NCBI GenBank assembly: GCA_964486045.1 | Contig: CAZALK010000005.1 | Location: 96,001-160,000 of the forward strand | DNA from: an uncultured archaeon | GTDB taxonomy: Archaea > Asgardarchaeota > Lokiarchaeia > Sigyniarchaeales > SOKP01 | DNA length: 64,000 nt | Direction: 5' to 3' | In this document: positions 1 through 64,000 of the stretch, piece after piece | How positions within the stretch are numbered: position 1 is the first letter of the stretch | Layout: each line of letters opens with the position of its first letter | Translations under genes and position numbers: made by a program | The notes under the pieces: generated by a model | Database searches by the model: none | Told to the model about the DNA's origin: nothing | What the model saw: only the letters and a program-made list of their open reading frames with translations

Positions 1-1319
1 CTTTTTCGTAGTTGTGCAATTTCTAATCTCTGTTCAAGATTTTGCTTTTCCAATTCTTGAACAAACCCTTTAAGCTCCTTCAGTCTTAAAGATAACTGGG
101 GATCTTTTTGAGGAAGAGTTGGGGTTCGAATAATCTGACTATCGATTTGTTTTTGCAAATCATTTAGTTTTTGATCTCGTAAATTTAATTGATTTTCTAA
201 TTGTCTATATCGCTTTTTAATTTGGACTGCCTCATTCTTAATTGTCTCAATTTCTCCTTCTTTGGTTTTTAATTGTTTCTGTAAAAACATTGCCATCTCT
301 CTTTGCATTTTTAATTTTCCTTCCATCTCTTTCTGGGTTTCGCCTGTTCCGGATATTTCACCACTTTTATACTTCATAATTTGTTCCTGAAGTGATTTCA
401 CTTGAAATTTTGATTTGTTTAATTGATTTTGCAAATCTTCTCTTAATGTTTTGATCATTTCTGATGATACGACATCAATTTGATCAGATTTTTCAGAGAT
501 TTTACCTTTTGAGATTTTTTCATTTCTTAAATTTTCAATTTCAGTATTTTTTGTATCTATGAGATCGTTTAGTTCCTTAACTTGATCTTCTAACTTATTG
601 ATTTTTGTGATATCACTTTTTTTTCCTGATTTTTTAGCTTTTTTTGACAGTTTCTGCTTGAATTCGATTATTTCCCTCTTAGACTTATTAAGCTGTTTCT
701 GAAGATCTTCTATTAATTTTTTTGCTACCGAATCACCACTTTCACTATCAGAAGGAGAGCCCAGCTCTTTCAATTTTAGGTTTAGATCATTGATTTCTGA
801 TTTATAAATTTCGATAAGATTCTCATTTTCCTTTAGTTTTTCATCAAATTTTTCCGCCTCTTTGACGTGACGTCTTAGCTGAGTTATTTCTGATTTTTGT
901 TTGTTCACTATATCCTGTAAATCTTTTACTAGGGCATTTAAAGGAGCTTGTTGCCTAAAATCTTCTACTCTGATAACATTTGATTCTTCATGGAGTTTTC
1001 TAAATTTATCAAATTCTTGTTGAAGTCGGACTTTTTCTTTTCTTAGAAAACCCATTCTATCCTTTAAATCCCTGATATCTTCATCTTTTTCTTTAAATTT
1101 GAGAGCCAATTTTGAATTAAATGCTTGCTTCTTTTTGCTTTTTTTTTTCCCGCTTTCTTCAGGTGCAAGAGTTTGTAATTCCGTGATTTCTGCATCTAGT
1201 TGTTCTAGTTTGTAGAGATAATCGATAATTTCATTATCTCTATCTGCAAGTTCTTCCTCGAGTTCGCTAATTCTAGCCTCTAGTTCACCAATTCTGGCTT
1301 CAAGTGTCACTTCTGGCAT
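1..1319 (-). CDS. Long coiled-coil protein, 3' end runs off the window (>=439 aa; absent from ORF track)
   Basis: Manual translation from ATG at 1319: MPEVTLEARIGELEARISELEEELADRDNE..., open to position 1, E/K/Q/L heptad-rich, with recurring motif EDLQKQLNKSK / EDLQNQLNKSK / KDLQDIVNKQK. Confidence 0.85.
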   Translation of the reverse strand, partial: MPEVTLEARIGELEARISELEEELADRDNEIIDYLYKLEQLDAEITELQTLAPEESGKKKSKKKQAFNSKLALKFKEKDEDIRDLKDRMGFLRKEKVRLQQEFDKFRKLHEESNVIRVEDFRQQAPLNALVKDLQDIVNKQKSEITQLRRHVKEAEKFDEKLKENENLIEIYKSEINDLNLKLKELGSPSDSESGDSVAKKLIEDLQKQLNKSKREIIEFKQKLSKKAKKSGKKSDITKINKLEDQVKELNDLIDTKNTEIENLRNEKISKGKISEKSDQIDVVSSEMIKTLREDLQNQLNKSKFQVKSLQEQIMKYKSGEISGTGETQKEMEGKLKMQREMAMFLQKQLKTKEGEIETIKNEAVQIKKRYRQLENQLNLRDQKLNDLQKQIDSQIIRTPTLPQKDPQLSLRLKELKGFVQELEKQNLEQRLEIAQLRK

Positions 1320-1432
1320 ATTTAACAATCAACTATTTCTGGAAATTAATTTATTAATAAGAATATAGATTTTAAAATTTAACTCATTCTGTTTTATAAA
1401 TATTTTCTAACTATATAAGAAATAAGAAAATC

Positions 1433-3346
1433 TTAATATAAATCAAAATCTTTAATGGAAAATTTATTAATTTTTCTCATTATAGGAATAAGGCTGAGAT
1501 AATTAAATATTATAAATACAACCATTATAATAGTAAATATTGTAAGAGGAATATATAATGGAGGTAAGTAGACACGACCAAAAATAATGACCGAATTGAG
1601 TATCATGCCAATGCTTAAACTTATTAAAAGTGATGGAATAATGACAAATAAAGATTCAAAAAATAATATTCTTTTTAATGACTTGTTCTTAGCACCTACT
1701 GCTCTCATAATTAAGAAATCTCTTGCTTTTTCTATAATACCACCTTTTTGATAGTTATATAATACTAACACAGCTAGAATTGCTATTACAACTATTAAGA
1801 ACATGGGGTATAAAGAAAGATTTGACATAAAACTCAGATTTTTCCTGAATGTAGCATCTAATTTTAAATGAGTAAAATTAGTTCCTAATGTTAGGGATAT
1901 ATTGTCGAGTTCATTTTTGACTTCTTCATAAGATTCGGGCTTATATTTTAAAACAAGTAAATTTATTTCGTCATTCATTAGGTTAAGTATCAATCGGGAT
2001 TCGTTTATACCCATATAAGCAACCCAACCGGAGTAGAAACTGTCGATAACAACTCCGCTAATATGATATGAATTGCCAAAGGAACTAAGTTCTAAACTCT
2101 GATCTAAAGCATAATCGAACAAATTGTGAGCCAAACCATCCCCAATCGTAATATTATCTATTGCACCCTCATTAGTGAAAAAATTACCCTCCATTTCAAA
2201 GTTTTGGATAATTTGTTCTGGATTAACGCCAATAATTGGAATATCTGCTTCTCGATTTTGTCCAACTTGCCTAAATTCTTCTAATTCTGCAAAAAAATGT
2301 AATCCCAGCTTTTCTTCTACTTCATAAAAATTAATTAATCTCTCATCAAATTCTTCTACACCTTCAAAGCTTTTAATTTCATTTACTGCACTTAGATTAA
2401 ATAAATATTTTGAGTCTGTAAAGTTGATAACAGTATCATCTATTAAGATCTCCGGATTAGAAAACATCTGATACATTAGAGAATAATTATAGATGACTTC
2501 TTGATGCCCAAATATTACAATGTTTTCATTTTGAGACCTATGAATCCATTCCTCTGATGATGTTCTCAAAACAATTATACCTAATCCAAGAGTAAAGACA
2601 ATAATAGAAATTAATGAAAAAACAATCAGATATCTTCGAAATTCTCCCTTTCTTCTTAAAGTATTAGTAATTGACATTTTAATATTAATACCAAATGATG
2701 AAAGCCATTTTGGGATAAATTGGATTTTCTTCAAAGCATTGTAGTTATAAGGGATATCTTTTGAGAACGTTTTCATTATCTTTTCTTTCCCAATTTTTCT
2801 TAGGGTATAGCCTGTTACAATATAAATGCTAAAAAAGCAAGAAACAAATAAAATTGAGGTAAAAAGAACGTCAATTTGAAAGTTAATAGATATAAAGAAA
2901 CTATTCATAATCAAACTAAATATACCGAACGAAACCAGACCACATATTAACCCAAGGAAGAAACCTATAAGGAATATTATATAAACTTCGAGAAGATAAA
3001 AACTATACAGCCTACGGGGTAGCGTACCTAAAGCTTTCATAATCCCAATATCTTTTTTTTTGTTGATAATATGAGTTGTCGTAATTGTGACTACAATAAA
3101 GACTGCTAGAATCATAAACAAAATCTGAATTAGCGTGTTAAACTGTGTATATACAAGATTAATGCTTCCCGAGAAAAAATAATCATTGGAAAAAAGAGAT
3201 TTGGTAAAGATATTTAAACCTAAAGAGGAAGTAAAGTATATTAAGAACTCTGTAACTGCTATCACAAAAATTATTACTATTAAATAAGGAAAAGTTTGGT
3301 TTTTTTTACGATAGAAATCTTTAAGAGCAAAATCAAATGATGACAT
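1433..3346 (-). CDS. FtsX/MacB-family ABC transporter permease (two FtsX domains)
   Basis: Two copies of the KKKDIGIMKALG / ARDFLIMRAVG motif, multiple TM helices, extracytoplasmic domain; next to an ABC ATPase. Confidence 0.85.
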   Translation of the reverse strand: MSSFDFALKDFYRKKNQTFPYLIVIIFVIAVTEFLIYFTSSLGLNIFTKSLFSNDYFFSGSINLVYTQFNTLIQILFMILAVFIVVTITTTHIINKKKDIGIMKALGTLPRRLYSFYLLEVYIIFLIGFFLGLICGLVSFGIFSLIMNSFFISINFQIDVLFTSILFVSCFFSIYIVTGYTLRKIGKEKIMKTFSKDIPYNYNALKKIQFIPKWLSSFGINIKMSITNTLRRKGEFRRYLIVFSLISIIVFTLGLGIIVLRTSSEEWIHRSQNENIVIFGHQEVIYNYSLMYQMFSNPEILIDDTVINFTDSKYLFNLSAVNEIKSFEGVEEFDERLINFYEVEEKLGLHFFAELEEFRQVGQNREADIPIIGVNPEQIIQNFEMEGNFFTNEGAIDNITIGDGLAHNLFDYALDQSLELSSFGNSYHISGVVIDSFYSGWVAYMGINESRLILNLMNDEINLLVLKYKPESYEEVKNELDNISLTLGTNFTHLKLDATFRKNLSFMSNLSLYPMFLIVVIAILAVLVLYNYQKGGIIEKARDFLIMRAVGAKNKSLKRILFFESLFVIIPSLLISLSIGMILNSVIIFGRVYLPPLYIPLTIFTIIMVVFIIFNYLSLIPIMRKINKFSIKDFDLY

Positions 3347-3369
3347 TTGTGGGTTTTTAGATTTTTTTT

Positions 3370-4128
3370 CTAATTTAGGTTTCTTTCTTCTTCAATTATT
3401 TTCCCCTGATCAAATAAAATGACTTTGTCTGCAAGTGCTATTAAATCATCATCGTGGGTTGCAATTATGATTGTATTTTCACTATTTCTTAATTCTTTAA
3501 AAAGATCTCTAATAAAATGACTGGATTTTTTATCTAAATTCGCAGTAGGTTCATCAGCAAATATCACAGGGGGTTCATTTGCTAAGGCTCTAGCGATGGC
3601 TACTCTTTGCTGTTCACCTGCAGATAATTGGAAAGGTAAATGTTCTCTCCTATCACCAAGTCTCATCTTTTTTAATAATTTTGCTGCTCGATTTCTTTGT
3701 TCTTCAAATTTCATACCTGAGAGATTCATAGGAAACATCACATTTTCTTCAGCTGTTAGAGTGCTAATAAGATAATAATTTTGGAAGATGAATCCTGAAT
3801 TTATCAATCGAAATAAAGTTAAAGACTCTTGATCCATATCAGAAATTTTTACACCTTGGTTGTATATAATCCCAGAATTAGGAGAATCTAAACCCCCTAA
3901 TAGATTTAACAATGTTGTCTTTCCAGCACCGCTCGGACCTTTAATGGCAAGGCATTCACCATTCTTTACATTTAATGATACATTATCAACTGCTTTCACA
4001 ATAAAATCTCCAATTTCATAATGTTTTACGATTTCCTTACCTATAATAATCAGATCTTTCTCAATTAACTCCTTAGCCAAGTTTTTTTCACTTAAATTCT
4101 GGAGTTTTTCTATTGGATCCTCATCCAT
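3370..4128 (-). CDS. ABC transporter ATP-binding protein (LolD/MacB type)
   Basis: Walker A GPSGAGKT, signature LSAGEQQR, Walker B IFADEPT, H-loop ATHD. Confidence 0.95.
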   Translation of the reverse strand: MDEDPIEKLQNLSEKNLAKELIEKDLIIIGKEIVKHYEIGDFIVKAVDNVSLNVKNGECLAIKGPSGAGKTTLLNLLGGLDSPNSGIIYNQGVKISDMDQESLTLFRLINSGFIFQNYYLISTLTAEENVMFPMNLSGMKFEEQRNRAAKLLKKMRLGDRREHLPFQLSAGEQQRVAIARALANEPPVIFADEPTANLDKKSSHFIRDLFKELRNSENTIIIATHDDDLIALADKVILFDQGKIIEEERNLN

Positions 4129-4323
4129 TTCTCATTCCTCTCCAGTTTCAACTAATTTTAAGATCAGATTCGACCTTGCTAACATTTATATTCTTATGTT
4201 CACCAATTATACGAAGTTTACGCTGAACATAAATTTTGATGTAAAGAATTAATATTGTATTTTAATAATTTATGTTTGAATTTAAAATAAATTTAAATAT
4301 TAAAGTGTCATATTAATATTTCA

Positions 4324-4445
4324 GAGGGAAGATCGAGAAAATTATAAAATATCCCCTAATTTCCTAATTAAAATGGTAAGTAACTAAATTTAAAACAAAG
4401 TCTTAAACTTCCTTTTTAAGATTTTGATTTTTTCTCATCTCCCTC
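4324..4445. other. Possible structured intergenic element (long-range stem with inner hairpin)
   Basis: gagggaagatcgagaaaa (4324-4341) pairs with ttttctcatctccctc (4430-4445) with two bulges; inner hairpin aaagtcttaaa...tttaagatttt. Confidence 0.3.
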
Positions 4446-4565
4446 GTTCTCTTTTTTTAATTCAAGCCCTAAATAAGTGAATTTCACTAATTTTAAAAAA
4501 TAAAATTTAAAGGATTGTCTTAATTTATTACCAAATATAGTTATTAAGGAATACTTACATCGATA

Positions 4566-5213
4566 GTGAAGATTTTTATGGAATTTGAAAAATTAACTGA
4601 ACTGATCATTGAACTAGAGGTTGATGACATAGCTGATGCTGTAAAAGAAGCATTAGATGAAGGTAAAGAACCTTTTGATGTTATGGATGCTTTAACAAAA
4701 GGAATGGATGAAGTTGGTAAAAGATATGAAGAAAAAGAATACTATCTCACTGAACTAGTTTTAGCAGGAGAAACAATGAAAGAGGCATTTACAATTTTAA
4801 AACCTGCCTTAGCGGCTTCAGATACATCTACAGATAAAGTTAAAATAATTATAGGGACTGTTAAAGGAGATAATCACGATATTGGAAAAAATATTCTTGG
4901 TTCTCTCTTACTGAGCTCTGGATTCGAAATCTATGATTTAGGTATGGATGTGGATGAAAATACAATAGTAGAAACAGTTAAAGAAACAGGTGCCACTATT
5001 GTGGCGTTAAGTTCATTACTTACAATGACTGTAGAACATATAAAAGTTGTCCACGAGGCTTTAATAGCTGCAGGAATTCGAGATAAGGTAAAATTAATTG
5101 TGGGTGGTGCTCCATTAAATGAAGAACTCGCGAAAAAACTGGGAGCAGATGATTTTGCCGATGATGCAGTGGATGGAGTTAGACATATAAAAAAATTAGC
5201 GGGAAAAGGTTAA
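4566..5213 (+). CDS. Cobalamin-binding corrinoid protein (MtaC/MttC/MtbC-like); start may be ATG 4578
   Basis: B12 cap domain (GMDEVGKRYE...YYLTEL) plus DxHxxG motif GDNHDIGKN, SSLLT, IVGGAP. Confidence 0.92.
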   Translation: MKIFMEFEKLTELIIELEVDDIADAVKEALDEGKEPFDVMDALTKGMDEVGKRYEEKEYYLTELVLAGETMKEAFTILKPALAASDTSTDKVKIIIGTVKGDNHDIGKNILGSLLLSSGFEIYDLGMDVDENTIVETVKETGATIVALSSLLTMTVEHIKVVHEALIAAGIRDKVKLIVGGAPLNEELAKKLGADDFADDAVDGVRHIKKLAGKG

Positions 5214-5436
5214 GCTAATGAAATTTTAGTTTTTTATTGTATTTTAAAGACTTTCTTACTTTTTTTAATTAGAATTTTTGAGAGATTTATATTTTAAAAG
5301 ACCTTTATTTTAACTAGTTTATCTCAATTTTATTATTTTTCTTGAAATTGATTAAAATATAATGAGAACATTTATACTTTTTTATATTCCTTTATATCCC
5401 AAGGACCATAAAACAATATAGAGTTAACTTGAATAA

Positions 5437-5706
5437 ATGGAGGATAAAATTATGTCTGACGTAGAAAATAAGGAAATTGAATATGATGAACTCCTCGACA
5501 CAAGGGGCACGTATTGTCCACAACCCTTATTTGAAGTTAGAAATTTAAGTGAGAATCTTGAAATCGGACAGTGCTTTAAAGTCCTCGCAGATGATCCAGC
5601 AGCAGAAGAAGATCTTAAACGATGGGCCAAAAGAACAGAAACTAAATTGGTTGAATTTCAAAAAGATGGAGAAGATCTTATCTTTTACTTCAAAAAAGTT
5701 AAATAA
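5437..5706 (+). CDS. tusA: TusA/SirA-family sulfur carrier protein
   Basis: LDTRGTYCPQP motif and ADDP; stop overlaps the iscS start. Confidence 0.9.
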   Translation: MEDKIMSDVENKEIEYDELLDTRGTYCPQPLFEVRNLSENLEIGQCFKVLADDPAAEEDLKRWAKRTETKLVEFQKDGEDLIFYFKKVK

Positions 5707-6914
5707 TGGAGAAGAAAATTGTGAGTGTTTATTTAGATCATCAGGCAGCGAAACCGGTCGATGTTCGAGTCATTTCAGAGATGATTATTTATTTAAATCA
5801 AAAATTCGCCAACCCCTCATCTCTTCATTGTGAAGGAGATGATGCTACAGATGCTTTAGTAGAATTTCGTCGTAAAGTCGCTGAATTCATAAATGCCCCA
5901 GATCCAAGTTCAATTATATTCACATCAGGAGCAACTGAATCGAATAATCTTGCGTTAATCGGAGCAGCAATGAGATACAAAAAGAAAGGGAATCATATCA
6001 TAATTTCAGAGATAGAACATATTTCGATTTTAAATATTGCAAAGTATTTAGGACGACAAGGGTTTGAAGTTAGTAGAGTTCCTGTTGATCAGTATGGGAT
6101 TATTAGGCTTGATAAGCTTGAAAGATTAGTTACCGATAAGACCATTTTAATTTCCATCTCTACTGCGAGTAATGAAGTTGGATCCATTCAACCTATAAAG
6201 GAAATTAGCGATATTGCCATAAAAAATAAAGTCCTTTTTCATACTGATGCTGTAGCTAGTGAAAGTGTTATACCACTCGATGTTCAAGAAATTCCGGTTG
6301 ATCTGGTAACGTTATCATCAAATGAGATCTATGGACCGAGAGGTGTAGGTGCCTTATACTTGAAAAAGGGAATAAGAGTAAATCCGATAATAATTGGTGG
6401 AGGTCAGGAAAAAGGATTGAGATCTGGCTCCGAAAATATTCCAGGGATTGTAGGATTTGGAAAAGCTGCAGAAATAATGAAGGCTGAAATAAACGAGGAA
6501 TCTGTTAGACTAAGCTCTTTAAGAGATAAGTTAATTAATGGGATATTGGATACCATTCCAAAGTCTCATTTGAATGGTCATCCTGAAAAGAGACTACCTC
6601 ATAATGCACATTTTAGATTTGATTATATTGAGGGTGAATCTTTGATCCTCGGTCTGAAGGATGAAAAAATAGCCGCAGCCACAGGTTCGGCATGCTCATC
6701 AAAGACTTTAGAACCTTCCCATACTTTAATTTCTATGGGTTTACTGCATGAAGAAGCCCATGGGTCACTTGTGGTGTCTCTAGGAAGGGATACAAAAGAA
6801 GCACATATAGATAAATTAATTGAAAAACTACCGAAAATTGTTAAAAGGTTACGATTATTATCTCCCTTAACTCCTCCAGATTTAGTGAAAAATTACGACA
6901 AGGTGAATTATTAA
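5706..6914 (+). CDS. iscS: Cysteine desulfurase IscS/NifS family
   Basis: VYLDHQA, NPSSLH, FTSGATESNN, HTDAV, catalytic GSACSS; the usual PLP-lysine motif (S.HK.YGP) reads SSNEIYGP. Confidence 0.9.
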   Translation: MEKKIVSVYLDHQAAKPVDVRVISEMIIYLNQKFANPSSLHCEGDDATDALVEFRRKVAEFINAPDPSSIIFTSGATESNNLALIGAAMRYKKKGNHIIISEIEHISILNIAKYLGRQGFEVSRVPVDQYGIIRLDKLERLVTDKTILISISTASNEVGSIQPIKEISDIAIKNKVLFHTDAVASESVIPLDVQEIPVDLVTLSSNEIYGPRGVGALYLKKGIRVNPIIIGGGQEKGLRSGSENIPGIVGFGKAAEIMKAEINEESVRLSSLRDKLINGILDTIPKSHLNGHPEKRLPHNAHFRFDYIEGESLILGLKDEKIAAATGSACSSKTLEPSHTLISMGLLHEEAHGSLVVSLGRDTKEAHIDKLIEKLPKIVKRLRLLSPLTPPDLVKNYDKVNY

Positions 6915-6915
6915 A

Positions 6916-7716
6916 TTGAAATCAACACAATATACTGAAAAAGTTATGGATCATTTCCGAAATCCCCGAAATGTGGGTGTAATTGAGAGTCCTGACGGTT
7001 CGGGCGAAGTAGGTAATCCGGTTTGTGGAGATCTTATGTCTATTACTATTAAAGTTGGGAAAGATGAAGCTGGTGAAGAGATAATTGAAGATATTAAATT
7101 TCAAACATTTGGTTGCGGCTCAGCTATCGCAACTTCATCAATGGTAACAACAATGGCTAAAGGAATGAAAGTTGACGATGCTTATGAAATTACTCGGAAA
7201 GATGTTGCTGAAGAATTGGATGGTTTACCCCCAATAAAGATGCATTGTTCTAACTTAGCCGCTGATGCTCTAAAAGCTGCAATTGATAATTATAGAGGAA
7301 AGGCAGAAACATTTGTAGAAGTAGAATATAGAACTTGTGAAGCATCCGAACTTAAAATAATCCTGGGTATTGATGAATTTCTTGGTAAGGGAGTTTATAA
7401 GAAGAAAATTGAAGATTTCTCTGAGTTTAATAATAAAAGAGTATTGATAATTGACACGGGTGATGATTCTTTAGAGTATGCTCTAGAATTGACGAATCAT
7501 ACAGGCAGAGTCATTGTGGTTACGTCAGCTAAATCTGTTCGCGGTGCTGAAGACTTGCGGAGAAGAATAAAGAGGTCTGATGTAAAGATGATACATCAAT
7601 CTGATCTTTTAGAAGTTATAGGGACAGACGATGTTGAAAAAGTAAAAATACATGATTTTGATGAAGATGAGAATTACGAGCTCTTCATAGACGTAGTAAT
7701 AATTCTTGAGGAATAA
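6916..7716 (+). CDS. iscU: IscU/NifU Fe-S scaffold fused to a degenerate thioredoxin-reductase-like Rossmann domain
   Basis: YTEKVMDHFRNPRN, GNPVCGD, FGCGSAIA, KMHCS; the C-terminal ~125 aa aligns by eye with the NADPH domain of trxB at 34421. Confidence 0.88.
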   Translation: MKSTQYTEKVMDHFRNPRNVGVIESPDGSGEVGNPVCGDLMSITIKVGKDEAGEEIIEDIKFQTFGCGSAIATSSMVTTMAKGMKVDDAYEITRKDVAEELDGLPPIKMHCSNLAADALKAAIDNYRGKAETFVEVEYRTCEASELKIILGIDEFLGKGVYKKKIEDFSEFNNKRVLIIDTGDDSLEYALELTNHTGRVIVVTSAKSVRGAEDLRRRIKRSDVKMIHQSDLLEVIGTDDVEKVKIHDFDEDENYELFIDVVIILEE

Positions 7717-7746
7717 TTGAAAAACCTTTCATCAAATATCTCGGTA

Positions 7747-7795
7747 CTTTTTTTCTCTAATTTTTAAATTTAAAATCTTAAAATAGAGATTTCAT
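7747..7795 (+). repeat. 49-bp direct repeat, copy 1 (pairs with 8407-8455)
   Basis: ctttttttctctaatttttaaatttaaaatcttaaaatagagatttcat; 46/49 identical to copy 2. Confidence 0.9.
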
Positions 7796-7818
7796 GAGAG
7801 ATAAATTCAAATAGTTTG

Positions 7819-8205
7819 TTAATCCCCAGCTTTCAATGTTCCAGTGAATGTTTTAAACTGCTTAAAAATGGATAATTCTCCAAATATCTTCGCAAAAATA
7901 TTGACTGCGGATGCTGCCACGGGATGATCATTTTGACTTCTAGGAGTTTTGCCAAAGAAAATAACTATGCAATCACCTTGCATCCAATACCCAATATCTC
8001 CGACTTCACAGTCGATTTGAGTATTTTCAGCTGGGATGCTTAAACCTATTTTTTCATATAACGCCTCACCCCATCTTGCTAAATTTAAATCTAATGGGAG
8101 GGCATCAATTATTGCTTTCACTGTGTTTGGATTTTTAAAATTTAACAATTTTGCCTTTATCTGTCCGATTTTATCATTTTCAATTATTATTGAATTCATA
8201 ACCAA
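7819..8205 (-). CDS. Cyclophilin-like fold protein (DUF369/TM1367-like)
   Basis: NPNTVKAIIDALP, RWGEALY, GDIGYW...CIVIFFGKTP, PVAASAVN motifs. Confidence 0.8.
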   Translation of the reverse strand: MVMNSIIIENDKIGQIKAKLLNFKNPNTVKAIIDALPLDLNLARWGEALYEKIGLSIPAENTQIDCEVGDIGYWMQGDCIVIFFGKTPRSQNDHPVAASAVNIFAKIFGELSIFKQFKTFTGTLKAGD

Positions 8206-8406
8206 ATCAAAAAATTATTATTATTTAAAGATTAATATTTTTTCGTTGATTGTTTTTGGACCATATTCAAAGATATATATCAATCATAATTTACACTTAC
8301 AATTCATTATTTCTACATTTTAATCGTGATGATAAAAGTTTTTCATTCATATAGTAATAATTCTGGAGGAATCAGTATAATAACCTTTTTTTAATACAGA
8401 GAGACC

Positions 8407-8455
8407 CTTTTTTTCTCTCATTTTTAAATTTAAAATCTTAAAATGTAGATTTCAT
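8407..8455 (+). repeat. 49-bp direct repeat, copy 2 (pairs with 7747-7795)
   Basis: ctttttttctctcatttttaaatttaaaatcttaaaatgtagatttcat; exactly 660 bp from copy 1. Confidence 0.9.
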
Positions 8456-8499
8456 TTAATTAATCGTATAAAGTTGAAAGTACAATTTGAGAAATTAAG

Positions 8500-10179
8500 A
8501 TGACAAAGATTGTAATTATAGGTGGAGTTGCTGGAGGTGCCTCAGCTGCAGCACGCCTAAGACGGTTAAAAGAAAGTTTTGAAATAATACTACTTGAAAA
8601 AGGTCCCTATGTTAGTTTTGCTAACTGTGGGCTCCCCTATTATGTTGGTAATATTATTAAAGAACAAAAATCACTTGAACTGGTCTCACCTCGACGATTT
8701 AAGAGTTGGTTTAATATTAATGTGAAGATTAATAATGAAGCAATTTCTATAGAGAAAACTAAAAAACAAGTTCTTGTGAGAGATTTAGGTACTATGCATG
8801 AATATTCTCTTGATTACGATTCTCTTTTAATAGCTACTGGTTCAACTCCTGTTATTCCGCCATTTAAGGGTCTTGAGGATATTCCATTCCATATAATTTG
8901 GACAATTCCAGATGCTGTAAAATTAAAGGAGTTTGTTGAAAAAAATAAAATTGAAGAAGCTGTGATTATTGGTGGAGGATTCATAGGATTAGAAATGGCT
9001 GAAAACTTGGTGGAAAAAGGCATTAAGGTAAAAATTATTGAAATGCTTGATCAAGTTATGCCTTCCATTGATAAAGAAATGGCTCAACTAATTCATAAAG
9101 AATTAAAATTAAACGGAGTTGCCCTAATACTCGAAGATCCCGTAGAATCATTTGCGAGAACTGAAGACGACAAATATACTGTAAAAACAAAAGGTGGAAG
9201 GGAAATTGAAACAGAATTAATTGTAATGGCTGTTGGTATTAAACCAACAAGCAATTTAGCGCTAGATTCGGGATTGGAGTTAAATTCAAAAGGGTATATC
9301 ATAGTAAATGAGTATATGCGAACTTCAGATCCAAATATTTACGCTGTAGGAGATGCTGTTCAAGTAAACCATTATCAAACAAAAGAACCAATCTCAATTG
9401 CATTAGCAGGGCCTGCAAATAAGCAAGGTAGAATTGCTGCGGATAATATCGCTGGAAGGGAAGTTAAATATAAGGGAATTTTAGGTGCATTTGTAATAAA
9501 AGTATTTGATAGTTCTGTTGCTACTGTAGGCCTTACAGAAAAACAATTAAAAAACACAGATATCAATTATGAAAAAGTGTATGTTCATCCAAATAATCAT
9601 GCGGGATATTATCCTGGAGCTACTCCTATTGCTTTAAAGCTCTTGTTTGAAATCCCAAATGGTAGAGTGTTAGGTGCTCAAGCTGTGGGTGGGTCTGGAA
9701 CGGAAAAAAGAATTGATGTTATTTCTGCTGTGATAAAATTTAGAGGGACTGTGTTCGATTTAGAAGAATTAGAATTAACCTATGCTCCCCCCTATAGTTC
9801 AGCAAAAGATCCTGTCAATATGGCTGGATTTGTAGCGTCGAATTTTTTACGGGGAGATATCAAAATTAAACAATGGCATGATATTGATGAATTTAGAAAG
9901 ATCAAAGGTTTTATTTTAGATGTAAGGACCAACAAAGAGTATGAAGCGGGGAAAATTGAAGACTCTGTCAATATTCCGATCCATGAATTGAGAAATCGAT
10001 TAAGCGAGATCCCAAAAGGAAAGCCCGTTATGGTCTATTGTGAAGTTGGGTATAGGAGTTATATCTCAACTCGCATATTATTACAACATGGATTTGAGGA
10101 AGTATTTGAACTTACTGGAGGATTCAAACTCTATGAAACTGCCACTACTAAGACAGAAGATTTTGTCTTTAATTTATAA
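8500..10179 (+). CDS. CoA-disulfide reductase-rhodanese fusion (CoADR-RHD/Npsr-like persulfide reductase)
   Basis: GGVAGGAS, SFANCGLPY, GGGFIGLE, YAPPYS, C-terminal rhodanese domain with YCEVGYRS. Confidence 0.93.
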   Translation: MTKIVIIGGVAGGASAAARLRRLKESFEIILLEKGPYVSFANCGLPYYVGNIIKEQKSLELVSPRRFKSWFNINVKINNEAISIEKTKKQVLVRDLGTMHEYSLDYDSLLIATGSTPVIPPFKGLEDIPFHIIWTIPDAVKLKEFVEKNKIEEAVIIGGGFIGLEMAENLVEKGIKVKIIEMLDQVMPSIDKEMAQLIHKELKLNGVALILEDPVESFARTEDDKYTVKTKGGREIETELIVMAVGIKPTSNLALDSGLELNSKGYIIVNEYMRTSDPNIYAVGDAVQVNHYQTKEPISIALAGPANKQGRIAADNIAGREVKYKGILGAFVIKVFDSSVATVGLTEKQLKNTDINYEKVYVHPNNHAGYYPGATPIALKLLFEIPNGRVLGAQAVGGSGTEKRIDVISAVIKFRGTVFDLEELELTYAPPYSSAKDPVNMAGFVASNFLRGDIKIKQWHDIDEFRKIKGFILDVRTNKEYEAGKIEDSVNIPIHELRNRLSEIPKGKPVMVYCEVGYRSYISTRILLQHGFEEVFELTGGFKLYETATTKTEDFVFNL

Positions 10180-10271
10180 CTATAAAAGATAAAATTTAGT
10201 GGAAATACTTATAAATCCAAGTACATTCAAAAAAATCGACAATTCCAATTTACTGAAAAAGGATAAAAAAT

Positions 10272-10856
10272 ATGAAAGAAACACCAAAAAAATTATTTGC
10301 TGCTTATGTAGGAGAATCTCAAGCTAGAAATAGATATACTTTCTTTTCTAAAATTGCTAAGAAAGAGGGATACATGCTAGTTTCAAAGATTTTTGAGGAA
10401 ACTGCAGATCAAGAAAAAACCCATGGAAGCTGGTTCTACAAAATGTTGCAAGAATTCAAAAAAGAAGAAAAATTTGATGACTTTAATGTTAACGAGATGT
10501 ATCCCACGACTTACGGGAGTACAATCGAAAATTTGAAATCTGCTATAAATGGAGAGACTATGGAATATACTAAACTTTATCCCGATATAGCAGATACTGC
10601 TAAAAAAGAAGGATATCTCAATGTTGCTAATAGAACCTCGGCTATTGCGCGCGCTGAACAGCATCATGCTGAACGCTATGGAAAGCTATTAAAGTTAATA
10701 GATGATGATATCTTTTTTAAACGAGGAGAAAAGGTCGTGTGGATATGTTTAGAGTGCGGTTATGAAGTGGAATTGGATGAGCTTCCGGAAGATTGGATCT
10801 GCCCAAGTTGTTCACATCCACGAGCATATTTCAGAAAGAAGAGTGAAGAATTCTAA
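10272..10856 (+). CDS. rbr: Rubrerythrin
   Basis: GESQARNRY, EKTH, GETMEY, EQHH diiron ligands; C-terminal CLECG...CPSC. Confidence 0.93.
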   Translation: MKETPKKLFAAYVGESQARNRYTFFSKIAKKEGYMLVSKIFEETADQEKTHGSWFYKMLQEFKKEEKFDDFNVNEMYPTTYGSTIENLKSAINGETMEYTKLYPDIADTAKKEGYLNVANRTSAIARAEQHHAERYGKLLKLIDDDIFFKRGEKVVWICLECGYEVELDELPEDWICPSCSHPRAYFRKKSEEF

Positions 10857-10957
10857 AGTATTGGATGAATTTTATATATTTTAATCAAAACCATTAAATA
10901 ATATTGTATAAATTAATAGAATCAACTAATCTCGATATATTTGATAGTGAGAAAAGT

Positions 10958-11350
10958 ATGAACCAAAAAAATATTTTTAAATGCAATGTGTGTGGAAAAG
11001 TAATTGAAATCCTTAATCCAGGTGCTCCTGAAACTGTTTGTTGCGGACAACCGATGGTTTTAATGGAAGAAAAGACCGCAGATTGGAAAGGTGAGAAGCA
11101 TGTTCCCAAGATTACTATTGATGGGAATAAGGTCACTGTAGATGTTGGAATTTCTATGGGAACTCCACATCCTATGACTGATGAACACTATATCATGTGG
11201 ATTGAATTAATCTGTGTAAAAAATTGCTATAAAAGGCAGATGTTAAAACCTGGTATGGAACCGAGAGCAACTTTTACTGTTGCGGATACTACCGGATTAA
11301 AGGCTCGAGAGTATTGCAACCTTCATGGGCTCTGGGTAGGGACAGAATAA
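10958..11350 (+). CDS. dfx: Desulfoferrodoxin (2Fe superoxide reductase); start taken at ATG 10958
   Basis: CNVCG...CCG centre I; EKHVP, HPM...HYI, YCNLHGLW centre II. Confidence 0.93.
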   Translation: MNQKNIFKCNVCGKVIEILNPGAPETVCCGQPMVLMEEKTADWKGEKHVPKITIDGNKVTVDVGISMGTPHPMTDEHYIMWIELICVKNCYKRQMLKPGMEPRATFTVADTTGLKAREYCNLHGLWVGTE

Positions 11351-11570
11351 ATTAATACCTAATTTTTTTTTTATTTTTGATTATTTCTAAGCTTCGAAAC
11401 AAAAATTTACAGATTAAGTCATTTTCTAACATGGTAATGTATTGTGATAATCTAAGTATTTAAAAAAAAGCATTTTAAGAAAGATAGTTTACTTTTTTCT
11501 TTTTAAATCTAAAATTTTAATATAATCCAACCATAATTATAATTTAACAAAAATCCTAATAGTGAGATAA

Positions 11571-13616
11571 TTGAAAATACAAAAATTTAGTGCTATTTTA
11601 GTTTTAATGTTAATTTTTTGGGGGGTTTTAGCTATAATTGTTCCCAGTAGTCCATCGAATTATCAAACCATTGATAAAAAAAGTGGGGAGAAGGCGGAAA
11701 GCCAATTTATTGACTTAGTGGAAAACTCCCTTGAAGAAATTAGATCAAAAGATCCCGCTAGCTTAACCTCAAGAACAGCATATGCGATCTTAGTTGGAAT
11801 TGCAGATTATCCTGGCACTGTTGATGATCTACGATATTCTGCTTCTGATGCCATTTTAATGCGGTCATTACTGGTAAATAGATATCAGTTTGAAACAGGG
11901 AATATAATATTACTCAGAAATTCTGAAGCTACAAAAAGCGGAATTATGAGTGCTTTCTTACAAATTGAGGCTGTAATCGGTTCTGATGACGTTTTTCTCT
12001 TTTTTTATTCAGGTCATGGCGGTGAAGGGGGTGGAGCATACCATTTTATTGCTCCGTATGATTATTTCCCCTCTAACTACTTCTATGACCTTGAGTTAGA
12101 TGTATTTCTTGATCGGGTGGCTTGTGCTCAACAATATGTTTTAATTGATGCCTGTAATAGCGGAGGATTCATTCCAGAAGTACAGGCTCCAAACAGGTTT
12201 ATTATGACTGCATCTACAGCGACACAATTAAGTTGGGAGACTACTGGGTTACACCACGGTGTATTCACCTATCATTTTCAGGCTTCAATATACGGTGCTC
12301 CAGATTCAAATGGTGATGGTGCACTCTCTATGGAAGAACAATTTGCTCATCTTCGACCTGCGACTATTAATTACATGCTTGGTTTTGGTGAATTACAACA
12401 ACCCACTAAATATGACGGAATCTCAGGACACGCAGTATTATTTCCATCAATAGGTAAACTTACATTTATATTTAATGAAAATTTTTTAAATTATTCATTC
12501 CATGTCTATGGACACGGTGAGGTTATTACCCTAAACCTAACAGTGGGCTCTATATCTCAAGGAAATGTAGTTATTAAGGAGGATTTAACAGATTACTCAC
12601 CAACGAGTTCTGGGTTTGGTTATTATACGGGTTCAGTGGATTTAGGATTGGGAAATAACGTCTCCGGATACGAATTCATAGCTCAAATAGACGCGAGTAC
12701 ATTAATATCTTTTAGCAAATCTTATGGAGATTCAGATGGTGATGGTTTAAATGATATATTTGAGATCCTTCATACCAATGGGACAAGTCCTGCAACTAAT
12801 GATACAGATTCTGATGGTTTAGATGATTATACTGAATTTTACGGAAGCACAAATGCAACCAATAGTGATTCGGATTATGACGGTATGCCAGATGGGTATG
12901 AGGTAAACAATGGATTAAATCCCTTAGTAAACGATAGTCACTTAGATCTTGATAGTGATAGTTTAGAGAACTTCTTTGAATATACACTCGGAACCATGGT
13001 AAATGATGAGGATACCGATGGAGATCTGATGAATGACGGGTATGAATATAATTACGGATTAGATTATTTTCAAGATGATGCAAGTTCTGACTTAGATAAC
13101 GACACTTTATCTAATTTAATCGAGTGTCAGCTTAATTCTAATCCCAACAATACCGACACAGATGGAGATACTATGTCTGATGCATATGAATATAACCATA
13201 ATTTAGACTTACTTATAGATGATAGAAATTCTGATTTCGACGGAGACGGATTAAATAATTTTCTAGAATACCAAATTGGATCAAGACCAGACTTGATGGA
13301 TACCGATAGTGATGCAATGCCTGATTGGTGGGAATACCACAATAATTTAGATTTAAATTTTAATGATGCCTTATTAGATCCCGATAGTGATACACTCACC
13401 AATTTACAGGAGTTTGTTCTTAACACTAATCCTCATTTGGCTGATACCGATGGAGATACATGGGAGGATAATCTAGAAATCGATCATGGCACTGATCCTT
13501 TAGACCCAGACGATTTCCCTCAGCTAGAGAACGCAATACCTAGTTTCGATCTATATATCACCATAGTTATAATGGGAATTGGAACGACAATACTTATTAA
13601 GAAATATAAGAAGTAA
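11571..13616 (+). CDS. Exported caspase-family (peptidase C14) protease with TSP3-like Ca-binding repeats and C-terminal membrane anchor
   Basis: N-terminal signal/TM; FYSGHG and IDACNSG dyad motifs; about eight DxDGDG-type repeat units; IPSFDL + TM + KKYKK tail. Confidence 0.85.
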   Translation: MKIQKFSAILVLMLIFWGVLAIIVPSSPSNYQTIDKKSGEKAESQFIDLVENSLEEIRSKDPASLTSRTAYAILVGIADYPGTVDDLRYSASDAILMRSLLVNRYQFETGNIILLRNSEATKSGIMSAFLQIEAVIGSDDVFLFFYSGHGGEGGGAYHFIAPYDYFPSNYFYDLELDVFLDRVACAQQYVLIDACNSGGFIPEVQAPNRFIMTASTATQLSWETTGLHHGVFTYHFQASIYGAPDSNGDGALSMEEQFAHLRPATINYMLGFGELQQPTKYDGISGHAVLFPSIGKLTFIFNENFLNYSFHVYGHGEVITLNLTVGSISQGNVVIKEDLTDYSPTSSGFGYYTGSVDLGLGNNVSGYEFIAQIDASTLISFSKSYGDSDGDGLNDIFEILHTNGTSPATNDTDSDGLDDYTEFYGSTNATNSDSDYDGMPDGYEVNNGLNPLVNDSHLDLDSDSLENFFEYTLGTMVNDEDTDGDLMNDGYEYNYGLDYFQDDASSDLDNDTLSNLIECQLNSNPNNTDTDGDTMSDAYEYNHNLDLLIDDRNSDFDGDGLNNFLEYQIGSRPDLMDTDSDAMPDWWEYHNNLDLNFNDALLDPDSDTLTNLQEFVLNTNPHLADTDGDTWEDNLEIDHGTDPLDPDDFPQLENAIPSFDLYITIVIMGIGTTILIKKYKK

Positions 13617-13736
13617 CAATTTCTTATTTTCATACACCCTAAACTTTTTTTTTATTTATAGAATGTTATAAAATAATGAAATTTTAAGATAATAAAACAC
13701 AGTTATTTATATTAAATTTAATTATTCTGTTATTTA

Positions 13737-15109
13737 ATGGAAGAATGATTTTATATCTGTAATTATTTGTTATTATCTGTTTTATTATTGTCATTATTGC
13801 CCTTTTTCGGGAAAAAACGGATTTTTTGACATATAGTGTAGCCGCGATGCTAGCTGCGGCTACGGCTATGTTTCTTTTCTCACCTGTGCCTTTTTCTATT
13901 GATGAATTTATTCTCTCAATAGATTGGCCTGTTATTTTTTTCTTGATTTCTTTATTTACGATAGTTGTTATTTTAGAGGAGCAGCATATTTTTCAGGAAA
14001 TAGCATTGAGAATAACCAAAAAATTTGGTACAAACACTCGTAAGTTTTTTTGGGTAATATGCTTAATCTCGACATTGAGTGCTGCTTTTATTGAAGATGT
14101 TTCTGTTGCGATTATATTTATTCCCATGATTGTTAGAACAAGTGAGAAGATGAAAATTAACCCTACACCAATTCTTCTTGGAACGACGATATGTATTAAC
14201 CTTGCCTCAACTCTAACCCCTTTCGGATCTGCAGAGAATATTTTGATAGCAAATAAGTTTGGACTCACTACCACCTGGTTTTTTACAAATTTATCAATAT
14301 ATTTCATTATTGGTACTTTATTAACTCTATTTCTTTTAGATTATTTCGTTCTCAGAAAGCACTTAGATGAAATTTGGATTCCACACTGTGAAGAATATGA
14401 TGAACCTTTAGAAAGCGTACACATGAAAGAGCATGAATTAGTAATCTTAGAAGAGTCAATTAATCCAAGGATTTTTTATCGCAATTTATTTGCTTTATTC
14501 ATCTTTTTTATTTTACTTATGGTTATTCCAGATATTTTATTCATTGGGCTTTTAGGAATGTTAATATTCGTGTTTATTAATCCAAGAAGAGGTGAAGCCG
14601 GTAAAAAAAAACCAGACATTTCCTATTACTTTACTAAAGTAGATTTTAAGTTACCATTCTTTTTTATAAGCCTGTTTGTTCTTATATTTTGTTTTGATAA
14701 AGTAGGACTTATTGGGATTATATCAGATTTTGTGGTTACCATAGCACCAAACAATATCTTCATACTAAGTGTAATCGTATTAATTTTAACGTCTGTTCTT
14801 TCCGGATTTCTTGATAATATTCCAGTTACAGTTCTTTTTATACCGATAATAAATGTTTTAATTGACCCGTTAGGGCTTGGTTTTTCTCAAATTCCCTTGT
14901 TAATAGCATTTATTTTAGGTATTAATTTAGGGGGGAATTTCCTGCCTCAAGGAAGCGCTGCTGATATGATGACATTGGAACTATCTAAAAAATATTGTGT
15001 TGATGAGATGAATTACAGGAAATTATTAAAGACAGGGGGGTTATTTGCTCTTTTACATATCATTTTGGGAATTTCTTATCTTGGAATTATAATATTTTTA
15101 TTCTTCTAA
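13737..15109 (+). CDS. ArsB/NhaD/SLC13-family ion transporter; 5' end appears frameshifted (track ORF starts 13826)
   Basis: IDWPVIFFL, SAAFIEDV, LTPFGSAENIL, LSGFLDNIP, NLGGNFLPQGSAA; an upstream hydrophobic helix is restored by removing two single bases after ATG 13737. Confidence 0.8.
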
Positions 15110-15154
15110 GAAATTAATGAGTTAAATCATAAATGCAAGTTATATTGTTATATT

Positions 15155-15703
15155 ATGACTAAAAATAAGGCAATAATTTTAGATAGAGATGGAACATTAA
15201 TAGAAGATAGAAATTACGCATATAAGATCGAAGATCTAGTACTCTTACCGGGAGTAATTGATGGGTTAAAAATCCTACAAGAAGAATTTATATTCTTTAT
15301 AGTAACCAATCAATCAGGAATAGGTAGAGGATATTACACTGAAGAAGATTTCCATAAATTCAATAATCACCTAATTCAAATACTCAAAAGTGAAAATATT
15401 GAAATTCTTAAAACTTATTTCTGTCCTCATTTAAGGGAAGATAACTGTGATTGCAGAAAACCAAAGACTAAATTTATAGAAGAGATAATCAATGATTTTG
15501 ATGTTAACATCAAAGAGTCATGGATGTTTGGTGATCATCCCTCGGATATGCAATTTGGGATAAACTCAGGTTGCAGAACAGTATTCCTCACTACAGGTCA
15601 TGGTAAAAACCATATTGACGAAGTAAAATCCCTAAAAGTCAAACCAATAATAATTTCTAATGATTTTTTATCAGCAGCTGAAGAATTATTAAATTTTAAA
15701 TAA
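15155..15703 (+). CDS. gmhB: HAD-IIIA phosphatase, GmhB/HisB-like
   Basis: LDRDGTL, VTNQSGIGRG, CPH...CDCRKP, GD. Confidence 0.8.
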   Translation: MTKNKAIILDRDGTLIEDRNYAYKIEDLVLLPGVIDGLKILQEEFIFFIVTNQSGIGRGYYTEEDFHKFNNHLIQILKSENIEILKTYFCPHLREDNCDCRKPKTKFIEEIINDFDVNIKESWMFGDHPSDMQFGINSGCRTVFLTTGHGKNHIDEVKSLKVKPIIISNDFLSAAEELLNFK

Positions 15704-15792
15704 TTTCTTTACGATAGTAAGCGATCATTATAAAAAGATCCATTTCCTTTAATCATTTAATATATTAGGTATGAATATATTTTGAGGATCTC

Positions 15793-16281
15793 ATGTATTA
15801 CAGAAAGATAAATAATGCTGTAATGTGGAAGAATATTCAGAAATTACGGGATCTTATCAAATTGACTCATAACTTTAAGGAGAGATTTTGTTGGAAGTGT
15901 GGTAAAGATCTCAATATATATGATTTTTTGAGCGATAACGTTGATTTTACCGCCGATTATATTTTAAAATTATGGCAAGCTCCAACCTTGGAATTCCACT
16001 GTTGTGAGTGCTTTAAAAATCTCAAAATTGGTGAATTCAAAAAAATAGAGCAAGAGAAGAATCAGAGAATCTGTCTAAATTGCCATAAAATTATTGATAT
16101 TTATAAATTTAGTAAATTTCATGACTATTTAAAAATACATGAATTACGAGACCTTTGGTTAGATAGTCATTTTAAGGTTTTTTGCGATAATTTATGCCAA
16201 AGAAAATACTATAAGATTTACTATGACTTTCTTAAAGAGAGAAAAAGAAAAAAACAAAGACAATTAGCGAGAAATTTATAA
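15793..16281 (+). CDS. Hypothetical protein with two tandem Cys-rich zinc-finger-like repeats
   Basis: CWKC...LW...CCECF and CLNC...LW...CDNLC internal duplication. Confidence 0.75.
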   Translation: MYYRKINNAVMWKNIQKLRDLIKLTHNFKERFCWKCGKDLNIYDFLSDNVDFTADYILKLWQAPTLEFHCCECFKNLKIGEFKKIEQEKNQRICLNCHKIIDIYKFSKFHDYLKIHELRDLWLDSHFKVFCDNLCQRKYYKIYYDFLKERKRKKQRQLARNL

Positions 16282-16286
16282 AAATT

Positions 16287-17696
16287 TTAAATTTTGGATA
16301 ATTGGTTTTTGGTAGCTCCACATACGGGACAATGCCAATCATCTGGAAGATTTCTAAAAGGGGTTCCTGGAGCAATTCCGCTATCAGGATCTCCTTTAAC
16401 TGGGTTATACACAAATCCACAGACTTGACATTTATATTTTCCCCCGAGTTCTTCACTTGTCTGTAACACCTTTGGGGCTGGTTCACCTTCTTTTTTCTCG
16501 ACACTTATTTCTTCTCTTGGTAATTCAAATAAGTTGGGCATAGCATGTTCATATTGCTTTAATATAAAGCGAGAAATAACAATTCTTTGAATTTCTGAAG
16601 TTCCTTCGTAGATCTGGTATAACTTTGCATCCCTGAACAATTTTTCAACCGGAAATGTTCTAACATATCCATAGCCACCAAAAATTTGAATAGCTTCAGT
16701 TGTAACTTTCATTGCGACATCAGAAGCAAATGCTTTTGCTATAGAAGATGTTAGATTACTATTACGACCTTGATCTCCTTCCCATGCCGCCTTATAAGTT
16801 AACAATCTAGCAGCTTCAATATCTTTATACATATTAGCAATTTTAAATTGAATAGCCTGATAATTCGCAATTGGTCTTCCAAAGGTTTTTCTTTTAAGAG
16901 CATAATCCATGGAATATTCCATAGCAGATCTAGCGCATCCTATTGCAAATGCTGCAACAGCAGGTCTTGTTTTTTGAAATGTTTGCATTGCAACAACAAA
17001 ACCTCTTCCTGGTTTTGCTAAAACATTCTCTTTTGGGATTTTAACATCTTTTAAGACAATAGAACAAGTGTTCGACGCTCGTTGACCAAGTTTAGGAATA
17101 TGTTGCCCTGTGGATACTCCTTCAAGATCTGTAGGTACAATAAACCCCGCAATTCCACGATGTTTCTTTTCAGGATCTACAGTAGCAAATATCGAAACAT
17201 AATCAGCATATCCAGCATTAGTAATCCAATATTTTGTTCCGTTTAAAATGAAACCGTCTCCATCTTCTTCTGCTCGACATTGCATTCCTGCTACGTCAGA
17301 TCCCATTCCTGGTTCAGAAGTAGCAAATGCAATTAATTTGAAATTCTTTGTTATGTCTGTTAGAATTCTTTCTTTTTGTTCTTTTTTTCCACCAATAACA
17401 ATCGGTGCTGAACCTAAATCGTTATCGAACACAGAAGTAGCTATTCCAGGACATGCTGCCGCAATTTCTTCAACAACAATTACAGATTCAACTAAACCAT
17501 AACCTTGTCCACCATATTCCTTTGGAATACCTAAATTGGTTAATCCTGCCTTCCAGGCTTTTTTAATAACATCCATAGGCATCATTTCTGCCTCATCATA
17601 ACTAGCAGCTACTGGTAATACCACTTTTACAGCAAATTCTCTGGCCTTTTTTTGTAAAGCTTTTTGGTCTTCTGTTAAATCAAAATCCACAATCAA
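16287..17696 (-). CDS. Acyl-CoA dehydrogenase with C-terminal rubredoxin domain
   Basis: [35 protein letters not shown]; C-terminal CQVCG...[11 protein letters not shown]. Confidence 0.93.
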
Positions 17697-17707
17697 TACC
17701 TCTTACT

Positions 17708-18925
17708 TTATCCCATTTTTTCAATTAATTTATCAATAATTTCTTTAAAATCTAAATCTTCTTTTTTAGGAACAAATTTAATTTCAATTCTTTCATCTAT
17801 AACTTCTATCCCTGCAGCCTTTAACTCTTTTATAATTTCATCGACAGCCCCAGCACTCCAACCATAAGACCCAAAAGCTAATCCTATTTTATTTATTGGT
17901 TTGAGCCCTCTTTGATAGACTAAGTATTCAGCCACAGATGGATAGATTGTTTTATTTAAAGTAGGACTTCCCACTAAAATAGCTCTAGCTTTCATGGCTT
18001 CTGTGATAACATCAGAGAAATCTGAACTAAATAGTCGAAATCTTCTCACTGGAATTCCCCTTTTACTAATTTCATTATATAATGCTAGTGCTATTTTTTC
18101 AGTACTACCCCACATTGTATCATAAATGATTAATACACTATTTTCCTCAATTTCTCCTTTTGACCATTGTTGATATTTTTTAATTATATTAGGAATATGC
18201 TTTTTCCAACAAACCCCATGTGAGGGGCAAATGACATCAATTGGTAAAGATCCTATCTTTAGGAGAGCTTTGGCAATTAAATTCGATAAATAAAGCAAAA
18301 TATTTGCATAATATTTTTCAGCCTCCTCCATTATAACTCCTAGATCATTTTCTTCATCCCAAATTTGGGAAACTGCAATATGTTGCCCAAAAGCATCATT
18401 AGAAAACAAAATATTATCTCCATCATCATCCATCATGAATGAAACCATTGAATCTGGCCAGTGAATCATTGGAACTGGTACAAATGTAATTACTTTTCCA
18501 TTACCAATGTCAATAGTATCCCCCTCCTTGACTGCTCGAATTTTGTTAAAAATTTCTGCTTCAACTTCTTCATGGTAGTGAAGCTTAAGATTTTCCACAC
18601 CGATTTTTGATGCTATTATTTCAGCATTGGGAAGGTGTTTAAGAATGAGTGGAAATGATCCTGAATGGTCTGGCTCTACATGATTTACAATAAAATATTC
18701 GATTTCCTCAGGATTGCAAATAGATTTGATGTTTTTTAAATAATCTTCGAAATATGTACGTTTAACGGAATCGATTAATGTTATTTTGTCACCTTTAACG
18801 ATGTAAGCGTTGTATGATGTACCCCTGTGAGTGCTGTACCCGTGGAAATTGCGAACCTCCCAATCAACATAACCAACAAAGAAAACGTCTTTCAATATTT
18901 CAAGGTTTTTCATTTTACTTTTCAC
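17708..18925 (-). CDS. fprA: Flavodiiron protein (FprA; O2/NO reductase)
   Basis: GTSYNAY, NHVEPDHSG, HWPD, SNDAFG, PSHG, flavodoxin TMWGST, FGSYGW. Confidence 0.93.
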   Translation of the reverse strand: MKSKMKNLEILKDVFFVGYVDWEVRNFHGYSTHRGTSYNAYIVKGDKITLIDSVKRTYFEDYLKNIKSICNPEEIEYFIVNHVEPDHSGSFPLILKHLPNAEIIASKIGVENLKLHYHEEVEAEIFNKIRAVKEGDTIDIGNGKVITFVPVPMIHWPDSMVSFMMDDDGDNILFSNDAFGQHIAVSQIWDEENDLGVIMEEAEKYYANILLYLSNLIAKALLKIGSLPIDVICPSHGVCWKKHIPNIIKKYQQWSKGEIEENSVLIIYDTMWGSTEKIALALYNEISKRGIPVRRFRLFSSDFSDVITEAMKARAILVGSPTLNKTIYPSVAEYLVYQRGLKPINKIGLAFGSYGWSAGAVDEIIKELKAAGIEVIDERIEIKFVPKKEDLDFKEIIDKLIEKMG

Positions 18926-19044
18926 TCTAATCTTTAGGATTCGTTGATTTTTTATTATTAATTAAAATCAAATTAAAAACTTATATTCTATTGATTATAA
19001 ATGTTTCAGAAATTAAACAGAAAAAATATAAAAAAAAGTGTTAT

Positions 19045-19191
19045 TTAATCAATTTTTTCAAACATATCTTTACCGACTCCGCAAACTGGACATATATAAT
19101 CATCAGGTAGATCTTCAAACTTAGTACTTTCGTTACTTTCATCATACAAAAATCCGCAAGCAGTACATTCCCAAATCGAAATTTTTACCAC
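19045..19191 (-). CDS. Rubredoxin (48 aa; below the ORF-track cutoff)
   Basis: Manual translation [48 protein letters not shown]; GGAG just upstream of the GTG start. Confidence 0.92.
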
Positions 19192-19289
19192 GTTCTCCTA
19201 TTTTTAAGATATTAGAGAAATTATATTATTTAAAATTATATGCATTAAATAGTGAACTTAATAATAAGAATTTATCTAACAAGTTCTCA

Positions 19290-19430
19290 CTTCATACTTA
19301 TAATGAAAGTTTTGTCGTCATAAAAAGTATTCCTTATGAAGTATCAATTCCAAGATATAATCTATTCCTTCTATTTGTTATTATATCAGTTGTATCAATC
19401 ACTATAAGTAAAAAACTAAAAAAAACTTAA
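19290..19430 (+). pseudogene. Orphan C-terminal sorting-tail remnant (Loki-CTERM-like), no start codon found
   Basis: Frame reads ...SIPYEVSIPRYNLFLLFVIISVVSITISKKLKKT*: IP(G/R)YN motif, TM helix, basic end. Confidence 0.5.
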
Positions 19431-19456
19431 TTCTAAATATGACAATCTAAAGAATA

Positions 19457-20803
19457 TCACTCTTTTTTCTTAAACCCTTTTTTGGAACCCTTACAATTTG
19501 GACATTTAAAATCATCAGGAAGGTCTTTAAATAGAGTTTCCATAACAACTTCATCATATTCCATTCCGCAATTGTCGCATATAAAAATATATAATTCGAG
19601 TAAATTTCTTAATTCCTCTTTCGATACTTCTTTTTCCAAGTTACTGTAAACATAAGAAATGGACTTAGTATCTCCTAACAAAATTGCTCCTTTGAGCTTG
19701 TTTCCTTTTAATACCAATTTTTGATAGCAACTATCTTTCTTGTCAGATCTTTTTAGAATTTCCCACCCACCGGCTTCCTCTCTGGAGGGATCAATAATGC
19801 CTATAGAAGTCAACTCTAAACCAACTATTTTAAGTGTATTTTTGGGTGTTGTTCCAAAATATTCAACTTTTTTTGACCCAAGAACCGATGCAGCAACAAT
19901 TTTCGATTGTTCCATACACGCAGGGATGATACCCCAAATCTGATTGTTATACTCAATGCAATCTCCAATTGCAAATATGTCTTTCTCACTGGTTTCTAAA
20001 AACTCATTTACAATAATACCCCTGTTTGTTGCTAAGTTAATTTTTTTAGCTAAATCAGTTGTGGGTTTGATCCCTGCCTGAATTAGCACAATATCCGCAT
20101 CTATTCTTGTTCCTCCTTTCAATTTTATGCCTGTTACTATTTCATCCCCTAGTATTTCTTCTGTTGCGGCATCTAAGACAACGTTAATTCCCCTTCTTTC
20201 TATTTCTTCCTTTAGCATAGTGCCACATTCGATATCTAATTGCCTTGGTAATAACCGAGGGAAAAATTCAACAACCGTAGTATCTAACTTACAGGCTTGT
20301 ATTTGATTTGCTAGCTCTAAGCCAAGCAACCCTCCCCCGATAATGATTGATTTCTTTGCTTTTTTACTTTTTATAAACTCTTTAATTTCTAAAGCATCAT
20401 CAATACTTCGTAATGTGAATACCCCTTTCTTCTCATCTCGCATTTTTACCGCATTTTTGATAGGAGGAATGTTAGGAGTACTTCCTAATGCCAAGATAAG
20501 TTTATCATAGGAAACAGGCTCTTCATTACCGTCAAGTTGTATTGTTTTAGTAGTGGGATCGATCTTATCAACGCGACTGTTTAGATTAAGATTAATTTTT
20601 TTTTTGTTATACCACTCCGGCTTAAAAACAATTAGTTTATCAATTGTAACCTTCTCTGAGATCAATTCAGGTAAATTTACTCGGGTATAATAGGGATACT
20701 TCTCTTGCGTAAAAATCTCAATTTCTGCATCTTCATTTAACAATCTGATATTTTGGGCAGCAAAAGTGCCAGAGACATTATTACCAATAATCACTACCTT
20801 CAT
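19457..20803 (-). CDS. NAD(P)H:rubredoxin oxidoreductase-like flavoprotein with C-terminal rubredoxin
   Basis: FAD/NAD Rossmann motifs (GGGLLGLE, AIGDC); C-terminal CDNCG...LPDDFKCPNC. Confidence 0.88.
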   Translation of the reverse strand: MKVVIIGNNVSGTFAAQNIRLLNEDAEIEIFTQEKYPYYTRVNLPELISEKVTIDKLIVFKPEWYNKKKINLNLNSRVDKIDPTTKTIQLDGNEEPVSYDKLILALGSTPNIPPIKNAVKMRDEKKGVFTLRSIDDALEIKEFIKSKKAKKSIIIGGGLLGLELANQIQACKLDTTVVEFFPRLLPRQLDIECGTMLKEEIERRGINVVLDAATEEILGDEIVTGIKLKGGTRIDADIVLIQAGIKPTTDLAKKINLATNRGIIVNEFLETSEKDIFAIGDCIEYNNQIWGIIPACMEQSKIVAASVLGSKKVEYFGTTPKNTLKIVGLELTSIGIIDPSREEAGGWEILKRSDKKDSCYQKLVLKGNKLKGAILLGDTKSISYVYSNLEKEVSKEELRNLLELYIFICDNCGMEYDEVVMETLFKDLPDDFKCPNCKGSKKGFKKKE

Positions 20804-20907
20804 AGAAATCTTACTCTGTTCTTCTTATTTTAAAGTTTTCATTATAGGTTTTAATTCTAAAGTATTTTAATGCTATGTAAAATCACATTAATGACGACAA
20901 GAAAAGG

Positions 20908-22113
20908 TTAGGTATTTAGTTTTTTATATTCTTCTAAAATTTTATCTGCAACATCATCAGTAGTTCCAAATTTTCCATTTTTTTGATACTTTGGGGGGAC
21001 TGCATCCTTAGGTAGTGTTTTCCAATTTTTTTCTATGTCTAATCCACCAATAAGTGTATTTTCAATTGCTTTTATTAATCCTATCGATTCTTTCTGATAA
21101 CCTAAATAATCTAGCATCATGCTAGCAGAAAGAATGGTTGCAGTAGGATTCGCAATTTTTTGACCTGCAATATCTGGAGCAGAGCCATGAGTTGGCTCAA
21201 AGTATGGAATTCTTGAACCATAGACTCCTGATCCTGAAACACCCAATCCTCCTACTATTTGTGCTGCTTCATCAGATAAGATATCACCCATCATATTTGG
21301 GATTACTATGGTATCATGATAATCTGGAAATCTAATTAATCTGGCCGCAAAATCATCAACTATATATGTTTCAACTTGAAGTTCAGGATATTCCATCTTT
21401 GCAATTTTTTTAATTCGTTTTAAAAACATACCATCTTGAGAGCGAAGTACATTTGGTTTACATACAATTTCAAGTAATCCTTTCCCAATTCCTTCATTTT
21501 TTCGTCTCATACAAACTTCGCATGCAACTCTACCGATTCTATCTGTTGCTTTTGGGGATATTATTCTAATTGCATATATTGCATCCTCAGTCCATTTCTC
21601 TATATCAGGTTTAGAAATAATTCCCTTTCCGATCAACTTTGTAAGTTTTCCTTCTTTTCCAGTAGCTGCATACATTCCCTCTGTGCCTTCTCTTATAAAT
21701 GTATAATCTACATTTTCAACCAATTCCCTCTTAAGCGTAGTATTCATACCTCTAAAATATTTAATAGGTCTAATATTAGCATAGTTTCCGAGACCCCACC
21801 GTAAATAAGCGATTACTTGAACAGCACTTTTATGGGTTGCTCCAAACAGAACGGCGTCACAGTTGTCTACTGCTTTCTTAGTTTCTTCCGGAAATGCAAT
21901 GCCTTGAGTTTTTATAGCAGTTTCACCGCAAGGCATACTTTTTATTTCTAATCCCCTAATTTTCATACTTTTTAAGATATTGACTGTTGCATTTACTACA
22001 GTTGGACCTATACCGTCACCTCCTAGTGCTATAACTTTTTTTGGTGTCTCATTAATCCTTGGGCTTTTTAAGACATTTTTTACATAACTCTTTTCCATAA
22101 AATCTAATCTCAT
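20908..22113 (-). CDS. Isopropylmalate/(homo)isocitrate dehydrogenase family (LeuB/AksF-like)
   Basis: GDGIGP, NIRP, REGTEGMY, NMMGDILSD, FEPTHGSAPDIAG. Confidence 0.9.
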   Translation of the reverse strand: MRLDFMEKSYVKNVLKSPRINETPKKVIALGGDGIGPTVVNATVNILKSMKIRGLEIKSMPCGETAIKTQGIAFPEETKKAVDNCDAVLFGATHKSAVQVIAYLRWGLGNYANIRPIKYFRGMNTTLKRELVENVDYTFIREGTEGMYAATGKEGKLTKLIGKGIISKPDIEKWTEDAIYAIRIISPKATDRIGRVACEVCMRRKNEGIGKGLLEIVCKPNVLRSQDGMFLKRIKKIAKMEYPELQVETYIVDDFAARLIRFPDYHDTIVIPNMMGDILSDEAAQIVGGLGVSGSGVYGSRIPYFEPTHGSAPDIAGQKIANPTATILSASMMLDYLGYQKESIGLIKAIENTLIGGLDIEKNWKTLPKDAVPPKYQKNGKFGTTDDVADKILEEYKKLNT

Positions 22114-22141
22114 CCTTTTTTTTTATAAAAATTAGTAATTA

Positions 22142-22675
22142 TTATACATCTTCCCGTAGTTCAGAAAGTAGTATTTCGATCAAACCGTTCTTTTTTAAAA
22201 TTTTTAGAAGTAATGGATGAATTTTTTTTCCATTGAATACTTCTTCTGTATTTAAATTTTTGATTTCTGCTTTAGGTATGTTTAATTCAATAATATCTCC
22301 AGTTTGAAATTGCTTTGAAATGTTTTCCGCTTCTATTACTGGAAATCCTCGAGCAATAGAAGAACGATAAAATATACGAGCAAAACTCTCAGCAATAACG
22401 GCTATTATCCCCTTTTCCTGCAGTATTGTTGGAGCAGTTTCTCTACTTGAACCACATCCAAAATTTCTACCTGCGACAATTATATCCCCATCCTTTACTT
22501 CCGTAGGGAATTCTTTAATTAGTGTTTCACAAGTATGTTTTAATGTTGCATTTAAATCATCTAAATACTGACCTGGGGATATTGCATCAGTATCAACATT
22601 ATCTGGAAATAACCATATTTTTCCATTTATAATTTCTTTAAATTCTTTAGTGGTTCTTTTCCCTATTATAGTCAT
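22142..22675 (-). CDS. leuD: Isopropylmalate isomerase/homoaconitase small subunit
   Basis: NVDTDAI, NFGCGSSRE, SFARIFYR. Confidence 0.85.
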   Translation of the reverse strand: MTIIGKRTTKEFKEIINGKIWLFPDNVDTDAISPGQYLDDLNATLKHTCETLIKEFPTEVKDGDIIVAGRNFGCGSSRETAPTILQEKGIIAVIAESFARIFYRSSIARGFPVIEAENISKQFQTGDIIELNIPKAEIKNLNTEEVFNGKKIHPLLLKILKKNGLIEILLSELREDV

Positions 22676-22685
22676 TTAATCACCT

Positions 22686-23966
22686 TCAATATTCTCTTGG
22701 ATCTGAGATTTCACCTTTTAAAGCAGAAGCTGCTACAGTAGCAGGCGATCCAAGATAGATTTCTGCATTGTTACTCCCCATCCTACCCTGAAAGTTCCTA
22801 TTAGAGCTCGAGATGCATTTCTCACTTGGGGCAAGGAGTCCGCCATGTCCACCAAAGCAAGCACCGCAATTTGGGTTTGTGATTATTGCTCCAGCATTAA
22901 TTAATTTCTCTGCTATACCAGATTTTGCTGTTTTTAACCATATCTCTTGAGATGCAGGAGTTATGATCATCCTAACGTCTGGATGTATTTTCTTGCCATC
23001 CAGAATTTTTGCTGCAATTTCTAAATCTTCAAATCTTCCATTTGTACATGAACCTAAAAAAGCTTGATTTATTTTAATTCCAGTAACTTCGGAAACAGGT
23101 TTAACATTGTCAATTGTATGTGGACATGAAACTTGAGGTTCTAAATCATCAACTTCAATTTCATAAATCCTTTCATAAATAGCATTATCATCTGGTTTAA
23201 TTAATTCAAGGAATTTGTTTGTTTTTTCTTTTAACCACTCTAATACCTTTTGATCTGGAATACCAAAAGCAAATTTGGCTCCTAATTCTAATGCAAAATT
23301 AGACATAGTCATACGAGAAGGAATACTTAAGGATTCCATAGTCCCTCCCGTAAATTCAATCGATTTATATATACCAACCTCTGATGTATAATCTCCAGCA
23401 ATCTTTATTATTAAATCTTTACTCATAACATTATAGGGTAATCTACCATTAATTTCAAACTTGATCGAAGATGGAACCCGAAACCATAATTTTCCAGTCA
23501 CATAAGCATAAAATAGATCGGTATTCCCTACCCCACAACTAGCTGCATTGAAAGCCCCATATGTAGTTGTATGACTATCACCTCCGATAATTAGCATCCC
23601 TGGATTAATATGACCTTTTTCTGGAAGAACCTGATGACATATTCCTTCTCTAATATCATAAAAATTTGTAATTCCTTGATTTTTTACAAATTTGCGAATG
23701 AGATCATGTACCCCAGCCCATTTTTCTGTTGGTGCAGGATTGTAATGATCAAATAGAATAACAATTTTATTGGGATCAAAAACTTTCCGTTTCTTGGGTG
23801 GATGTATCTTTTGAAAATCTAGGACTACTTTTGCTGTTCCAAAATGACTCATTATTAAATCTATGTTTGCAAAAATTATATCATTCGCTTTAACCTCTTC
23901 ACCAGAGATTGAATGAGATCCTAAGATTTTTTCAGCAATAGTTTTCCCACTCATTTTACTGACCAA
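22686..23966 (-). CDS. leuC: Isopropylmalate isomerase/homoaconitase large subunit
   Basis: GICHQ, DSHT, GSCTNGR, CGACFG, NRNFQGRMG, SPATVAASA. Confidence 0.88.
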   Translation of the reverse strand: MVSKMSGKTIAEKILGSHSISGEEVKANDIIFANIDLIMSHFGTAKVVLDFQKIHPPKKRKVFDPNKIVILFDHYNPAPTEKWAGVHDLIRKFVKNQGITNFYDIREGICHQVLPEKGHINPGMLIIGGDSHTTTYGAFNAASCGVGNTDLFYAYVTGKLWFRVPSSIKFEINGRLPYNVMSKDLIIKIAGDYTSEVGIYKSIEFTGGTMESLSIPSRMTMSNFALELGAKFAFGIPDQKVLEWLKEKTNKFLELIKPDDNAIYERIYEIEVDDLEPQVSCPHTIDNVKPVSEVTGIKINQAFLGSCTNGRFEDLEIAAKILDGKKIHPDVRMIITPASQEIWLKTAKSGIAEKLINAGAIITNPNCGACFGGHGGLLAPSEKCISSSNRNFQGRMGSNNAEIYLGSPATVAASALKGEISDPREY

Positions 23967-24152
23967 TAAAAGAAAAAAATAATTTTTAATAACATCATAA
24001 ATAGAAATTCATTATTTTTAAAGTCTTAAATCTTCGAGTTTAAATTGTTACTATTATCAATTAATTCTCATCTAATCTGAGAACCTTGAACCAAAAAATA
24101 GATACAAATAAAAATATAAATATAAATAAATAAAAATAATGAATGTGTTTAT

Positions 24153-24521
24153 TTAATTTGGTAATTTAAGTGGAAGACCTGGGAAATCTTTGGGACTTCC
24201 TAAGTTAACTTCTCTATTTACTGAATCAATAATTATCTTTGCCTTTTTTAGACTGTTTCCTGTGTTTTTTAAAAGAACATTTGTATTTTGAAATAATTCG
24301 TTATAATTTGTTCTCTGTGAATTGAAATGTTCCTTAATCATTTTGGTGCTCATTTTTGAAGTTCTTAGCGATCTTCTTATAATTTCGCATGAATTGTTGA
24401 TTGTTGATAGATTTCCCTTTATAAAATCCCAAGCATTAACGTAATTATTATTTTCTTCAGTTTCTTGACTATTCCTTCTTTTTTCAACCTTATTTTTTCG
24501 ATTAATCATTTTAAAAACCAT
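24153..24521 (-). CDS. Hypothetical helical protein
   Basis: 122-aa ORF filling an intergenic gap; no recognisable motif. Confidence 0.5.
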   Translation of the reverse strand: MVFKMINRKNKVEKRRNSQETEENNNYVNAWDFIKGNLSTINNSCEIIRRSLRTSKMSTKMIKEHFNSQRTNYNELFQNTNVLLKNTGNSLKKAKIIIDSVNREVNLGSPKDFPGLPLKLPN

Positions 24522-24754
24522 TTTTTATTGTGAAAGTTTATTGTAAAATATGTAAAAATTTTAGTTTTTACATATATATTATTTTTTTTGTACCTTTATA
24601 AATATTTCTTAATTATTTTATTAATTTTTGATTTTATAAACATTTACGTAGTCAGTATTGAATATGTCTGTATGTCGTATTTTAAACATCATGATTTGAA
24701 ATTATGAACATGTTCGAAGTTAAGAATATAATTCAATCTCAATTTCAATTAATT

Positions 24755-25534
24755 ATGACTGAAGCAAAACAAAAATTAGTTAATAGAAAAATTATAAAAA
24801 TTGATGAAGAGCTTTGTACCGGATGCGGTAATTGTATTGTGGATTGCGCAGAGGGAGCTTTAAAAGTTATCGATGGAAAAGCAAGAGTTATAAATGAAAT
24901 ATTTTGTGATGGCCTCGGAGCGTGTATTTCTGGCTGTCCAGAGGATGCACTTGAAATTATTGAGAGAGAATCATTAGAATTCGATGAAGAAGCTGTAGAA
25001 AAACATTTAGAGACTTTAAAAACAGAAGAGCCTGAACACCTTTTAGCAACTGAAGAACCCGGATTTGTCGAATGTGGATGCCCTGGTTCTCGTACTATGA
25101 CATTTGAAGAAAATACTGAGGAAGCAGAACAAATTACAGGAGGAAAAGTGCAATCCCAATTACGCCAATGGCCTATTCAAATGCATTTAATCTCTCCTAC
25201 AGCACCCTACTTTCAAGGAGCGGACGTTTTGCTTTCTGCTGATTGTGTTGCCTATTCTTTAGGTGGATACCATCCAGAATATTTAAAAGGTAAATCGGTT
25301 GGAATCGCTTGTCCTAAATTAGATCAAGGTCAGGAATCTTACATGGAAAAAATTAGGAGTTGGATAGATGATGCTAAAATCAATACCCTTACAGTGATGA
25401 CTATGCAAGTTCCGTGTTGTTCAGGACTCGTATATCTTGCAAAACAAGCTGCAGCGAAAGCTTCGAGAAAAGTTCCAATTAAGAGTATTGTGATTAGTTT
25501 GCAGGGAGAAATTTTAAGTGAAGAATGGATTTAA
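24755..25534 (+). CDS. 4Fe-4S dicluster protein with Cys-rich C-terminal domain (start taken at ATG 24755; track 24704)
   Basis: CTGCGNCIVDC, CDGLGACISGCP, CGCPG, QWPIQ, ADC, ACPKLD, VPCC. Confidence 0.88.
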   Translation: MTEAKQKLVNRKIIKIDEELCTGCGNCIVDCAEGALKVIDGKARVINEIFCDGLGACISGCPEDALEIIERESLEFDEEAVEKHLETLKTEEPEHLLATEEPGFVECGCPGSRTMTFEENTEEAEQITGGKVQSQLRQWPIQMHLISPTAPYFQGADVLLSADCVAYSLGGYHPEYLKGKSVGIACPKLDQGQESYMEKIRSWIDDAKINTLTVMTMQVPCCSGLVYLAKQAAAKASRKVPIKSIVISLQGEILSEEWI

Positions 25535-25973
25535 TTTTTTTTTTATTCTTTTTAAATATAAAATTAGATAATGATTTTTAAAAAAAAAGAAGATTTTTTA
25601 TTTATTTGTTAGAGTTACATCAATCTTATCAACTAATTGTAGTCCCTTCTCTGACAATCTTGATACTAATTTCTCTCTCAAAATTAAGACTTACAGTTTA
25701 AACAATGAAAAGTATCATGATCGAGTAACGAGGTTCCTAAATAATATTCAAATACTTTAGTAGATTAGCGCCCTTCCTTTTTTTAAATAAATGGATTCTT
25801 AATCTTATTTTCTAATATATTTATACCTGAAAAAGTTCTATTTTCACTACTTAACATAAAAGCTTTGATATAGGAGAATAAATTGCTCTTAAATTTATAA
25901 GAATGTGAGTCTTTTATTTTGCAATATAAAACTTTGTTCATTCAATCAAATAACAAAACAAATGTGAAAAAAT

Positions 25974-26941
25974 ATGACTCAAAAATTAGATTCATTTAAA
26001 TCAAAGCTCGCGTTAGTAAAAGGGCCAATAGCTCAATATTTTGCGTTAGCCATCGCTATTACGTGGGCGTTCTGGATCCCCCCATCCTCATAGCTTCAGT
26101 CAATGATTATTTTTTACCCAGTGCATATAGTTTTAGGGATATTACGAATACTGGATTTAAAGACGGATTTCATATATTAGTTTTCATTATAAACCAAGTT
26201 GGTGTATATGGTCCTCTGTTTGCTGCTATTATCGTTTCATGGAAAAACTAAGGTAAAAGTGATGTAAAAGATCTCTTAGGTAAAATTAAAGTATGGCGAG
26301 TTAAACCCAAATGGACACTCATTATTCTCTTACTTCCATTCATATTCGCAGTTATTCCCCTCGGGATTAACCTATTAATGGGAGGTGAAATTTTGGGGGC
26401 TTTTAACCCTTGAATGACCGGCCTAATTATATTTCTCACCCTCGCAAATAATATTGTAACCAGTGGACTTGAAGAGCCAGGCTGGCGGGGATTTGCATTT
26501 CCTGAGATGAAAAAGAAAGATGAGGCATACAGAAGTAGTCTGATAGTTGGTGTCTTCTGGGCGATATGGCATTATCCTTACGTACTTTACATAAATTATA
26601 TATCTTTGCCTGCAAATTTTCACCCAGGTGCCATAGTTGGAATTGAAATTTATTCTCTACTTGGATTTACAGCTGTAATTCTGGCGGGAAGTGTAATATT
26701 CTCATGGGTTTATGCAAATACAGAAAGTTTGCTTATTTTAATCTTATTTCATGCTTTCCAAAATATTTTTCCAATATTCGTAATGGGGCAAGCAGTTGAT
26801 ATGGGACCAGGTACCCTTTTCGTAGCGTTATTCTAATGGATAGTCGTAGGTTTAATTACGAAATACTACGGAACAGAAACTATGACAGGACTCACTGAGG
26901 AAGAGAGAGCTGTGAAAGAAGCGAAAAAAAATAAAAAATAA
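25974..26941 (+). pseudogene. Disrupted CPBP/Abi (type II CAAX) intramembrane protease
   Basis: Continuous membrane-protein reading with EEPGWRG, WAIWH, FH motifs; frameshift at the C6 run 26078-26083 and in-frame stops TAA 26249, TGA 26411, TAA 26834. Confidence 0.85.
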
Positions 26942-26987
26942 CAATTTTTCCTACATTTTATATCTAATTCTTCTTTTTTTTATTTAA

Positions 26988-27036
26988 TTATTTCTCGAAT
27001 AAGACTTTCTTTTTAATGATTTTTCAAAGTATTACT
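26988..27036 (+). repeat. 49-bp direct repeat, copy A: displaced duplicate of the 3' end of the 27752-28405 gene
   Basis: ttatttctcgaataagactttctttttaatgatttttcaaagtattact; 46/49 identical to 27752-27800. Confidence 0.92.
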
Positions 27037-27042
27037 TAGAAT

Positions 27043-27630
27043 TCACAAAACATATTCGATCGATAATTGATTATTATAATTTTGCCTAATTGTAAATGAA
27101 GGGTCTCCCGCGTTATGACACACAATTACAAAGTAATCAACACCATTGCTATAAACGTAAAGAGAAGATTGTATAGGATAGTACAGTGTACTCGGTTGTG
27201 TACTCGGATTAGCTGATATTGAAAATTGTTCAAAAACACTAGCAGTAGAGCCGTTTCTTAGAAGATTTATGGCATATTCTGCATTAGCATCCAAATTATC
27301 TAATAAGCATGTTAAAGTTATTTTATAATATCCCTCTTGTATTAATACAAAGCGTGTGTTTCCATTGCTAACAGAAATATAATTAGAGTCGTTCATTGGG
27401 CTGTTCCGAAATTCGATTAACCAAGTGCCAGTTAAATCCCAAGGGGCATAATTTGTATTCCTGGCAAGATCCTCCCACAATCCCACTAAGACCAATCCTG
27501 AGTCTGGTGTAGGGGTTATTGGGGATAAAAATTCATATTTTAAAAACAGATAACCACTTAAACCTAGTCCCCCAAAGGCAATGATCCCCAACAAAATAAC
27601 ACCAGCGCTTCTTCCGCTCATTTTTATCAC
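27043..27630 (-). CDS. Membrane-anchored beta-rich extracellular protein (start may be ATG 27621)
   Basis: N-terminal TM (GVILLGIIAFGGLGLSGYLF), PT linker, beta-strand-rich domain (EGYYKITL...NQLSIEYV) reminiscent of a C1q/BclA-like fold. Confidence 0.7.
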   Translation of the reverse strand: MIKMSGRSAGVILLGIIAFGGLGLSGYLFLKYEFLSPITPTPDSGLVLVGLWEDLARNTNYAPWDLTGTWLIEFRNSPMNDSNYISVSNGNTRFVLIQEGYYKITLTCLLDNLDANAEYAINLLRNGSTASVFEQFSISANPSTQPSTLYYPIQSSLYVYSNGVDYFVIVCHNAGDPSFTIRQNYNNQLSIEYVL

Positions 27631-27751
27631 ACCACCAAAACTATAAAACTATAATATTTTACCATATATATAATTAATACAATTTTTTTATTAGCACTCG
27701 TTGCATTATTAACAGAAAAAATTGAGAAAAAGGCCTTTAAGATGCTTCTAC

Positions 27752-27800
27752 TTATTTCTCGAATAAGACTTTCTTTTTAATAATTTTTCTAAGCATTACT
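27752..27800 (+). repeat. 49-bp direct repeat, copy B: last 15 codons plus stop of the HTH regulator
   Basis: ttatttctcgaataagactttctttttaataatttttctaagcattact. Confidence 0.92.
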
Positions 27801-28405
27801 GAGAGGGCTGATTTTGACTTTCCCATTTGATTAGCTAATTCTTCTAGTGAGATTTTTCTTGGAACTTCGAAAAAACCCGTTTTAATTGCTCGATCTAGAG
27901 TTTTAGATTCATTCAGACTCAATTTATATTTTTCATCATCAAGATCGTAGGGCACACTCCCAATCCGGAGTAATTCATAATTTATTTGCTTTTCATCAAA
28001 TAAAGTTAATAGTTTATCAATCCTGCCTCTTGAGGAAATTAATCTCCAAAATGCGTAGCCTTCTCTTACATTTACAGGAAAATCGATTAGTACCCCACAT
28101 TTTATTACGGCATACAATAAGTAAGGATCTTTTGTCTTTATGTTTATTTTTATTCTATTTTCTTCTTGCTCCAAAAGACTGAATTCGACAACAGAGGGAT
28201 GACCCTTTATTTCTTTAATTATCGATTCAGGATCATAATGCAGAATTTCAAAAATAGAATTGCCTATGGATTTTTCAAGATCATAAGGAAGGAAGTATTG
28301 AATTTCCATTCTCACATCCGGAAATTCTTTAAAAATATGAGAAATCCAGAGTTTATCTGGAAATTTTACTTTAATTCGCGCTAAACTAGATTTATCAGAC
28401 TGCAT
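27752..28405 (-). CDS. HTH_10 (bacterio-opsin-activator-like) transcription regulator
   Basis: C-terminal AIKTGFFEVPRKISLEELANQMGKSKSALSVMLRK. Confidence 0.85.
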   Translation of the reverse strand: MQSDKSSLARIKVKFPDKLWISHIFKEFPDVRMEIQYFLPYDLEKSIGNSIFEILHYDPESIIKEIKGHPSVVEFSLLEQEENRIKINIKTKDPYLLYAVIKCGVLIDFPVNVREGYAFWRLISSRGRIDKLLTLFDEKQINYELLRIGSVPYDLDDEKYKLSLNESKTLDRAIKTGFFEVPRKISLEELANQMGKSKSALSVMLRKIIKKKVLFEK

Positions 28406-28462
28406 TTTAAATTTATTTTCTAATCAGTACTTTTTTAATATGGCAGAAAATTAAATAAAATT

Positions 28463-29062
28463 ATGGTTGAAAATAAAAACCAAATTCTTGGGATATGTGG
28501 GAGTCCAAGAAAGCAGGGAACTGATTACGCAGTAAATTATGCATTACAATATGCTGCTGACAAGTTTGGTTTTGAAACTGAGTTTTGGTCAGTGAAGAAA
28601 AAGATAATAAAGTTCTGCACACACTGTAATTATTGCATACGAGAGAAGAAAGGTTGTATAAACGAAGATGCTTTACAGGAATTATATCCGTTATTAGAAA
28701 ACGCAAAATTTTTTCTCATTGGTACCCCCGTTTTTCAAGGTACTTTGTCAGGACAATTGAAAACGGTATTTGATCGCTGCCGTGCTTTAGTAGCCAAAAA
28801 TCCAGAAGTTTTTAAAAATAAGATCGGAGCTGCGTTAGCAGTAGGAGGAGATAGAAATGGGGGACAAGAAATCGCTATAAGAAGTATTTTGGATTTTTAT
28901 CTTCAGAACCATGTTTTAACTGTATCTGGAGGAGCTTTTGGAGCAAATTTAGGCGCAAGCTTGTGGAGTAATGATTTAGGATTGAAAGGCATTGAGTCTG
29001 ATAAGGATGGTCTAAGGGGAATTAGAAAGGTCATCAAAAGGATGCATGAATTTAAAGTTTAA
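28463..29062 (+). CDS. Iron-sulfur flavoprotein (Isf)/flavodoxin-like
   Basis: GSPRKQGT, CTHCNYC...C, GTPVF, DRCRAL, GGDRNGGQE. Confidence 0.88.
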   Translation: MVENKNQILGICGSPRKQGTDYAVNYALQYAADKFGFETEFWSVKKKIIKFCTHCNYCIREKKGCINEDALQELYPLLENAKFFLIGTPVFQGTLSGQLKTVFDRCRALVAKNPEVFKNKIGAALAVGGDRNGGQEIAIRSILDFYLQNHVLTVSGGAFGANLGASLWSNDLGLKGIESDKDGLRGIRKVIKRMHEFKV

Positions 29063-29150
29063 TATTTCAGGAGTTTTAGTTTATCTTGAATTTGATAAGA
29101 AGAAGAGTTTATGCATTTGAAATTTTTTGACTAAATTAAATAAAAAGTAA

Positions 29151-29450
29151 TTAATTGAGGAATAATTTTTCTGCTTCTTTTACTCGTAAACCATTAATTC
29201 CCCAAAGTTCTTTAAACCAATACTTACCTTTGTGTAAAACCGCAGGAGTGTTTACAATACATCCATCAGCATCACAGAATGTCGCGAGGAAATTCTTATC
29301 ATGAAGTAATTCATGAACGAACTCCTCATCATCAATGTCTCTTTCAACATATCCTACATCTTTCTCCTTAAGCCATTCTTTGAGCTCGTGACATCGATGA
29401 CAATCCTCTTTTGTGATCACAATAGGAACATTTCCTTCAGTCATAGTCAT
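29151..29450 (-). CDS. Glutaredoxin/NrdH-like protein (start taken at ATG 29450; track 29516)
   Basis: TKEDCHRC active site, cis-Pro NTP, extra CDADGC. Confidence 0.75.
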   Translation of the reverse strand: MTMTEGNVPIVITKEDCHRCHELKEWLKEKDVGYVERDIDDEEFVHELLHDKNFLATFCDADGCIVNTPAVLHKGKYWFKELWGINGLRVKEAEKLFLN

Positions 29451-29700
29451 ATATAAAAAAAATGAATATATAAAATTTTCATCTTTGGATCGAAAAAGCA
29501 AAAGCTGTAAAAGCAATTTGGCTCAAGAAGAATACCACAAAAATTAATATTTAATAAATTTTTAGCAATTTAGTTTAAGTTCTCATTTTAAATCTAATGA
29601 TTTTTAATAGATTAAAACCAATAGATTAAAATTTCTAAAAATCCTTAAATTGAATAAGGTTCTAAGAGAAAATCTTAATTAAATAAATTAGAAATATCTT

Positions 29701-30039
29701 ATGTCAGTAGAAACTTTAATTAAAAGCTTATCTAAAGAAGTTGAGGGAGAAAAGGGAGCAGAAGAAGATATCATTATTTTCACCCTATCAACGTGTATGT
29801 GGTGTAAGAAGTGTAAACGTTTTTTAAATGATCGTAAGTTAAAATATAGATACATTGAAGTTGACAAGATTGAACGATCGGACAAAACGAAAATACTAGA
29901 TTACTTAAAATCTACATATAATTCAAGAATATCTTACCCTTTTCTTGTATGTAAAAGTGGACATGTTGTTGGATACAACCCAAATCAATATGAGGAATTA
30001 TTTAACAGTGGAGGGGATAAAAGTGGAAATGGAAACTGA
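29701..30039 (+). CDS. Glutaredoxin-family protein
   Basis: TLSTCMWCKKC, SYP, VVGY. Confidence 0.85.
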   Translation: MSVETLIKSLSKEVEGEKGAEEDIIIFTLSTCMWCKKCKRFLNDRKLKYRYIEVDKIERSDKTKILDYLKSTYNSRISYPFLVCKSGHVVGYNPNQYEELFNSGGDKSGNGN

Positions 30040-30391
30040 AGAAGGAATGGTCAAATATATAAATCAGGTTGCTGAGATAAACGTATGGATTTTAAACGAA
30101 GATAAACCAACATTGGATGATTTAATTGATGGATTAGTTAGTAATAAGAGTTTTTATGGATATCAATCTTGCCCATGTAGACTTGCGAGTGGAAAAAGAG
30201 ATTTGGATAGAGATCTTATTTGTCCGTGTGAATATGCACCTCTCGATATAAAGCAACATGGAGCTTGTTATTGTAATCTTTTTTTAAGCCCTAATTTCTA
30301 TGAAAAAAATGTAGATTTTATCGTAGTTCCAGAAAGACGTCCGATAGAAAAAGAAGATGCTGCTTTAAAATACATTAATAAAAAAGATTGA
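30023..30391 (+). CDS. Ferredoxin:thioredoxin reductase catalytic-subunit homolog (start GTG 30023 or ATG 30029)
   Basis: CPCR, CPC, CYC motifs, VPERRP; GGAGG before the GTG; overlaps the grx stop. Confidence 0.88.
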   Translation: MEMETEEGMVKYINQVAEINVWILNEDKPTLDDLIDGLVSNKSFYGYQSCPCRLASGKRDLDRDLICPCEYAPLDIKQHGACYCNLFLSPNFYEKNVDFIVVPERRPIEKEDAALKYINKKD

Positions 30392-30502
30392 TAAATATTA
30401 GGAAGATTAATACTAGCCTTTTATTTTTATCATAAGATATATTCAGAGTTCCAATAAATAATAATCTAAATTTTTATATAGTGTCCTTTCTCTTTTTTAA
30501 AT

Positions 30503-30667
30503 ATGTCTGGGAAAGATGTAAGTGATGAAGATTTAGAAAAAGAACTTGATAAAGCTTTTAAGGAAAATGAGGCTAAACAGGATAATTGTGGAACACCTAT
30601 GCCATCCAATAAAGAAGTTGGGATTCAAAGAACGGGTGTGAAGCTGAAAAAAGAAGAGGAAAATTAG
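30503..30667 (+). CDS. Small acidic 54-aa protein with a single Cys (not in track)
   Basis: MSGKDVSDEDLEKELDKAFKENEAKQDNCGTPMPSNKEVGIQRTGVKLKKEEEN; purine-rich coding-like composition, followed by a T-rich tract. Confidence 0.6.
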   Translation: MSGKDVSDEDLEKELDKAFKENEAKQDNCGTPMPSNKEVGIQRTGVKLKKEEEN

Positions 30668-30725
30668 TAAACTCTTTATTTTATTTTTCTTAAAATTTAG
30701 TTTAGTAATAATGATAGGATTGGTT

Positions 30726-32378
30726 TCAATTTACTTCTGGCATTAATATAATGAAATTACTTCCCTGCTCATAATCATCCTTGACCCGATTTTGAACCCA
30801 AATTTCTCCCTTAAAACTTTCGACAATTTTTTTAACCAGAGACAACCCAATCCCCATCCCCCGAATTTTTGAATTTCTGTTAAATCCTTTTTGAAAAATA
30901 AGCTCTTTACTTTCTTCAAGAATACCAATCCCATTATCAATAAATTCAATTTTAAGATAATTTTCTCCATCCTTTAGCTCTTTTGAAAACTTGATGTGAA
31001 TTTTCACTTCTGATCTTTTATTATATTTTATTGCGTTATGTAAAATATTCTCAAATACATCAAGTAAGAATTCATTTGCTTTTACGAAGTTAGCTTCATT
31101 CAATTTTGTTATTTTAATATCCAATTCCTTATCTCGAATACTTTTTTTAGCGAAAAGTATGGCTTCATCCAAAATGTCGTAAACCTTGACCTTTTGCAAT
31201 TCGATATTTGATTCCTCAATTTTCGATAATTTTCTAACATTATCAATTAACTTGGATCCCCTGTCAATTTGACTTGAAATAGTACCGAAGAGATCTTCGG
31301 ATGAATTTAATTTCTCAGGTTTATCTTTAAGCATTGTTATTAATTCTGCTGAAAATTGAATATTATGGAAGATATTATTCATATCATGTGTAAAAATGTC
31401 TTTGTAGAAATTTGCTCTTTCATATGCACTACGATATCTCTTTTCGGATTTCCTTAACTCTTGTTCAGCATGCTGATGTTCACTAACATCTCTAAAGCTC
31501 CATAAACGGCCAACTATTTCTCCCTCATGAGAGATAGGGCACGAATATTGTTCAAAAATTCTCCCATCCTTAAAGAAAATCATATCAAAATCATTTTTAG
31601 AATTATCTTTAAAATCCAACATCTTCAGTTTGAACTTTTTAGGATCTTTCAGTTGGTCAGAAATTCTATCTAATAACAATTCAAAATCCATTTTTTCAAC
31701 TATTTCATCCTGAACACGCCACATATAGATAAATCTTTCATTCAAACTAGTAATATGTTCATCTTTATTAATAGCGATTATACCTTCTGCTATTGCCTCA
31801 AACATCGCACTTAAAAACTCTTGACTTTCTCTTAAAGCATTTTCTGCTCGTATACGTTCAAAAGTACTTTCAAGAATTTGCGAAAATATTCTCAGAATGG
31901 TAAAATCTTTACCTTTCCAAAGTGAGCCTTCTATTACTCTGCTAAAAGATACTAGTCCAATAATCTCTATCTCATGGTATATAGGAAATCCTAAAAAGCT
32001 TTTGATATTTTGATATTCCATAAATTCTTTAGTAAATTTCGCATTGACCGGTAATCCTGAGACATCTTCTATATTTATAAAATTAAATTTCTCTATTTGT
32101 TTTATCCACCAAGAAATTGTGTTTGTATCAACTTTTTGAAGGATATCTAGATGAGAATCTATCCCTGTTCTACACCATTCATGTGTGTTTGTAATAAAGT
32201 TTCTATCCCCGTTGAAAAGGAACAATGAAACCCTATCCGCCCCCGACAAAAAGCCTAAATCTTGGAGTGAAGAATTTATGGCCTCATCAAGATCAATTTT
32301 TCCAACAAATCTAGAAGAAATTGAAGATATAATCTTTTCGACATTTAATCTTTTCTCTAACGACACCTTGAAATTCAC
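30726..32378 (-). CDS. Cytoplasmic GAF-PAS sensor histidine kinase
   Basis: GAF (NTHEWC), PAS, H-box FTHDMNN, N-box NILHNAIKY, DNGIG, GMGIGL. Confidence 0.9.
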   Translation of the reverse strand: MNFKVSLEKRLNVEKIISSISSRFVGKIDLDEAINSSLQDLGFLSGADRVSLFLFNGDRNFITNTHEWCRTGIDSHLDILQKVDTNTISWWIKQIEKFNFINIEDVSGLPVNAKFTKEFMEYQNIKSFLGFPIYHEIEIIGLVSFSRVIEGSLWKGKDFTILRIFSQILESTFERIRAENALRESQEFLSAMFEAIAEGIIAINKDEHITSLNERFIYMWRVQDEIVEKMDFELLLDRISDQLKDPKKFKLKMLDFKDNSKNDFDMIFFKDGRIFEQYSCPISHEGEIVGRLWSFRDVSEHQHAEQELRKSEKRYRSAYERANFYKDIFTHDMNNIFHNIQFSAELITMLKDKPEKLNSSEDLFGTISSQIDRGSKLIDNVRKLSKIEESNIELQKVKVYDILDEAILFAKKSIRDKELDIKITKLNEANFVKANEFLLDVFENILHNAIKYNKRSEVKIHIKFSKELKDGENYLKIEFIDNGIGILEESKELIFQKGFNRNSKIRGMGIGLSLVKKIVESFKGEIWVQNRVKDDYEQGSNFIILMPEVN

Positions 32379-32945
32379 ACGCAGAAAATTTAAATTCTAG
32401 CTCCTGATAGTGAGTAGAATTTATTCTAATAACCCTATTTCTGAAAGTAAGATTATTTAGAGAAATTTAAATTTTTGTAAAGCAAAATTATAACGAAACA
32501 AAAGAAAGAGAAGTTTAAGTTTATTTGAAAATTTTTTATTTATGAAAAAATGATCTAAAAAATTTTCGATTAGGGAATTCGGTTCAATTTGCTTTTACCT
32601 GTCCAACCACAAAAAACAATCGGAACCGTTGCAATAGCAGAAAAATGGACTTCTAATATGGTAATATCTACTGGATTTGGGATCTCTGCTTCTATTTAAA
32701 TATTACTATCGGTTTTTTTATTGGTTTAGTTATTTATCTCTTATTTAAAGCAAAAATTGAAGGAAATCAGAACTTAAATGAAAAACAGATCTAATTATTG
32801 AAAAAATCGTTTTAATTCATTTTTGAAATATTAGGAATATTTCATTAGATTTATTGAAAAATCATTGAATTTTCGATTTCTTTATATTTTAAATCAACAA
32901 TTATTTTAAGGTATTATTCAGATATTCATAATAGAACTAATTACG

Positions 32946-33653
32946 ATGGTGAATTTAATAATGTTTTCTGAAAATGAACTTAACAATATTAAAAGAGAAA
33001 TGGCTAAATTAAAAAATTCTGTTGTTTTGAAGTTATTTACAGATTTCAAAACTCAAGCAGATGGGAGTAAACTTAGAAAATGTATGGCTTGCGAGGGTAC
33101 ATATGAGTTATTAAAAACATTAAGAGAGTTATCTAATGGGAAATTAATTATAAAAGAGTTGTCAACAGAAGAGAATGCTGAAGAAGCTGAAAAATATAAT
33201 ATTTCAAGGATTCCAGCGATATTGTTTGTTGATGAAAATGACCAAGAAATTATTCGATACTTAGCACATCCAACAGGATCTGAATTTGTACCCTTTCTAA
33301 ATAGTATCCAATATTTTTCAGGAGTAAGACCATATTATGCTGATCAAATCATTACTCATCTAAAAAAAATAAAGAAGTCAAAAATGAAGATCTTTATAAC
33401 CCCCACATGCCCATATTGTCCAATGACAGTACCTGTTCTAACACTCTTTGCTATAGTTTCTAAAGGAAAAATATCAGCAGAAGTTATTGATGTTAATTTG
33501 AATCCTGATCTAGGAATGAAATATCAAGTTCAAGGAGTACCTCATACGGTCGTGAATGAAACTGATAATATAATCGGTCAGTTCACTCCTCAAGATTTGT
33601 TAGACAAATTAGTTGGATCAAAAGAAAGAGATTTTGGAGGGATGTATGCATAA
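32946..33653 (+). CDS. Protein disulfide oxidoreductase (PDO/AhpF-NTD-like), paralog 1
   Basis: Two thioredoxin folds, CMAC and CPYC. Confidence 0.85.
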   Translation: MVNLIMFSENELNNIKREMAKLKNSVVLKLFTDFKTQADGSKLRKCMACEGTYELLKTLRELSNGKLIIKELSTEENAEEAEKYNISRIPAILFVDENDQEIIRYLAHPTGSEFVPFLNSIQYFSGVRPYYADQIITHLKKIKKSKMKIFITPTCPYCPMTVPVLTLFAIVSKGKISAEVIDVNLNPDLGMKYQVQGVPHTVVNETDNIIGQFTPQDLLDKLVGSKERDFGGMYA

Positions 33654-34336
33654 TGTCTTCAGATGATAGATATAAGGAAATTATAAAGACAGAAATGGCT
33701 AAATTAACCAGACCTGTTAATTTAAAGGTTTTTACTTGTAAGGAAAAACAACCAGAGGGAAGCCAAATACGAGAATGCATGGATTGTGGGCAATTTATGG
33801 CTTTACTGAAGGTTTATGAGGAAAATTCAAATGGGATGCTCACAATAGAAGAATTATGTATTGATGACAACCCCGAATTCGCGAAACAATATGATATATC
33901 TCGAGTTCCTACAATTCTATTCATTGACAATGAAGGGAGAGAAGTTATTCGCTATTTAGCATCACCCAAAGCTGGTGAGATTCAACCATTCATTCAAGCG
34001 GTATTTGCTTTCGCAGGAGCACCGAATTATTATGAATCAACAATACGAAAGAACTTAGATCGCATCAAACCATCTACAATAAAGGTAATGATAACAGAAA
34101 CTTGCCCTTACTGTCCACAAGTTGCTACAGTAGTTAATAATTTTGCAATAGCATCGAAAGGAAAAATTAGATCAATTATAATTGATATAACGGCAAATCC
34201 CGACATTGGTCAGTACTATGACGCAGCAGGAGTCCCTTACACAATCATTAATGACCAAAAAACGATTGTAGGTATGGTTGGCGCACCTGAGATATTAAAA
34301 GCATTGATTGGGAGTGATATTCGAGTTCAATATTAA
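33653..34336 (+). CDS. Protein disulfide oxidoreductase, paralog 2
   Basis: CMDC and CPYC; TAATG stop/start overlap with paralog 1. Confidence 0.85.
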   Translation: MSSDDRYKEIIKTEMAKLTRPVNLKVFTCKEKQPEGSQIRECMDCGQFMALLKVYEENSNGMLTIEELCIDDNPEFAKQYDISRVPTILFIDNEGREVIRYLASPKAGEIQPFIQAVFAFAGAPNYYESTIRKNLDRIKPSTIKVMITETCPYCPQVATVVNNFAIASKGKIRSIIIDITANPDIGQYYDAAGVPYTIINDQKTIVGMVGAPEILKALIGSDIRVQY

Positions 34337-34420
34337 TTCTTTTTTAACTTGTTTAACTCCATTTTTTTCTATGAAGAAAATAATTTATGTATGTATTACT
34401 TATAGAAAGGAGAGGAAAAG

Positions 34421-35365
34421 ATGTTTAACTTTGATATGGAAAGTATTGATTTTGAAAAGACTTATGACCTTATTGTTTTAGGGGGTGGCCCCACAGCAAT
34501 AGGATGTGCTATATATGCCGCAAGGTTTGCAATGGATGTACTTGTTATTGGCAAAATTTTCGGCGGTTTAATAGCAACAACACACATAGTTGAGAATTAT
34601 CCTGCTATAACCTCTGTCAGTGGTCAAGGGTTAATGGAGATGTTCAGAGACCATATGAATTCACTCAAAATACCGTACATATCAGATGAAATAAAAAGTA
34701 TTGAAAGAGTGGACGATCATTTTGAGCTTAATTCATTTTTTCAAAAATTTAAAGCATATTCAATTTGTATTGCCACCGGTTCAGAAAGGAAAAAACTTGG
34801 AGTTCCGGGGGAGGAAGATTATGCTGGAAGGGGTGTGTCTTATTGTGCAACATGTGATGGACCGTTTTATAAAGATAAAGTTGTTTGTGTAATTGGAGGG
34901 AGTGATTCTGCTGCAAAAGAGGCTTTATTCTTATCTCAGAATGTTAAAAAGGTTTATATTATCTACCGTGGAGAAGAAATACGAGCTGAACCGATAAACA
35001 AGCAAAGAGTGTATGATAATGATAAAATTGAAATCATTTATGAAACAAACATTCTTGAAATTAAAGGAGATAATACTGTAAAGTCTGTGATTTTTGATAA
35101 CGGTAAAGAATTTGAGGTGAATGGAGTCTTCATAGAGATAGGGTCGATCCCCAATTCCGAATTAGCAAAAAGAATAGGAGTAAAGACAAATGAGAAAGGA
35201 GAGATCATAATTAATCGTAAATCCGAAACAAACATCCCGGGAATCTTTGCTGCGGGAGATGTAGCGGATGCACCATTTAAACAAGCGATTACAGGTGTAT
35301 CTGAAGGTGTAATTGCTGCTTATTCTGCTTTTGATCATGTTAAAGAAATGAATATTGAATATTAG
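34421..35365 (+). CDS. trxB: Thioredoxin reductase
   Basis: GGGP, VENYP, GRGVSYCATCDG, GGSDSA, FAAGD. Confidence 0.93.
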   Translation: MFNFDMESIDFEKTYDLIVLGGGPTAIGCAIYAARFAMDVLVIGKIFGGLIATTHIVENYPAITSVSGQGLMEMFRDHMNSLKIPYISDEIKSIERVDDHFELNSFFQKFKAYSICIATGSERKKLGVPGEEDYAGRGVSYCATCDGPFYKDKVVCVIGGSDSAAKEALFLSQNVKKVYIIYRGEEIRAEPINKQRVYDNDKIEIIYETNILEIKGDNTVKSVIFDNGKEFEVNGVFIEIGSIPNSELAKRIGVKTNEKGEIIINRKSETNIPGIFAAGDVADAPFKQAITGVSEGVIAAYSAFDHVKEMNIEY

Positions 35366-35403
35366 AATTGTTTTCTTAAAAAAAATATAAAAAGAAAAAA
35401 AGT

Positions 35404-35784
35404 TTAATCTATTTTTATATCTATGCTATGGTATTCGGGTTCTTTAAAGGGTACTTCAATCTTTAAAAGCCCTTGATGATAAACTGCTTTTGCCTCTTCT
35501 GGTTTTACTGGACAACATATAGCGTAGGAACCGATATAGATTGTGTCATCGGTTTCTCCTTTGATGAAAAAACTTTCATCATGCATCTTGAGTTTAATTG
35601 AATCCTTCTCTGCTCCAGGTAGTTGTATTTCGATTTTATAAGTCTCACTGTCATCATCAGCCCAAGAACAAATTTCAGGAGACATTAAAAACTTATCTTC
35701 TTTAGATTCTTCTTTAATTTCTTCTATCGCTTCTTCTTTAATTTCTTCTTTCGTTTCTTCTTTGATTTCTTGCATTCTTTTCAC
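35404..35784 (-). CDS. Small heat-shock protein (Hsp20) with EEIKEE N-terminal repeats
   Basis: IQLPGAEKDSI, AKAVYHQGLLKIEVP, C-terminal IxI. Confidence 0.85.
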   Translation of the reverse strand: MKRMQEIKEETKEEIKEEAIEEIKEESKEDKFLMSPEICSWADDDSETYKIEIQLPGAEKDSIKLKMHDESFFIKGETDDTIYIGSYAICCPVKPEEAKAVYHQGLLKIEVPFKEPEYHSIDIKID

Positions 35785-35955
35785 TTTAGAGTTTTTTTTT
35801 TAATATAGATTTCTTATTAAACCATCCAAAGTAGCTGATATAAAAGTTCTTTCTATGGTTCATTACAAAAAAGAATTTTTTCACTAAAAGATAAAACCAA
35901 AAACTAGTTTTATTTTTAAATTATAAAAAGATGAAATTTTGTGGAATGGGTACTC

Positions 35956-36873
35956 TTATTGGGGATTTAGTAAATGTGATTCTTTTAATAGTATTTTCAA
36001 AATCTTGTCCCAATATTCTTTAACTTCCCATTCTTGTTTTTTTTTTATTTTTGCAGAGATTTCTTTTAAAATTTCCCTAATTGCGAGTGAACTAAAGTAT
36101 GAGATATTTGGGGCGATTACTGATAACATATATTGTTTTTCTCCAAATCTTTCACGTTCATCTGGAAAAGAATCAAAGAACAGATAACCCTTTTTCTTAA
36201 TATTTTCTATATTTAATAAAATACTCTCAGCTTGGGTTATCTTGTCATGCCCATAAATAGAAGTTGCTGCGTGAAAAAGCTGTTTCCCAATTGTTCTTGT
36301 TGAAAAATGACATAATTCATCAGAAGGATAACTATCCTTCAATCCAGGACCGGTAATATCGTCCCAGCATACGTAGAGTAAACAGAAGAAGGACATTTCA
36401 TCTTTAGAAATAGGTTGTTGTAATTCTGTATTGGCAGAAGTGAGGAGCTGCTTAATTTTATCATCAATTAAATCGGATTTTCTACTACGGGCAATTTTTC
36501 CAGATATTGAGGCAATAAGATCCTCCTTGTTAAATGGTTTCGTAATATAATCATCTACTCCTAACATCTTCCCCAATCGAATATCTTCAGGTGTTGATTT
36601 AGCCGTTAGGAATAAAAATGGAACACGATTCCATTGAGAATTGGAGGATACAACAGAAAAAAATTCATAGCCACTCATGTTTGGCATCATAATATCACTT
36701 ATAATAACTTCAGGTATTGTTTCTAGGGTAGTGAGGATATTGAGTGCTTCATCCCCACTATTAGCAGTTACTACTTCATAATTCATTTTTTCGAGCATTA
36801 TTTTGAGATTGAAGAGGATGTCTAAATTATCATCTACAACCAGTAATAATGGTTTACCGTTTGAATTTGACAT
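35956..36873 (-). CDS. Response regulator: receiver domain fused to a longin/uDENN-like domain (ATG 36873; track 36897)
   Basis: VVDD, ISDIMMP, FLTAK, YITKPF; C-terminal LLYVCWDDITGP...YP and FPDERERFGEKQY. Confidence 0.88.
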   Translation of the reverse strand: MSNSNGKPLLLVVDDNLDILFNLKIMLEKMNYEVVTANSGDEALNILTTLETIPEVIISDIMMPNMSGYEFFSVVSSNSQWNRVPFLFLTAKSTPEDIRLGKMLGVDDYITKPFNKEDLIASISGKIARSRKSDLIDDKIKQLLTSANTELQQPISKDEMSFFCLLYVCWDDITGPGLKDSYPSDELCHFSTRTIGKQLFHAATSIYGHDKITQAESILLNIENIKKKGYLFFDSFPDERERFGEKQYMLSVIAPNISYFSSLAIREILKEISAKIKKKQEWEVKEYWDKILKILLKESHLLNPQ

Positions 36874-37006
36874 AGTTTTGATTACGTCTAAACACAATTC
36901 ACAAAGATCTTCAATATTTTATTGAATCGATCTTATATAAATGAGTTTTTCTATTGTTGATTCCATTTTTAATAATCCGAATATAATTTAAAGTTTGTAC
37001 TAGAGG

Positions 37007-39568
37007 CTATGAAAGTTGAGGTAGAAATAGATTAATTGTTGTTCCTTTTTCTAATTCACTTTCAATGTATATTTTACCTTGATGGGCCTCTATTAAATCT
37101 TTAGCAATAGCTAATCCTAATCCAGTTCCAGTTATTTTATCTACATTACTACCGCGGAAAAATCGTTCAAAAATGTGAGGAATATCTTCTTTTGAGATCC
37201 CACGACCATGATCCTTGAATTGAAAGAGAACTCCCTTATTCCCATCCAAATTATATTCACCTTGATAATTATCTATAGCATTAATTTCTATTTTTGAATT
37301 TTCATTTGAGTATTTTAAAGCATTTTCTATTAGAATTCGAAAAATTTGATCAATCCTTTTTGAATCACCTCGTAGATGAAGATGGTCATCCACCTCGATT
37401 TCAAAATCTATATTCTTTTCCTTGCCTATAGGTTCCATAAGATATAAGATTTCGTTGATTATTTCTAAAGGATTATATTCCTCTCGTTCTATTACTAGCC
37501 TATTTTCATCAATTCTTGAAATTAAAAGTATATCTTCTGCTAATTTATTTAGCAATTGGATGTTTCTTGAGATCCCCTCCATCAATTTTTCTTCTAACTC
37601 CTTATTGAGTGAACTTTTATTCTTAGTAAGATATTCGATTGACATCAACAAAACGGTAATGGGTGTCCTTAATTCATGTGAAACTGTAGAAATTAATTGG
37701 GATATCTTCTGTTCCGCTTTTTTACGTTCTGTAATATCTAATCCGTAAACATTTACATAATCCATATTTTCAACTGGAGTAACAGCTAGAGTATAAGTTC
37801 TGCTATTTAACCTTACTTCGAGTTCCTCGTTTTTCTTAGTAGTTAGAGCAGTATATATTGGTTTTTCTAAAACCCTCGGAATGAGATTATCTTCACTAAT
37901 GTTAAATAATTTCTTACCAATTTTATTAGAATAGATTACTTTTTGGTTATTTACTCTCAATACAGGATTTGGATTTTCAGAAGGAAATTTTGATAAATTA
38001 AGTATCTCCTCTTCTGCTTTTTTACGTTCTATAAAAGTAGCAATCATTTCAGAAATTCCGTTAATTAAAAACCGCTCTTCCTTAAAAAAAGGTCCCTCCT
38101 CAAATTCAAGCCTTTCCTCTAAATATAAAACTTCTATAGCTCCAGTAGTTTTTCCATATTCTCTAATATTAGCTTTTAGTACCCATTTAGTTTCTCTAAA
38201 ATTTGCTGTTGTTAGCTCTTGACCTTTGTAAAAAATTCTCGCACAAGTAATTTCAGGATATTGCCAAGCTGGTGGAAGATATCGTAATGTTTCTTCTAGA
38301 ACTTGCTCTATCGAAATATCTTTTTTTTCAATCAATTTGGAAACATTATAGAAACACGTAAGTTCTTTTACTCTTTCTTTTAAATCGTATTCTCTCTTCT
38401 TTATCTCTTCTTCTGCTTTCTTCAATTCTGTAATTTCTGTTGCGACACTAAGTAAGGAGGGAAATTTTGATTCGTAGTCTTCTATCGGCTGTTCTACTAT
38501 CCAATAAGTTTTTCTACCGACTGGTATGTCGAATGTACGCTGATAAGATCTACTCCTTCCCTCTCTAATTAGCTCTTGGTTACTTTTCATGTATTCATCA
38601 GCTAACTTCTGTGGTAGAACGTCATGAAGTGTTTTTCCTATGAAATCCTCGGGTATTCCACCCAACTCACTAGCAGCTTTTTCATTTACTAATAAATATA
38701 TCCCATTTTCGTCTAGCATTGTGATGCCTGCCCCAGAATGATCAATAATATTTCTTAATTCCAATTCACTTCTCTTGATTTGTCTTAACAATAAATCAAA
38801 TGGTTTTTCGATTCCAATTTGAATTACAGATTTGTACAAAAGGTAGAATGCAATTATTTTAAAGATATGGCCAACTAAATTTGAAAATCCGTAAACATTA
38901 ATATAAAATGTGAAGGCCAATTCTGCGATCATTATTGAGACAATTGAACTAACAATCAGGACTAGAACTTTTTTATCAAATTCTTTCCGATTTCTAATAA
39001 TTAACAAAAGAGAAACAAGCAATACAAGATCAATTACATATTCACTGATGATTTTAAAAGGAGTTAGACCATAGTTTTCAATATAACAGATGGGGAAGAG
39101 ATTATTAAAGATCAATGTTAGTAAGATAATAGTAATAAGAAAATAGGTTACGAGAAGATAAAAGGGATTGATAGTCCTTTTTAATAGAAGCAAAGCAGTT
39201 AAGATAGATCCTGCTTGAAGGTAACGAGCAGCTATCCATAAAGATGTTGGAAGATTTGCATCAAACTCAAGAAAAATCTGCATACCCGTATAAGAAAACG
39301 TATGAATTAAATCAAAAATACCAATAAAAAGAGATGAAACCCCAAGAATTAGAAAAAAGGAGTTTTTCATATATCTCCGAGAGTTCCAACCAACGAAAAA
39401 CACACCTCCTGCGATAATTATGCTGAATATTTCTGCAATGCTATGAAATAATAAATATCTATAAAGACTTGTAATATATACAAGTAGCAACCCCAAAAAT
39501 AAAATTAAATATTCTATTATTTCCGGATTTACATTAAGAGGGAAAGTTCGATTATTATTTTCCGACAT
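37007..39568 (-). CDS. MASE3-PAS sensor histidine kinase
   Basis: Multi-TM N-terminus with YLLFHSIAEIFS (MASE3-like), PAS domains, H-box VSHELRTP, ENALKY, DHGRG, GTGLGL. Confidence 0.92.
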   Translation of the reverse strand: MSENNNRTFPLNVNPEIIEYLILFLGLLLVYITSLYRYLLFHSIAEIFSIIIAGGVFFVGWNSRRYMKNSFFLILGVSSLFIGIFDLIHTFSYTGMQIFLEFDANLPTSLWIAARYLQAGSILTALLLLKRTINPFYLLVTYFLITIILLTLIFNNLFPICYIENYGLTPFKIISEYVIDLVLLVSLLLIIRNRKEFDKKVLVLIVSSIVSIMIAELAFTFYINVYGFSNLVGHIFKIIAFYLLYKSVIQIGIEKPFDLLLRQIKRSELELRNIIDHSGAGITMLDENGIYLLVNEKAASELGGIPEDFIGKTLHDVLPQKLADEYMKSNQELIREGRSRSYQRTFDIPVGRKTYWIVEQPIEDYESKFPSLLSVATEITELKKAEEEIKKREYDLKERVKELTCFYNVSKLIEKKDISIEQVLEETLRYLPPAWQYPEITCARIFYKGQELTTANFRETKWVLKANIREYGKTTGAIEVLYLEERLEFEEGPFFKEERFLINGISEMIATFIERKKAEEEILNLSKFPSENPNPVLRVNNQKVIYSNKIGKKLFNISEDNLIPRVLEKPIYTALTTKKNEELEVRLNSRTYTLAVTPVENMDYVNVYGLDITERKKAEQKISQLISTVSHELRTPITVLLMSIEYLTKNKSSLNKELEEKLMEGISRNIQLLNKLAEDILLISRIDENRLVIEREEYNPLEIINEILYLMEPIGKEKNIDFEIEVDDHLHLRGDSKRIDQIFRILIENALKYSNENSKIEINAIDNYQGEYNLDGNKGVLFQFKDHGRGISKEDIPHIFERFFRGSNVDKITGTGLGLAIAKDLIEAHQGKIYIESELEKGTTINLFLPQLS

Positions 39569-39621
39569 TTTGCTATATAAAGCTCATCTATAAATTAATA
39601 ATTTTTCCCATCGAAAATCGT

Positions 39622-40161
39622 TTAAGTGATTGTAGTCTTCTCAAAAATTGCATATATTGAGGTTTTAAATAATGAATATGTAAAATTCGGTGGTATTTTC
39701 TCTTTTATTTTTTTTATAAATTTATCAATGATTATCTCATTTAATTCTTGATTAAATTTTAGGTCTGGATCATATTTATGGAGAAAAATTGAAAAATCAA
39801 TATTCTTACGTTTTTGTATTGATTTTATTACCTTTTCCAAGTACTCAATTGCATGAACATACCTTTTTACATCTTGAATATCAATAACATATATTATTTT
39901 ACTAGTGTCATCAAAGAATTTGGATGTTTGGTTAATATAATCCCCACGGTATGCTTTTTGTCCACTAAGATCCCAAATGACATACTTCAAATTCAAAGCT
40001 TCAAAATTTTCTATATCTGGCTCTCTAGTGGGAACTATTGAATTAAAAATAGATAGGTTCTTAATTCCTTGTAAACATTTTGATATTGATGTTTTTCCAC
40101 TATTAGCTAATCCAATCATTAAGATTTTTTTTGATTTTTCAGAAGTTTTTGAAATAGTCAT
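39622..40161 (-). CDS. Rag/Gtr-like (Arf/Rag clade) small GTPase, G domain only
   Basis: G1 GLANSGKTS, G2 PT, G3 WDLSGQ, G4 HKYD, G5 TSIY; HKxD and TSI are Rag-type. Confidence 0.88.
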   Translation of the reverse strand: MTISKTSEKSKKILMIGLANSGKTSISKCLQGIKNLSIFNSIVPTREPDIENFEALNLKYVIWDLSGQKAYRGDYINQTSKFFDDTSKIIYVIDIQDVKRYVHAIEYLEKVIKSIQKRKNIDFSIFLHKYDPDLKFNQELNEIIIDKFIKKIKEKIPPNFTYSLFKTSIYAIFEKTTIT

Positions 40162-40216
40162 AGTTAATCAAAATAAGGCGTTATTTACATAGAGTTTATA
40201 ATTTTCTTTTAAGATC

Positions 40217-40552
40217 TTAAGATAAAGTATCATAGATGTCTTGATCTCTTATATGCTTAAATTTTTTTTTATTAATATCCAGTGCAATTGTATTTATTGT
40301 CTTTATGAGGTTAAGAATTTCATTATTTTCAATTTTGTAGTATTTGATATTATCTCTTTTCTCAAAGTCGATGAAATTATTCTCTATTAGCATATTTAGA
40401 TGTTTAGAAATTGTTGATTGAGATCTGTCCAAAGCTAACTTAATTTCTAAGGCAGTTTTTTCACTGTTCTGTAAAAGACTTATTATATCTAATCTTGTTG
40501 GATCACCAAGTACCTTCAAGAACTCAACAGTGTATTTTCGTAATTCGCTCAT
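40217..40552 (-). CDS. ArsR/SmtB-family transcription regulator
   Basis: LKVLGDPTRLDII, SQSTISKHL, wing with YYKI. Confidence 0.9.
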   Translation of the reverse strand: MSELRKYTVEFLKVLGDPTRLDIISLLQNSEKTALEIKLALDRSQSTISKHLNMLIENNFIDFEKRDNIKYYKIENNEILNLIKTINTIALDINKKKFKHIRDQDIYDTLS

Positions 40553-40682
40553 TCAACCGTAACACCATTTTATGAGATAATTCTTTTTTTTGGCTTTTAA
40601 ACCTTATTTTAATGGATTATTAATTGTTCCTTATTAATACGAAAATCACAAAGATTTAAATATTATATTATCGTAATACAAC

Positions 40683-40704
40683 TATATCGTCATATCGCGA
40701 TATA
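40683..40704. promoter_or_regulatory. Putative operator, 7-8-7 inverted repeat in the divergent arsR/lrp intergenic region
   Basis: tatatcg-tcatatcg-cgatata, overlapping the palindrome atatcgcgatat. Confidence 0.45.
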
Positions 40705-40746
40705 TGAATATCACTTTTAATTTAAATCTAAAAAGAGATAAAAAAA

Positions 40747-41217
40747 ATGATTAGTGAAAAAATTGGAATAGATTCTATCGATTGTCAGATAATGGATTTA
40801 ATTCAAAAGTCTCCAAATCTCACACATACTGAAATTGCTACACATGTAAACCGTAGTCAACCTACAGTTGGTATGCGGATTAGGAAACTTGAGAAATTAG
40901 GTGTTTTAAAGTACCAGGCAGGAATTAATATTAGGATTGCAAATCTTTGTTTTGCTAGAGTAGAACTTCAGACTAAAAATCCAAAAAAGGCAATAGAGAT
41001 TGTTAACCGCTGTCCTAATATGATTAACGCGCTTAAATTGAGCGGAAGTACAAATCTAAGCATTTTATTAGCTGGTACAAATTATAAACTCCTCGATGAT
41101 ATTGTTAATGTATATTTTAGAGATGATCCTGATGTTATACACGTCCATATTGATATAATTGAAGATGTTGTCAATGATTTCGTTTTACCGATTGATTATA
41201 ATCTTGTAGCTGGATAA
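40747..41217 (+). CDS. Lrp/AsnC-family regulator, paralog 1
   Basis: HTH LTHTEIA...SQPTVGMRIRKL; RAM domain with CPNMINALKLSG. Confidence 0.9.
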   Translation: MISEKIGIDSIDCQIMDLIQKSPNLTHTEIATHVNRSQPTVGMRIRKLEKLGVLKYQAGINIRIANLCFARVELQTKNPKKAIEIVNRCPNMINALKLSGSTNLSILLAGTNYKLLDDIVNVYFRDDPDVIHVHIDIIEDVVNDFVLPIDYNLVAG

Positions 41218-41323
41218 TATGATTAAATAAAATGCTAAATTTTTCATCATACATTATTGAGTTAAAAATAAATCTGGATTACTAACAATCAGATAAATTT
41301 TATTTTTGCTAAATTATTATGTT

Positions 41324-41575
41324 CTAATCTATAATAATCGCTCTTAATTTGCATGCTGTAGTACACATATGACATTTTACACAGCGATCTTCACGATCCT
41401 CTACAACAGTACACTTAGGAATAGAATCTTTATTAACAACTTCATATATTCCCCTGAAACAAGCCTCCTCGCAATAAAAATCCCTGCAAGTAACGCACTT
41501 ACTTACATCAATGTGATGAAATTTGTAACTCTCGATAACACTCTGATCTTCTGCTTTACTCATATAAGTAATCAT
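41324..41575 (-). CDS. Ferredoxin (2x4Fe-4S type)
   Basis: CVTCRDFYCEEAC and CVKCHMCTTAC. Confidence 0.85.
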   Translation of the reverse strand: MITYMSKAEDQSVIESYKFHHIDVSKCVTCRDFYCEEACFRGIYEVVNKDSIPKCTVVEDREDRCVKCHMCTTACKLRAIIID

Positions 41576-41856
41576 AGAAAAATAGACATTTATCTATTTA
41601 GGTTTTAGAGTATAAGGCTTTTTCTACTAGATAATATAAAACAGAAAAAGAGGAATAAATTGATTTTTATATTTTAAATCAAAAATTATGGGAATGCTTT
41701 CCCCTATTAGATTTTGTTATTTTTTGAATATTTCGATTTGTTTTTCAATTGATCCATAATTTTAAATTTTTTTATTCACTTTTCAGTTCACCTTATTTTT
41801 ACTGCATAACATGAATTAAGATATTTTAGGTGAAATAGATTTTAGAATTTCGAGCA

Positions 41857-42075
41857 TTGAGAGTAATGGGTTATTTAAATAGGTTTATTTACCTAATATT
41901 TTATATATCAGCTATAATCCTTTTATATGATGAGCATTCACTGGAGTATTTAGGGAAAGAATTCTATAATCCTATTTTGGGGATAGGGTTTGTTGTTCTG
42001 GGGATTACTATTTTCTTCCTTTCCTTTGTTAAGGATATCTATCAATACCTTAAAGATAGAAACCCCAACTGGTAG
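41857..42075 (+). CDS. Small two-TM hypothetical protein
   Basis: 72-aa ORF with two hydrophobic segments. Confidence 0.45.
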   Translation: MRVMGYLNRFIYLIFYISAIILLYDEHSLEYLGKEFYNPILGIGFVVLGITIFFLSFVKDIYQYLKDRNPNW

Positions 42076-42181
42076 TAATTATGCTTTCCAAAGCCTAATT
42101 TTCACACATATTGCTTTAATTGGATTTTTAGATACCTGTCGGAAATATAAAGAAATTTTTCTTTAGATTTAAAGAAGAATT

Positions 42182-42691
42182 TCATTCATGACTATGGTCT
42201 TCATTGCATACTGGGCAACTTTTGGTGTGCTCGATATTAAAATTTAACGGTAGTACTAAATCATCTGCCACATCAATAATGAGGGACATTTGGACTTTTG
42301 CAACAGCCGGGTTTCTTCTAAAATGATGATTTACTATCCGTTCAAGAATACTGAGATTTAACCCAACAATAATAATGCTAATATTCGCATCTCCACTTAA
42401 ATTGAAAGCGTTTAACATGCACGGACACTTATTAACCATTTCAAATGATTCTTGGGGATTATTAGTTTGGATATCAACCCTTGCAAAGCATAAATCCCGA
42501 TTCTTAAGTGTAATGCCTGCTTGATATTTCAAAACTCCTAAATTCTCAAGTTTTTTAATTCGCATCCCTATAGTTGGCTGACTACGATTCACGTGCTCAG
42601 CGATTTGAGCGTGGGTAAGATTTGGCGACGTCTGGACTAAATCCATTATCTGACAGTCAATTTCATCAATTCCTAGACTTTCACTTAACAT
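42182..42691 (-). CDS. Lrp/AsnC-family regulator, paralog 2 (Cys/His tail)
   Basis: SQPTIGMRIKKL, CPCMLNAFNLSG, tail SCPVCNEDHSHE. Confidence 0.9.
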   Translation of the reverse strand: MLSESLGIDEIDCQIMDLVQTSPNLTHAQIAEHVNRSQPTIGMRIKKLENLGVLKYQAGITLKNRDLCFARVDIQTNNPQESFEMVNKCPCMLNAFNLSGDANISIIIVGLNLSILERIVNHHFRRNPAVAKVQMSLIIDVADDLVLPLNFNIEHTKSCPVCNEDHSHE

Positions 42692-42912
42692 ATTTTATCA
42701 CTTCTCTACTGAAATTTTGTAAAAAGCTATAAAAAAGATATAAAATTATCTTTTAGATCCTTACTTTGAAAGAAAATATAATAAAAAATAAAAATTTTTG
42801 GCAAATATCACTTGTTTTTTTGAAATATTCTTACATCCATACAAATTAGTAATGATTGGATTGGAATCGATCATGAAGTAAAATCTCCATTGTTTGATTA
42901 TTACCATGTAAT

Positions 42913-44172
42913 TTACTTTCTATAATCTGTAAGGGGAAGATTGTCTATATCATAAGGAAGAAGGGCATTATCTGGGATAGGATCAATGTAAAGGTTGCGA
43001 AATTTTGGATTTTGCATTCTACAGAAAGTAGCTCGATGATTATAAGCAGGATGACGTACTATTTTTCTCCAAATTTCTCTTAAAGTTTGATTTCGGATAT
43101 TCCCGAAGGATAAAGGGGTAAAATCACAGGGTGCCACATCACCATAGGCAGAAACATAATACTGGATATTTCCTGCCAAACACCCAATTCCACCGAGATA
43201 TCCTTCTATGGAATTTTGCCATGATTGAGAAGAGAGAGGGGGAATTTTACTTTGATTAAAAATTTTAGAAGAAAATTCGCGAATTTCATCACGCTGCTCC
43301 ATGGTAAGCATTTCACTTGTGTCCTTTAACATATTTCCTGTTGGTACACCATCAAAAAGAATTACATTATGGACACCTAACCCCTCAGCAAATTTATATA
43401 ATTTTCTATACATACCCTTTTCTGTACTTGTATGAGTGGCATAGGAAGAAAGACCAACAAATACTCCTTTTGATTTCATCTTCTTAATCCCAGCAACAGC
43501 GGTTTCGAAAAGGCCGGGAGTTTGTCTTAGCTGGTCGTGTTCTTCAGAAATGGGACTGTCAATGCTAACAAAAAGCGAATATAACCCAGCCTTTGCTAAT
43601 TTATCCACATTCTCATCTGTAAGGTACTGCCCATTTGTAAACATGATTGGAACAACCTTTTTTTTATCGACATATGATATAAGATCAAAAATATCTTCAC
43701 GCAGTAAAGGTTCCCCTCCTGTGAACGCAAGTATTGAAACACCAAGGTTTTGACTGTCATCAATAAGTTTTTTAGCTTCCGCAGTGGTAAGTTCTTTCTT
43801 GTCCTTCCTAAAATGCCTTCCCGCACTACAATGGACACAATTACATTGACATCTATAGGTAACGGCAAATGTCATCGCAACTGGAAAAGGATAACGAAAA
43901 ATTCGACCTTTAATTGCAGCTTTCATCAAACGATACATTGGACGACTCCCAACTGGTGGCGCAAATGTGTTTGAAACTCTTTTACCATTCCATTTACCTA
44001 AATTCTTATAACTTCTATAGAATTTTGCCTGAATCATTAGCATGGTGAAGAATCCTAATTTATCAATAATCGGATTCAAAACACCAGTACCTATTATTTC
44101 TCCAGTTCCAAGCTTTTTAAAACTAATAAGTTTTCTACCAAATAGTTTTAAATAAATCTTTTCTCGCTCCAT
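42913..44172 (-). CDS. Radical SAM enzyme with SPASM/twitch domain
   Basis: CQCNCVHC, TGGEPL, FTNG, VSID; GCLAG...YGDVAPCDF...FC. Confidence 0.92.
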   Translation of the reverse strand: MEREKIYLKLFGRKLISFKKLGTGEIIGTGVLNPIIDKLGFFTMLMIQAKFYRSYKNLGKWNGKRVSNTFAPPVGSRPMYRLMKAAIKGRIFRYPFPVAMTFAVTYRCQCNCVHCSAGRHFRKDKKELTTAEAKKLIDDSQNLGVSILAFTGGEPLLREDIFDLISYVDKKKVVPIMFTNGQYLTDENVDKLAKAGLYSLFVSIDSPISEEHDQLRQTPGLFETAVAGIKKMKSKGVFVGLSSYATHTSTEKGMYRKLYKFAEGLGVHNVILFDGVPTGNMLKDTSEMLTMEQRDEIREFSSKIFNQSKIPPLSSQSWQNSIEGYLGGIGCLAGNIQYYVSAYGDVAPCDFTPLSFGNIRNQTLREIWRKIVRHPAYNHRATFCRMQNPKFRNLYIDPIPDNALLPYDIDNLPLTDYRK

Positions 44173-44495
44173 GAAAAATTAAACCTTAATAGTTAGTGTG
44201 TTATTTAAAATTTTGAAAAAATAGTCGATGATATCGTAATATTTTGCTCATTTAATATTAAAATCTTTTTATTCAAAAATATAAAGCTAATCATTTAACG
44301 ATTTTATAATTAGCTCTTTTCATTCCAACAACCATTTTTTGGATTCGTCAAACTCTTACATCTTAGAAATTGTACAAAGACAACTTCTTTATCAGACGAC
44401 TGAAGACTAATTTTTTATAAATTTGTCCTAATATTTTATAAGTTGTATTAATTATACATAATTATAGGAGAAAAAATACCTTTTATTAAAATAAA

Positions 44496-45050
44496 ATGAT
44501 TTCTACTAAATTAAAACTCGATGATATTGATAGGCAAATAATTTCACTTGTTCAAGAGAATCCAGCTCTAACACATACGGAAATAGCGTCAAGAATAAAT
44601 AGGTCTCAACCTACTGTCGGAATGCGGATAAAAAAGCTGGAAAAAAGTGGAATTTTACAGTTTCAACCCGGAATCAATTTTAAGAAGGTTGACTTACATT
44701 TAGCGACTGTTGAATTAAAGACCAAGAATCCCGACCGGATTATGGATATGGCAAAACACTGTCCATTCATGTTAAATGCGTTTAAATTAAGCGGGGACCA
44801 TAATATCTGTATTTTACTTGCGAGTTCTAAGCTTCAGAAATTAGATATTGTTGTAAATTACCATTTCCGGAACAATTCCGAGGTACAGAATACCTCAATG
44901 GAACTCGTTATTGATATTGCTAAGGATTTCATTTTGCCTATTGATTTTGACTCAGAAGACCACGATCCTACAATTGAGGAAGGCTGCGGTAAAATGTGTA
45001 AATTCAAAATCGCTCAAGAAAAAGGATTAGTACAAGCTTCAGGAGACTAA
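44496..45050 (+). CDS. Lrp/AsnC-family regulator, paralog 3 (Cys tail)
   Basis: SQPTVGMRIKKL, CPFMLNAFKLSG, tail GCGKMC. Confidence 0.9.
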   Translation: MISTKLKLDDIDRQIISLVQENPALTHTEIASRINRSQPTVGMRIKKLEKSGILQFQPGINFKKVDLHLATVELKTKNPDRIMDMAKHCPFMLNAFKLSGDHNICILLASSKLQKLDIVVNYHFRNNSEVQNTSMELVIDIAKDFILPIDFDSEDHDPTIEEGCGKMCKFKIAQEKGLVQASGD

Positions 45051-45131
45051 TCTTTTTTTAATACCTCTCATTTTTATTTTTTTTGAAGTTAAGGCAATTA
45101 TTTTATTTTTTCAAAAAAAGATACTACTTAT

Positions 45132-45692
45132 TTATAATTCTTTTTCTTGATTGAATTTAAATTTTGGCAAGTCGCCTTTCATTTGGCAATTTGGACCGCA
45201 ATGTCTTCCGTCAAAATCTTCAATCTGAAAATCTATTGGTACAACAAAATCATGGATGCTTTCTATTAAGATATTTGTTTTAACGTTGATCACATTTTTA
45301 TCTCTTCGAAAGCATAAATCAACGAGTTTTTCAATTGTTTGTAAATCTGAGGCCGAGATAAAGCAAAGAACATTAAATTCCCCTGAGATTTTGAATGCGT
45401 GGTTAATAAATGGACAGTTTTCAATTTTTTTAACAATTTCTTCAACATCTTTTGTAGACACATACACTATAGCTACTTTTATATCAACCTGTTTAACATT
45501 GAAACCAACCATTTTTGTCAGTAAATGTTTTCTCTCCAGCTTGATAATCCGGGCGCCCACAGCAGGCTGAGATTTCTCTATTTCTTTGGCTATATCGGAG
45601 TGGGTGATGTCTGGATCGGCCTCGATCATCTCGATGATTTTTTTATCAGCTTCATCTATTTTTAACAATTCGTTAAAACTTTTTTTCTTCAT
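45132..45692 (-). CDS. Lrp/AsnC-family regulator, paralog 4 (Cys tail)
   Basis: SQPAVGARIIKL, CPFINHAFKISG, tail HCGPNC. Confidence 0.9.
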   Translation of the reverse strand: MKKKSFNELLKIDEADKKIIEMIEADPDITHSDIAKEIEKSQPAVGARIIKLERKHLLTKMVGFNVKQVDIKVAIVYVSTKDVEEIVKKIENCPFINHAFKISGEFNVLCFISASDLQTIEKLVDLCFRRDKNVINVKTNILIESIHDFVVPIDFQIEDFDGRHCGPNCQMKGDLPKFKFNQEKEL

Positions 45693-45909
45693 GTCTATGG
45701 TTTGGTAACAAATTTATAATTAAAAATTTGAGCACTATTAATTGAAATCTTAATAAATATGTTAATTTAGTGTAATAAGATGAATCATAAATTTGATTCT
45801 TTTTTATAAGTATTATAATTATAAATATTAAAAAGCTTTAGTAGATTTTGATTACGACTCATGGAAAAAAAGGTTGTTGGTTGAAACTCATCTAAGAGTG
45901 AAGATAGTC

Positions 45910-46872
45910 TTATAGGATATTTGTAAAAATATTGATAATTATAATCACTATAATGAACCCTACTAGCCCTATTATAAATTTTGTTGGATCTCCCTTTTCC
46001 TTTTCTGGGATAACTTCACGAACAATTACATATAGAATTACACCAGATATAAAAGAATAGAAGATAAACAGGAGTTCCAGGCTAATAGGGATGAAGGAAT
46101 TCATTAGTATTCCTACAAATATACCCACAAAAGCGGCGGTTGATTGTATGTATTTAATTACTGGTCGATGTTCGTGTTCTGCTTCTTCATAAATTTCCAA
46201 ATCTGTAAAAATTATGTGACGTTCAGATCTTCTTGAGACTAGCGCTCTAAAAAAAGCATAAATGAAGAAAAGTATTCCTGTTATTATAGTTTCTAGAGAT
46301 AGTAATCCAATAATGATTATTCCAACCAGAAAATGGTAAATGTAATCTGTAATTAACCTAAATTCATGTAAATCTTTATTAATATGGTTCTGAATTTTTG
46401 CTTTATATATATTTATTTCAGTTTTCATTTCTTCTTCTTGATCAATCAATGCTGTTAAAGATTGAGCTATATCCTTTAGGGCATCTTCATCTAATTTATC
46501 GTTCCTTATTTCTCTAGTAAGGATTCTTTCCATATTATGTTCAACAGTTTCTAGTGTCTCTTCTTTCGTAAGTAATTTTCGCATTTTTTTTTGAGTTCCA
46601 GATTCAACTTTTTGTAAAATTAATTTCTCAGTAATATGTATAAAAACAAAACCAACCAGCACGAATAAATATTCAAATAATTCCAAATCAAAAGGAGATT
46701 CTGGTAATCTCACACTAATTTCTGGGAGCACAATAAGGAAAAAGTAAACTATAGATATCCCAGCGATGTAAGAGCCATGTATTCGGATGAGTTTATGTTC
46801 AAAATAATCCGTGAGGAAGAATAAAGTCCCAAAAAATATTGCGAGAAGTATAACAACAAAATCGACAGACAT
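45910..46872 (-). CDS. ZIP-like metal transporter with a coiled-coil insertion
   Basis: AGISIVYFFLIVLPE and SGVILYVIVREVIPE resemble ZIP TM2/TM7 motifs; a ~90-aa charged helical insert. Confidence 0.6.
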   Translation of the reverse strand: MSVDFVVILLAIFFGTLFFLTDYFEHKLIRIHGSYIAGISIVYFFLIVLPEISVRLPESPFDLELFEYLFVLVGFVFIHITEKLILQKVESGTQKKMRKLLTKEETLETVEHNMERILTREIRNDKLDEDALKDIAQSLTALIDQEEEMKTEINIYKAKIQNHINKDLHEFRLITDYIYHFLVGIIIIGLLSLETIITGILFFIYAFFRALVSRRSERHIIFTDLEIYEEAEHEHRPVIKYIQSTAAFVGIFVGILMNSFIPISLELLFIFYSFISGVILYVIVREVIPEKEKGDPTKFIIGLVGFIIVIIIINIFTNIL

Positions 46873-46984
46873 AACTTGTATTAATTTTTAGGTTTTTAAA
46901 GGTTTTACAACAATTTCAAAATAAAGGTATAAATTCTATGCTAATTTTGATAAATACATTGAAAAGTAGTAATTAGGTTGGTGA

Positions 46985-47893
46985 ATGAGTATTCAATTCT
47001 TAATTATCACATCAAAAGAAGATAAAGCTTCAATAAATATCAGGAATAATTTGTTAAATTCAAAATATTATAATTTTGAAGAATTTGATTCTTTATGGCA
47101 TGATCATCCTGTTTTTAAATTAACCGAATTAGCCGCTAACGATGAGGAACAATCCAATCTAGAAAAGACTGATGTATATCTTGGCTTGACCAAGGAACCT
47201 CTAATCTTTCTAAACGATTTAAGATTAGAAGAATCGATGATAAGTCCTGACTTCCTAATTTTTGCCAGCCGACATACTTCAAAAACTGCTCAACCTGCCT
47301 TTTTAGTGCATACAACCGGAAATTGGGTTCAAAATACTGATTTTGGGGGTGATCCCCATTCATTATCTTTAACAAGTGCCTTGTTACATAAGGCAGGATT
47401 TATTTCATTTATTGAAAAAGAGTTACCACCTACAATCTCCGATTTCACGTTTGATATAGAAGTTACACATCATGGACCCACTACATTAGAAATTCCGTTG
47501 ATATTCATGGAATTAGGAAGTAGTAAGGCAGAATGGGGTATTGATGATGCAGGTGAATCAGTAGCAACTGTAATTATTGAAACAATTTATAAGTATTTAA
47601 AATTCAAAAAAGAAAGGGACCTGAAGATATGTTTAGGCTTCGGTGGAACACATTATGGGCCAAACTTTCGTAGACTAATAGAGAATACAGATCTAGCTAT
47701 GTCTTTCATCTGTCCTAAGTATTATGTTCAAGATTTAGATCGCGAAATGATATTAAAAATGATTCAAAATACTTTCGAAAAAGTTGATTATTTTCTCATA
47801 GATTGGAAGGGGACAAATTCTGCAGATAAAAAGCATCTTATTCCCTTATTAGAAGAGTTTGACATCCAAATTAAAAAAACCAAGGACTTTTAA
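46985..47893 (+). CDS. dtdA: D-aminoacyl-tRNA deacylase, archaeal DtdA/GEK1 type
   Basis: SRH, HTTGN, EVTHHGPT, FMELGS, GFGGTHY. Confidence 0.9.
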   Translation: MSIQFLIITSKEDKASINIRNNLLNSKYYNFEEFDSLWHDHPVFKLTELAANDEEQSNLEKTDVYLGLTKEPLIFLNDLRLEESMISPDFLIFASRHTSKTAQPAFLVHTTGNWVQNTDFGGDPHSLSLTSALLHKAGFISFIEKELPPTISDFTFDIEVTHHGPTTLEIPLIFMELGSSKAEWGIDDAGESVATVIIETIYKYLKFKKERDLKICLGFGGTHYGPNFRRLIENTDLAMSFICPKYYVQDLDREMILKMIQNTFEKVDYFLIDWKGTNSADKKHLIPLLEEFDIQIKKTKDF

Positions 47894-47924
47894 AACATCT
47901 TCTTGTGAAAAGATGAATAACAAG

Positions 47925-48794
47925 TTAATTTGCTTCTTCTTTAATCTTTTCATAAAATTTTACTAAATTCTTAAAAACGTAGTGTGTAGGTGTGTATCCT
48001 TGAGTTGCGGATTTAGATAAGACCTTCATAAGAAAATCTTGATGTGTACAATTTTCATCAGGTGTAACATTCAGTTCCCGAATATTATAAAAACTACGCC
48101 AGAATCCGGTTGGAAAGTCTACTAGTGGCTGTAACACTTGGTTATATTGTTTTCTTCCTTGTTGACTTAAAACTAATTCTTTTTTTAGCTCATAGAAATT
48201 ATCTTTACCCTTTTTCTTAATAGTGATTATGCCTTCTGATTTAACTTCCTTCATGATAGTATTTAAGTCAGCAGGCTTAAGACCAGTGATATTCAATTTT
48301 TTCATACTATCGAGAATCTCGGTATCTGTTTGGCCCTTGAGTTTGATTAATGTATAATTTCTAGCCATGATATTGTATTTCATTGGAACTGACGTATGAT
48401 CCATTTTATTATATTGAATTAAATTCCCAAGAATTTGTTTAGCTGTAAGATATTTTAAAACAAGCTGATCATCTTCTGAAAAATCATTTTTAAATAATTC
48501 AGAGTTGAAATAGTTATCATATAGAGTCTGTAACAGTGACTTTATTAAGTGAAATCCGTCTACAACAGCATTTTCAACAATTCTTAGAACCTCAATTCTA
48601 TAATCAATATCATTAAGGAATTTTGTCTTATCAAGAGGGATTTGGCGTATGATGTGGGGTTTGTCATTCAATGGTTTTAAGTATTCATCCCATTTTTTCT
48701 TAAAACGGTAAGATTGTGTTTTTGCTATATTTGAGAGTTTATGAACAACATCTAAAAGTTTTGTTAAAAACTCTTGCTCTGTTACCTTCGTCAA
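47925..48794 (-). CDS. Hypothetical protein, possible internal winged helix
   Basis: 289-aa ORF; LNTIMKEVKSEGII...NFYEL...LSQQGR resembles a wHTH wing. Confidence 0.7.
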   Translation of the reverse strand: MTKVTEQEFLTKLLDVVHKLSNIAKTQSYRFKKKWDEYLKPLNDKPHIIRQIPLDKTKFLNDIDYRIEVLRIVENAVVDGFHLIKSLLQTLYDNYFNSELFKNDFSEDDQLVLKYLTAKQILGNLIQYNKMDHTSVPMKYNIMARNYTLIKLKGQTDTEILDSMKKLNITGLKPADLNTIMKEVKSEGIITIKKKGKDNFYELKKELVLSQQGRKQYNQVLQPLVDFPTGFWRSFYNIRELNVTPDENCTHQDFLMKVLSKSATQGYTPTHYVFKNLVKFYEKIKEEAN

Positions 48795-48974
48795 TTTTTT
48801 TGCTTACCTGACCTGACTGTGCTCAACAGCCTTATTAATTAAATTTTTTCTAACCTAATAATAATATTAAAATCTATAGATTTTTAAATTTTTAAATTAA
48901 ATTGTGAAAACAGAAATAATAATTTCTTTTAATTATTAATTACAATCAAAAATGAAAAAAATAACTATTTACAG

Positions 48975-49373
48975 GTGTTCCTTAAGATTAAACTCGATCA
49001 TGTAGCGGTTGGTTCTAATTCTGAACAAGAAGCTGATAAATTCTTTACTGAATTATTAGGTTTAAAAAAGACTAGATCTTTTACAGTTTCAGCTGACTTA
49101 ATGGAAAGTTTTTTTGGTGTAAAAAACGAGCAGCTAACTATAAGATATGGAGAGGGTAGCTTAAGTTTCGAAGTATTCATTACTAATAATGCCGAGAATG
49201 CCAGAGATACTTTTACCCATCCCTGTTTGTCTATAGAAAACAGAAACGAGTTTCTAAGTAGAGCTACGTCTTTGGGATTTCCCATTATAAAAGTTCCAAG
49301 GAAGGATAGCGACAATTATTATCTTTTTATTAAAGATTTATTTGACAATTTATATGAAATAAAAGAGATCTAA
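48975..49373 (+). CDS. VOC/glyoxalase-family protein
   Basis: LDHVAV, FFTELLG, HPCL, FIKDLFDNLYEI. Confidence 0.85.
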   Translation: MFLKIKLDHVAVGSNSEQEADKFFTELLGLKKTRSFTVSADLMESFFGVKNEQLTIRYGEGSLSFEVFITNNAENARDTFTHPCLSIENRNEFLSRATSLGFPIIKVPRKDSDNYYLFIKDLFDNLYEIKEI

Positions 49374-49386
49374 AAAGTAAGGGCAC

Positions 49387-49815
49387 CTAATCTAAATTAT
49401 TTAAGATGCCAGAACTTTTTATAATATCTTTATGATCGAACGCTAATTTCAATGGGGAAAATTTTGTTAATGGGATAATTTCTAACGCAGCTGCATCATC
49501 TAAAGCTATTGGTTTCTCGTTTTCTGTCAGAGGTTCCCCGAGGAAGGCAATAGAAATATTATGACCTCTTGGGTCACGTTTTGAGTCAGAGAAGACTCCA
49601 ATCAATTTAATTATCTTTATTTTTATATTTGTCTCTTCTCTTGCTTCTCGAATGCACGCATGTTCCACAGTTTCACCAACTTCAACAAAACCATCAGGTA
49701 AAGCTAGTTCCCCTTGAAAAGGTGGGTGTTTTCTCCGTATTAAGACAATATCTTGTTTATTATTCCATAAAATTACCGCATCTACAGCCACGAGTGGAGT
49801 TACTGGTTTTGGCAT
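49387..49815 (-). CDS. NUDIX hydrolase
   Basis: Nudix box GFVEVGETVEHACIREAREET, RDPRGH, LAFDH. Confidence 0.92.
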   Translation of the reverse strand: MPKPVTPLVAVDAVILWNNKQDIVLIRRKHPPFQGELALPDGFVEVGETVEHACIREAREETNIKIKIIKLIGVFSDSKRDPRGHNISIAFLGEPLTENEKPIALDDAAALEIIPLTKFSPLKLAFDHKDIIKSSGILNNLD

Positions 49816-49817
49816 AG

Positions 49818-50669
49818 TTACTCATCCCACACCGCAGATTGAAGCAAATGTTCTATCCTCGACTTCCTTGGTCTCATAAACTCGGTATTATTCCCTTTCC
49901 TTTCCAATAACAAACTCTTTTCAAGAGTACTTGAATTAACTGTAAAAACTTCTAAATCACCCCCGTCAAGAAAAATTTGATTAAAACTGGGTGAATCATC
50001 CGCACGGACTTTTTTTGAGGTTGATGTACCACAGTAAAGAAAAGTCGTACTAAAGTTATTTTTACAAGACATTACATAAGAATGGCTCACGTGACGGTGA
50101 CCTGCTAATACCAAATCTATTTCGAATAATTGGGTGAATTCTAAAATTTCTCCTGCATCTCGAACAGTAGTGAATTTTTGTCCTGACATTGGAGTAGGAA
50201 TTAAATGATGATGCAATGCTATGACTCTATTTTCCAAATTTTTATTATACTGACGCCCTAACCAGTCTAATTGTTCATCCCCGATCCTTCCTTCTGCCAT
50301 ATCATCTATGGCTGAGCAGATACCTACAATCATGGTATCTTTATCCTCTATTACCAATCTTGACCTTCGAGGTCCTATTAGTTTTTCGAAAAATACAAGT
50401 CCACTATTTTTAGCATCATGGTTACCTGGAACTGCAATGAACTTGGTGATTTCTTTCATTCGTTGAAGATAAGGGAGAACTTTTTCAAATTGAACAACCC
50501 TCCCCTTATGAATAATATCACCTGTACACACAACTACATCTGGATGAGTATCTTTTATAAATTTAATAACATTCTCCATTAGTTCGGGAACGAATTCACT
50601 TCCATAATGCAAATCAGAAATTTGAATGATTTCAACCATTTTTTCGACTCTCTTTAATATTTTGTTCAC
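49818..50669 (-). CDS. Calcineurin-like metallophosphoesterase (CpdA/Icc-like)
   Basis: SDLH, TGD, PGNHD, HH, GHRH. Confidence 0.9.
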   Translation of the reverse strand: MNKILKRVEKMVEIIQISDLHYGSEFVPELMENVIKFIKDTHPDVVVCTGDIIHKGRVVQFEKVLPYLQRMKEITKFIAVPGNHDAKNSGLVFFEKLIGPRRSRLVIEDKDTMIVGICSAIDDMAEGRIGDEQLDWLGRQYNKNLENRVIALHHHLIPTPMSGQKFTTVRDAGEILEFTQLFEIDLVLAGHRHVSHSYVMSCKNNFSTTFLYCGTSTSKKVRADDSPSFNQIFLDGGDLEVFTVNSSTLEKSLLLERKGNNTEFMRPRKSRIEHLLQSAVWDE

Positions 50670-50808
50670 ATCTTAAGTACGAATTTCGATCATTCTCCTA
50701 AACAAATAATTAGTGCTAAATTTAAAATGTTTTAATGAGAATAATAACTTAAAAAAAATAGGATATAATATAATTTTTGTTCAGAATAATTTTTAAAGAA
50801 AAATCAAT

Positions 50809-50991
50809 CTAACTAAAATTCTCTACATTGAGAGATTGATATAAATTGCTGAGTTTTGAATGTGATTTACGCTTTTTTCCTAATGAATATAGAATATTTT
50901 GATTATTACAATCAAAACAAATCCCATTAACATTTATATAGCGTACTTCCCCGAATTTTGGGCACCAAAACTCTTTATATATAGGTTTCAT
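50809..50991 (-). CDS. Small Cys-containing hypothetical protein
   Basis: 60 aa with WCPKF...CFDC...H. Confidence 0.45.
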   Translation of the reverse strand: MKPIYKEFWCPKFGEVRYINVNGICFDCNNQNILYSLGKKRKSHSKLSNLYQSLNVENFS

Positions 50992-51154
50992 ATTTATTTA
51001 CTCAAATATCTGTCATTTATTCTCATTCTTCTATATTTAATAGAAACAATATATAGTTTTAAACACTCTCTCCATATAATATAATGAATTATATATTCTA
51101 TATAGAAAAAGAAGTAAAATAATTATTGAATAAATGGAAAATCAAGAATGGGGA

Positions 51155-54127
51155 TTAATCTTCATAATAGTGGTCTTCTAAATATTTTCTTACCTTGAAT
51201 TTATCAATAGAATCATCTATTATAAGTCCAGTAGAATAACTTTTATTTCCACCACCTTTTCCATAATCATCAAAATAATTAACACAATCCATTACTATTT
51301 TATTTGCACTATAATCGGATTCTTTCAGAGGTTCAGGACCTAACATAGCTGCTATTTCTATACCCTTCTCTCTTTTAGAAATATAAACTGCCATCAAATC
51401 TCCTGATTTTTTAAAGAGTTTTGCACTGATTTTTTGAAGATCTTTTTTTGGCAAATCATACTCATCTATCACAATTCGATATTTATGATCATCTTTAAAA
51501 AATCGAGCCTTATTGTTCATTAGAATAACATTCTCATTACTAAGAAGCTCTTTTCTTAATTTTAAATTTTTCTTCCCGTATTCCCACTCTGAATATAATC
51601 TTTTGACTTTTGAAGGAACTTTTTCACTCTCAACATGAAGAACCTGAGTTAATTCAGATAAAATATCACCTTCAAATATTTTTTCATTTTTTAAATCTAA
51701 ATCATCTTTCCCTGCTTTTTCTACCTTATGAGTTAGCTTATTGCGTTTCTTTAACAACTCTTTAACTCTATCAACAAGATATTTTGATTCTACTTTTAGA
51801 TATGATTCTAATTCTAAAATAATTGCTTTATTTTTTGCCTCTAACTCGAGAGAGGCTTCGCCTGCGGTAAAAATTAACCTTATGACACCATCTTGAATTG
51901 CGTGTGATTTAATAATTATAATTTTCCCTGTCTCAGATGTATTATTCAGATGAGTCCCCCCACAAGCTTCAACGTCGATTCCCGGAATCTCAACAATACG
52001 AATATTTTTACCTGGAACAGCCCCGCCTTGGTATATTGCCATCCCATATTTTTGTTCAGCTTCGGTTCTTGGGACAAATGAGAGATTTAGATTGATTGCT
52101 CTATCCACAATTTCGTTTGACTTCTTTTCAATTTCAATTATTTTATCTCTAGGAATTTGCTCATAATGAGTTATGTCAAGATGAGAGTTTTTTAGAGTTT
52201 TCCTTGCGCCAGCTTGGTTTATATGATTTCCTAAAATTTCTCTTGCAGCTGCATTTACAATATGGGTCGCTGTGTGATGTTGAGAGAGCTGTGTTCTCCA
52301 AGGTTTACTAAGTTCTACCTTAACAGTATCACCTTTTTTAAATTTTGGTTTTTCTTCCAATACATGGACAACGATTTTCCCTTGTTTAAAGGCATCATTG
52401 AATTGCTGACCATTTATCGTTCCAATATCATGAATTTGACCCCCCGAGGTTGGATAGGTTACAGACTGGTCTAGAATTACCATATTATCAATAATCTTTA
52501 ACACTTGAGCATTATTCGAAATTTCTGTATAGTCAAAGTAATAGAGTGATTTTGTTTCAGGTATACCTTCGAGATCAAGTTCAATTTCCTTCCCTGTAGC
52601 ATGAATTTGTTCGATTTTTTCATGTTTTTCTACTACAAGATTGTAGAAGTTGTCTGGAATTTTAATATTCACTCCATACTTTTTAGCTGCTTCTTTAACC
52701 ATATCAGGACTTACCCCATTTGAATCATATAACTCTATAAGAGTGTTAGTTGAAATTTCACCTTTCTTTAATTCTCGTTCTAATATTTTTCCAGCTTTTT
52801 TCTTAGTAGTGTAAAATTTCTCTTTCTCAACATCGAGTATCTCTTTAATTTCATCTAAATTTTCAGACACTTCTGGAAAGATTCCTTTTAATTCTTCAGC
52901 ATGCCAATTGCATACATCAGCCATATCAATTTTCCAATTGAATTGATCAATAAAACTAATCGCTCTCCTGAAAATTACTCTTAAATTATACCCTCCCCCA
53001 ACATTCGAAGGAAGTTTCCCATCATTAATAGCAAACAATAAAGATCGGGAATGGTCTGCAATTGAGTAAAGGCCAGTCATAGGCATGATTTTATTTTTAA
53101 GATCTTTCGCGTCAATCTCTAATTCTTTAGCAACACGATTCCATGCTTCATCAATATTTTCAACTTCGTCAACATTTAGATAAGCCGAAAATTGAGAGAA
53201 TCGATTATACAAATCCAAATCTAATTCAATTTTTGTAATCTCTCTTAATTTCTTTAAGACAAACGGAAAAATAGCTTCATACATATTAGGGGTTCCTTGT
53301 GAGAACCAGGCAACACGTTCTTGACCTAAACCCATATCGAGAACTTTCAGTTTTAACTCTCGTGGGCCTTCTGGAGTTTGTTCAAACATTGTGTAAACTT
53401 GGTTAAATAATTCTACTCCTCTGCTGAAAAATTCAAGACAACATCCAAAAGAGCCTCCTCCTGCCCATGAATCCTCATGGATTGTTATTTCTTCTTTTGG
53501 AAGGCCAACACCCTCATGAAGAAAATCATGTATATCCATAAAAAGCTCACCTTGGTTCCACTCTTCAGGTGATACAAATGCATGTTGTCCGATCATAACG
53601 AAACCTGTGTTATGTGACCCCGTGATCCCCACATTTTCAATATCATTAAATCGTAAACAAAATTGGGGAATTACTAGTTTTTTTGCAGGTGGTTCTACTT
53701 CTCCAGTAATAACGTAAGGTTGGAACGCGGATATTGATGCCATTGTAAATTCTGAGGTTGGGTTCCATCTCGCTACACAAGGATATCTTTTGATAGGTAC
53801 ATAACCTCTCGGTTCTAAAATTTCAACTATTTTGTTCCAAACTCCAATAAATGAAAGCTTCACTTTTGAAGGATTATTTACAGTAACTTGAAAACCTCCA
53901 GAACATACAGGATCTCCGCACACCTCTCTTTCTTTAAGTGTTGTCCAAAAATAATTACCACAACATTCGCATTGTTTTCTTATATACCCTAATCTTCTAA
54001 GTTCTTCTGTAGGGAAATATTCATCTGGATTTTTTGAGGCTATTTTCTTGAAAACTTGTTTTAATTGTTTATCGGTTTGAGCTTCGACAAGTTCCTTCTG
54101 TTCTTTCTCTGAGAGCACTTTAATCAA
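51155..54127 (-). CDS. alaS: Alanyl-tRNA synthetase, archaeal type
   Basis: N-terminal Cys motif, IPQFCLRFND, DMGLGQER, IADHSR, PSNVGGGY; editing domain HTATH and EACGGTH. Confidence 0.95.
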   Translation of the reverse strand: MIKVLSEKEQKELVEAQTDKQLKQVFKKIASKNPDEYFPTEELRRLGYIRKQCECCGNYFWTTLKEREVCGDPVCSGGFQVTVNNPSKVKLSFIGVWNKIVEILEPRGYVPIKRYPCVARWNPTSEFTMASISAFQPYVITGEVEPPAKKLVIPQFCLRFNDIENVGITGSHNTGFVMIGQHAFVSPEEWNQGELFMDIHDFLHEGVGLPKEEITIHEDSWAGGGSFGCCLEFFSRGVELFNQVYTMFEQTPEGPRELKLKVLDMGLGQERVAWFSQGTPNMYEAIFPFVLKKLREITKIELDLDLYNRFSQFSAYLNVDEVENIDEAWNRVAKELEIDAKDLKNKIMPMTGLYSIADHSRSLLFAINDGKLPSNVGGGYNLRVIFRRAISFIDQFNWKIDMADVCNWHAEELKGIFPEVSENLDEIKEILDVEKEKFYTTKKKAGKILERELKKGEISTNTLIELYDSNGVSPDMVKEAAKKYGVNIKIPDNFYNLVVEKHEKIEQIHATGKEIELDLEGIPETKSLYYFDYTEISNNAQVLKIIDNMVILDQSVTYPTSGGQIHDIGTINGQQFNDAFKQGKIVVHVLEEKPKFKKGDTVKVELSKPWRTQLSQHHTATHIVNAAAREILGNHINQAGARKTLKNSHLDITHYEQIPRDKIIEIEKKSNEIVDRAINLNLSFVPRTEAEQKYGMAIYQGGAVPGKNIRIVEIPGIDVEACGGTHLNNTSETGKIIIIKSHAIQDGVIRLIFTAGEASLELEAKNKAIILELESYLKVESKYLVDRVKELLKKRNKLTHKVEKAGKDDLDLKNEKIFEGDILSELTQVLHVESEKVPSKVKRLYSEWEYGKKNLKLRKELLSNENVILMNNKARFFKDDHKYRIVIDEYDLPKKDLQKISAKLFKKSGDLMAVYISKREKGIEIAAMLGPEPLKESDYSANKIVMDCVNYFDDYGKGGGNKSYSTGLIIDDSIDKFKVRKYLEDHYYED

Positions 54128-54379
54128 ATTCTAAATGTTCAAATTCTCGAATAATAATAATTAAAAATAATATTGGTCATTCTATTATATTTTCTTTTAA
54201 TTTTTAAAAAATTAGAAATATACTCGAAATAAAGTTTTTCTCAAATGTAACCTTTTCAATTTCGTTAAATCTCAGGTAAAATTGAAGTATAATGAGGCTT
54301 TTTCCGGGTAGTAGTAACTCCCGAAGGGGACAAACTCTTTAAAAATTAGAAAAATAAGGAGATAAAGATAAAAAGTAAA

Positions 54380-54583
54380 ATGAATGGAACAAAGCGAGTA
54401 GATATTAAATCAGGCATGCGAGTTTTAATCGTATTAAAGAGAGATCAACGATCTGGCAAGTTAACCGAGGGTACAGTCAAAGATGTGCTTACAAACTCTC
54501 CTAATCACCATTATGGGATTAAAGTTCGGTTGAGGAGCGGTAAAATTGGACGAGTGAAAGAAATAATCAGCTCAAAACAATAA
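54380..54583 (+). CDS. YwbE-family (DUF2196) protein
   Basis: VLKRDQRSGKLTEG.VKD.LT.S..H.YGIKVRL..G.IGRV; AGGAG upstream. Confidence 0.85.
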   Translation: MNGTKRVDIKSGMRVLIVLKRDQRSGKLTEGTVKDVLTNSPNHHYGIKVRLRSGKIGRVKEIISSKQ

Positions 54584-54873
54584 GATACTAAAAAACCAAG
54601 AGTATTTAGGCAATGTAACTCTTTTTTACTAAATAATGGGGTTTTTTTAGTAATTATTACTTCTAAATTTTGAAGATTTATTCGTCGAATAATAAGGCAT
54701 TTTAGATGCTATCAATGTGATTGCATCAATTAAGATTTCTTCCTTCTGAGATGGGGTACTTAATTATTTTAATGATGAAACCCGTTCATGTGCTTGTCCA
54801 AAATAAAAGTAGGAAGATTTACATGAGCGTAGGTAAAGGAGAAACCCACAACAGAAAGAAAAAATGGAATAAA

Positions 54874-56307
54874 ATGTTAAAAGAAACACATAGAATGACC
54901 GGTACGGTCAAATGGTATAATGAAAAGAAAGGATTTGGATTTATAACATCCGATATGAACAGTGAAGATGTTTTTTTACACCATACTGCACTGCAACAAC
55001 ACGAGGATGTACAGGTCGTCACTGGCGATCGCATTACATTTACAATCCAAAATCAAGAAAAGGGACCCGCTGCTCTTGAAGTAAAACGGTTCTCAGAAGA
55101 AAAAGAAATAATACACCCCGATCAAGCTGACCTTGGAACAAAATTTACCGATCTCGACCTAAAACCAGAAATATTGCACGCAATAAGAGATGCTGGTTAC
55201 GTGAATCCAACACCAATTCAAGCGCAGGCAATACCGATGGTCTTTAAAGGACAAGATTTACTAGGATGTGCCCAGACGGGAACAGGTAAAACTGCTGCAT
55301 TTGCGCTCCCAATCCTGCAGCGATTGATGAATAACCCAAGCAAGGACAGATTGAATATAATAAATAATAATAAGTATAAAATAATAAGTAAAATACGGGC
55401 GCTAGTACTTTCACCCACGAGAGAATTGGCAATCCAGATAGCGAATAGTTTCAGCATTTATGGAAAATACACTGGATTAAACAACGTGGTCATCTACGGA
55501 GGAGTTAGTCAAAATCCACAGGTTGCAAAGCTAAAACAAGGAGTAGATATTATAGTTGCGACACCCGGTCGATTACTCGACTTGATGAGACAAGGACATA
55601 TAAAGCTGAACCATGTCGAGATGTTAGTCTTAGACGAAGGAGACAGAATGCTTGATATGGGTTTCATCCACGATATTCGATCTATCATCAAGAGTGTGCC
55701 ACAAAAAAATCGACAGACATTGCTCTTTTCTGCTACAATACCTCGTGAAATAATTAAATTCGCGAGAAACATTCTGCATGATCCCGTCCATATAAATATA
55801 TCTCCAGATGAACCCACCTTGGAAATAATTGAACAGGCTGCATTTTTTATATCGAAAGAGAAAAAGCAAGCTTTGCTGGAATATTTACTTGCCGATTCAA
55901 CTATTACACGAGCGTTGGTTTTTACACGCACCAAACATGGCGCGAATCGAGTCGTTAAGAAACTACAGAGGAAGAGGATACGTGCCGAAGCGATACATGG
56001 AAATAAATCACAATCCGCACGTCAAATTGCGCTTAAAAACTTTCGGACTGGAAAAGCTCGAGTGTTGGTAGCTACTGATGTTGCTTCACGCGGTCTTGAT
56101 GTAGATGACATCTCACATGTAATCCAATTTGACTTGCCAGATGCGTCGGAAACATATTTGCATCGCATCGGTCGGACGGCAAGAGCAGGTGCGGGAGGGA
56201 CCGCCTTTGCATTCTGCGAAAAGAGTCAATACAAGCAATTAAGAGAGATCGAACAGTTGATTCGAATGCGAGTGAAAATTGTCAAAAACCACCCCTACAC
56301 CAATTGA
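54874..56307 (+). CDS. Cold-shock domain fused to an RhlE-like DEAD-box RNA helicase (start uncertain: 54823, 54874 or 54895; track 54721)
   Basis: GTVKWYNEKKGFGFI and DVFLH (RNP1/RNP2); Q motif, AQTGTGKT, PTRELA, TPGRL, DEGD, SAT, SRGLD, HRIGRTAR. Confidence 0.92.
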   Translation: MLKETHRMTGTVKWYNEKKGFGFITSDMNSEDVFLHHTALQQHEDVQVVTGDRITFTIQNQEKGPAALEVKRFSEEKEIIHPDQADLGTKFTDLDLKPEILHAIRDAGYVNPTPIQAQAIPMVFKGQDLLGCAQTGTGKTAAFALPILQRLMNNPSKDRLNIINNNKYKIISKIRALVLSPTRELAIQIANSFSIYGKYTGLNNVVIYGGVSQNPQVAKLKQGVDIIVATPGRLLDLMRQGHIKLNHVEMLVLDEGDRMLDMGFIHDIRSIIKSVPQKNRQTLLFSATIPREIIKFARNILHDPVHINISPDEPTLEIIEQAAFFISKEKKQALLEYLLADSTITRALVFTRTKHGANRVVKKLQRKRIRAEAIHGNKSQSARQIALKNFRTGKARVLVATDVASRGLDVDDISHVIQFDLPDASETYLHRIGRTARAGAGGTAFAFCEKSQYKQLREIEQLIRMRVKIVKNHPYTN

Positions 56308-56749
56308 TTTCTCTAGAGCATCGTTCATTTGGTTAAAAGATAAGAATGGTTGTTACACGTATAGAAAGTGTTGATTTTTTTTTTTTTTTCGCTTTTTTAT
56401 ATATCTAATGATGTATAAATTATTTTAAATTTTAGTCCTGTTGATTATAATGATGAAAAACGATAATGAGAAATGAATAAAGTGTCTGATTTAAATCATT
56501 TTTACTCAGGTTTTGACGAACTTTAATAAAATAGGATGAGAAAATTTATCTAAATGAGTAATTTATCGGTCTTATGTCACATTTACACACATATTGACAA
56601 AATGACAAAACTGGATGGTAAAATTTAAATAACTCTTTTTACATTAATTTAGTGACAAAATTAAACTTTCTTTATCTAAATAGTTTGATTTTGTAATTTT
56701 AATCAAAAGAATAATTTTAGAATTAAAGAAAAAAAAAAGGAAACATTTT

Positions 56750-57448
56750 ATGAAAAAAACTAAAATATTTGCTTTGCTAATCTTTTCAGCCTTAATATTT
56801 GGAGTTATAGGTGGTGTAGTAGGATATCAAGAATATCTTTATAGATGGGAGGATAATGGGGGCGAAGGAACTCATGGTGGATGTCATCATGATGATTCAG
56901 TACCTAGCGTAATCGGAACTTTAGTTTTAACTGTTAATGAAACGGGAAATTTATCTCCAGGACAAGCCTTCACTTTAGAGATCGACGTCCTTAACTTTAC
57001 AGAGGCTACCGTAGATCCGTATGTCCGTTCGGGGAGTGGTAGAGTTTCGGTCGGTCTACCTGGGTATAAAGGTGACAATGCGAAGTTTACATTAGCACTC
57101 AATCACCAGACGCTAAATCGAGGAGAAAAGTTAGATCAATGGGGATCTTATGATCCTGGAGATACCGATAACGTCTTTGAGCTTTTTGCACCAATGGAAG
57201 CTGGAACTTATGAACTTTGGGCAGTAGTAATGGCGGCCATGAATCAAACTGACACGGAATCGTTCAATATTACTTATGTAGAAGATTTTATTACGATTAC
57301 TGTTGTAGCTCCTTCCGGTCCAGCAACAGGCCCAGAAACAATTTCAGGTGGGCTGTTAGTAGTTATTCTTAGCTGTACATTGGGTGTATCCACTATCTTA
57401 ACCCTTAGAATAAGAAAGAGAGCAAGAAGAATAGAGCTGTTGTCATAA
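56750..57448 (+). CDS. Exported, C-terminally anchored beta-sandwich protein with HGGCH motif
   Basis: Signal peptide, THGGCHH, Ig/Reeler-like strands, ISGG + TM + basic tail. Confidence 0.75.
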   Translation: MKKTKIFALLIFSALIFGVIGGVVGYQEYLYRWEDNGGEGTHGGCHHDDSVPSVIGTLVLTVNETGNLSPGQAFTLEIDVLNFTEATVDPYVRSGSGRVSVGLPGYKGDNAKFTLALNHQTLNRGEKLDQWGSYDPGDTDNVFELFAPMEAGTYELWAVVMAAMNQTDTESFNITYVEDFITITVVAPSGPATGPETISGGLLVVILSCTLGVSTILTLRIRKRARRIELLS

Positions 57449-57697
57449 AATATTATATTTAAATACTTTTTTTTTATTTTAATTTATCAAAAAAATAAAT
57501 AGTTTTAATGTAACTCGTAATTTAGGTAATATATTTCTTGTTCTAAAAACTCAATGTTTACAACTTTTCTAAAGTGGAATTCAATGAATTCTTGAAATAT
57601 CTGATTATAGTTTATTGAAAGATAACAGTGAGAAGATATTAATTTGAAGAAAAGTCAGTAAAGAAGTAACCATAATTCTGATATACCTTAGAGAGTA

Positions 57698-58144
57698 TTA
57701 AAGATTTAAGGTTTGAAGATGTAAGTATCCCTTTTTCGCGAAATCATAATCTAGAAATTCAATTTTTTCAGGGATTATCTTCAAAAGTAATGTCCTCCTC
57801 CCTCGAACAATTTTTTGAGCTTTTTCGAACTCATCATCCCCATCTCTTAAGAAGATTAATCTTTCTTTTCCTGAAGCTGTGATTTGCATACCTTGAATTT
57901 TTCCTTCAGATATGGGGGTGTAAATACCAATGCTAATTTTCGGATTATCTTCGATGTTCTTCACTTTCCTTCCGGGAGCAGGTCCAACATAAATATTAAA
58001 ATTGACTTTTTCGGTATAAAAATCCATTGGCGTTGCGCGAGGAACATTATTGGCACATGTACATAAAACCAATGTTTTTCTTTCATTTAGATATTCACGA
58101 ATTTCTCTTTTTAACTCATCTTCTGGCATTTTCTGATTTGCCAT
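57698..58144 (-). CDS. Pyridoxamine 5'-phosphate oxidase-like FMN-binding protein
   Basis: LVLCT...PRATPM...KVKNIEDNPKIS...GMQITA...LKIIPEKI. Confidence 0.8.
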   Translation of the reverse strand: MANQKMPEDELKREIREYLNERKTLVLCTCANNVPRATPMDFYTEKVNFNIYVGPAPGRKVKNIEDNPKISIGIYTPISEGKIQGMQITASGKERLIFLRDGDDEFEKAQKIVRGRRTLLLKIIPEKIEFLDYDFAKKGYLHLQTLNL

Positions 58145-58441
58145 TCTTAAATTCTCACAATTTTAACTTATAATGCACAATTAAAATGAAGAGTTAAAGA
58201 TAAATTTTGGAAAATGTAAATTATTTTGTTTAAGATCATCAAAAAATTCCAAAATTTGGAATGTAATTATCTTATTTCTATAAAACTATTGATTGGGATT
58301 ATCAATATGTTAATTTTGGCACCACTAATTTCAAGATAGGAACATTTAATAGATGGGAATTTATATAAGTAACAGAACTAAACTTTTATTACTTAAAAAG
58401 TTTAGAATTGAAGTTTTTATAACAAATTTAATAAAATTTTA

Positions 58442-59356
58442 ATGAAAAAAATGAAGAGTCAAAATCATAAAAAATCGCTAATATTTGTGTTTGGATTGTT
58501 TTTGATAATAACAGTTGTCGGAGTTTCTTTAAACACGAGTGCATACCCGAATGAGAGTACAATAGGTTGTCACCCTGGAGGTTATACTATCACTGTTGTA
58601 AATGACTCTGTGATCCAAGACGAAGTCTCAACTACACATAATTTGGAAATTACGGCTACAGGTCCAAGTGTTGTTATAGATGTATTTACAGATGCGTTGG
58701 ATAATGAATTGTTTACAATTTTACCAAATACTATTATCACAGACAATTCTGCTGAAGATTTAGATCCTGCAACAGATTCTATTCGAGTGATATTGAATGT
58801 TACACTACCGTCTCAAACTGGTGTTTACACACTACGAATACTCAGTAGGGCACCAACATTATCTGGTGAAAGTACTCCCATAAGTGTTCTTGATATTGAA
58901 GTAACAGTTGGAGATGTGATTGAACCACCACCCTCAACATCGTTATTTGACAAATATAACCTTTATCTTGGAGGAATTGCTGTTCTATTCATGACTATTG
59001 GAACCATCGTATTTCAGATTAACGTGTATAAAAAATTAGATTCTAAATTCCATGGAATTTTCATGACGATAGCATTCATATTAGTCACGGTAAATATCTT
59101 CTTAATTTTGAATGACACTATGATCACATACAACAGATCAATAATCCTAACTAGTAGTCAATATGTAGGTCAATTGAATAACATAATTCTAGGATCAATA
59201 GGATATTTGGCAGGAATTGTTGTTGTATTTGGAATATACACAAATGTACCAGGATTAAAAATGAAATTTGCAGTGTATACAATGCTTTTAGGATGGAGCA
59301 TTAATCTCTTCATCGGAATATTCCTACCTGCTCCAAGTTTTGTTTTAGGAGGTTAA
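58442..59356 (+). CDS. Exported GCH-motif beta-sandwich domain fused to a four-TM domain
   Basis: Signal peptide, AYPNESTIGCH, LPSQTGVYTL, then four hydrophobic helices including KFHG; 6 bp upstream of the hdrC fusion. Confidence 0.75.
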   Translation: MKKMKSQNHKKSLIFVFGLFLIITVVGVSLNTSAYPNESTIGCHPGGYTITVVNDSVIQDEVSTTHNLEITATGPSVVIDVFTDALDNELFTILPNTIITDNSAEDLDPATDSIRVILNVTLPSQTGVYTLRILSRAPTLSGESTPISVLDIEVTVGDVIEPPPSTSLFDKYNLYLGGIAVLFMTIGTIVFQINVYKKLDSKFHGIFMTIAFILVTVNIFLILNDTMITYNRSIILTSSQYVGQLNNIILGSIGYLAGIVVVFGIYTNVPGLKMKFAVYTMLLGWSINLFIGIFLPAPSFVLGG

Positions 59357-59362
59357 AAAAAG

Positions 59363-60685
59363 ATGAGTTTAAATACAAAAAAAGGATTATTTCTATCGTT
59401 ATATTACCTAAGCCCTATAATCGCTTCGATAATCTATTTATTTGAAGAACCAGTAGCATTTTCACTTGTAAGTAGTACCGCGCTTTCACAAGGACCCATT
59501 CTGTACGTGTTTCAATATCTAATACATACAATTGCCAGTATAATAGGAATCTTCTCTTTTATCTGGATGTGTTTCAATATCATCATAATGATAAAAATGA
59601 AAGGGATTGAGAAGAATTTTACTTTAAGGTGGTTAGTCAAATTTCACACAGTAATGGCTGTGATTGCATTATTTCTGGGAATTGCGCATGCACCCTTAGT
59701 GATGTTAAAAACGATGGGTAATGAAGACCAAATAGTTTCAGGAACAATTGGGTTGCTCATATTCATAATCTTAATGATCTTTGCTATAATTTTCATGTCC
59801 AACCGATTGTTAAGCAATACTAGAATCGAGGCTCTGAGATCAACTGCATATGAAAGGAAATTTAGATATGGTGTTAACAAATTCCTCCACAATATAACAG
59901 TGTTGGCAGTAGGGGTCATATTTTTTCACACGTTAATATCAAACACCTCAAAAAGTTCGATGCTCATGGTTGGTGTATATTTCTTTTTCTTTGATGTTAC
60001 TATTATTGGTTGGGTTAGCCATAAGGTGGTCCGAAAGCTTCGTGTGGGAACAGATCCATATTTGTACCGTAAGGTTTCCTGGGATACATTAGCTGAGGTT
60101 GTACCTTGGTTATACCAAGGAGCGAATAATGACTGGGCCATACAATTAATCAAACAAAATCCTTCTCTTTATCCTTGTCTCCAGTGTGGTACGTGTACAG
60201 GTAAATGTCCAGTATCAATTTTTACGGAAGGGGAATATAATTCAAGGAAATTAATACAATGGATATTAAAGGGTCTAAAAGATAAAGTTGTTATTGATAT
60301 GGAACCTAATGTTTGGCAATGCACTCAATGTTATACTTGTGCTGAAAATTGCCCACAACATGTAAAACTGCCTGATATTATTCTTTTCCTGAGAAATAAA
60401 TTAGCAGAACGAGGAGAGGCCCCTGATGGTTTTTTAAGTGAAGCCGAGGCTGTTTATAACAACGGAGTATCTATTCCTCTTCAAAACGCAGTAATAAGGA
60501 GAAGAAAAATATTAGGGCTCCCGCCAATTCCAAAATTTGATATTCAAGAAATTCAGGATATAATGGATATGGCAGGTCTTAATGATATAATTTTAAAACA
60601 TGTTGTTACAGAAAAAGAAGACATAGATACAAAACACATTTTAGAAGAAAAAAGTGAGGTGAAACCATACATTGGCGGAAGTTAA
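59363..60685 (+). CDS. hdrC: Ferric-reductase/NOX-type di-heme membrane domain fused to HdrC
   Basis: Six TM helices with H-x13-H and H-x12-H pairs; CLQCGTCTGKCP and WQCTQCYTCAENCP. Confidence 0.85.
   Translation: MSLNTKKGLFLSLYYLSPIIASIIYLFEEPVAFSLVSSTALSQGPILYVFQYLIHTIASIIGIFSFIWMCFNIIIMIKMKGIEKNFTLRWLVKFHTVMAVIALFLGIAHAPLVMLKTMGNEDQIVSGTIGLLIFIILMIFAIIFMSNRLLSNTRIEALRSTAYERKFRYGVNKFLHNITVLAVGVIFFHTLISNTSKSSMLMVGVYFFFFDVTIIGWVSHKVVRKLRVGTDPYLYRKVSWDTLAEVVPWLYQGANNDWAIQLIKQNPSLYPCLQCGTCTGKCPVSIFTEGEYNSRKLIQWILKGLKDKVVIDMEPNVWQCTQCYTCAENCPQHVKLPDIILFLRNKLAERGEAPDGFLSEAEAVYNNGVSIPLQNAVIRRRKILGLPPIPKFDIQEIQDIMDMAGLNDIILKHVVTEKEDIDTKHILEEKSEVKPYIGGS

Positions 60686-64000: not shown

What the first reader, a model, noticed from the sequence alone, without database searches (positions are those of the whole stretch)
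35956..40552. Two-component system possibly wired to a Rag-like GTPase through a receiver-longin protein with a FLCN/NPRL2-type arginine finger
Seen: four co-directional genes with short gaps: ArsR, Rag-type GTPase (HKYD, TSIY, catalytic Gln in DLSGQ, no roadblock tail), MASE3-PAS histidine kinase, and a response regulator with an intact receiver (D68). The output domain of the regulator is not an HTH. It begins LLYVCWDDITGP...YP, the 'F/W-D-x3-GP...P' start typical of longin/uDENN domains, and later reads FPDERERFGEKQY. Established: eukaryotic Rag/Arf GAPs FLCN, NPRL2 and SMCR8 supply an arginine finger from their longin domain; from memory the FLCN segment is IKDSLARGFQRWY. Here R250 (313-aa track numbering, codon 36148-36150) has the same D-x3-R-x5-Y spacing. 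Inference: a His-Asp phosphorelay gates GAP (or GEF) activity on an Asgard Rag-like GTPase, joining prokaryotic sensing to a module related to GATOR1/FLCN-Rag signalling.
Basis: partly seen in the sequence, partly recalled or inferred. Interest (0 to 1): 0.93.

Follow-up and report, generated by a model that had tools for sequence, protein, structure and literature searches.

The report
Kinase-controlled longin regulator beside Rag-like GTPase
An Asgard archaeon carries a conserved four-gene cassette in which a bacterial-type sensor kinase and response regulator sit with a Rag-like small GTPase, and the regulator's output is a longin domain of the folliculin/NPRL2/SMCR8 kind that switches off Rag and Arf GTPases in eukaryotes. 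The domain fusion is already published, but the fixed GTPase partner gives a directly testable pair.

Summary
On the minus strand lie ArsR (40217-40552), a 179-aa tail-less Rag/Arf-like GTPase (39622-40161), a MASE3-PAS histidine kinase (37007-39568) and a receiver plus unknown-domain protein (35956-36897).

The unknown domain folds with high confidence (pLDDT 91.7) as a longin. Its best structural matches are Lst4/FNIP, FLCN, SMCR8-C9orf72, NPRL2 and an Asgard longin. It carries the C9orf72-type W-D-x3-G-P motif. R250 is invariant in 30 orthologues.

I surveyed 61 receiver-longin genes from 201 Asgard genomes. Of the Arg-bearing copies, 40 have a small GTPase within 4.8 kb and 2 with complete flanks have none (11 more are cut by contig ends). 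Six of seven assessable Arg-less copies have none. The background rate is 0.16. GTPase and longin duplicated together as pairs.

A complex model (score 0.77, best control 0.00) puts the GP loop and R250 against the GTPase P-loop, switch I and the catalytic Gln. It may rest on memory of solved longin GAP complexes.

Best reading: a phosphorylation-gated longin GAP for the neighbouring GTPase. No biochemistry exists.

The receiver-longin fusion class (Liu et al.) and Asgard GP/Arg longins (Traffic 2025) are in print. This scan has also reported the same cassette on other genomes. The fixed GTPase partner was not found in the papers searched.

The parts
40217..40552 (-). ArsR/SmtB-family winged-helix regulator (111 aa, no cysteine), first gene of the cassette
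   Evidence: Pfam HTH_5 9e-11 and NCBIfam HTH_metalloreg 2.2e-17. It lies immediately upstream of the GTPase in every cassette of the window's family that carries an ArsR gene (31 loci). 25 of 32 cassette ArsRs have no Cys.
39622..40161 (-). Small GTPase, Rag-like G domain without a roadblock tail (179 aa). Motifs: G1 GLANSGKT, switch I P44-T45, G3 WDLSGQ with Q68, G4 HKYD, G5 TSIY.
   Evidence: Pfam Arf 1.2e-19 and Gtr1_RagA 1.5e-19. Closest solved sequences are the Asgard GTP-binding proteins 8yl2_A (3.6e-25) and 8zla_A, then Arl3/Arf at about 1e-11 and RagC at 1e-9, the last aligned over the full length. All G motifs are invariant in 46 relatives.
37007..39568 (-). Membrane sensor histidine kinase: MASE3, PAS, an unassigned middle region, HisKA, HATPase_c (853 aa)
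   Evidence: Pfam MASE3 6.6e-80, PAS_4 2.3e-9, HisKA 4.3e-12, HATPase_c 3.6e-26; NCBIfam MASE3_PAS_HK 5.2e-98. A MASE3 kinase lies between the GTPase and the regulator in 27 surveyed loci.
35956..36897 (-). Response regulator: receiver plus long helix/linker plus longin domain (313 aa from TTG; probably 305 aa from the ATG at 36873)
   Evidence: The family has 271 close homologues and 157 representatives at 50% clustering, mostly about 295-305 aa.
36505..36843 (-). Receiver domain (residues 19-131). Phospho-acceptor D68 is codon 36694-36696. The acidic pair D22/D23, T98 and K120 are conserved.
   Evidence: Pfam Response_reg 7.5e-24. D14, D15, D60 and K112 are invariant and T90 nearly invariant in P0004 numbering, which is the 313-aa numbering minus 8.
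35968..36387 (-). Longin domain (residues 171-310), topology beta-beta-alpha-beta-beta-beta-alpha-alpha
   Evidence: AF2 pLDDT 91.7, pTM 0.86. VIA Z: 12.6 Lst4 longin, 12.1 Loki longin 8yqg, 11.6 C9orf72-SMCR8 and FLCN complex, 9.9 GATOR1. Foldseek top hits are GATOR1 chains at 3.2e-5. ESM Atlas top hit is SMCR8-like at TM 0.71.
36346..36366 (-). W178-D179-x3-G183-P184 motif at the beta1-beta2 turn
   Evidence: W in 99, G in 98 and P in 96 of 104 representatives. The spacing is the same as C9orf72 W33-D34...G38-P39, as quoted in PMC12290439. In the complex model it contacts GTPase Q68 and P-loop residues 19-20.
36148..36150 (-). R250 (AGA), candidate arginine finger in the beta4-beta5 loop
   Evidence: Invariant in 30 orthologues, 76 of 104 representatives and 53 of 61 surveyed receiver-longin genes. 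It lies at the modelled interface in both longin copies.
40747..41217 (+). Lrp/AsnC regulator transcribed divergently from ArsR; a conserved neighbour of the cassette
   Evidence: An Lrp gene lies next to ArsR in 29 of 31 loci that have the ArsR-GTPase pair, including paralogous cassettes. Its role was not tested.

Best explanation
The cassette is a two-component system whose output is control of a small GTPase rather than DNA binding.

Proposed steps:
1. The MASE3-PAS kinase senses an unknown membrane or cytoplasmic cue.
2. It phosphorylates D68 of the regulator.
3. The receiver, which is of the OmpR/PhoB type that dimerises when phosphorylated, brings two longin domains together.
4. The longin dimer cups the GTP-bound Rag-like GTPase encoded two genes upstream. 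One protomer places its WD-x3-GP loop and R250 against the P-loop, switch I and the catalytic Gln68, acting as an arginine-finger GAP in the role of SMCR8, FLCN or NPRL2. The other protomer holds the GTPase in the role of C9orf72, FNIP or NPRL3.
5. The GTPase is switched off.

Shown by computation: the gene content, the fold, the motif conservation, the gene linkage and its co-duplication, and a controlled complex model.

Inferred: the physical binding, GAP activity, the direction of the phosphorylation effect, the homodimer, and everything downstream of the GTPase.
For: Fold. AF2 pLDDT 91.7 with longin topology. VIA Z is 12.6 to 9.9 for Lst4, the Loki longin, C9orf72-SMCR8, FLCN and GATOR1, against 7.6 to 7.9 for MglB/roadblock. 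The ESM Atlas top match is SMCR8-like at TM 0.71, and the list also holds a cluster of Asgard GTPase-longin fusions.

Motifs. WD-x3-GP is nearly invariant and R250 is invariant in orthologues. PMC12290439 reports the GP motif as specific to GAP-type longins and lying next to the arginine finger.

GTPase. All G motifs and the catalytic Gln are invariant, so it is a live enzyme. No Arg-bearing GAP other than the longin was seen in the cassette.

Linkage. The same gene order occurs in three NCBI assemblies labelled Hod-, Prometh- and Thorarchaeota. Forty Arg-bearing receiver-longin genes have a GTPase within 4.8 kb and only two with complete flanks have none, against a background of 0.16 in the window's own genome. 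Six of seven assessable Arg-less copies have no GTPase nearby.

Co-evolution. Pairwise distances of longin and GTPase correlate (r 0.71, Mantel 0 of 999). In five genomes with two cassettes, both genes find their nearest relatives in the same cassette type of other genomes.

Complex model. Score 0.77, best control 0.00. The mark was reached by 58 of 80 solved complexes and 2 of 110 mismatched pairs. The runs agree in at least 95% of contacts and the partner pLDDT is at least 83. The interface is GTPase residues 19-20, 43-47, 66 and 68-71 against longin residues 178-185 and 250-251.
Against: There is no biochemical or expression evidence of any kind.

The complex model may reproduce solved longin GAP complexes (7MGE, 8DHB, 7T3B) from memory. 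It used my own alignments and carried ligands, which differs from the calibration.

No residue-level superposition of R250 on FLCN R164, NPRL2 R78 or SMCR8 R147 was possible.

No member of the family matches Pfam Folliculin or NPR2 by sequence (0 of 104).

Many longin and roadblock domains are GEF platforms or scaffolds rather than GAPs.

The Arg is missing in 28 of 104 representatives. One Arg-less copy (L013, 4473-5387) sits right next to a GTPase.

The surveyed genomes are related, so the counts overstate independence.

The full-length model gives no confident receiver-longin arrangement (pTM 0.48), so the gating step is pure inference.
Confidence: 0.5

Rival explanations
1. The receiver-longin protein does bind the neighbouring GTPase, but as an exchange factor, a nucleotide-state-specific scaffold or a GDI-like holder rather than a GAP. 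The conserved Arg would serve binding or structure.
For: Longin and roadblock platforms are typical GEFs, for example TRAPP, Mon1-Ccz1 and DENN; DENND1-Rab35 GEF complexes are among the fold matches. Liu et al. proposed a GEF role for an Asgard FLCN-like module. Linkage and co-duplication show partnership, not the direction of catalysis.
Against: The GP motif is reported as specific to the GAP-type longins and absent from DENND and TRAPP longins. The Arg tracks GTPase linkage. The model was built with GTP, and it puts the Arg loop and GP loop at the P-loop and catalytic Gln.
Confidence: 0.2
2. The signal flows the other way. The GTPase is the upstream switch, and the receiver-longin protein is its effector or feedback element. 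GTPase-GTP binding to the longin domain would modulate phosphotransfer or phosphatase activity of the two-component pair, as proposed for RomR-RomX binding MglA-GTP in Myxococcus.
For: PMC13408092 reports RomRX acting as an effector that binds MglA-GTP rather than as a GEF (abstract). The regulator has no other recognisable output. Cassette variants without a kinase in cis exist (L012, L013, L014).
Against: Conservation of a GAP-type Arg and GP pair is not needed for an effector. The modelled interface covers the catalytic site itself.
Confidence: 0.12
3. The genes are neighbours only because they are co-regulated or inherited together. The longin domain acts on some other target or binds a small ligand, and there is no direct contact with the GTPase.
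For: Asgard genomes are rich in small GTPases: 91 GTPase-like ORFs in this genome, and a 0.16 chance of one lying within 4.8 kb. Weaker Foldseek rows include LOV/PAS and GAF sensor folds. Two Arg-bearing copies with complete flanks have no GTPase nearby (L034, L054).
Against: 40 of 42 assessable Arg-bearing copies are linked, against 16% expected. The link survives rearrangements: adjacent, convergent, and with or without the kinase in between. It also spans three GTPase types and shows pair-wise co-duplication. The LOV/GAF rows have TM about 0.3, against longin Z up to 12.6.
Confidence: 0.1

Closest known systems
Eukaryotic longin-domain GAP complexes: FLCN-FNIP2 (RagC/D), GATOR1 NPRL2-NPRL3 (RagA/B), C9orf72-SMCR8 (Arf)
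   Same: The same longin fold, and these are the best structural matches. There is a GP motif at the beta1-beta2 turn, a C9orf72-type WD-x3-GP, and a conserved Arg in a surface loop. The partner is a Rag/Arf-like GTPase with a catalytic Gln. The model shows the GTPase sitting on a pair of longin domains.
   Different: No DENN or NPRL2-specific C-terminal domain. There is one gene rather than two, so a homodimer would have to supply both roles. The longin is fused to a receiver domain and paired with a histidine kinase. No sequence-profile match to Pfam Folliculin or NPR2. The GTPase lacks the Rag roadblock dimerisation domain. There is no lysosome or mTOR context.
Asgard 'NPRL2-like longin' fusions to two-component domains (Liu et al., bioRxiv 10.1101/2020.10.19.343400) and Asgard FLCN/SMCR8-type longins with GP motif and arginine finger (PMC12290439)
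   Same: This gene is a member of that published class: an Asgard longin of the GAP type joined to a two-component domain, carrying both GP and Arg.
   Different: Those papers name no partner GTPase. PMC12290439 asks explicitly whether ArfR or Rag GTPases are the partners. PMC10933270 states that MK-D1 GTPases are generally not in operons with longin or roadblock genes. Here the partner is fixed by a conserved, co-duplicated cassette.
Streptomyces conservon (CvnA kinase, CvnB roadblock/MglB-like, CvnC, CvnD small GTPase) and Myxococcus MglA-MglB-RomR
   Same: A prokaryotic four-gene module joining a histidine kinase, a roadblock/longin-superfamily protein and a small GTPase. In Myxococcus, response regulators talk to a small GTPase (PMC4316618).
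   Different: The conservon has no response regulator. Its roadblock protein is free-standing and lacks an arginine finger, and its GTPase is of the MglA family. Here the regulator is a receiver-longin fusion with a conserved Arg, and the GTPase is Rag-like. MglB matches the model only at Z 7.6-7.8.
Asgard Rag-like GTPases with roadblock or longin tails (PDB 8yl2, 8zla; Tran et al., PMC10933270)
   Same: These are the closest solved sequences to the cassette GTPase, at 3.6e-25 and 1.5e-19. The HKxD and TSIY-type G4 and G5 motifs are shared.
   Different: The cassette GTPase is a bare G domain of 179 aa. The longin partner is encoded separately and placed under phosphorelay control.

Membership tests
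Two-component response regulator (receiver domain, PF00072) | Profile match above the curated cut-off | tested here: met
   Response_reg 84.5 bits against a cut-off of 30.2, residues 19-131.
Two-component response regulator (receiver domain, PF00072) | Phospho-acceptor Asp with acidic pair, conserved Thr/Ser and Lys | tested here: met
   D22, D23, D68 and K120 are invariant and T98 nearly invariant in 30 orthologues (P0004 numbering is 8 lower).
Two-component response regulator (receiver domain, PF00072) | Phosphotransfer from a cognate histidine kinase | not testable with these tools
   A HisKA-type kinase is encoded directly upstream here and in 27 surveyed loci. No assay is possible.
Longin domain (fold) | Five-stranded antiparallel sheet with the order beta-beta-alpha-beta-beta-beta-alpha-alpha | tested here: met
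   AF2 secondary structure E23-30, E34-41, H51-66, E75-81, E86-96, E104-113, H118-136, H143-161 at pLDDT 91.7. Z 12.6 over 128 residues at rmsd 3.1 to the Lst4 longin.
GAP-type longins (FLCN / NPRL2 / SMCR8 / C9orf72) | GP motif at the beta1-beta2 turn, reported as specific to this class | tested here: met
   G183-P184 are present in 98 and 96 of 104 representatives. They are preceded by W178-D179 with the C9orf72 spacing.
GAP-type longins (FLCN / NPRL2 / SMCR8 / C9orf72) | Catalytic arginine finger at the structurally equivalent loop | tested here: inconclusive
   R250 is conserved and lies at the modelled GTPase interface. No residue-level superposition on R164, R78 or R147 could be made.
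GAP-type longins (FLCN / NPRL2 / SMCR8 / C9orf72) | Sequence-profile membership (Pfam Folliculin PF11704 or NPR2 PF06218) | tested here: not met
   None of the 104 family members hits either model at E up to 1. A profile search of PDB sequences found nothing relevant.
GAP-type longins (FLCN / NPRL2 / SMCR8 / C9orf72) | Longin heterodimer with a paralogous subunit, and a DENN or NPRL2-type C-terminal domain | tested here: not met
   The protein ends after the longin domain. A second longin gene was seen in only two surveyed cassettes: a complete receiver-longin in L013 and a 99-aa longin fragment in L014. A homodimer is only modelled.
GAP-type longins (FLCN / NPRL2 / SMCR8 / C9orf72) | Stimulation of GTP hydrolysis | not testable with these tools
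   Needs purified proteins.
Rag/Gtr GTPases | G domain with Rag-type G4 (HKxD) and G5 (TSI[WY]) motifs and a profile match | tested here: met
   HKYD and TSIY are present. H128, K129, D131 and T167 are invariant. Gtr1_RagA scores 70.8 bits against a cut-off of 22, but ties with Arf at 70.9 bits. That these motifs are Rag-typical rests on my own knowledge.
Rag/Gtr GTPases | C-terminal roadblock domain that mediates obligate dimerisation | tested here: not met
   The ORF ends at 179 aa. Orthologues are 178-190 aa.

The most novel reading that the evidence does not exclude
The cassette is a complete, minimal forerunner of Rag-GAP nutrient signalling. In this reading, a homodimeric receiver-longin protein represents the ancestral state from which the FLCN-FNIP, NPRL2-NPRL3 and SMCR8-C9orf72 heterodimers arose. 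One Asgard cassette already carries an Arg/GP copy and an Arg-less copy side by side, which would be an intermediate. The cysteine-free ArsR protein that always precedes the GTPase would be the GTPase's effector. The divergent Lrp/AsnC gene would supply amino-acid input. The signal would then run from kinase to longin GAP to GTPase to transcription factor.
Probability: 0.12. Interest if true: 0.88.

Novelty: new variant of a known kind. Interest (0 to 1): 0.62.

Why it matters
Two recent papers state the open problem directly. Asgard archaea have many small GTPases and many longin and roadblock proteins, but nobody can say which regulator acts on which GTPase, because the genes are generally not in operons (PMC10933270). 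It is also unknown whether the GP/Arg-bearing Asgard longins act on Arf-like or Rag-like GTPases (PMC12290439).

This cassette fixes one such pair. The evidence is conserved order, co-duplication, the link between the Arg and GTPase adjacency, and a controlled complex model. It also adds the input, a histidine kinase. All the soluble parts are small proteins that can be expressed in E. coli.

A positive GAP assay would show that the longin arginine-finger mechanism predates eukaryotes. It would also show that in Asgard archaea the mechanism is driven by a bacterial-type phosphorelay.

If the assay is negative, the family remains a widespread response-regulator output domain that no sequence database currently recognises.

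Tried and rejected
- **Sequence searches on the output domain.** Pfam and NCBIfam gave nothing. All 104 family members scanned against Pfam gave no Folliculin, NPR2 or other consistent family. A profile search against PDB sequences gave only a chance hit to a molybdate-binding protein at E = 1.
- **Roadblock/MglB as the fold.** Rejected: Z is 7.6-7.9 against up to 12.6 for longins, and the strand-helix order is longin-like.
- **LOV/PAS/GAF as the fold.** Rejected: TM is about 0.3 with high rmsd.
- **HSP20, thioredoxin reductase and thioredoxin-like genes as part of the module.** They are conserved only in the window's own genus and its nearest relatives, and are replaced by other genes elsewhere. 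I treat them as local synteny.
- **Sequencing runs.** No RNA holder is listed. The only holders are marine-sediment DNA runs of one study, one of which may be the source sample.
- **Supplements of PMC12290439.** None are held.
- **Literature.** A search for Asgard + small GTPases + histidine kinase + response regulator + GAP found no paper.
It could not be checked.
- **The full-length regulator model.** It gave no confident inter-domain arrangement (pTM 0.48).

Full report
**Observation**

They are ArsR (40217-40552), a 179-aa GTPase (39622-40161), an 853-aa kinase (37007-39568) and a 313-aa regulator (35956-36897). The gaps are 55, 53 and 109 nt. The regulator's database twin begins at the ATG of M9 and is 305 aa, so the true gap may be 133 nt.

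Pfam and NCBIfam confirm the domain calls. The first gene is an ArsR/SmtB HTH. The GTPase scores Arf 1.2e-19 and Gtr1_RagA 1.5e-19, a tie. The kinase has MASE3, PAS, HisKA and HATPase_c. The regulator has a receiver at residues 19-131 and no family for residues 150-313.

**The output domain**

The C-terminal 164 residues have 271 close homologues at 57-79% identity, nearly all about 300 aa and receiver-fused. NCBI labels them Prometh-, Loki-, Thor- and Hodarchaeota. An exhaustive HMMER search found 157 representatives at 50% clustering.

In 30 orthologues R250 is invariant, as are W178, G183 and P184. In 104 diverse representatives W, G and P stay at 95% or more, and the Arg is kept in 76.

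AlphaFold2 on that alignment gives pLDDT 91.7 and pTM 0.86, with the order beta-beta-alpha-beta-beta-beta-alpha-alpha. R250 sits in the beta4-beta5 loop and WD-x3-GP sits at the beta1-beta2 turn.

Fold searches agree on what it resembles:
- Foldseek ranks GATOR1 chains first (3.2e-5), then the SEA complex, FLCN-FNIP2, a Lokiarchaeal Roadblock-Longin protein and Lst4.
- VIA-align gives Z 12.6 for Lst4, 12.1 for the Loki longin, 11.6 for C9orf72-SMCR8, 11.6 and 11.0 for FLCN complexes and 9.9 for GATOR1. MglB and other roadblock proteins come at 7.6-7.9.
- The ESM Atlas puts an SMCR8-like cluster first (TM 0.71). It also lists Heimdall proteins with Pfam Folliculin, Asgard proteins with Pfam NPR2, and a 341-aa Asgard GTPase-longin fusion cluster.

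By sequence alone the family is invisible. None of 104 members hits Folliculin or NPR2, and the profile finds nothing relevant among PDB sequences.

**The GTPase**

Its nearest solved sequences are two Asgard GTP-binding proteins with C-terminal tails, 8yl2 at 3.6e-25 and 8zla at 1.5e-19. Next come Arl3/Arf at about 1e-11 over the first 130 residues, and RagC at 1e-9 over the full length.

G1, the switch I Pro-Thr, DxxGQ, HKxD and the G5 Thr are invariant in 46 relatives. So it is a live enzyme with a catalytic Gln.

The HKxD and TSIY motifs are Rag-typical by my own knowledge. The roadblock dimerisation domain that defines Rag proteins is absent. It is therefore Rag-like, not a Rag.

**Linkage**

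Three assemblies with different phylum labels show the same order: Lrp (divergent), ArsR, GTPase, MASE3 kinase, receiver-longin.

In a sample of 201 Asgard genomes the longin family occurs in 51. By family that is f1 34/40, f22 10/10, f5 2/21, f14 2/7 and f18 1/1. Close GTPase orthologues occur only in the window's own family and one genome of a sister family.

I fetched the surroundings of all 61 receiver-longin genes and annotated them with local profiles. The results, split by whether the Arg is present, were:

| Receiver-longin copies | GTPase within 4.8 kb | No GTPase, complete flanks | Cut by contig ends |
|---|---|---|---|
| Arg-bearing (53) | 40 | 2 | 11 |
| Arg-less (8) | 1 | 6 | 1 |

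The one linked Arg-less copy shares its cassette with an Arg-bearing copy.

In the window's own genome there are 91 GTPase-like ORFs. A random gene has one within 4.8 kb with probability 0.16, and within 300 nt with probability 0.036.

The link survives rearrangement. It holds with the kinase in between (27 loci), with the GTPase directly adjacent and no kinase in cis (L012, L013, L014), with the GTPase downstream (L011, L045, L052, L055) and with convergent genes (L016, L044). It also spans GTPase types. In f22 the neighbour is a 462-aa Gtr1/RagA-type protein, and in one f1 genome it is a Ras-family GTPase.

Pairwise distances of longin and GTPase correlate (r 0.71, Mantel 0 of 999). In five genomes with two cassettes, both genes of each cassette have their nearest relatives in the same cassette type of other genomes, so the pairs duplicated together.

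The genomes are related, so the raw counts overstate independence. The paralogue congruence does not have that weakness.

**Complex model**

I folded the GTPase alignment with two copies of the longin alignment, GTP and Mg. The score was 0.77 in the median run (0.80, 0.77, 0.77) and the best of three controls scored 0.00. That mark was reached by 58 of 80 solved complexes and 2 of 110 mismatched pairs. The runs agree in at least 95% of contacts and the partner pLDDT is at least 83.

The confident interface is as follows:
- On the GTPase: P-loop residues 19-20, switch I residues 43-47, and switch II residues 66 and 68-71, including Q68.
- On one longin copy: residues 178-185 (WDDITGPG), helix alpha1, and R250-F251.
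- On the second longin copy: its GP loop and R250 touch the interswitch side of the GTPase.

This is the geometry described for ARF1 on C9orf72-SMCR8, where SMCR8 supplies the Arg and C9orf72 W33-D34 holds the GTPase.

The tool warns that such a pass can be memory of solved relatives. It shows likeness, not binding. The calibration also did not include ligands or user alignments.

**Mechanism**

The most likely reading is a phosphorylation-gated longin GAP acting on the cassette GTPase. The receiver's closest profiles are OmpR/PhoB-type. By established knowledge these dimerise on phosphorylation. The full-length model shows helix alpha5 running on as a long helix (116-147) into a disordered linker. 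A dimerisation-driven assembly of the two-longin platform is therefore plausible but purely inferred.

GEF or scaffold action, reversed signal flow, and mere co-regulation are listed as rivals with their tests.

**What is known**

- Liu et al. [quoted passage not shown] They proposed that Asgard growth control is centred on two-component systems with eukaryote-like regulators.
- PMC10933270 notes that MK-D1 GTPases are generally not in operons with longin or roadblock genes, which makes partner matching hard.
- Bacterial analogues exist: the Streptomyces conservon (kinase, roadblock protein, small GTPase) and the Myxococcus MglA-MglB-RomR system.
- No paper in the searchable library joins Asgard small GTPases, histidine kinase, response regulator and GAP.
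- Earlier follow-ups of this scan reported the same cassette on other genomes. One of them gave me the lead to Liu et al., which I then checked myself.

**Verdict**

The gene belongs to a published class of fusions. What I did not find in the papers searched is the following:
- a fixed, co-duplicated pairing with a tail-less Rag-like GTPase;
- both the C9orf72-type WD-x3-GP and the candidate arginine finger in one chain;
- the association between the Arg and GTPase linkage;
- a controlled complex model.

I class it as a new variant of a known kind, of solid but not top interest. It makes a stated open question testable with a few small proteins.

Noticed in passing
L015 (G000:C6:89000-101000), ORFs 3313-3672, 3702-4223, 4431-5189, 5247-9374: A second cassette in the same genome. 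An ArsR and the closest paralogue of the GTPase (44% identity) are followed by a giant gene reading longin-like (FDDWEGP, IRGG) - Arf-like GTPase - second longin-like domain (RWDEIIG) - six PAS domains. A single in-frame TAA at L015 5187-5189 falls between the GTPase G3 and G4 (NKID) motifs and splits the gene into 252-aa and 1375-aa ORFs. It could be a pseudogene, an assembly error or two genes. If intact, it would be a one-component version of the system, without receiver or kinase.
   Followed up: partly
G000:C8:185426-186319 (L002 1495-2388; L061): A 297-aa receiver-longin paralogue in the same genome. It keeps WD-x3-GP but has no Arg in the loop (ESGIESFM), and no GTPase lies within 6.5 kb. 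The same Arg-less, unlinked type occurs in three other genomes of the genus (L058-L060).
   Followed up: partly
L013 (G186:C300) 4473-5387 and 9067-9957: One cassette holds two receiver-longin genes. The copy next to the GTPase has Gln in place of the Arg and GA in place of GP. The second copy keeps Arg and GP. This resembles the catalytic plus non-catalytic pairs of the eukaryotic heterodimers.
   Followed up: no
window 40217-40552 and 40747-41217: The cassette ArsR has no cysteine (25 of 32 cassette ArsRs have none), so it is unlikely to be a classical metal or thiol sensor. An Lrp/AsnC gene lies next to it in 29 of 31 loci, including paralogous cassettes. Either could be the input or the output of the GTPase switch.
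   Followed up: partly
window 35404-35784 and 33653-35365: HSP20, thioredoxin reductase and two thioredoxin-fold genes follow the cassette here and in several loci of the window's genus and near relatives (for example L003, L004, L018, L019, L031, L038), but not in the other genera surveyed. This is probably local synteny and not part of the module.
   Followed up: partly
window 36873-36897: The listed TTG start adds eight residues (LCLDVIKT) that no homologue shares. The ATG at 36873 is the likely start, which shifts residue numbers by 8: D60, W170 and R242 in the 305-aa protein.
   Followed up: yes
L006 (G130:C11) 3824-8350: In a different Asgard family the receiver-longin gene is followed on the same strand by a 462-aa Gtr1/RagA-type GTPase with long N- and C-terminal extensions, a 507-aa kinase and a Ras-family GTPase. 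That places two GTPase types in one string.
   Followed up: partly
window 37007-39568, kinase residues about 400-610: About 200 residues between the PAS domain and the HisKA domain match no Pfam family at the thresholds used. Relatives vary widely in length here (638-896 aa kinases), so the sensory middle part is the variable element.
   Followed up: no
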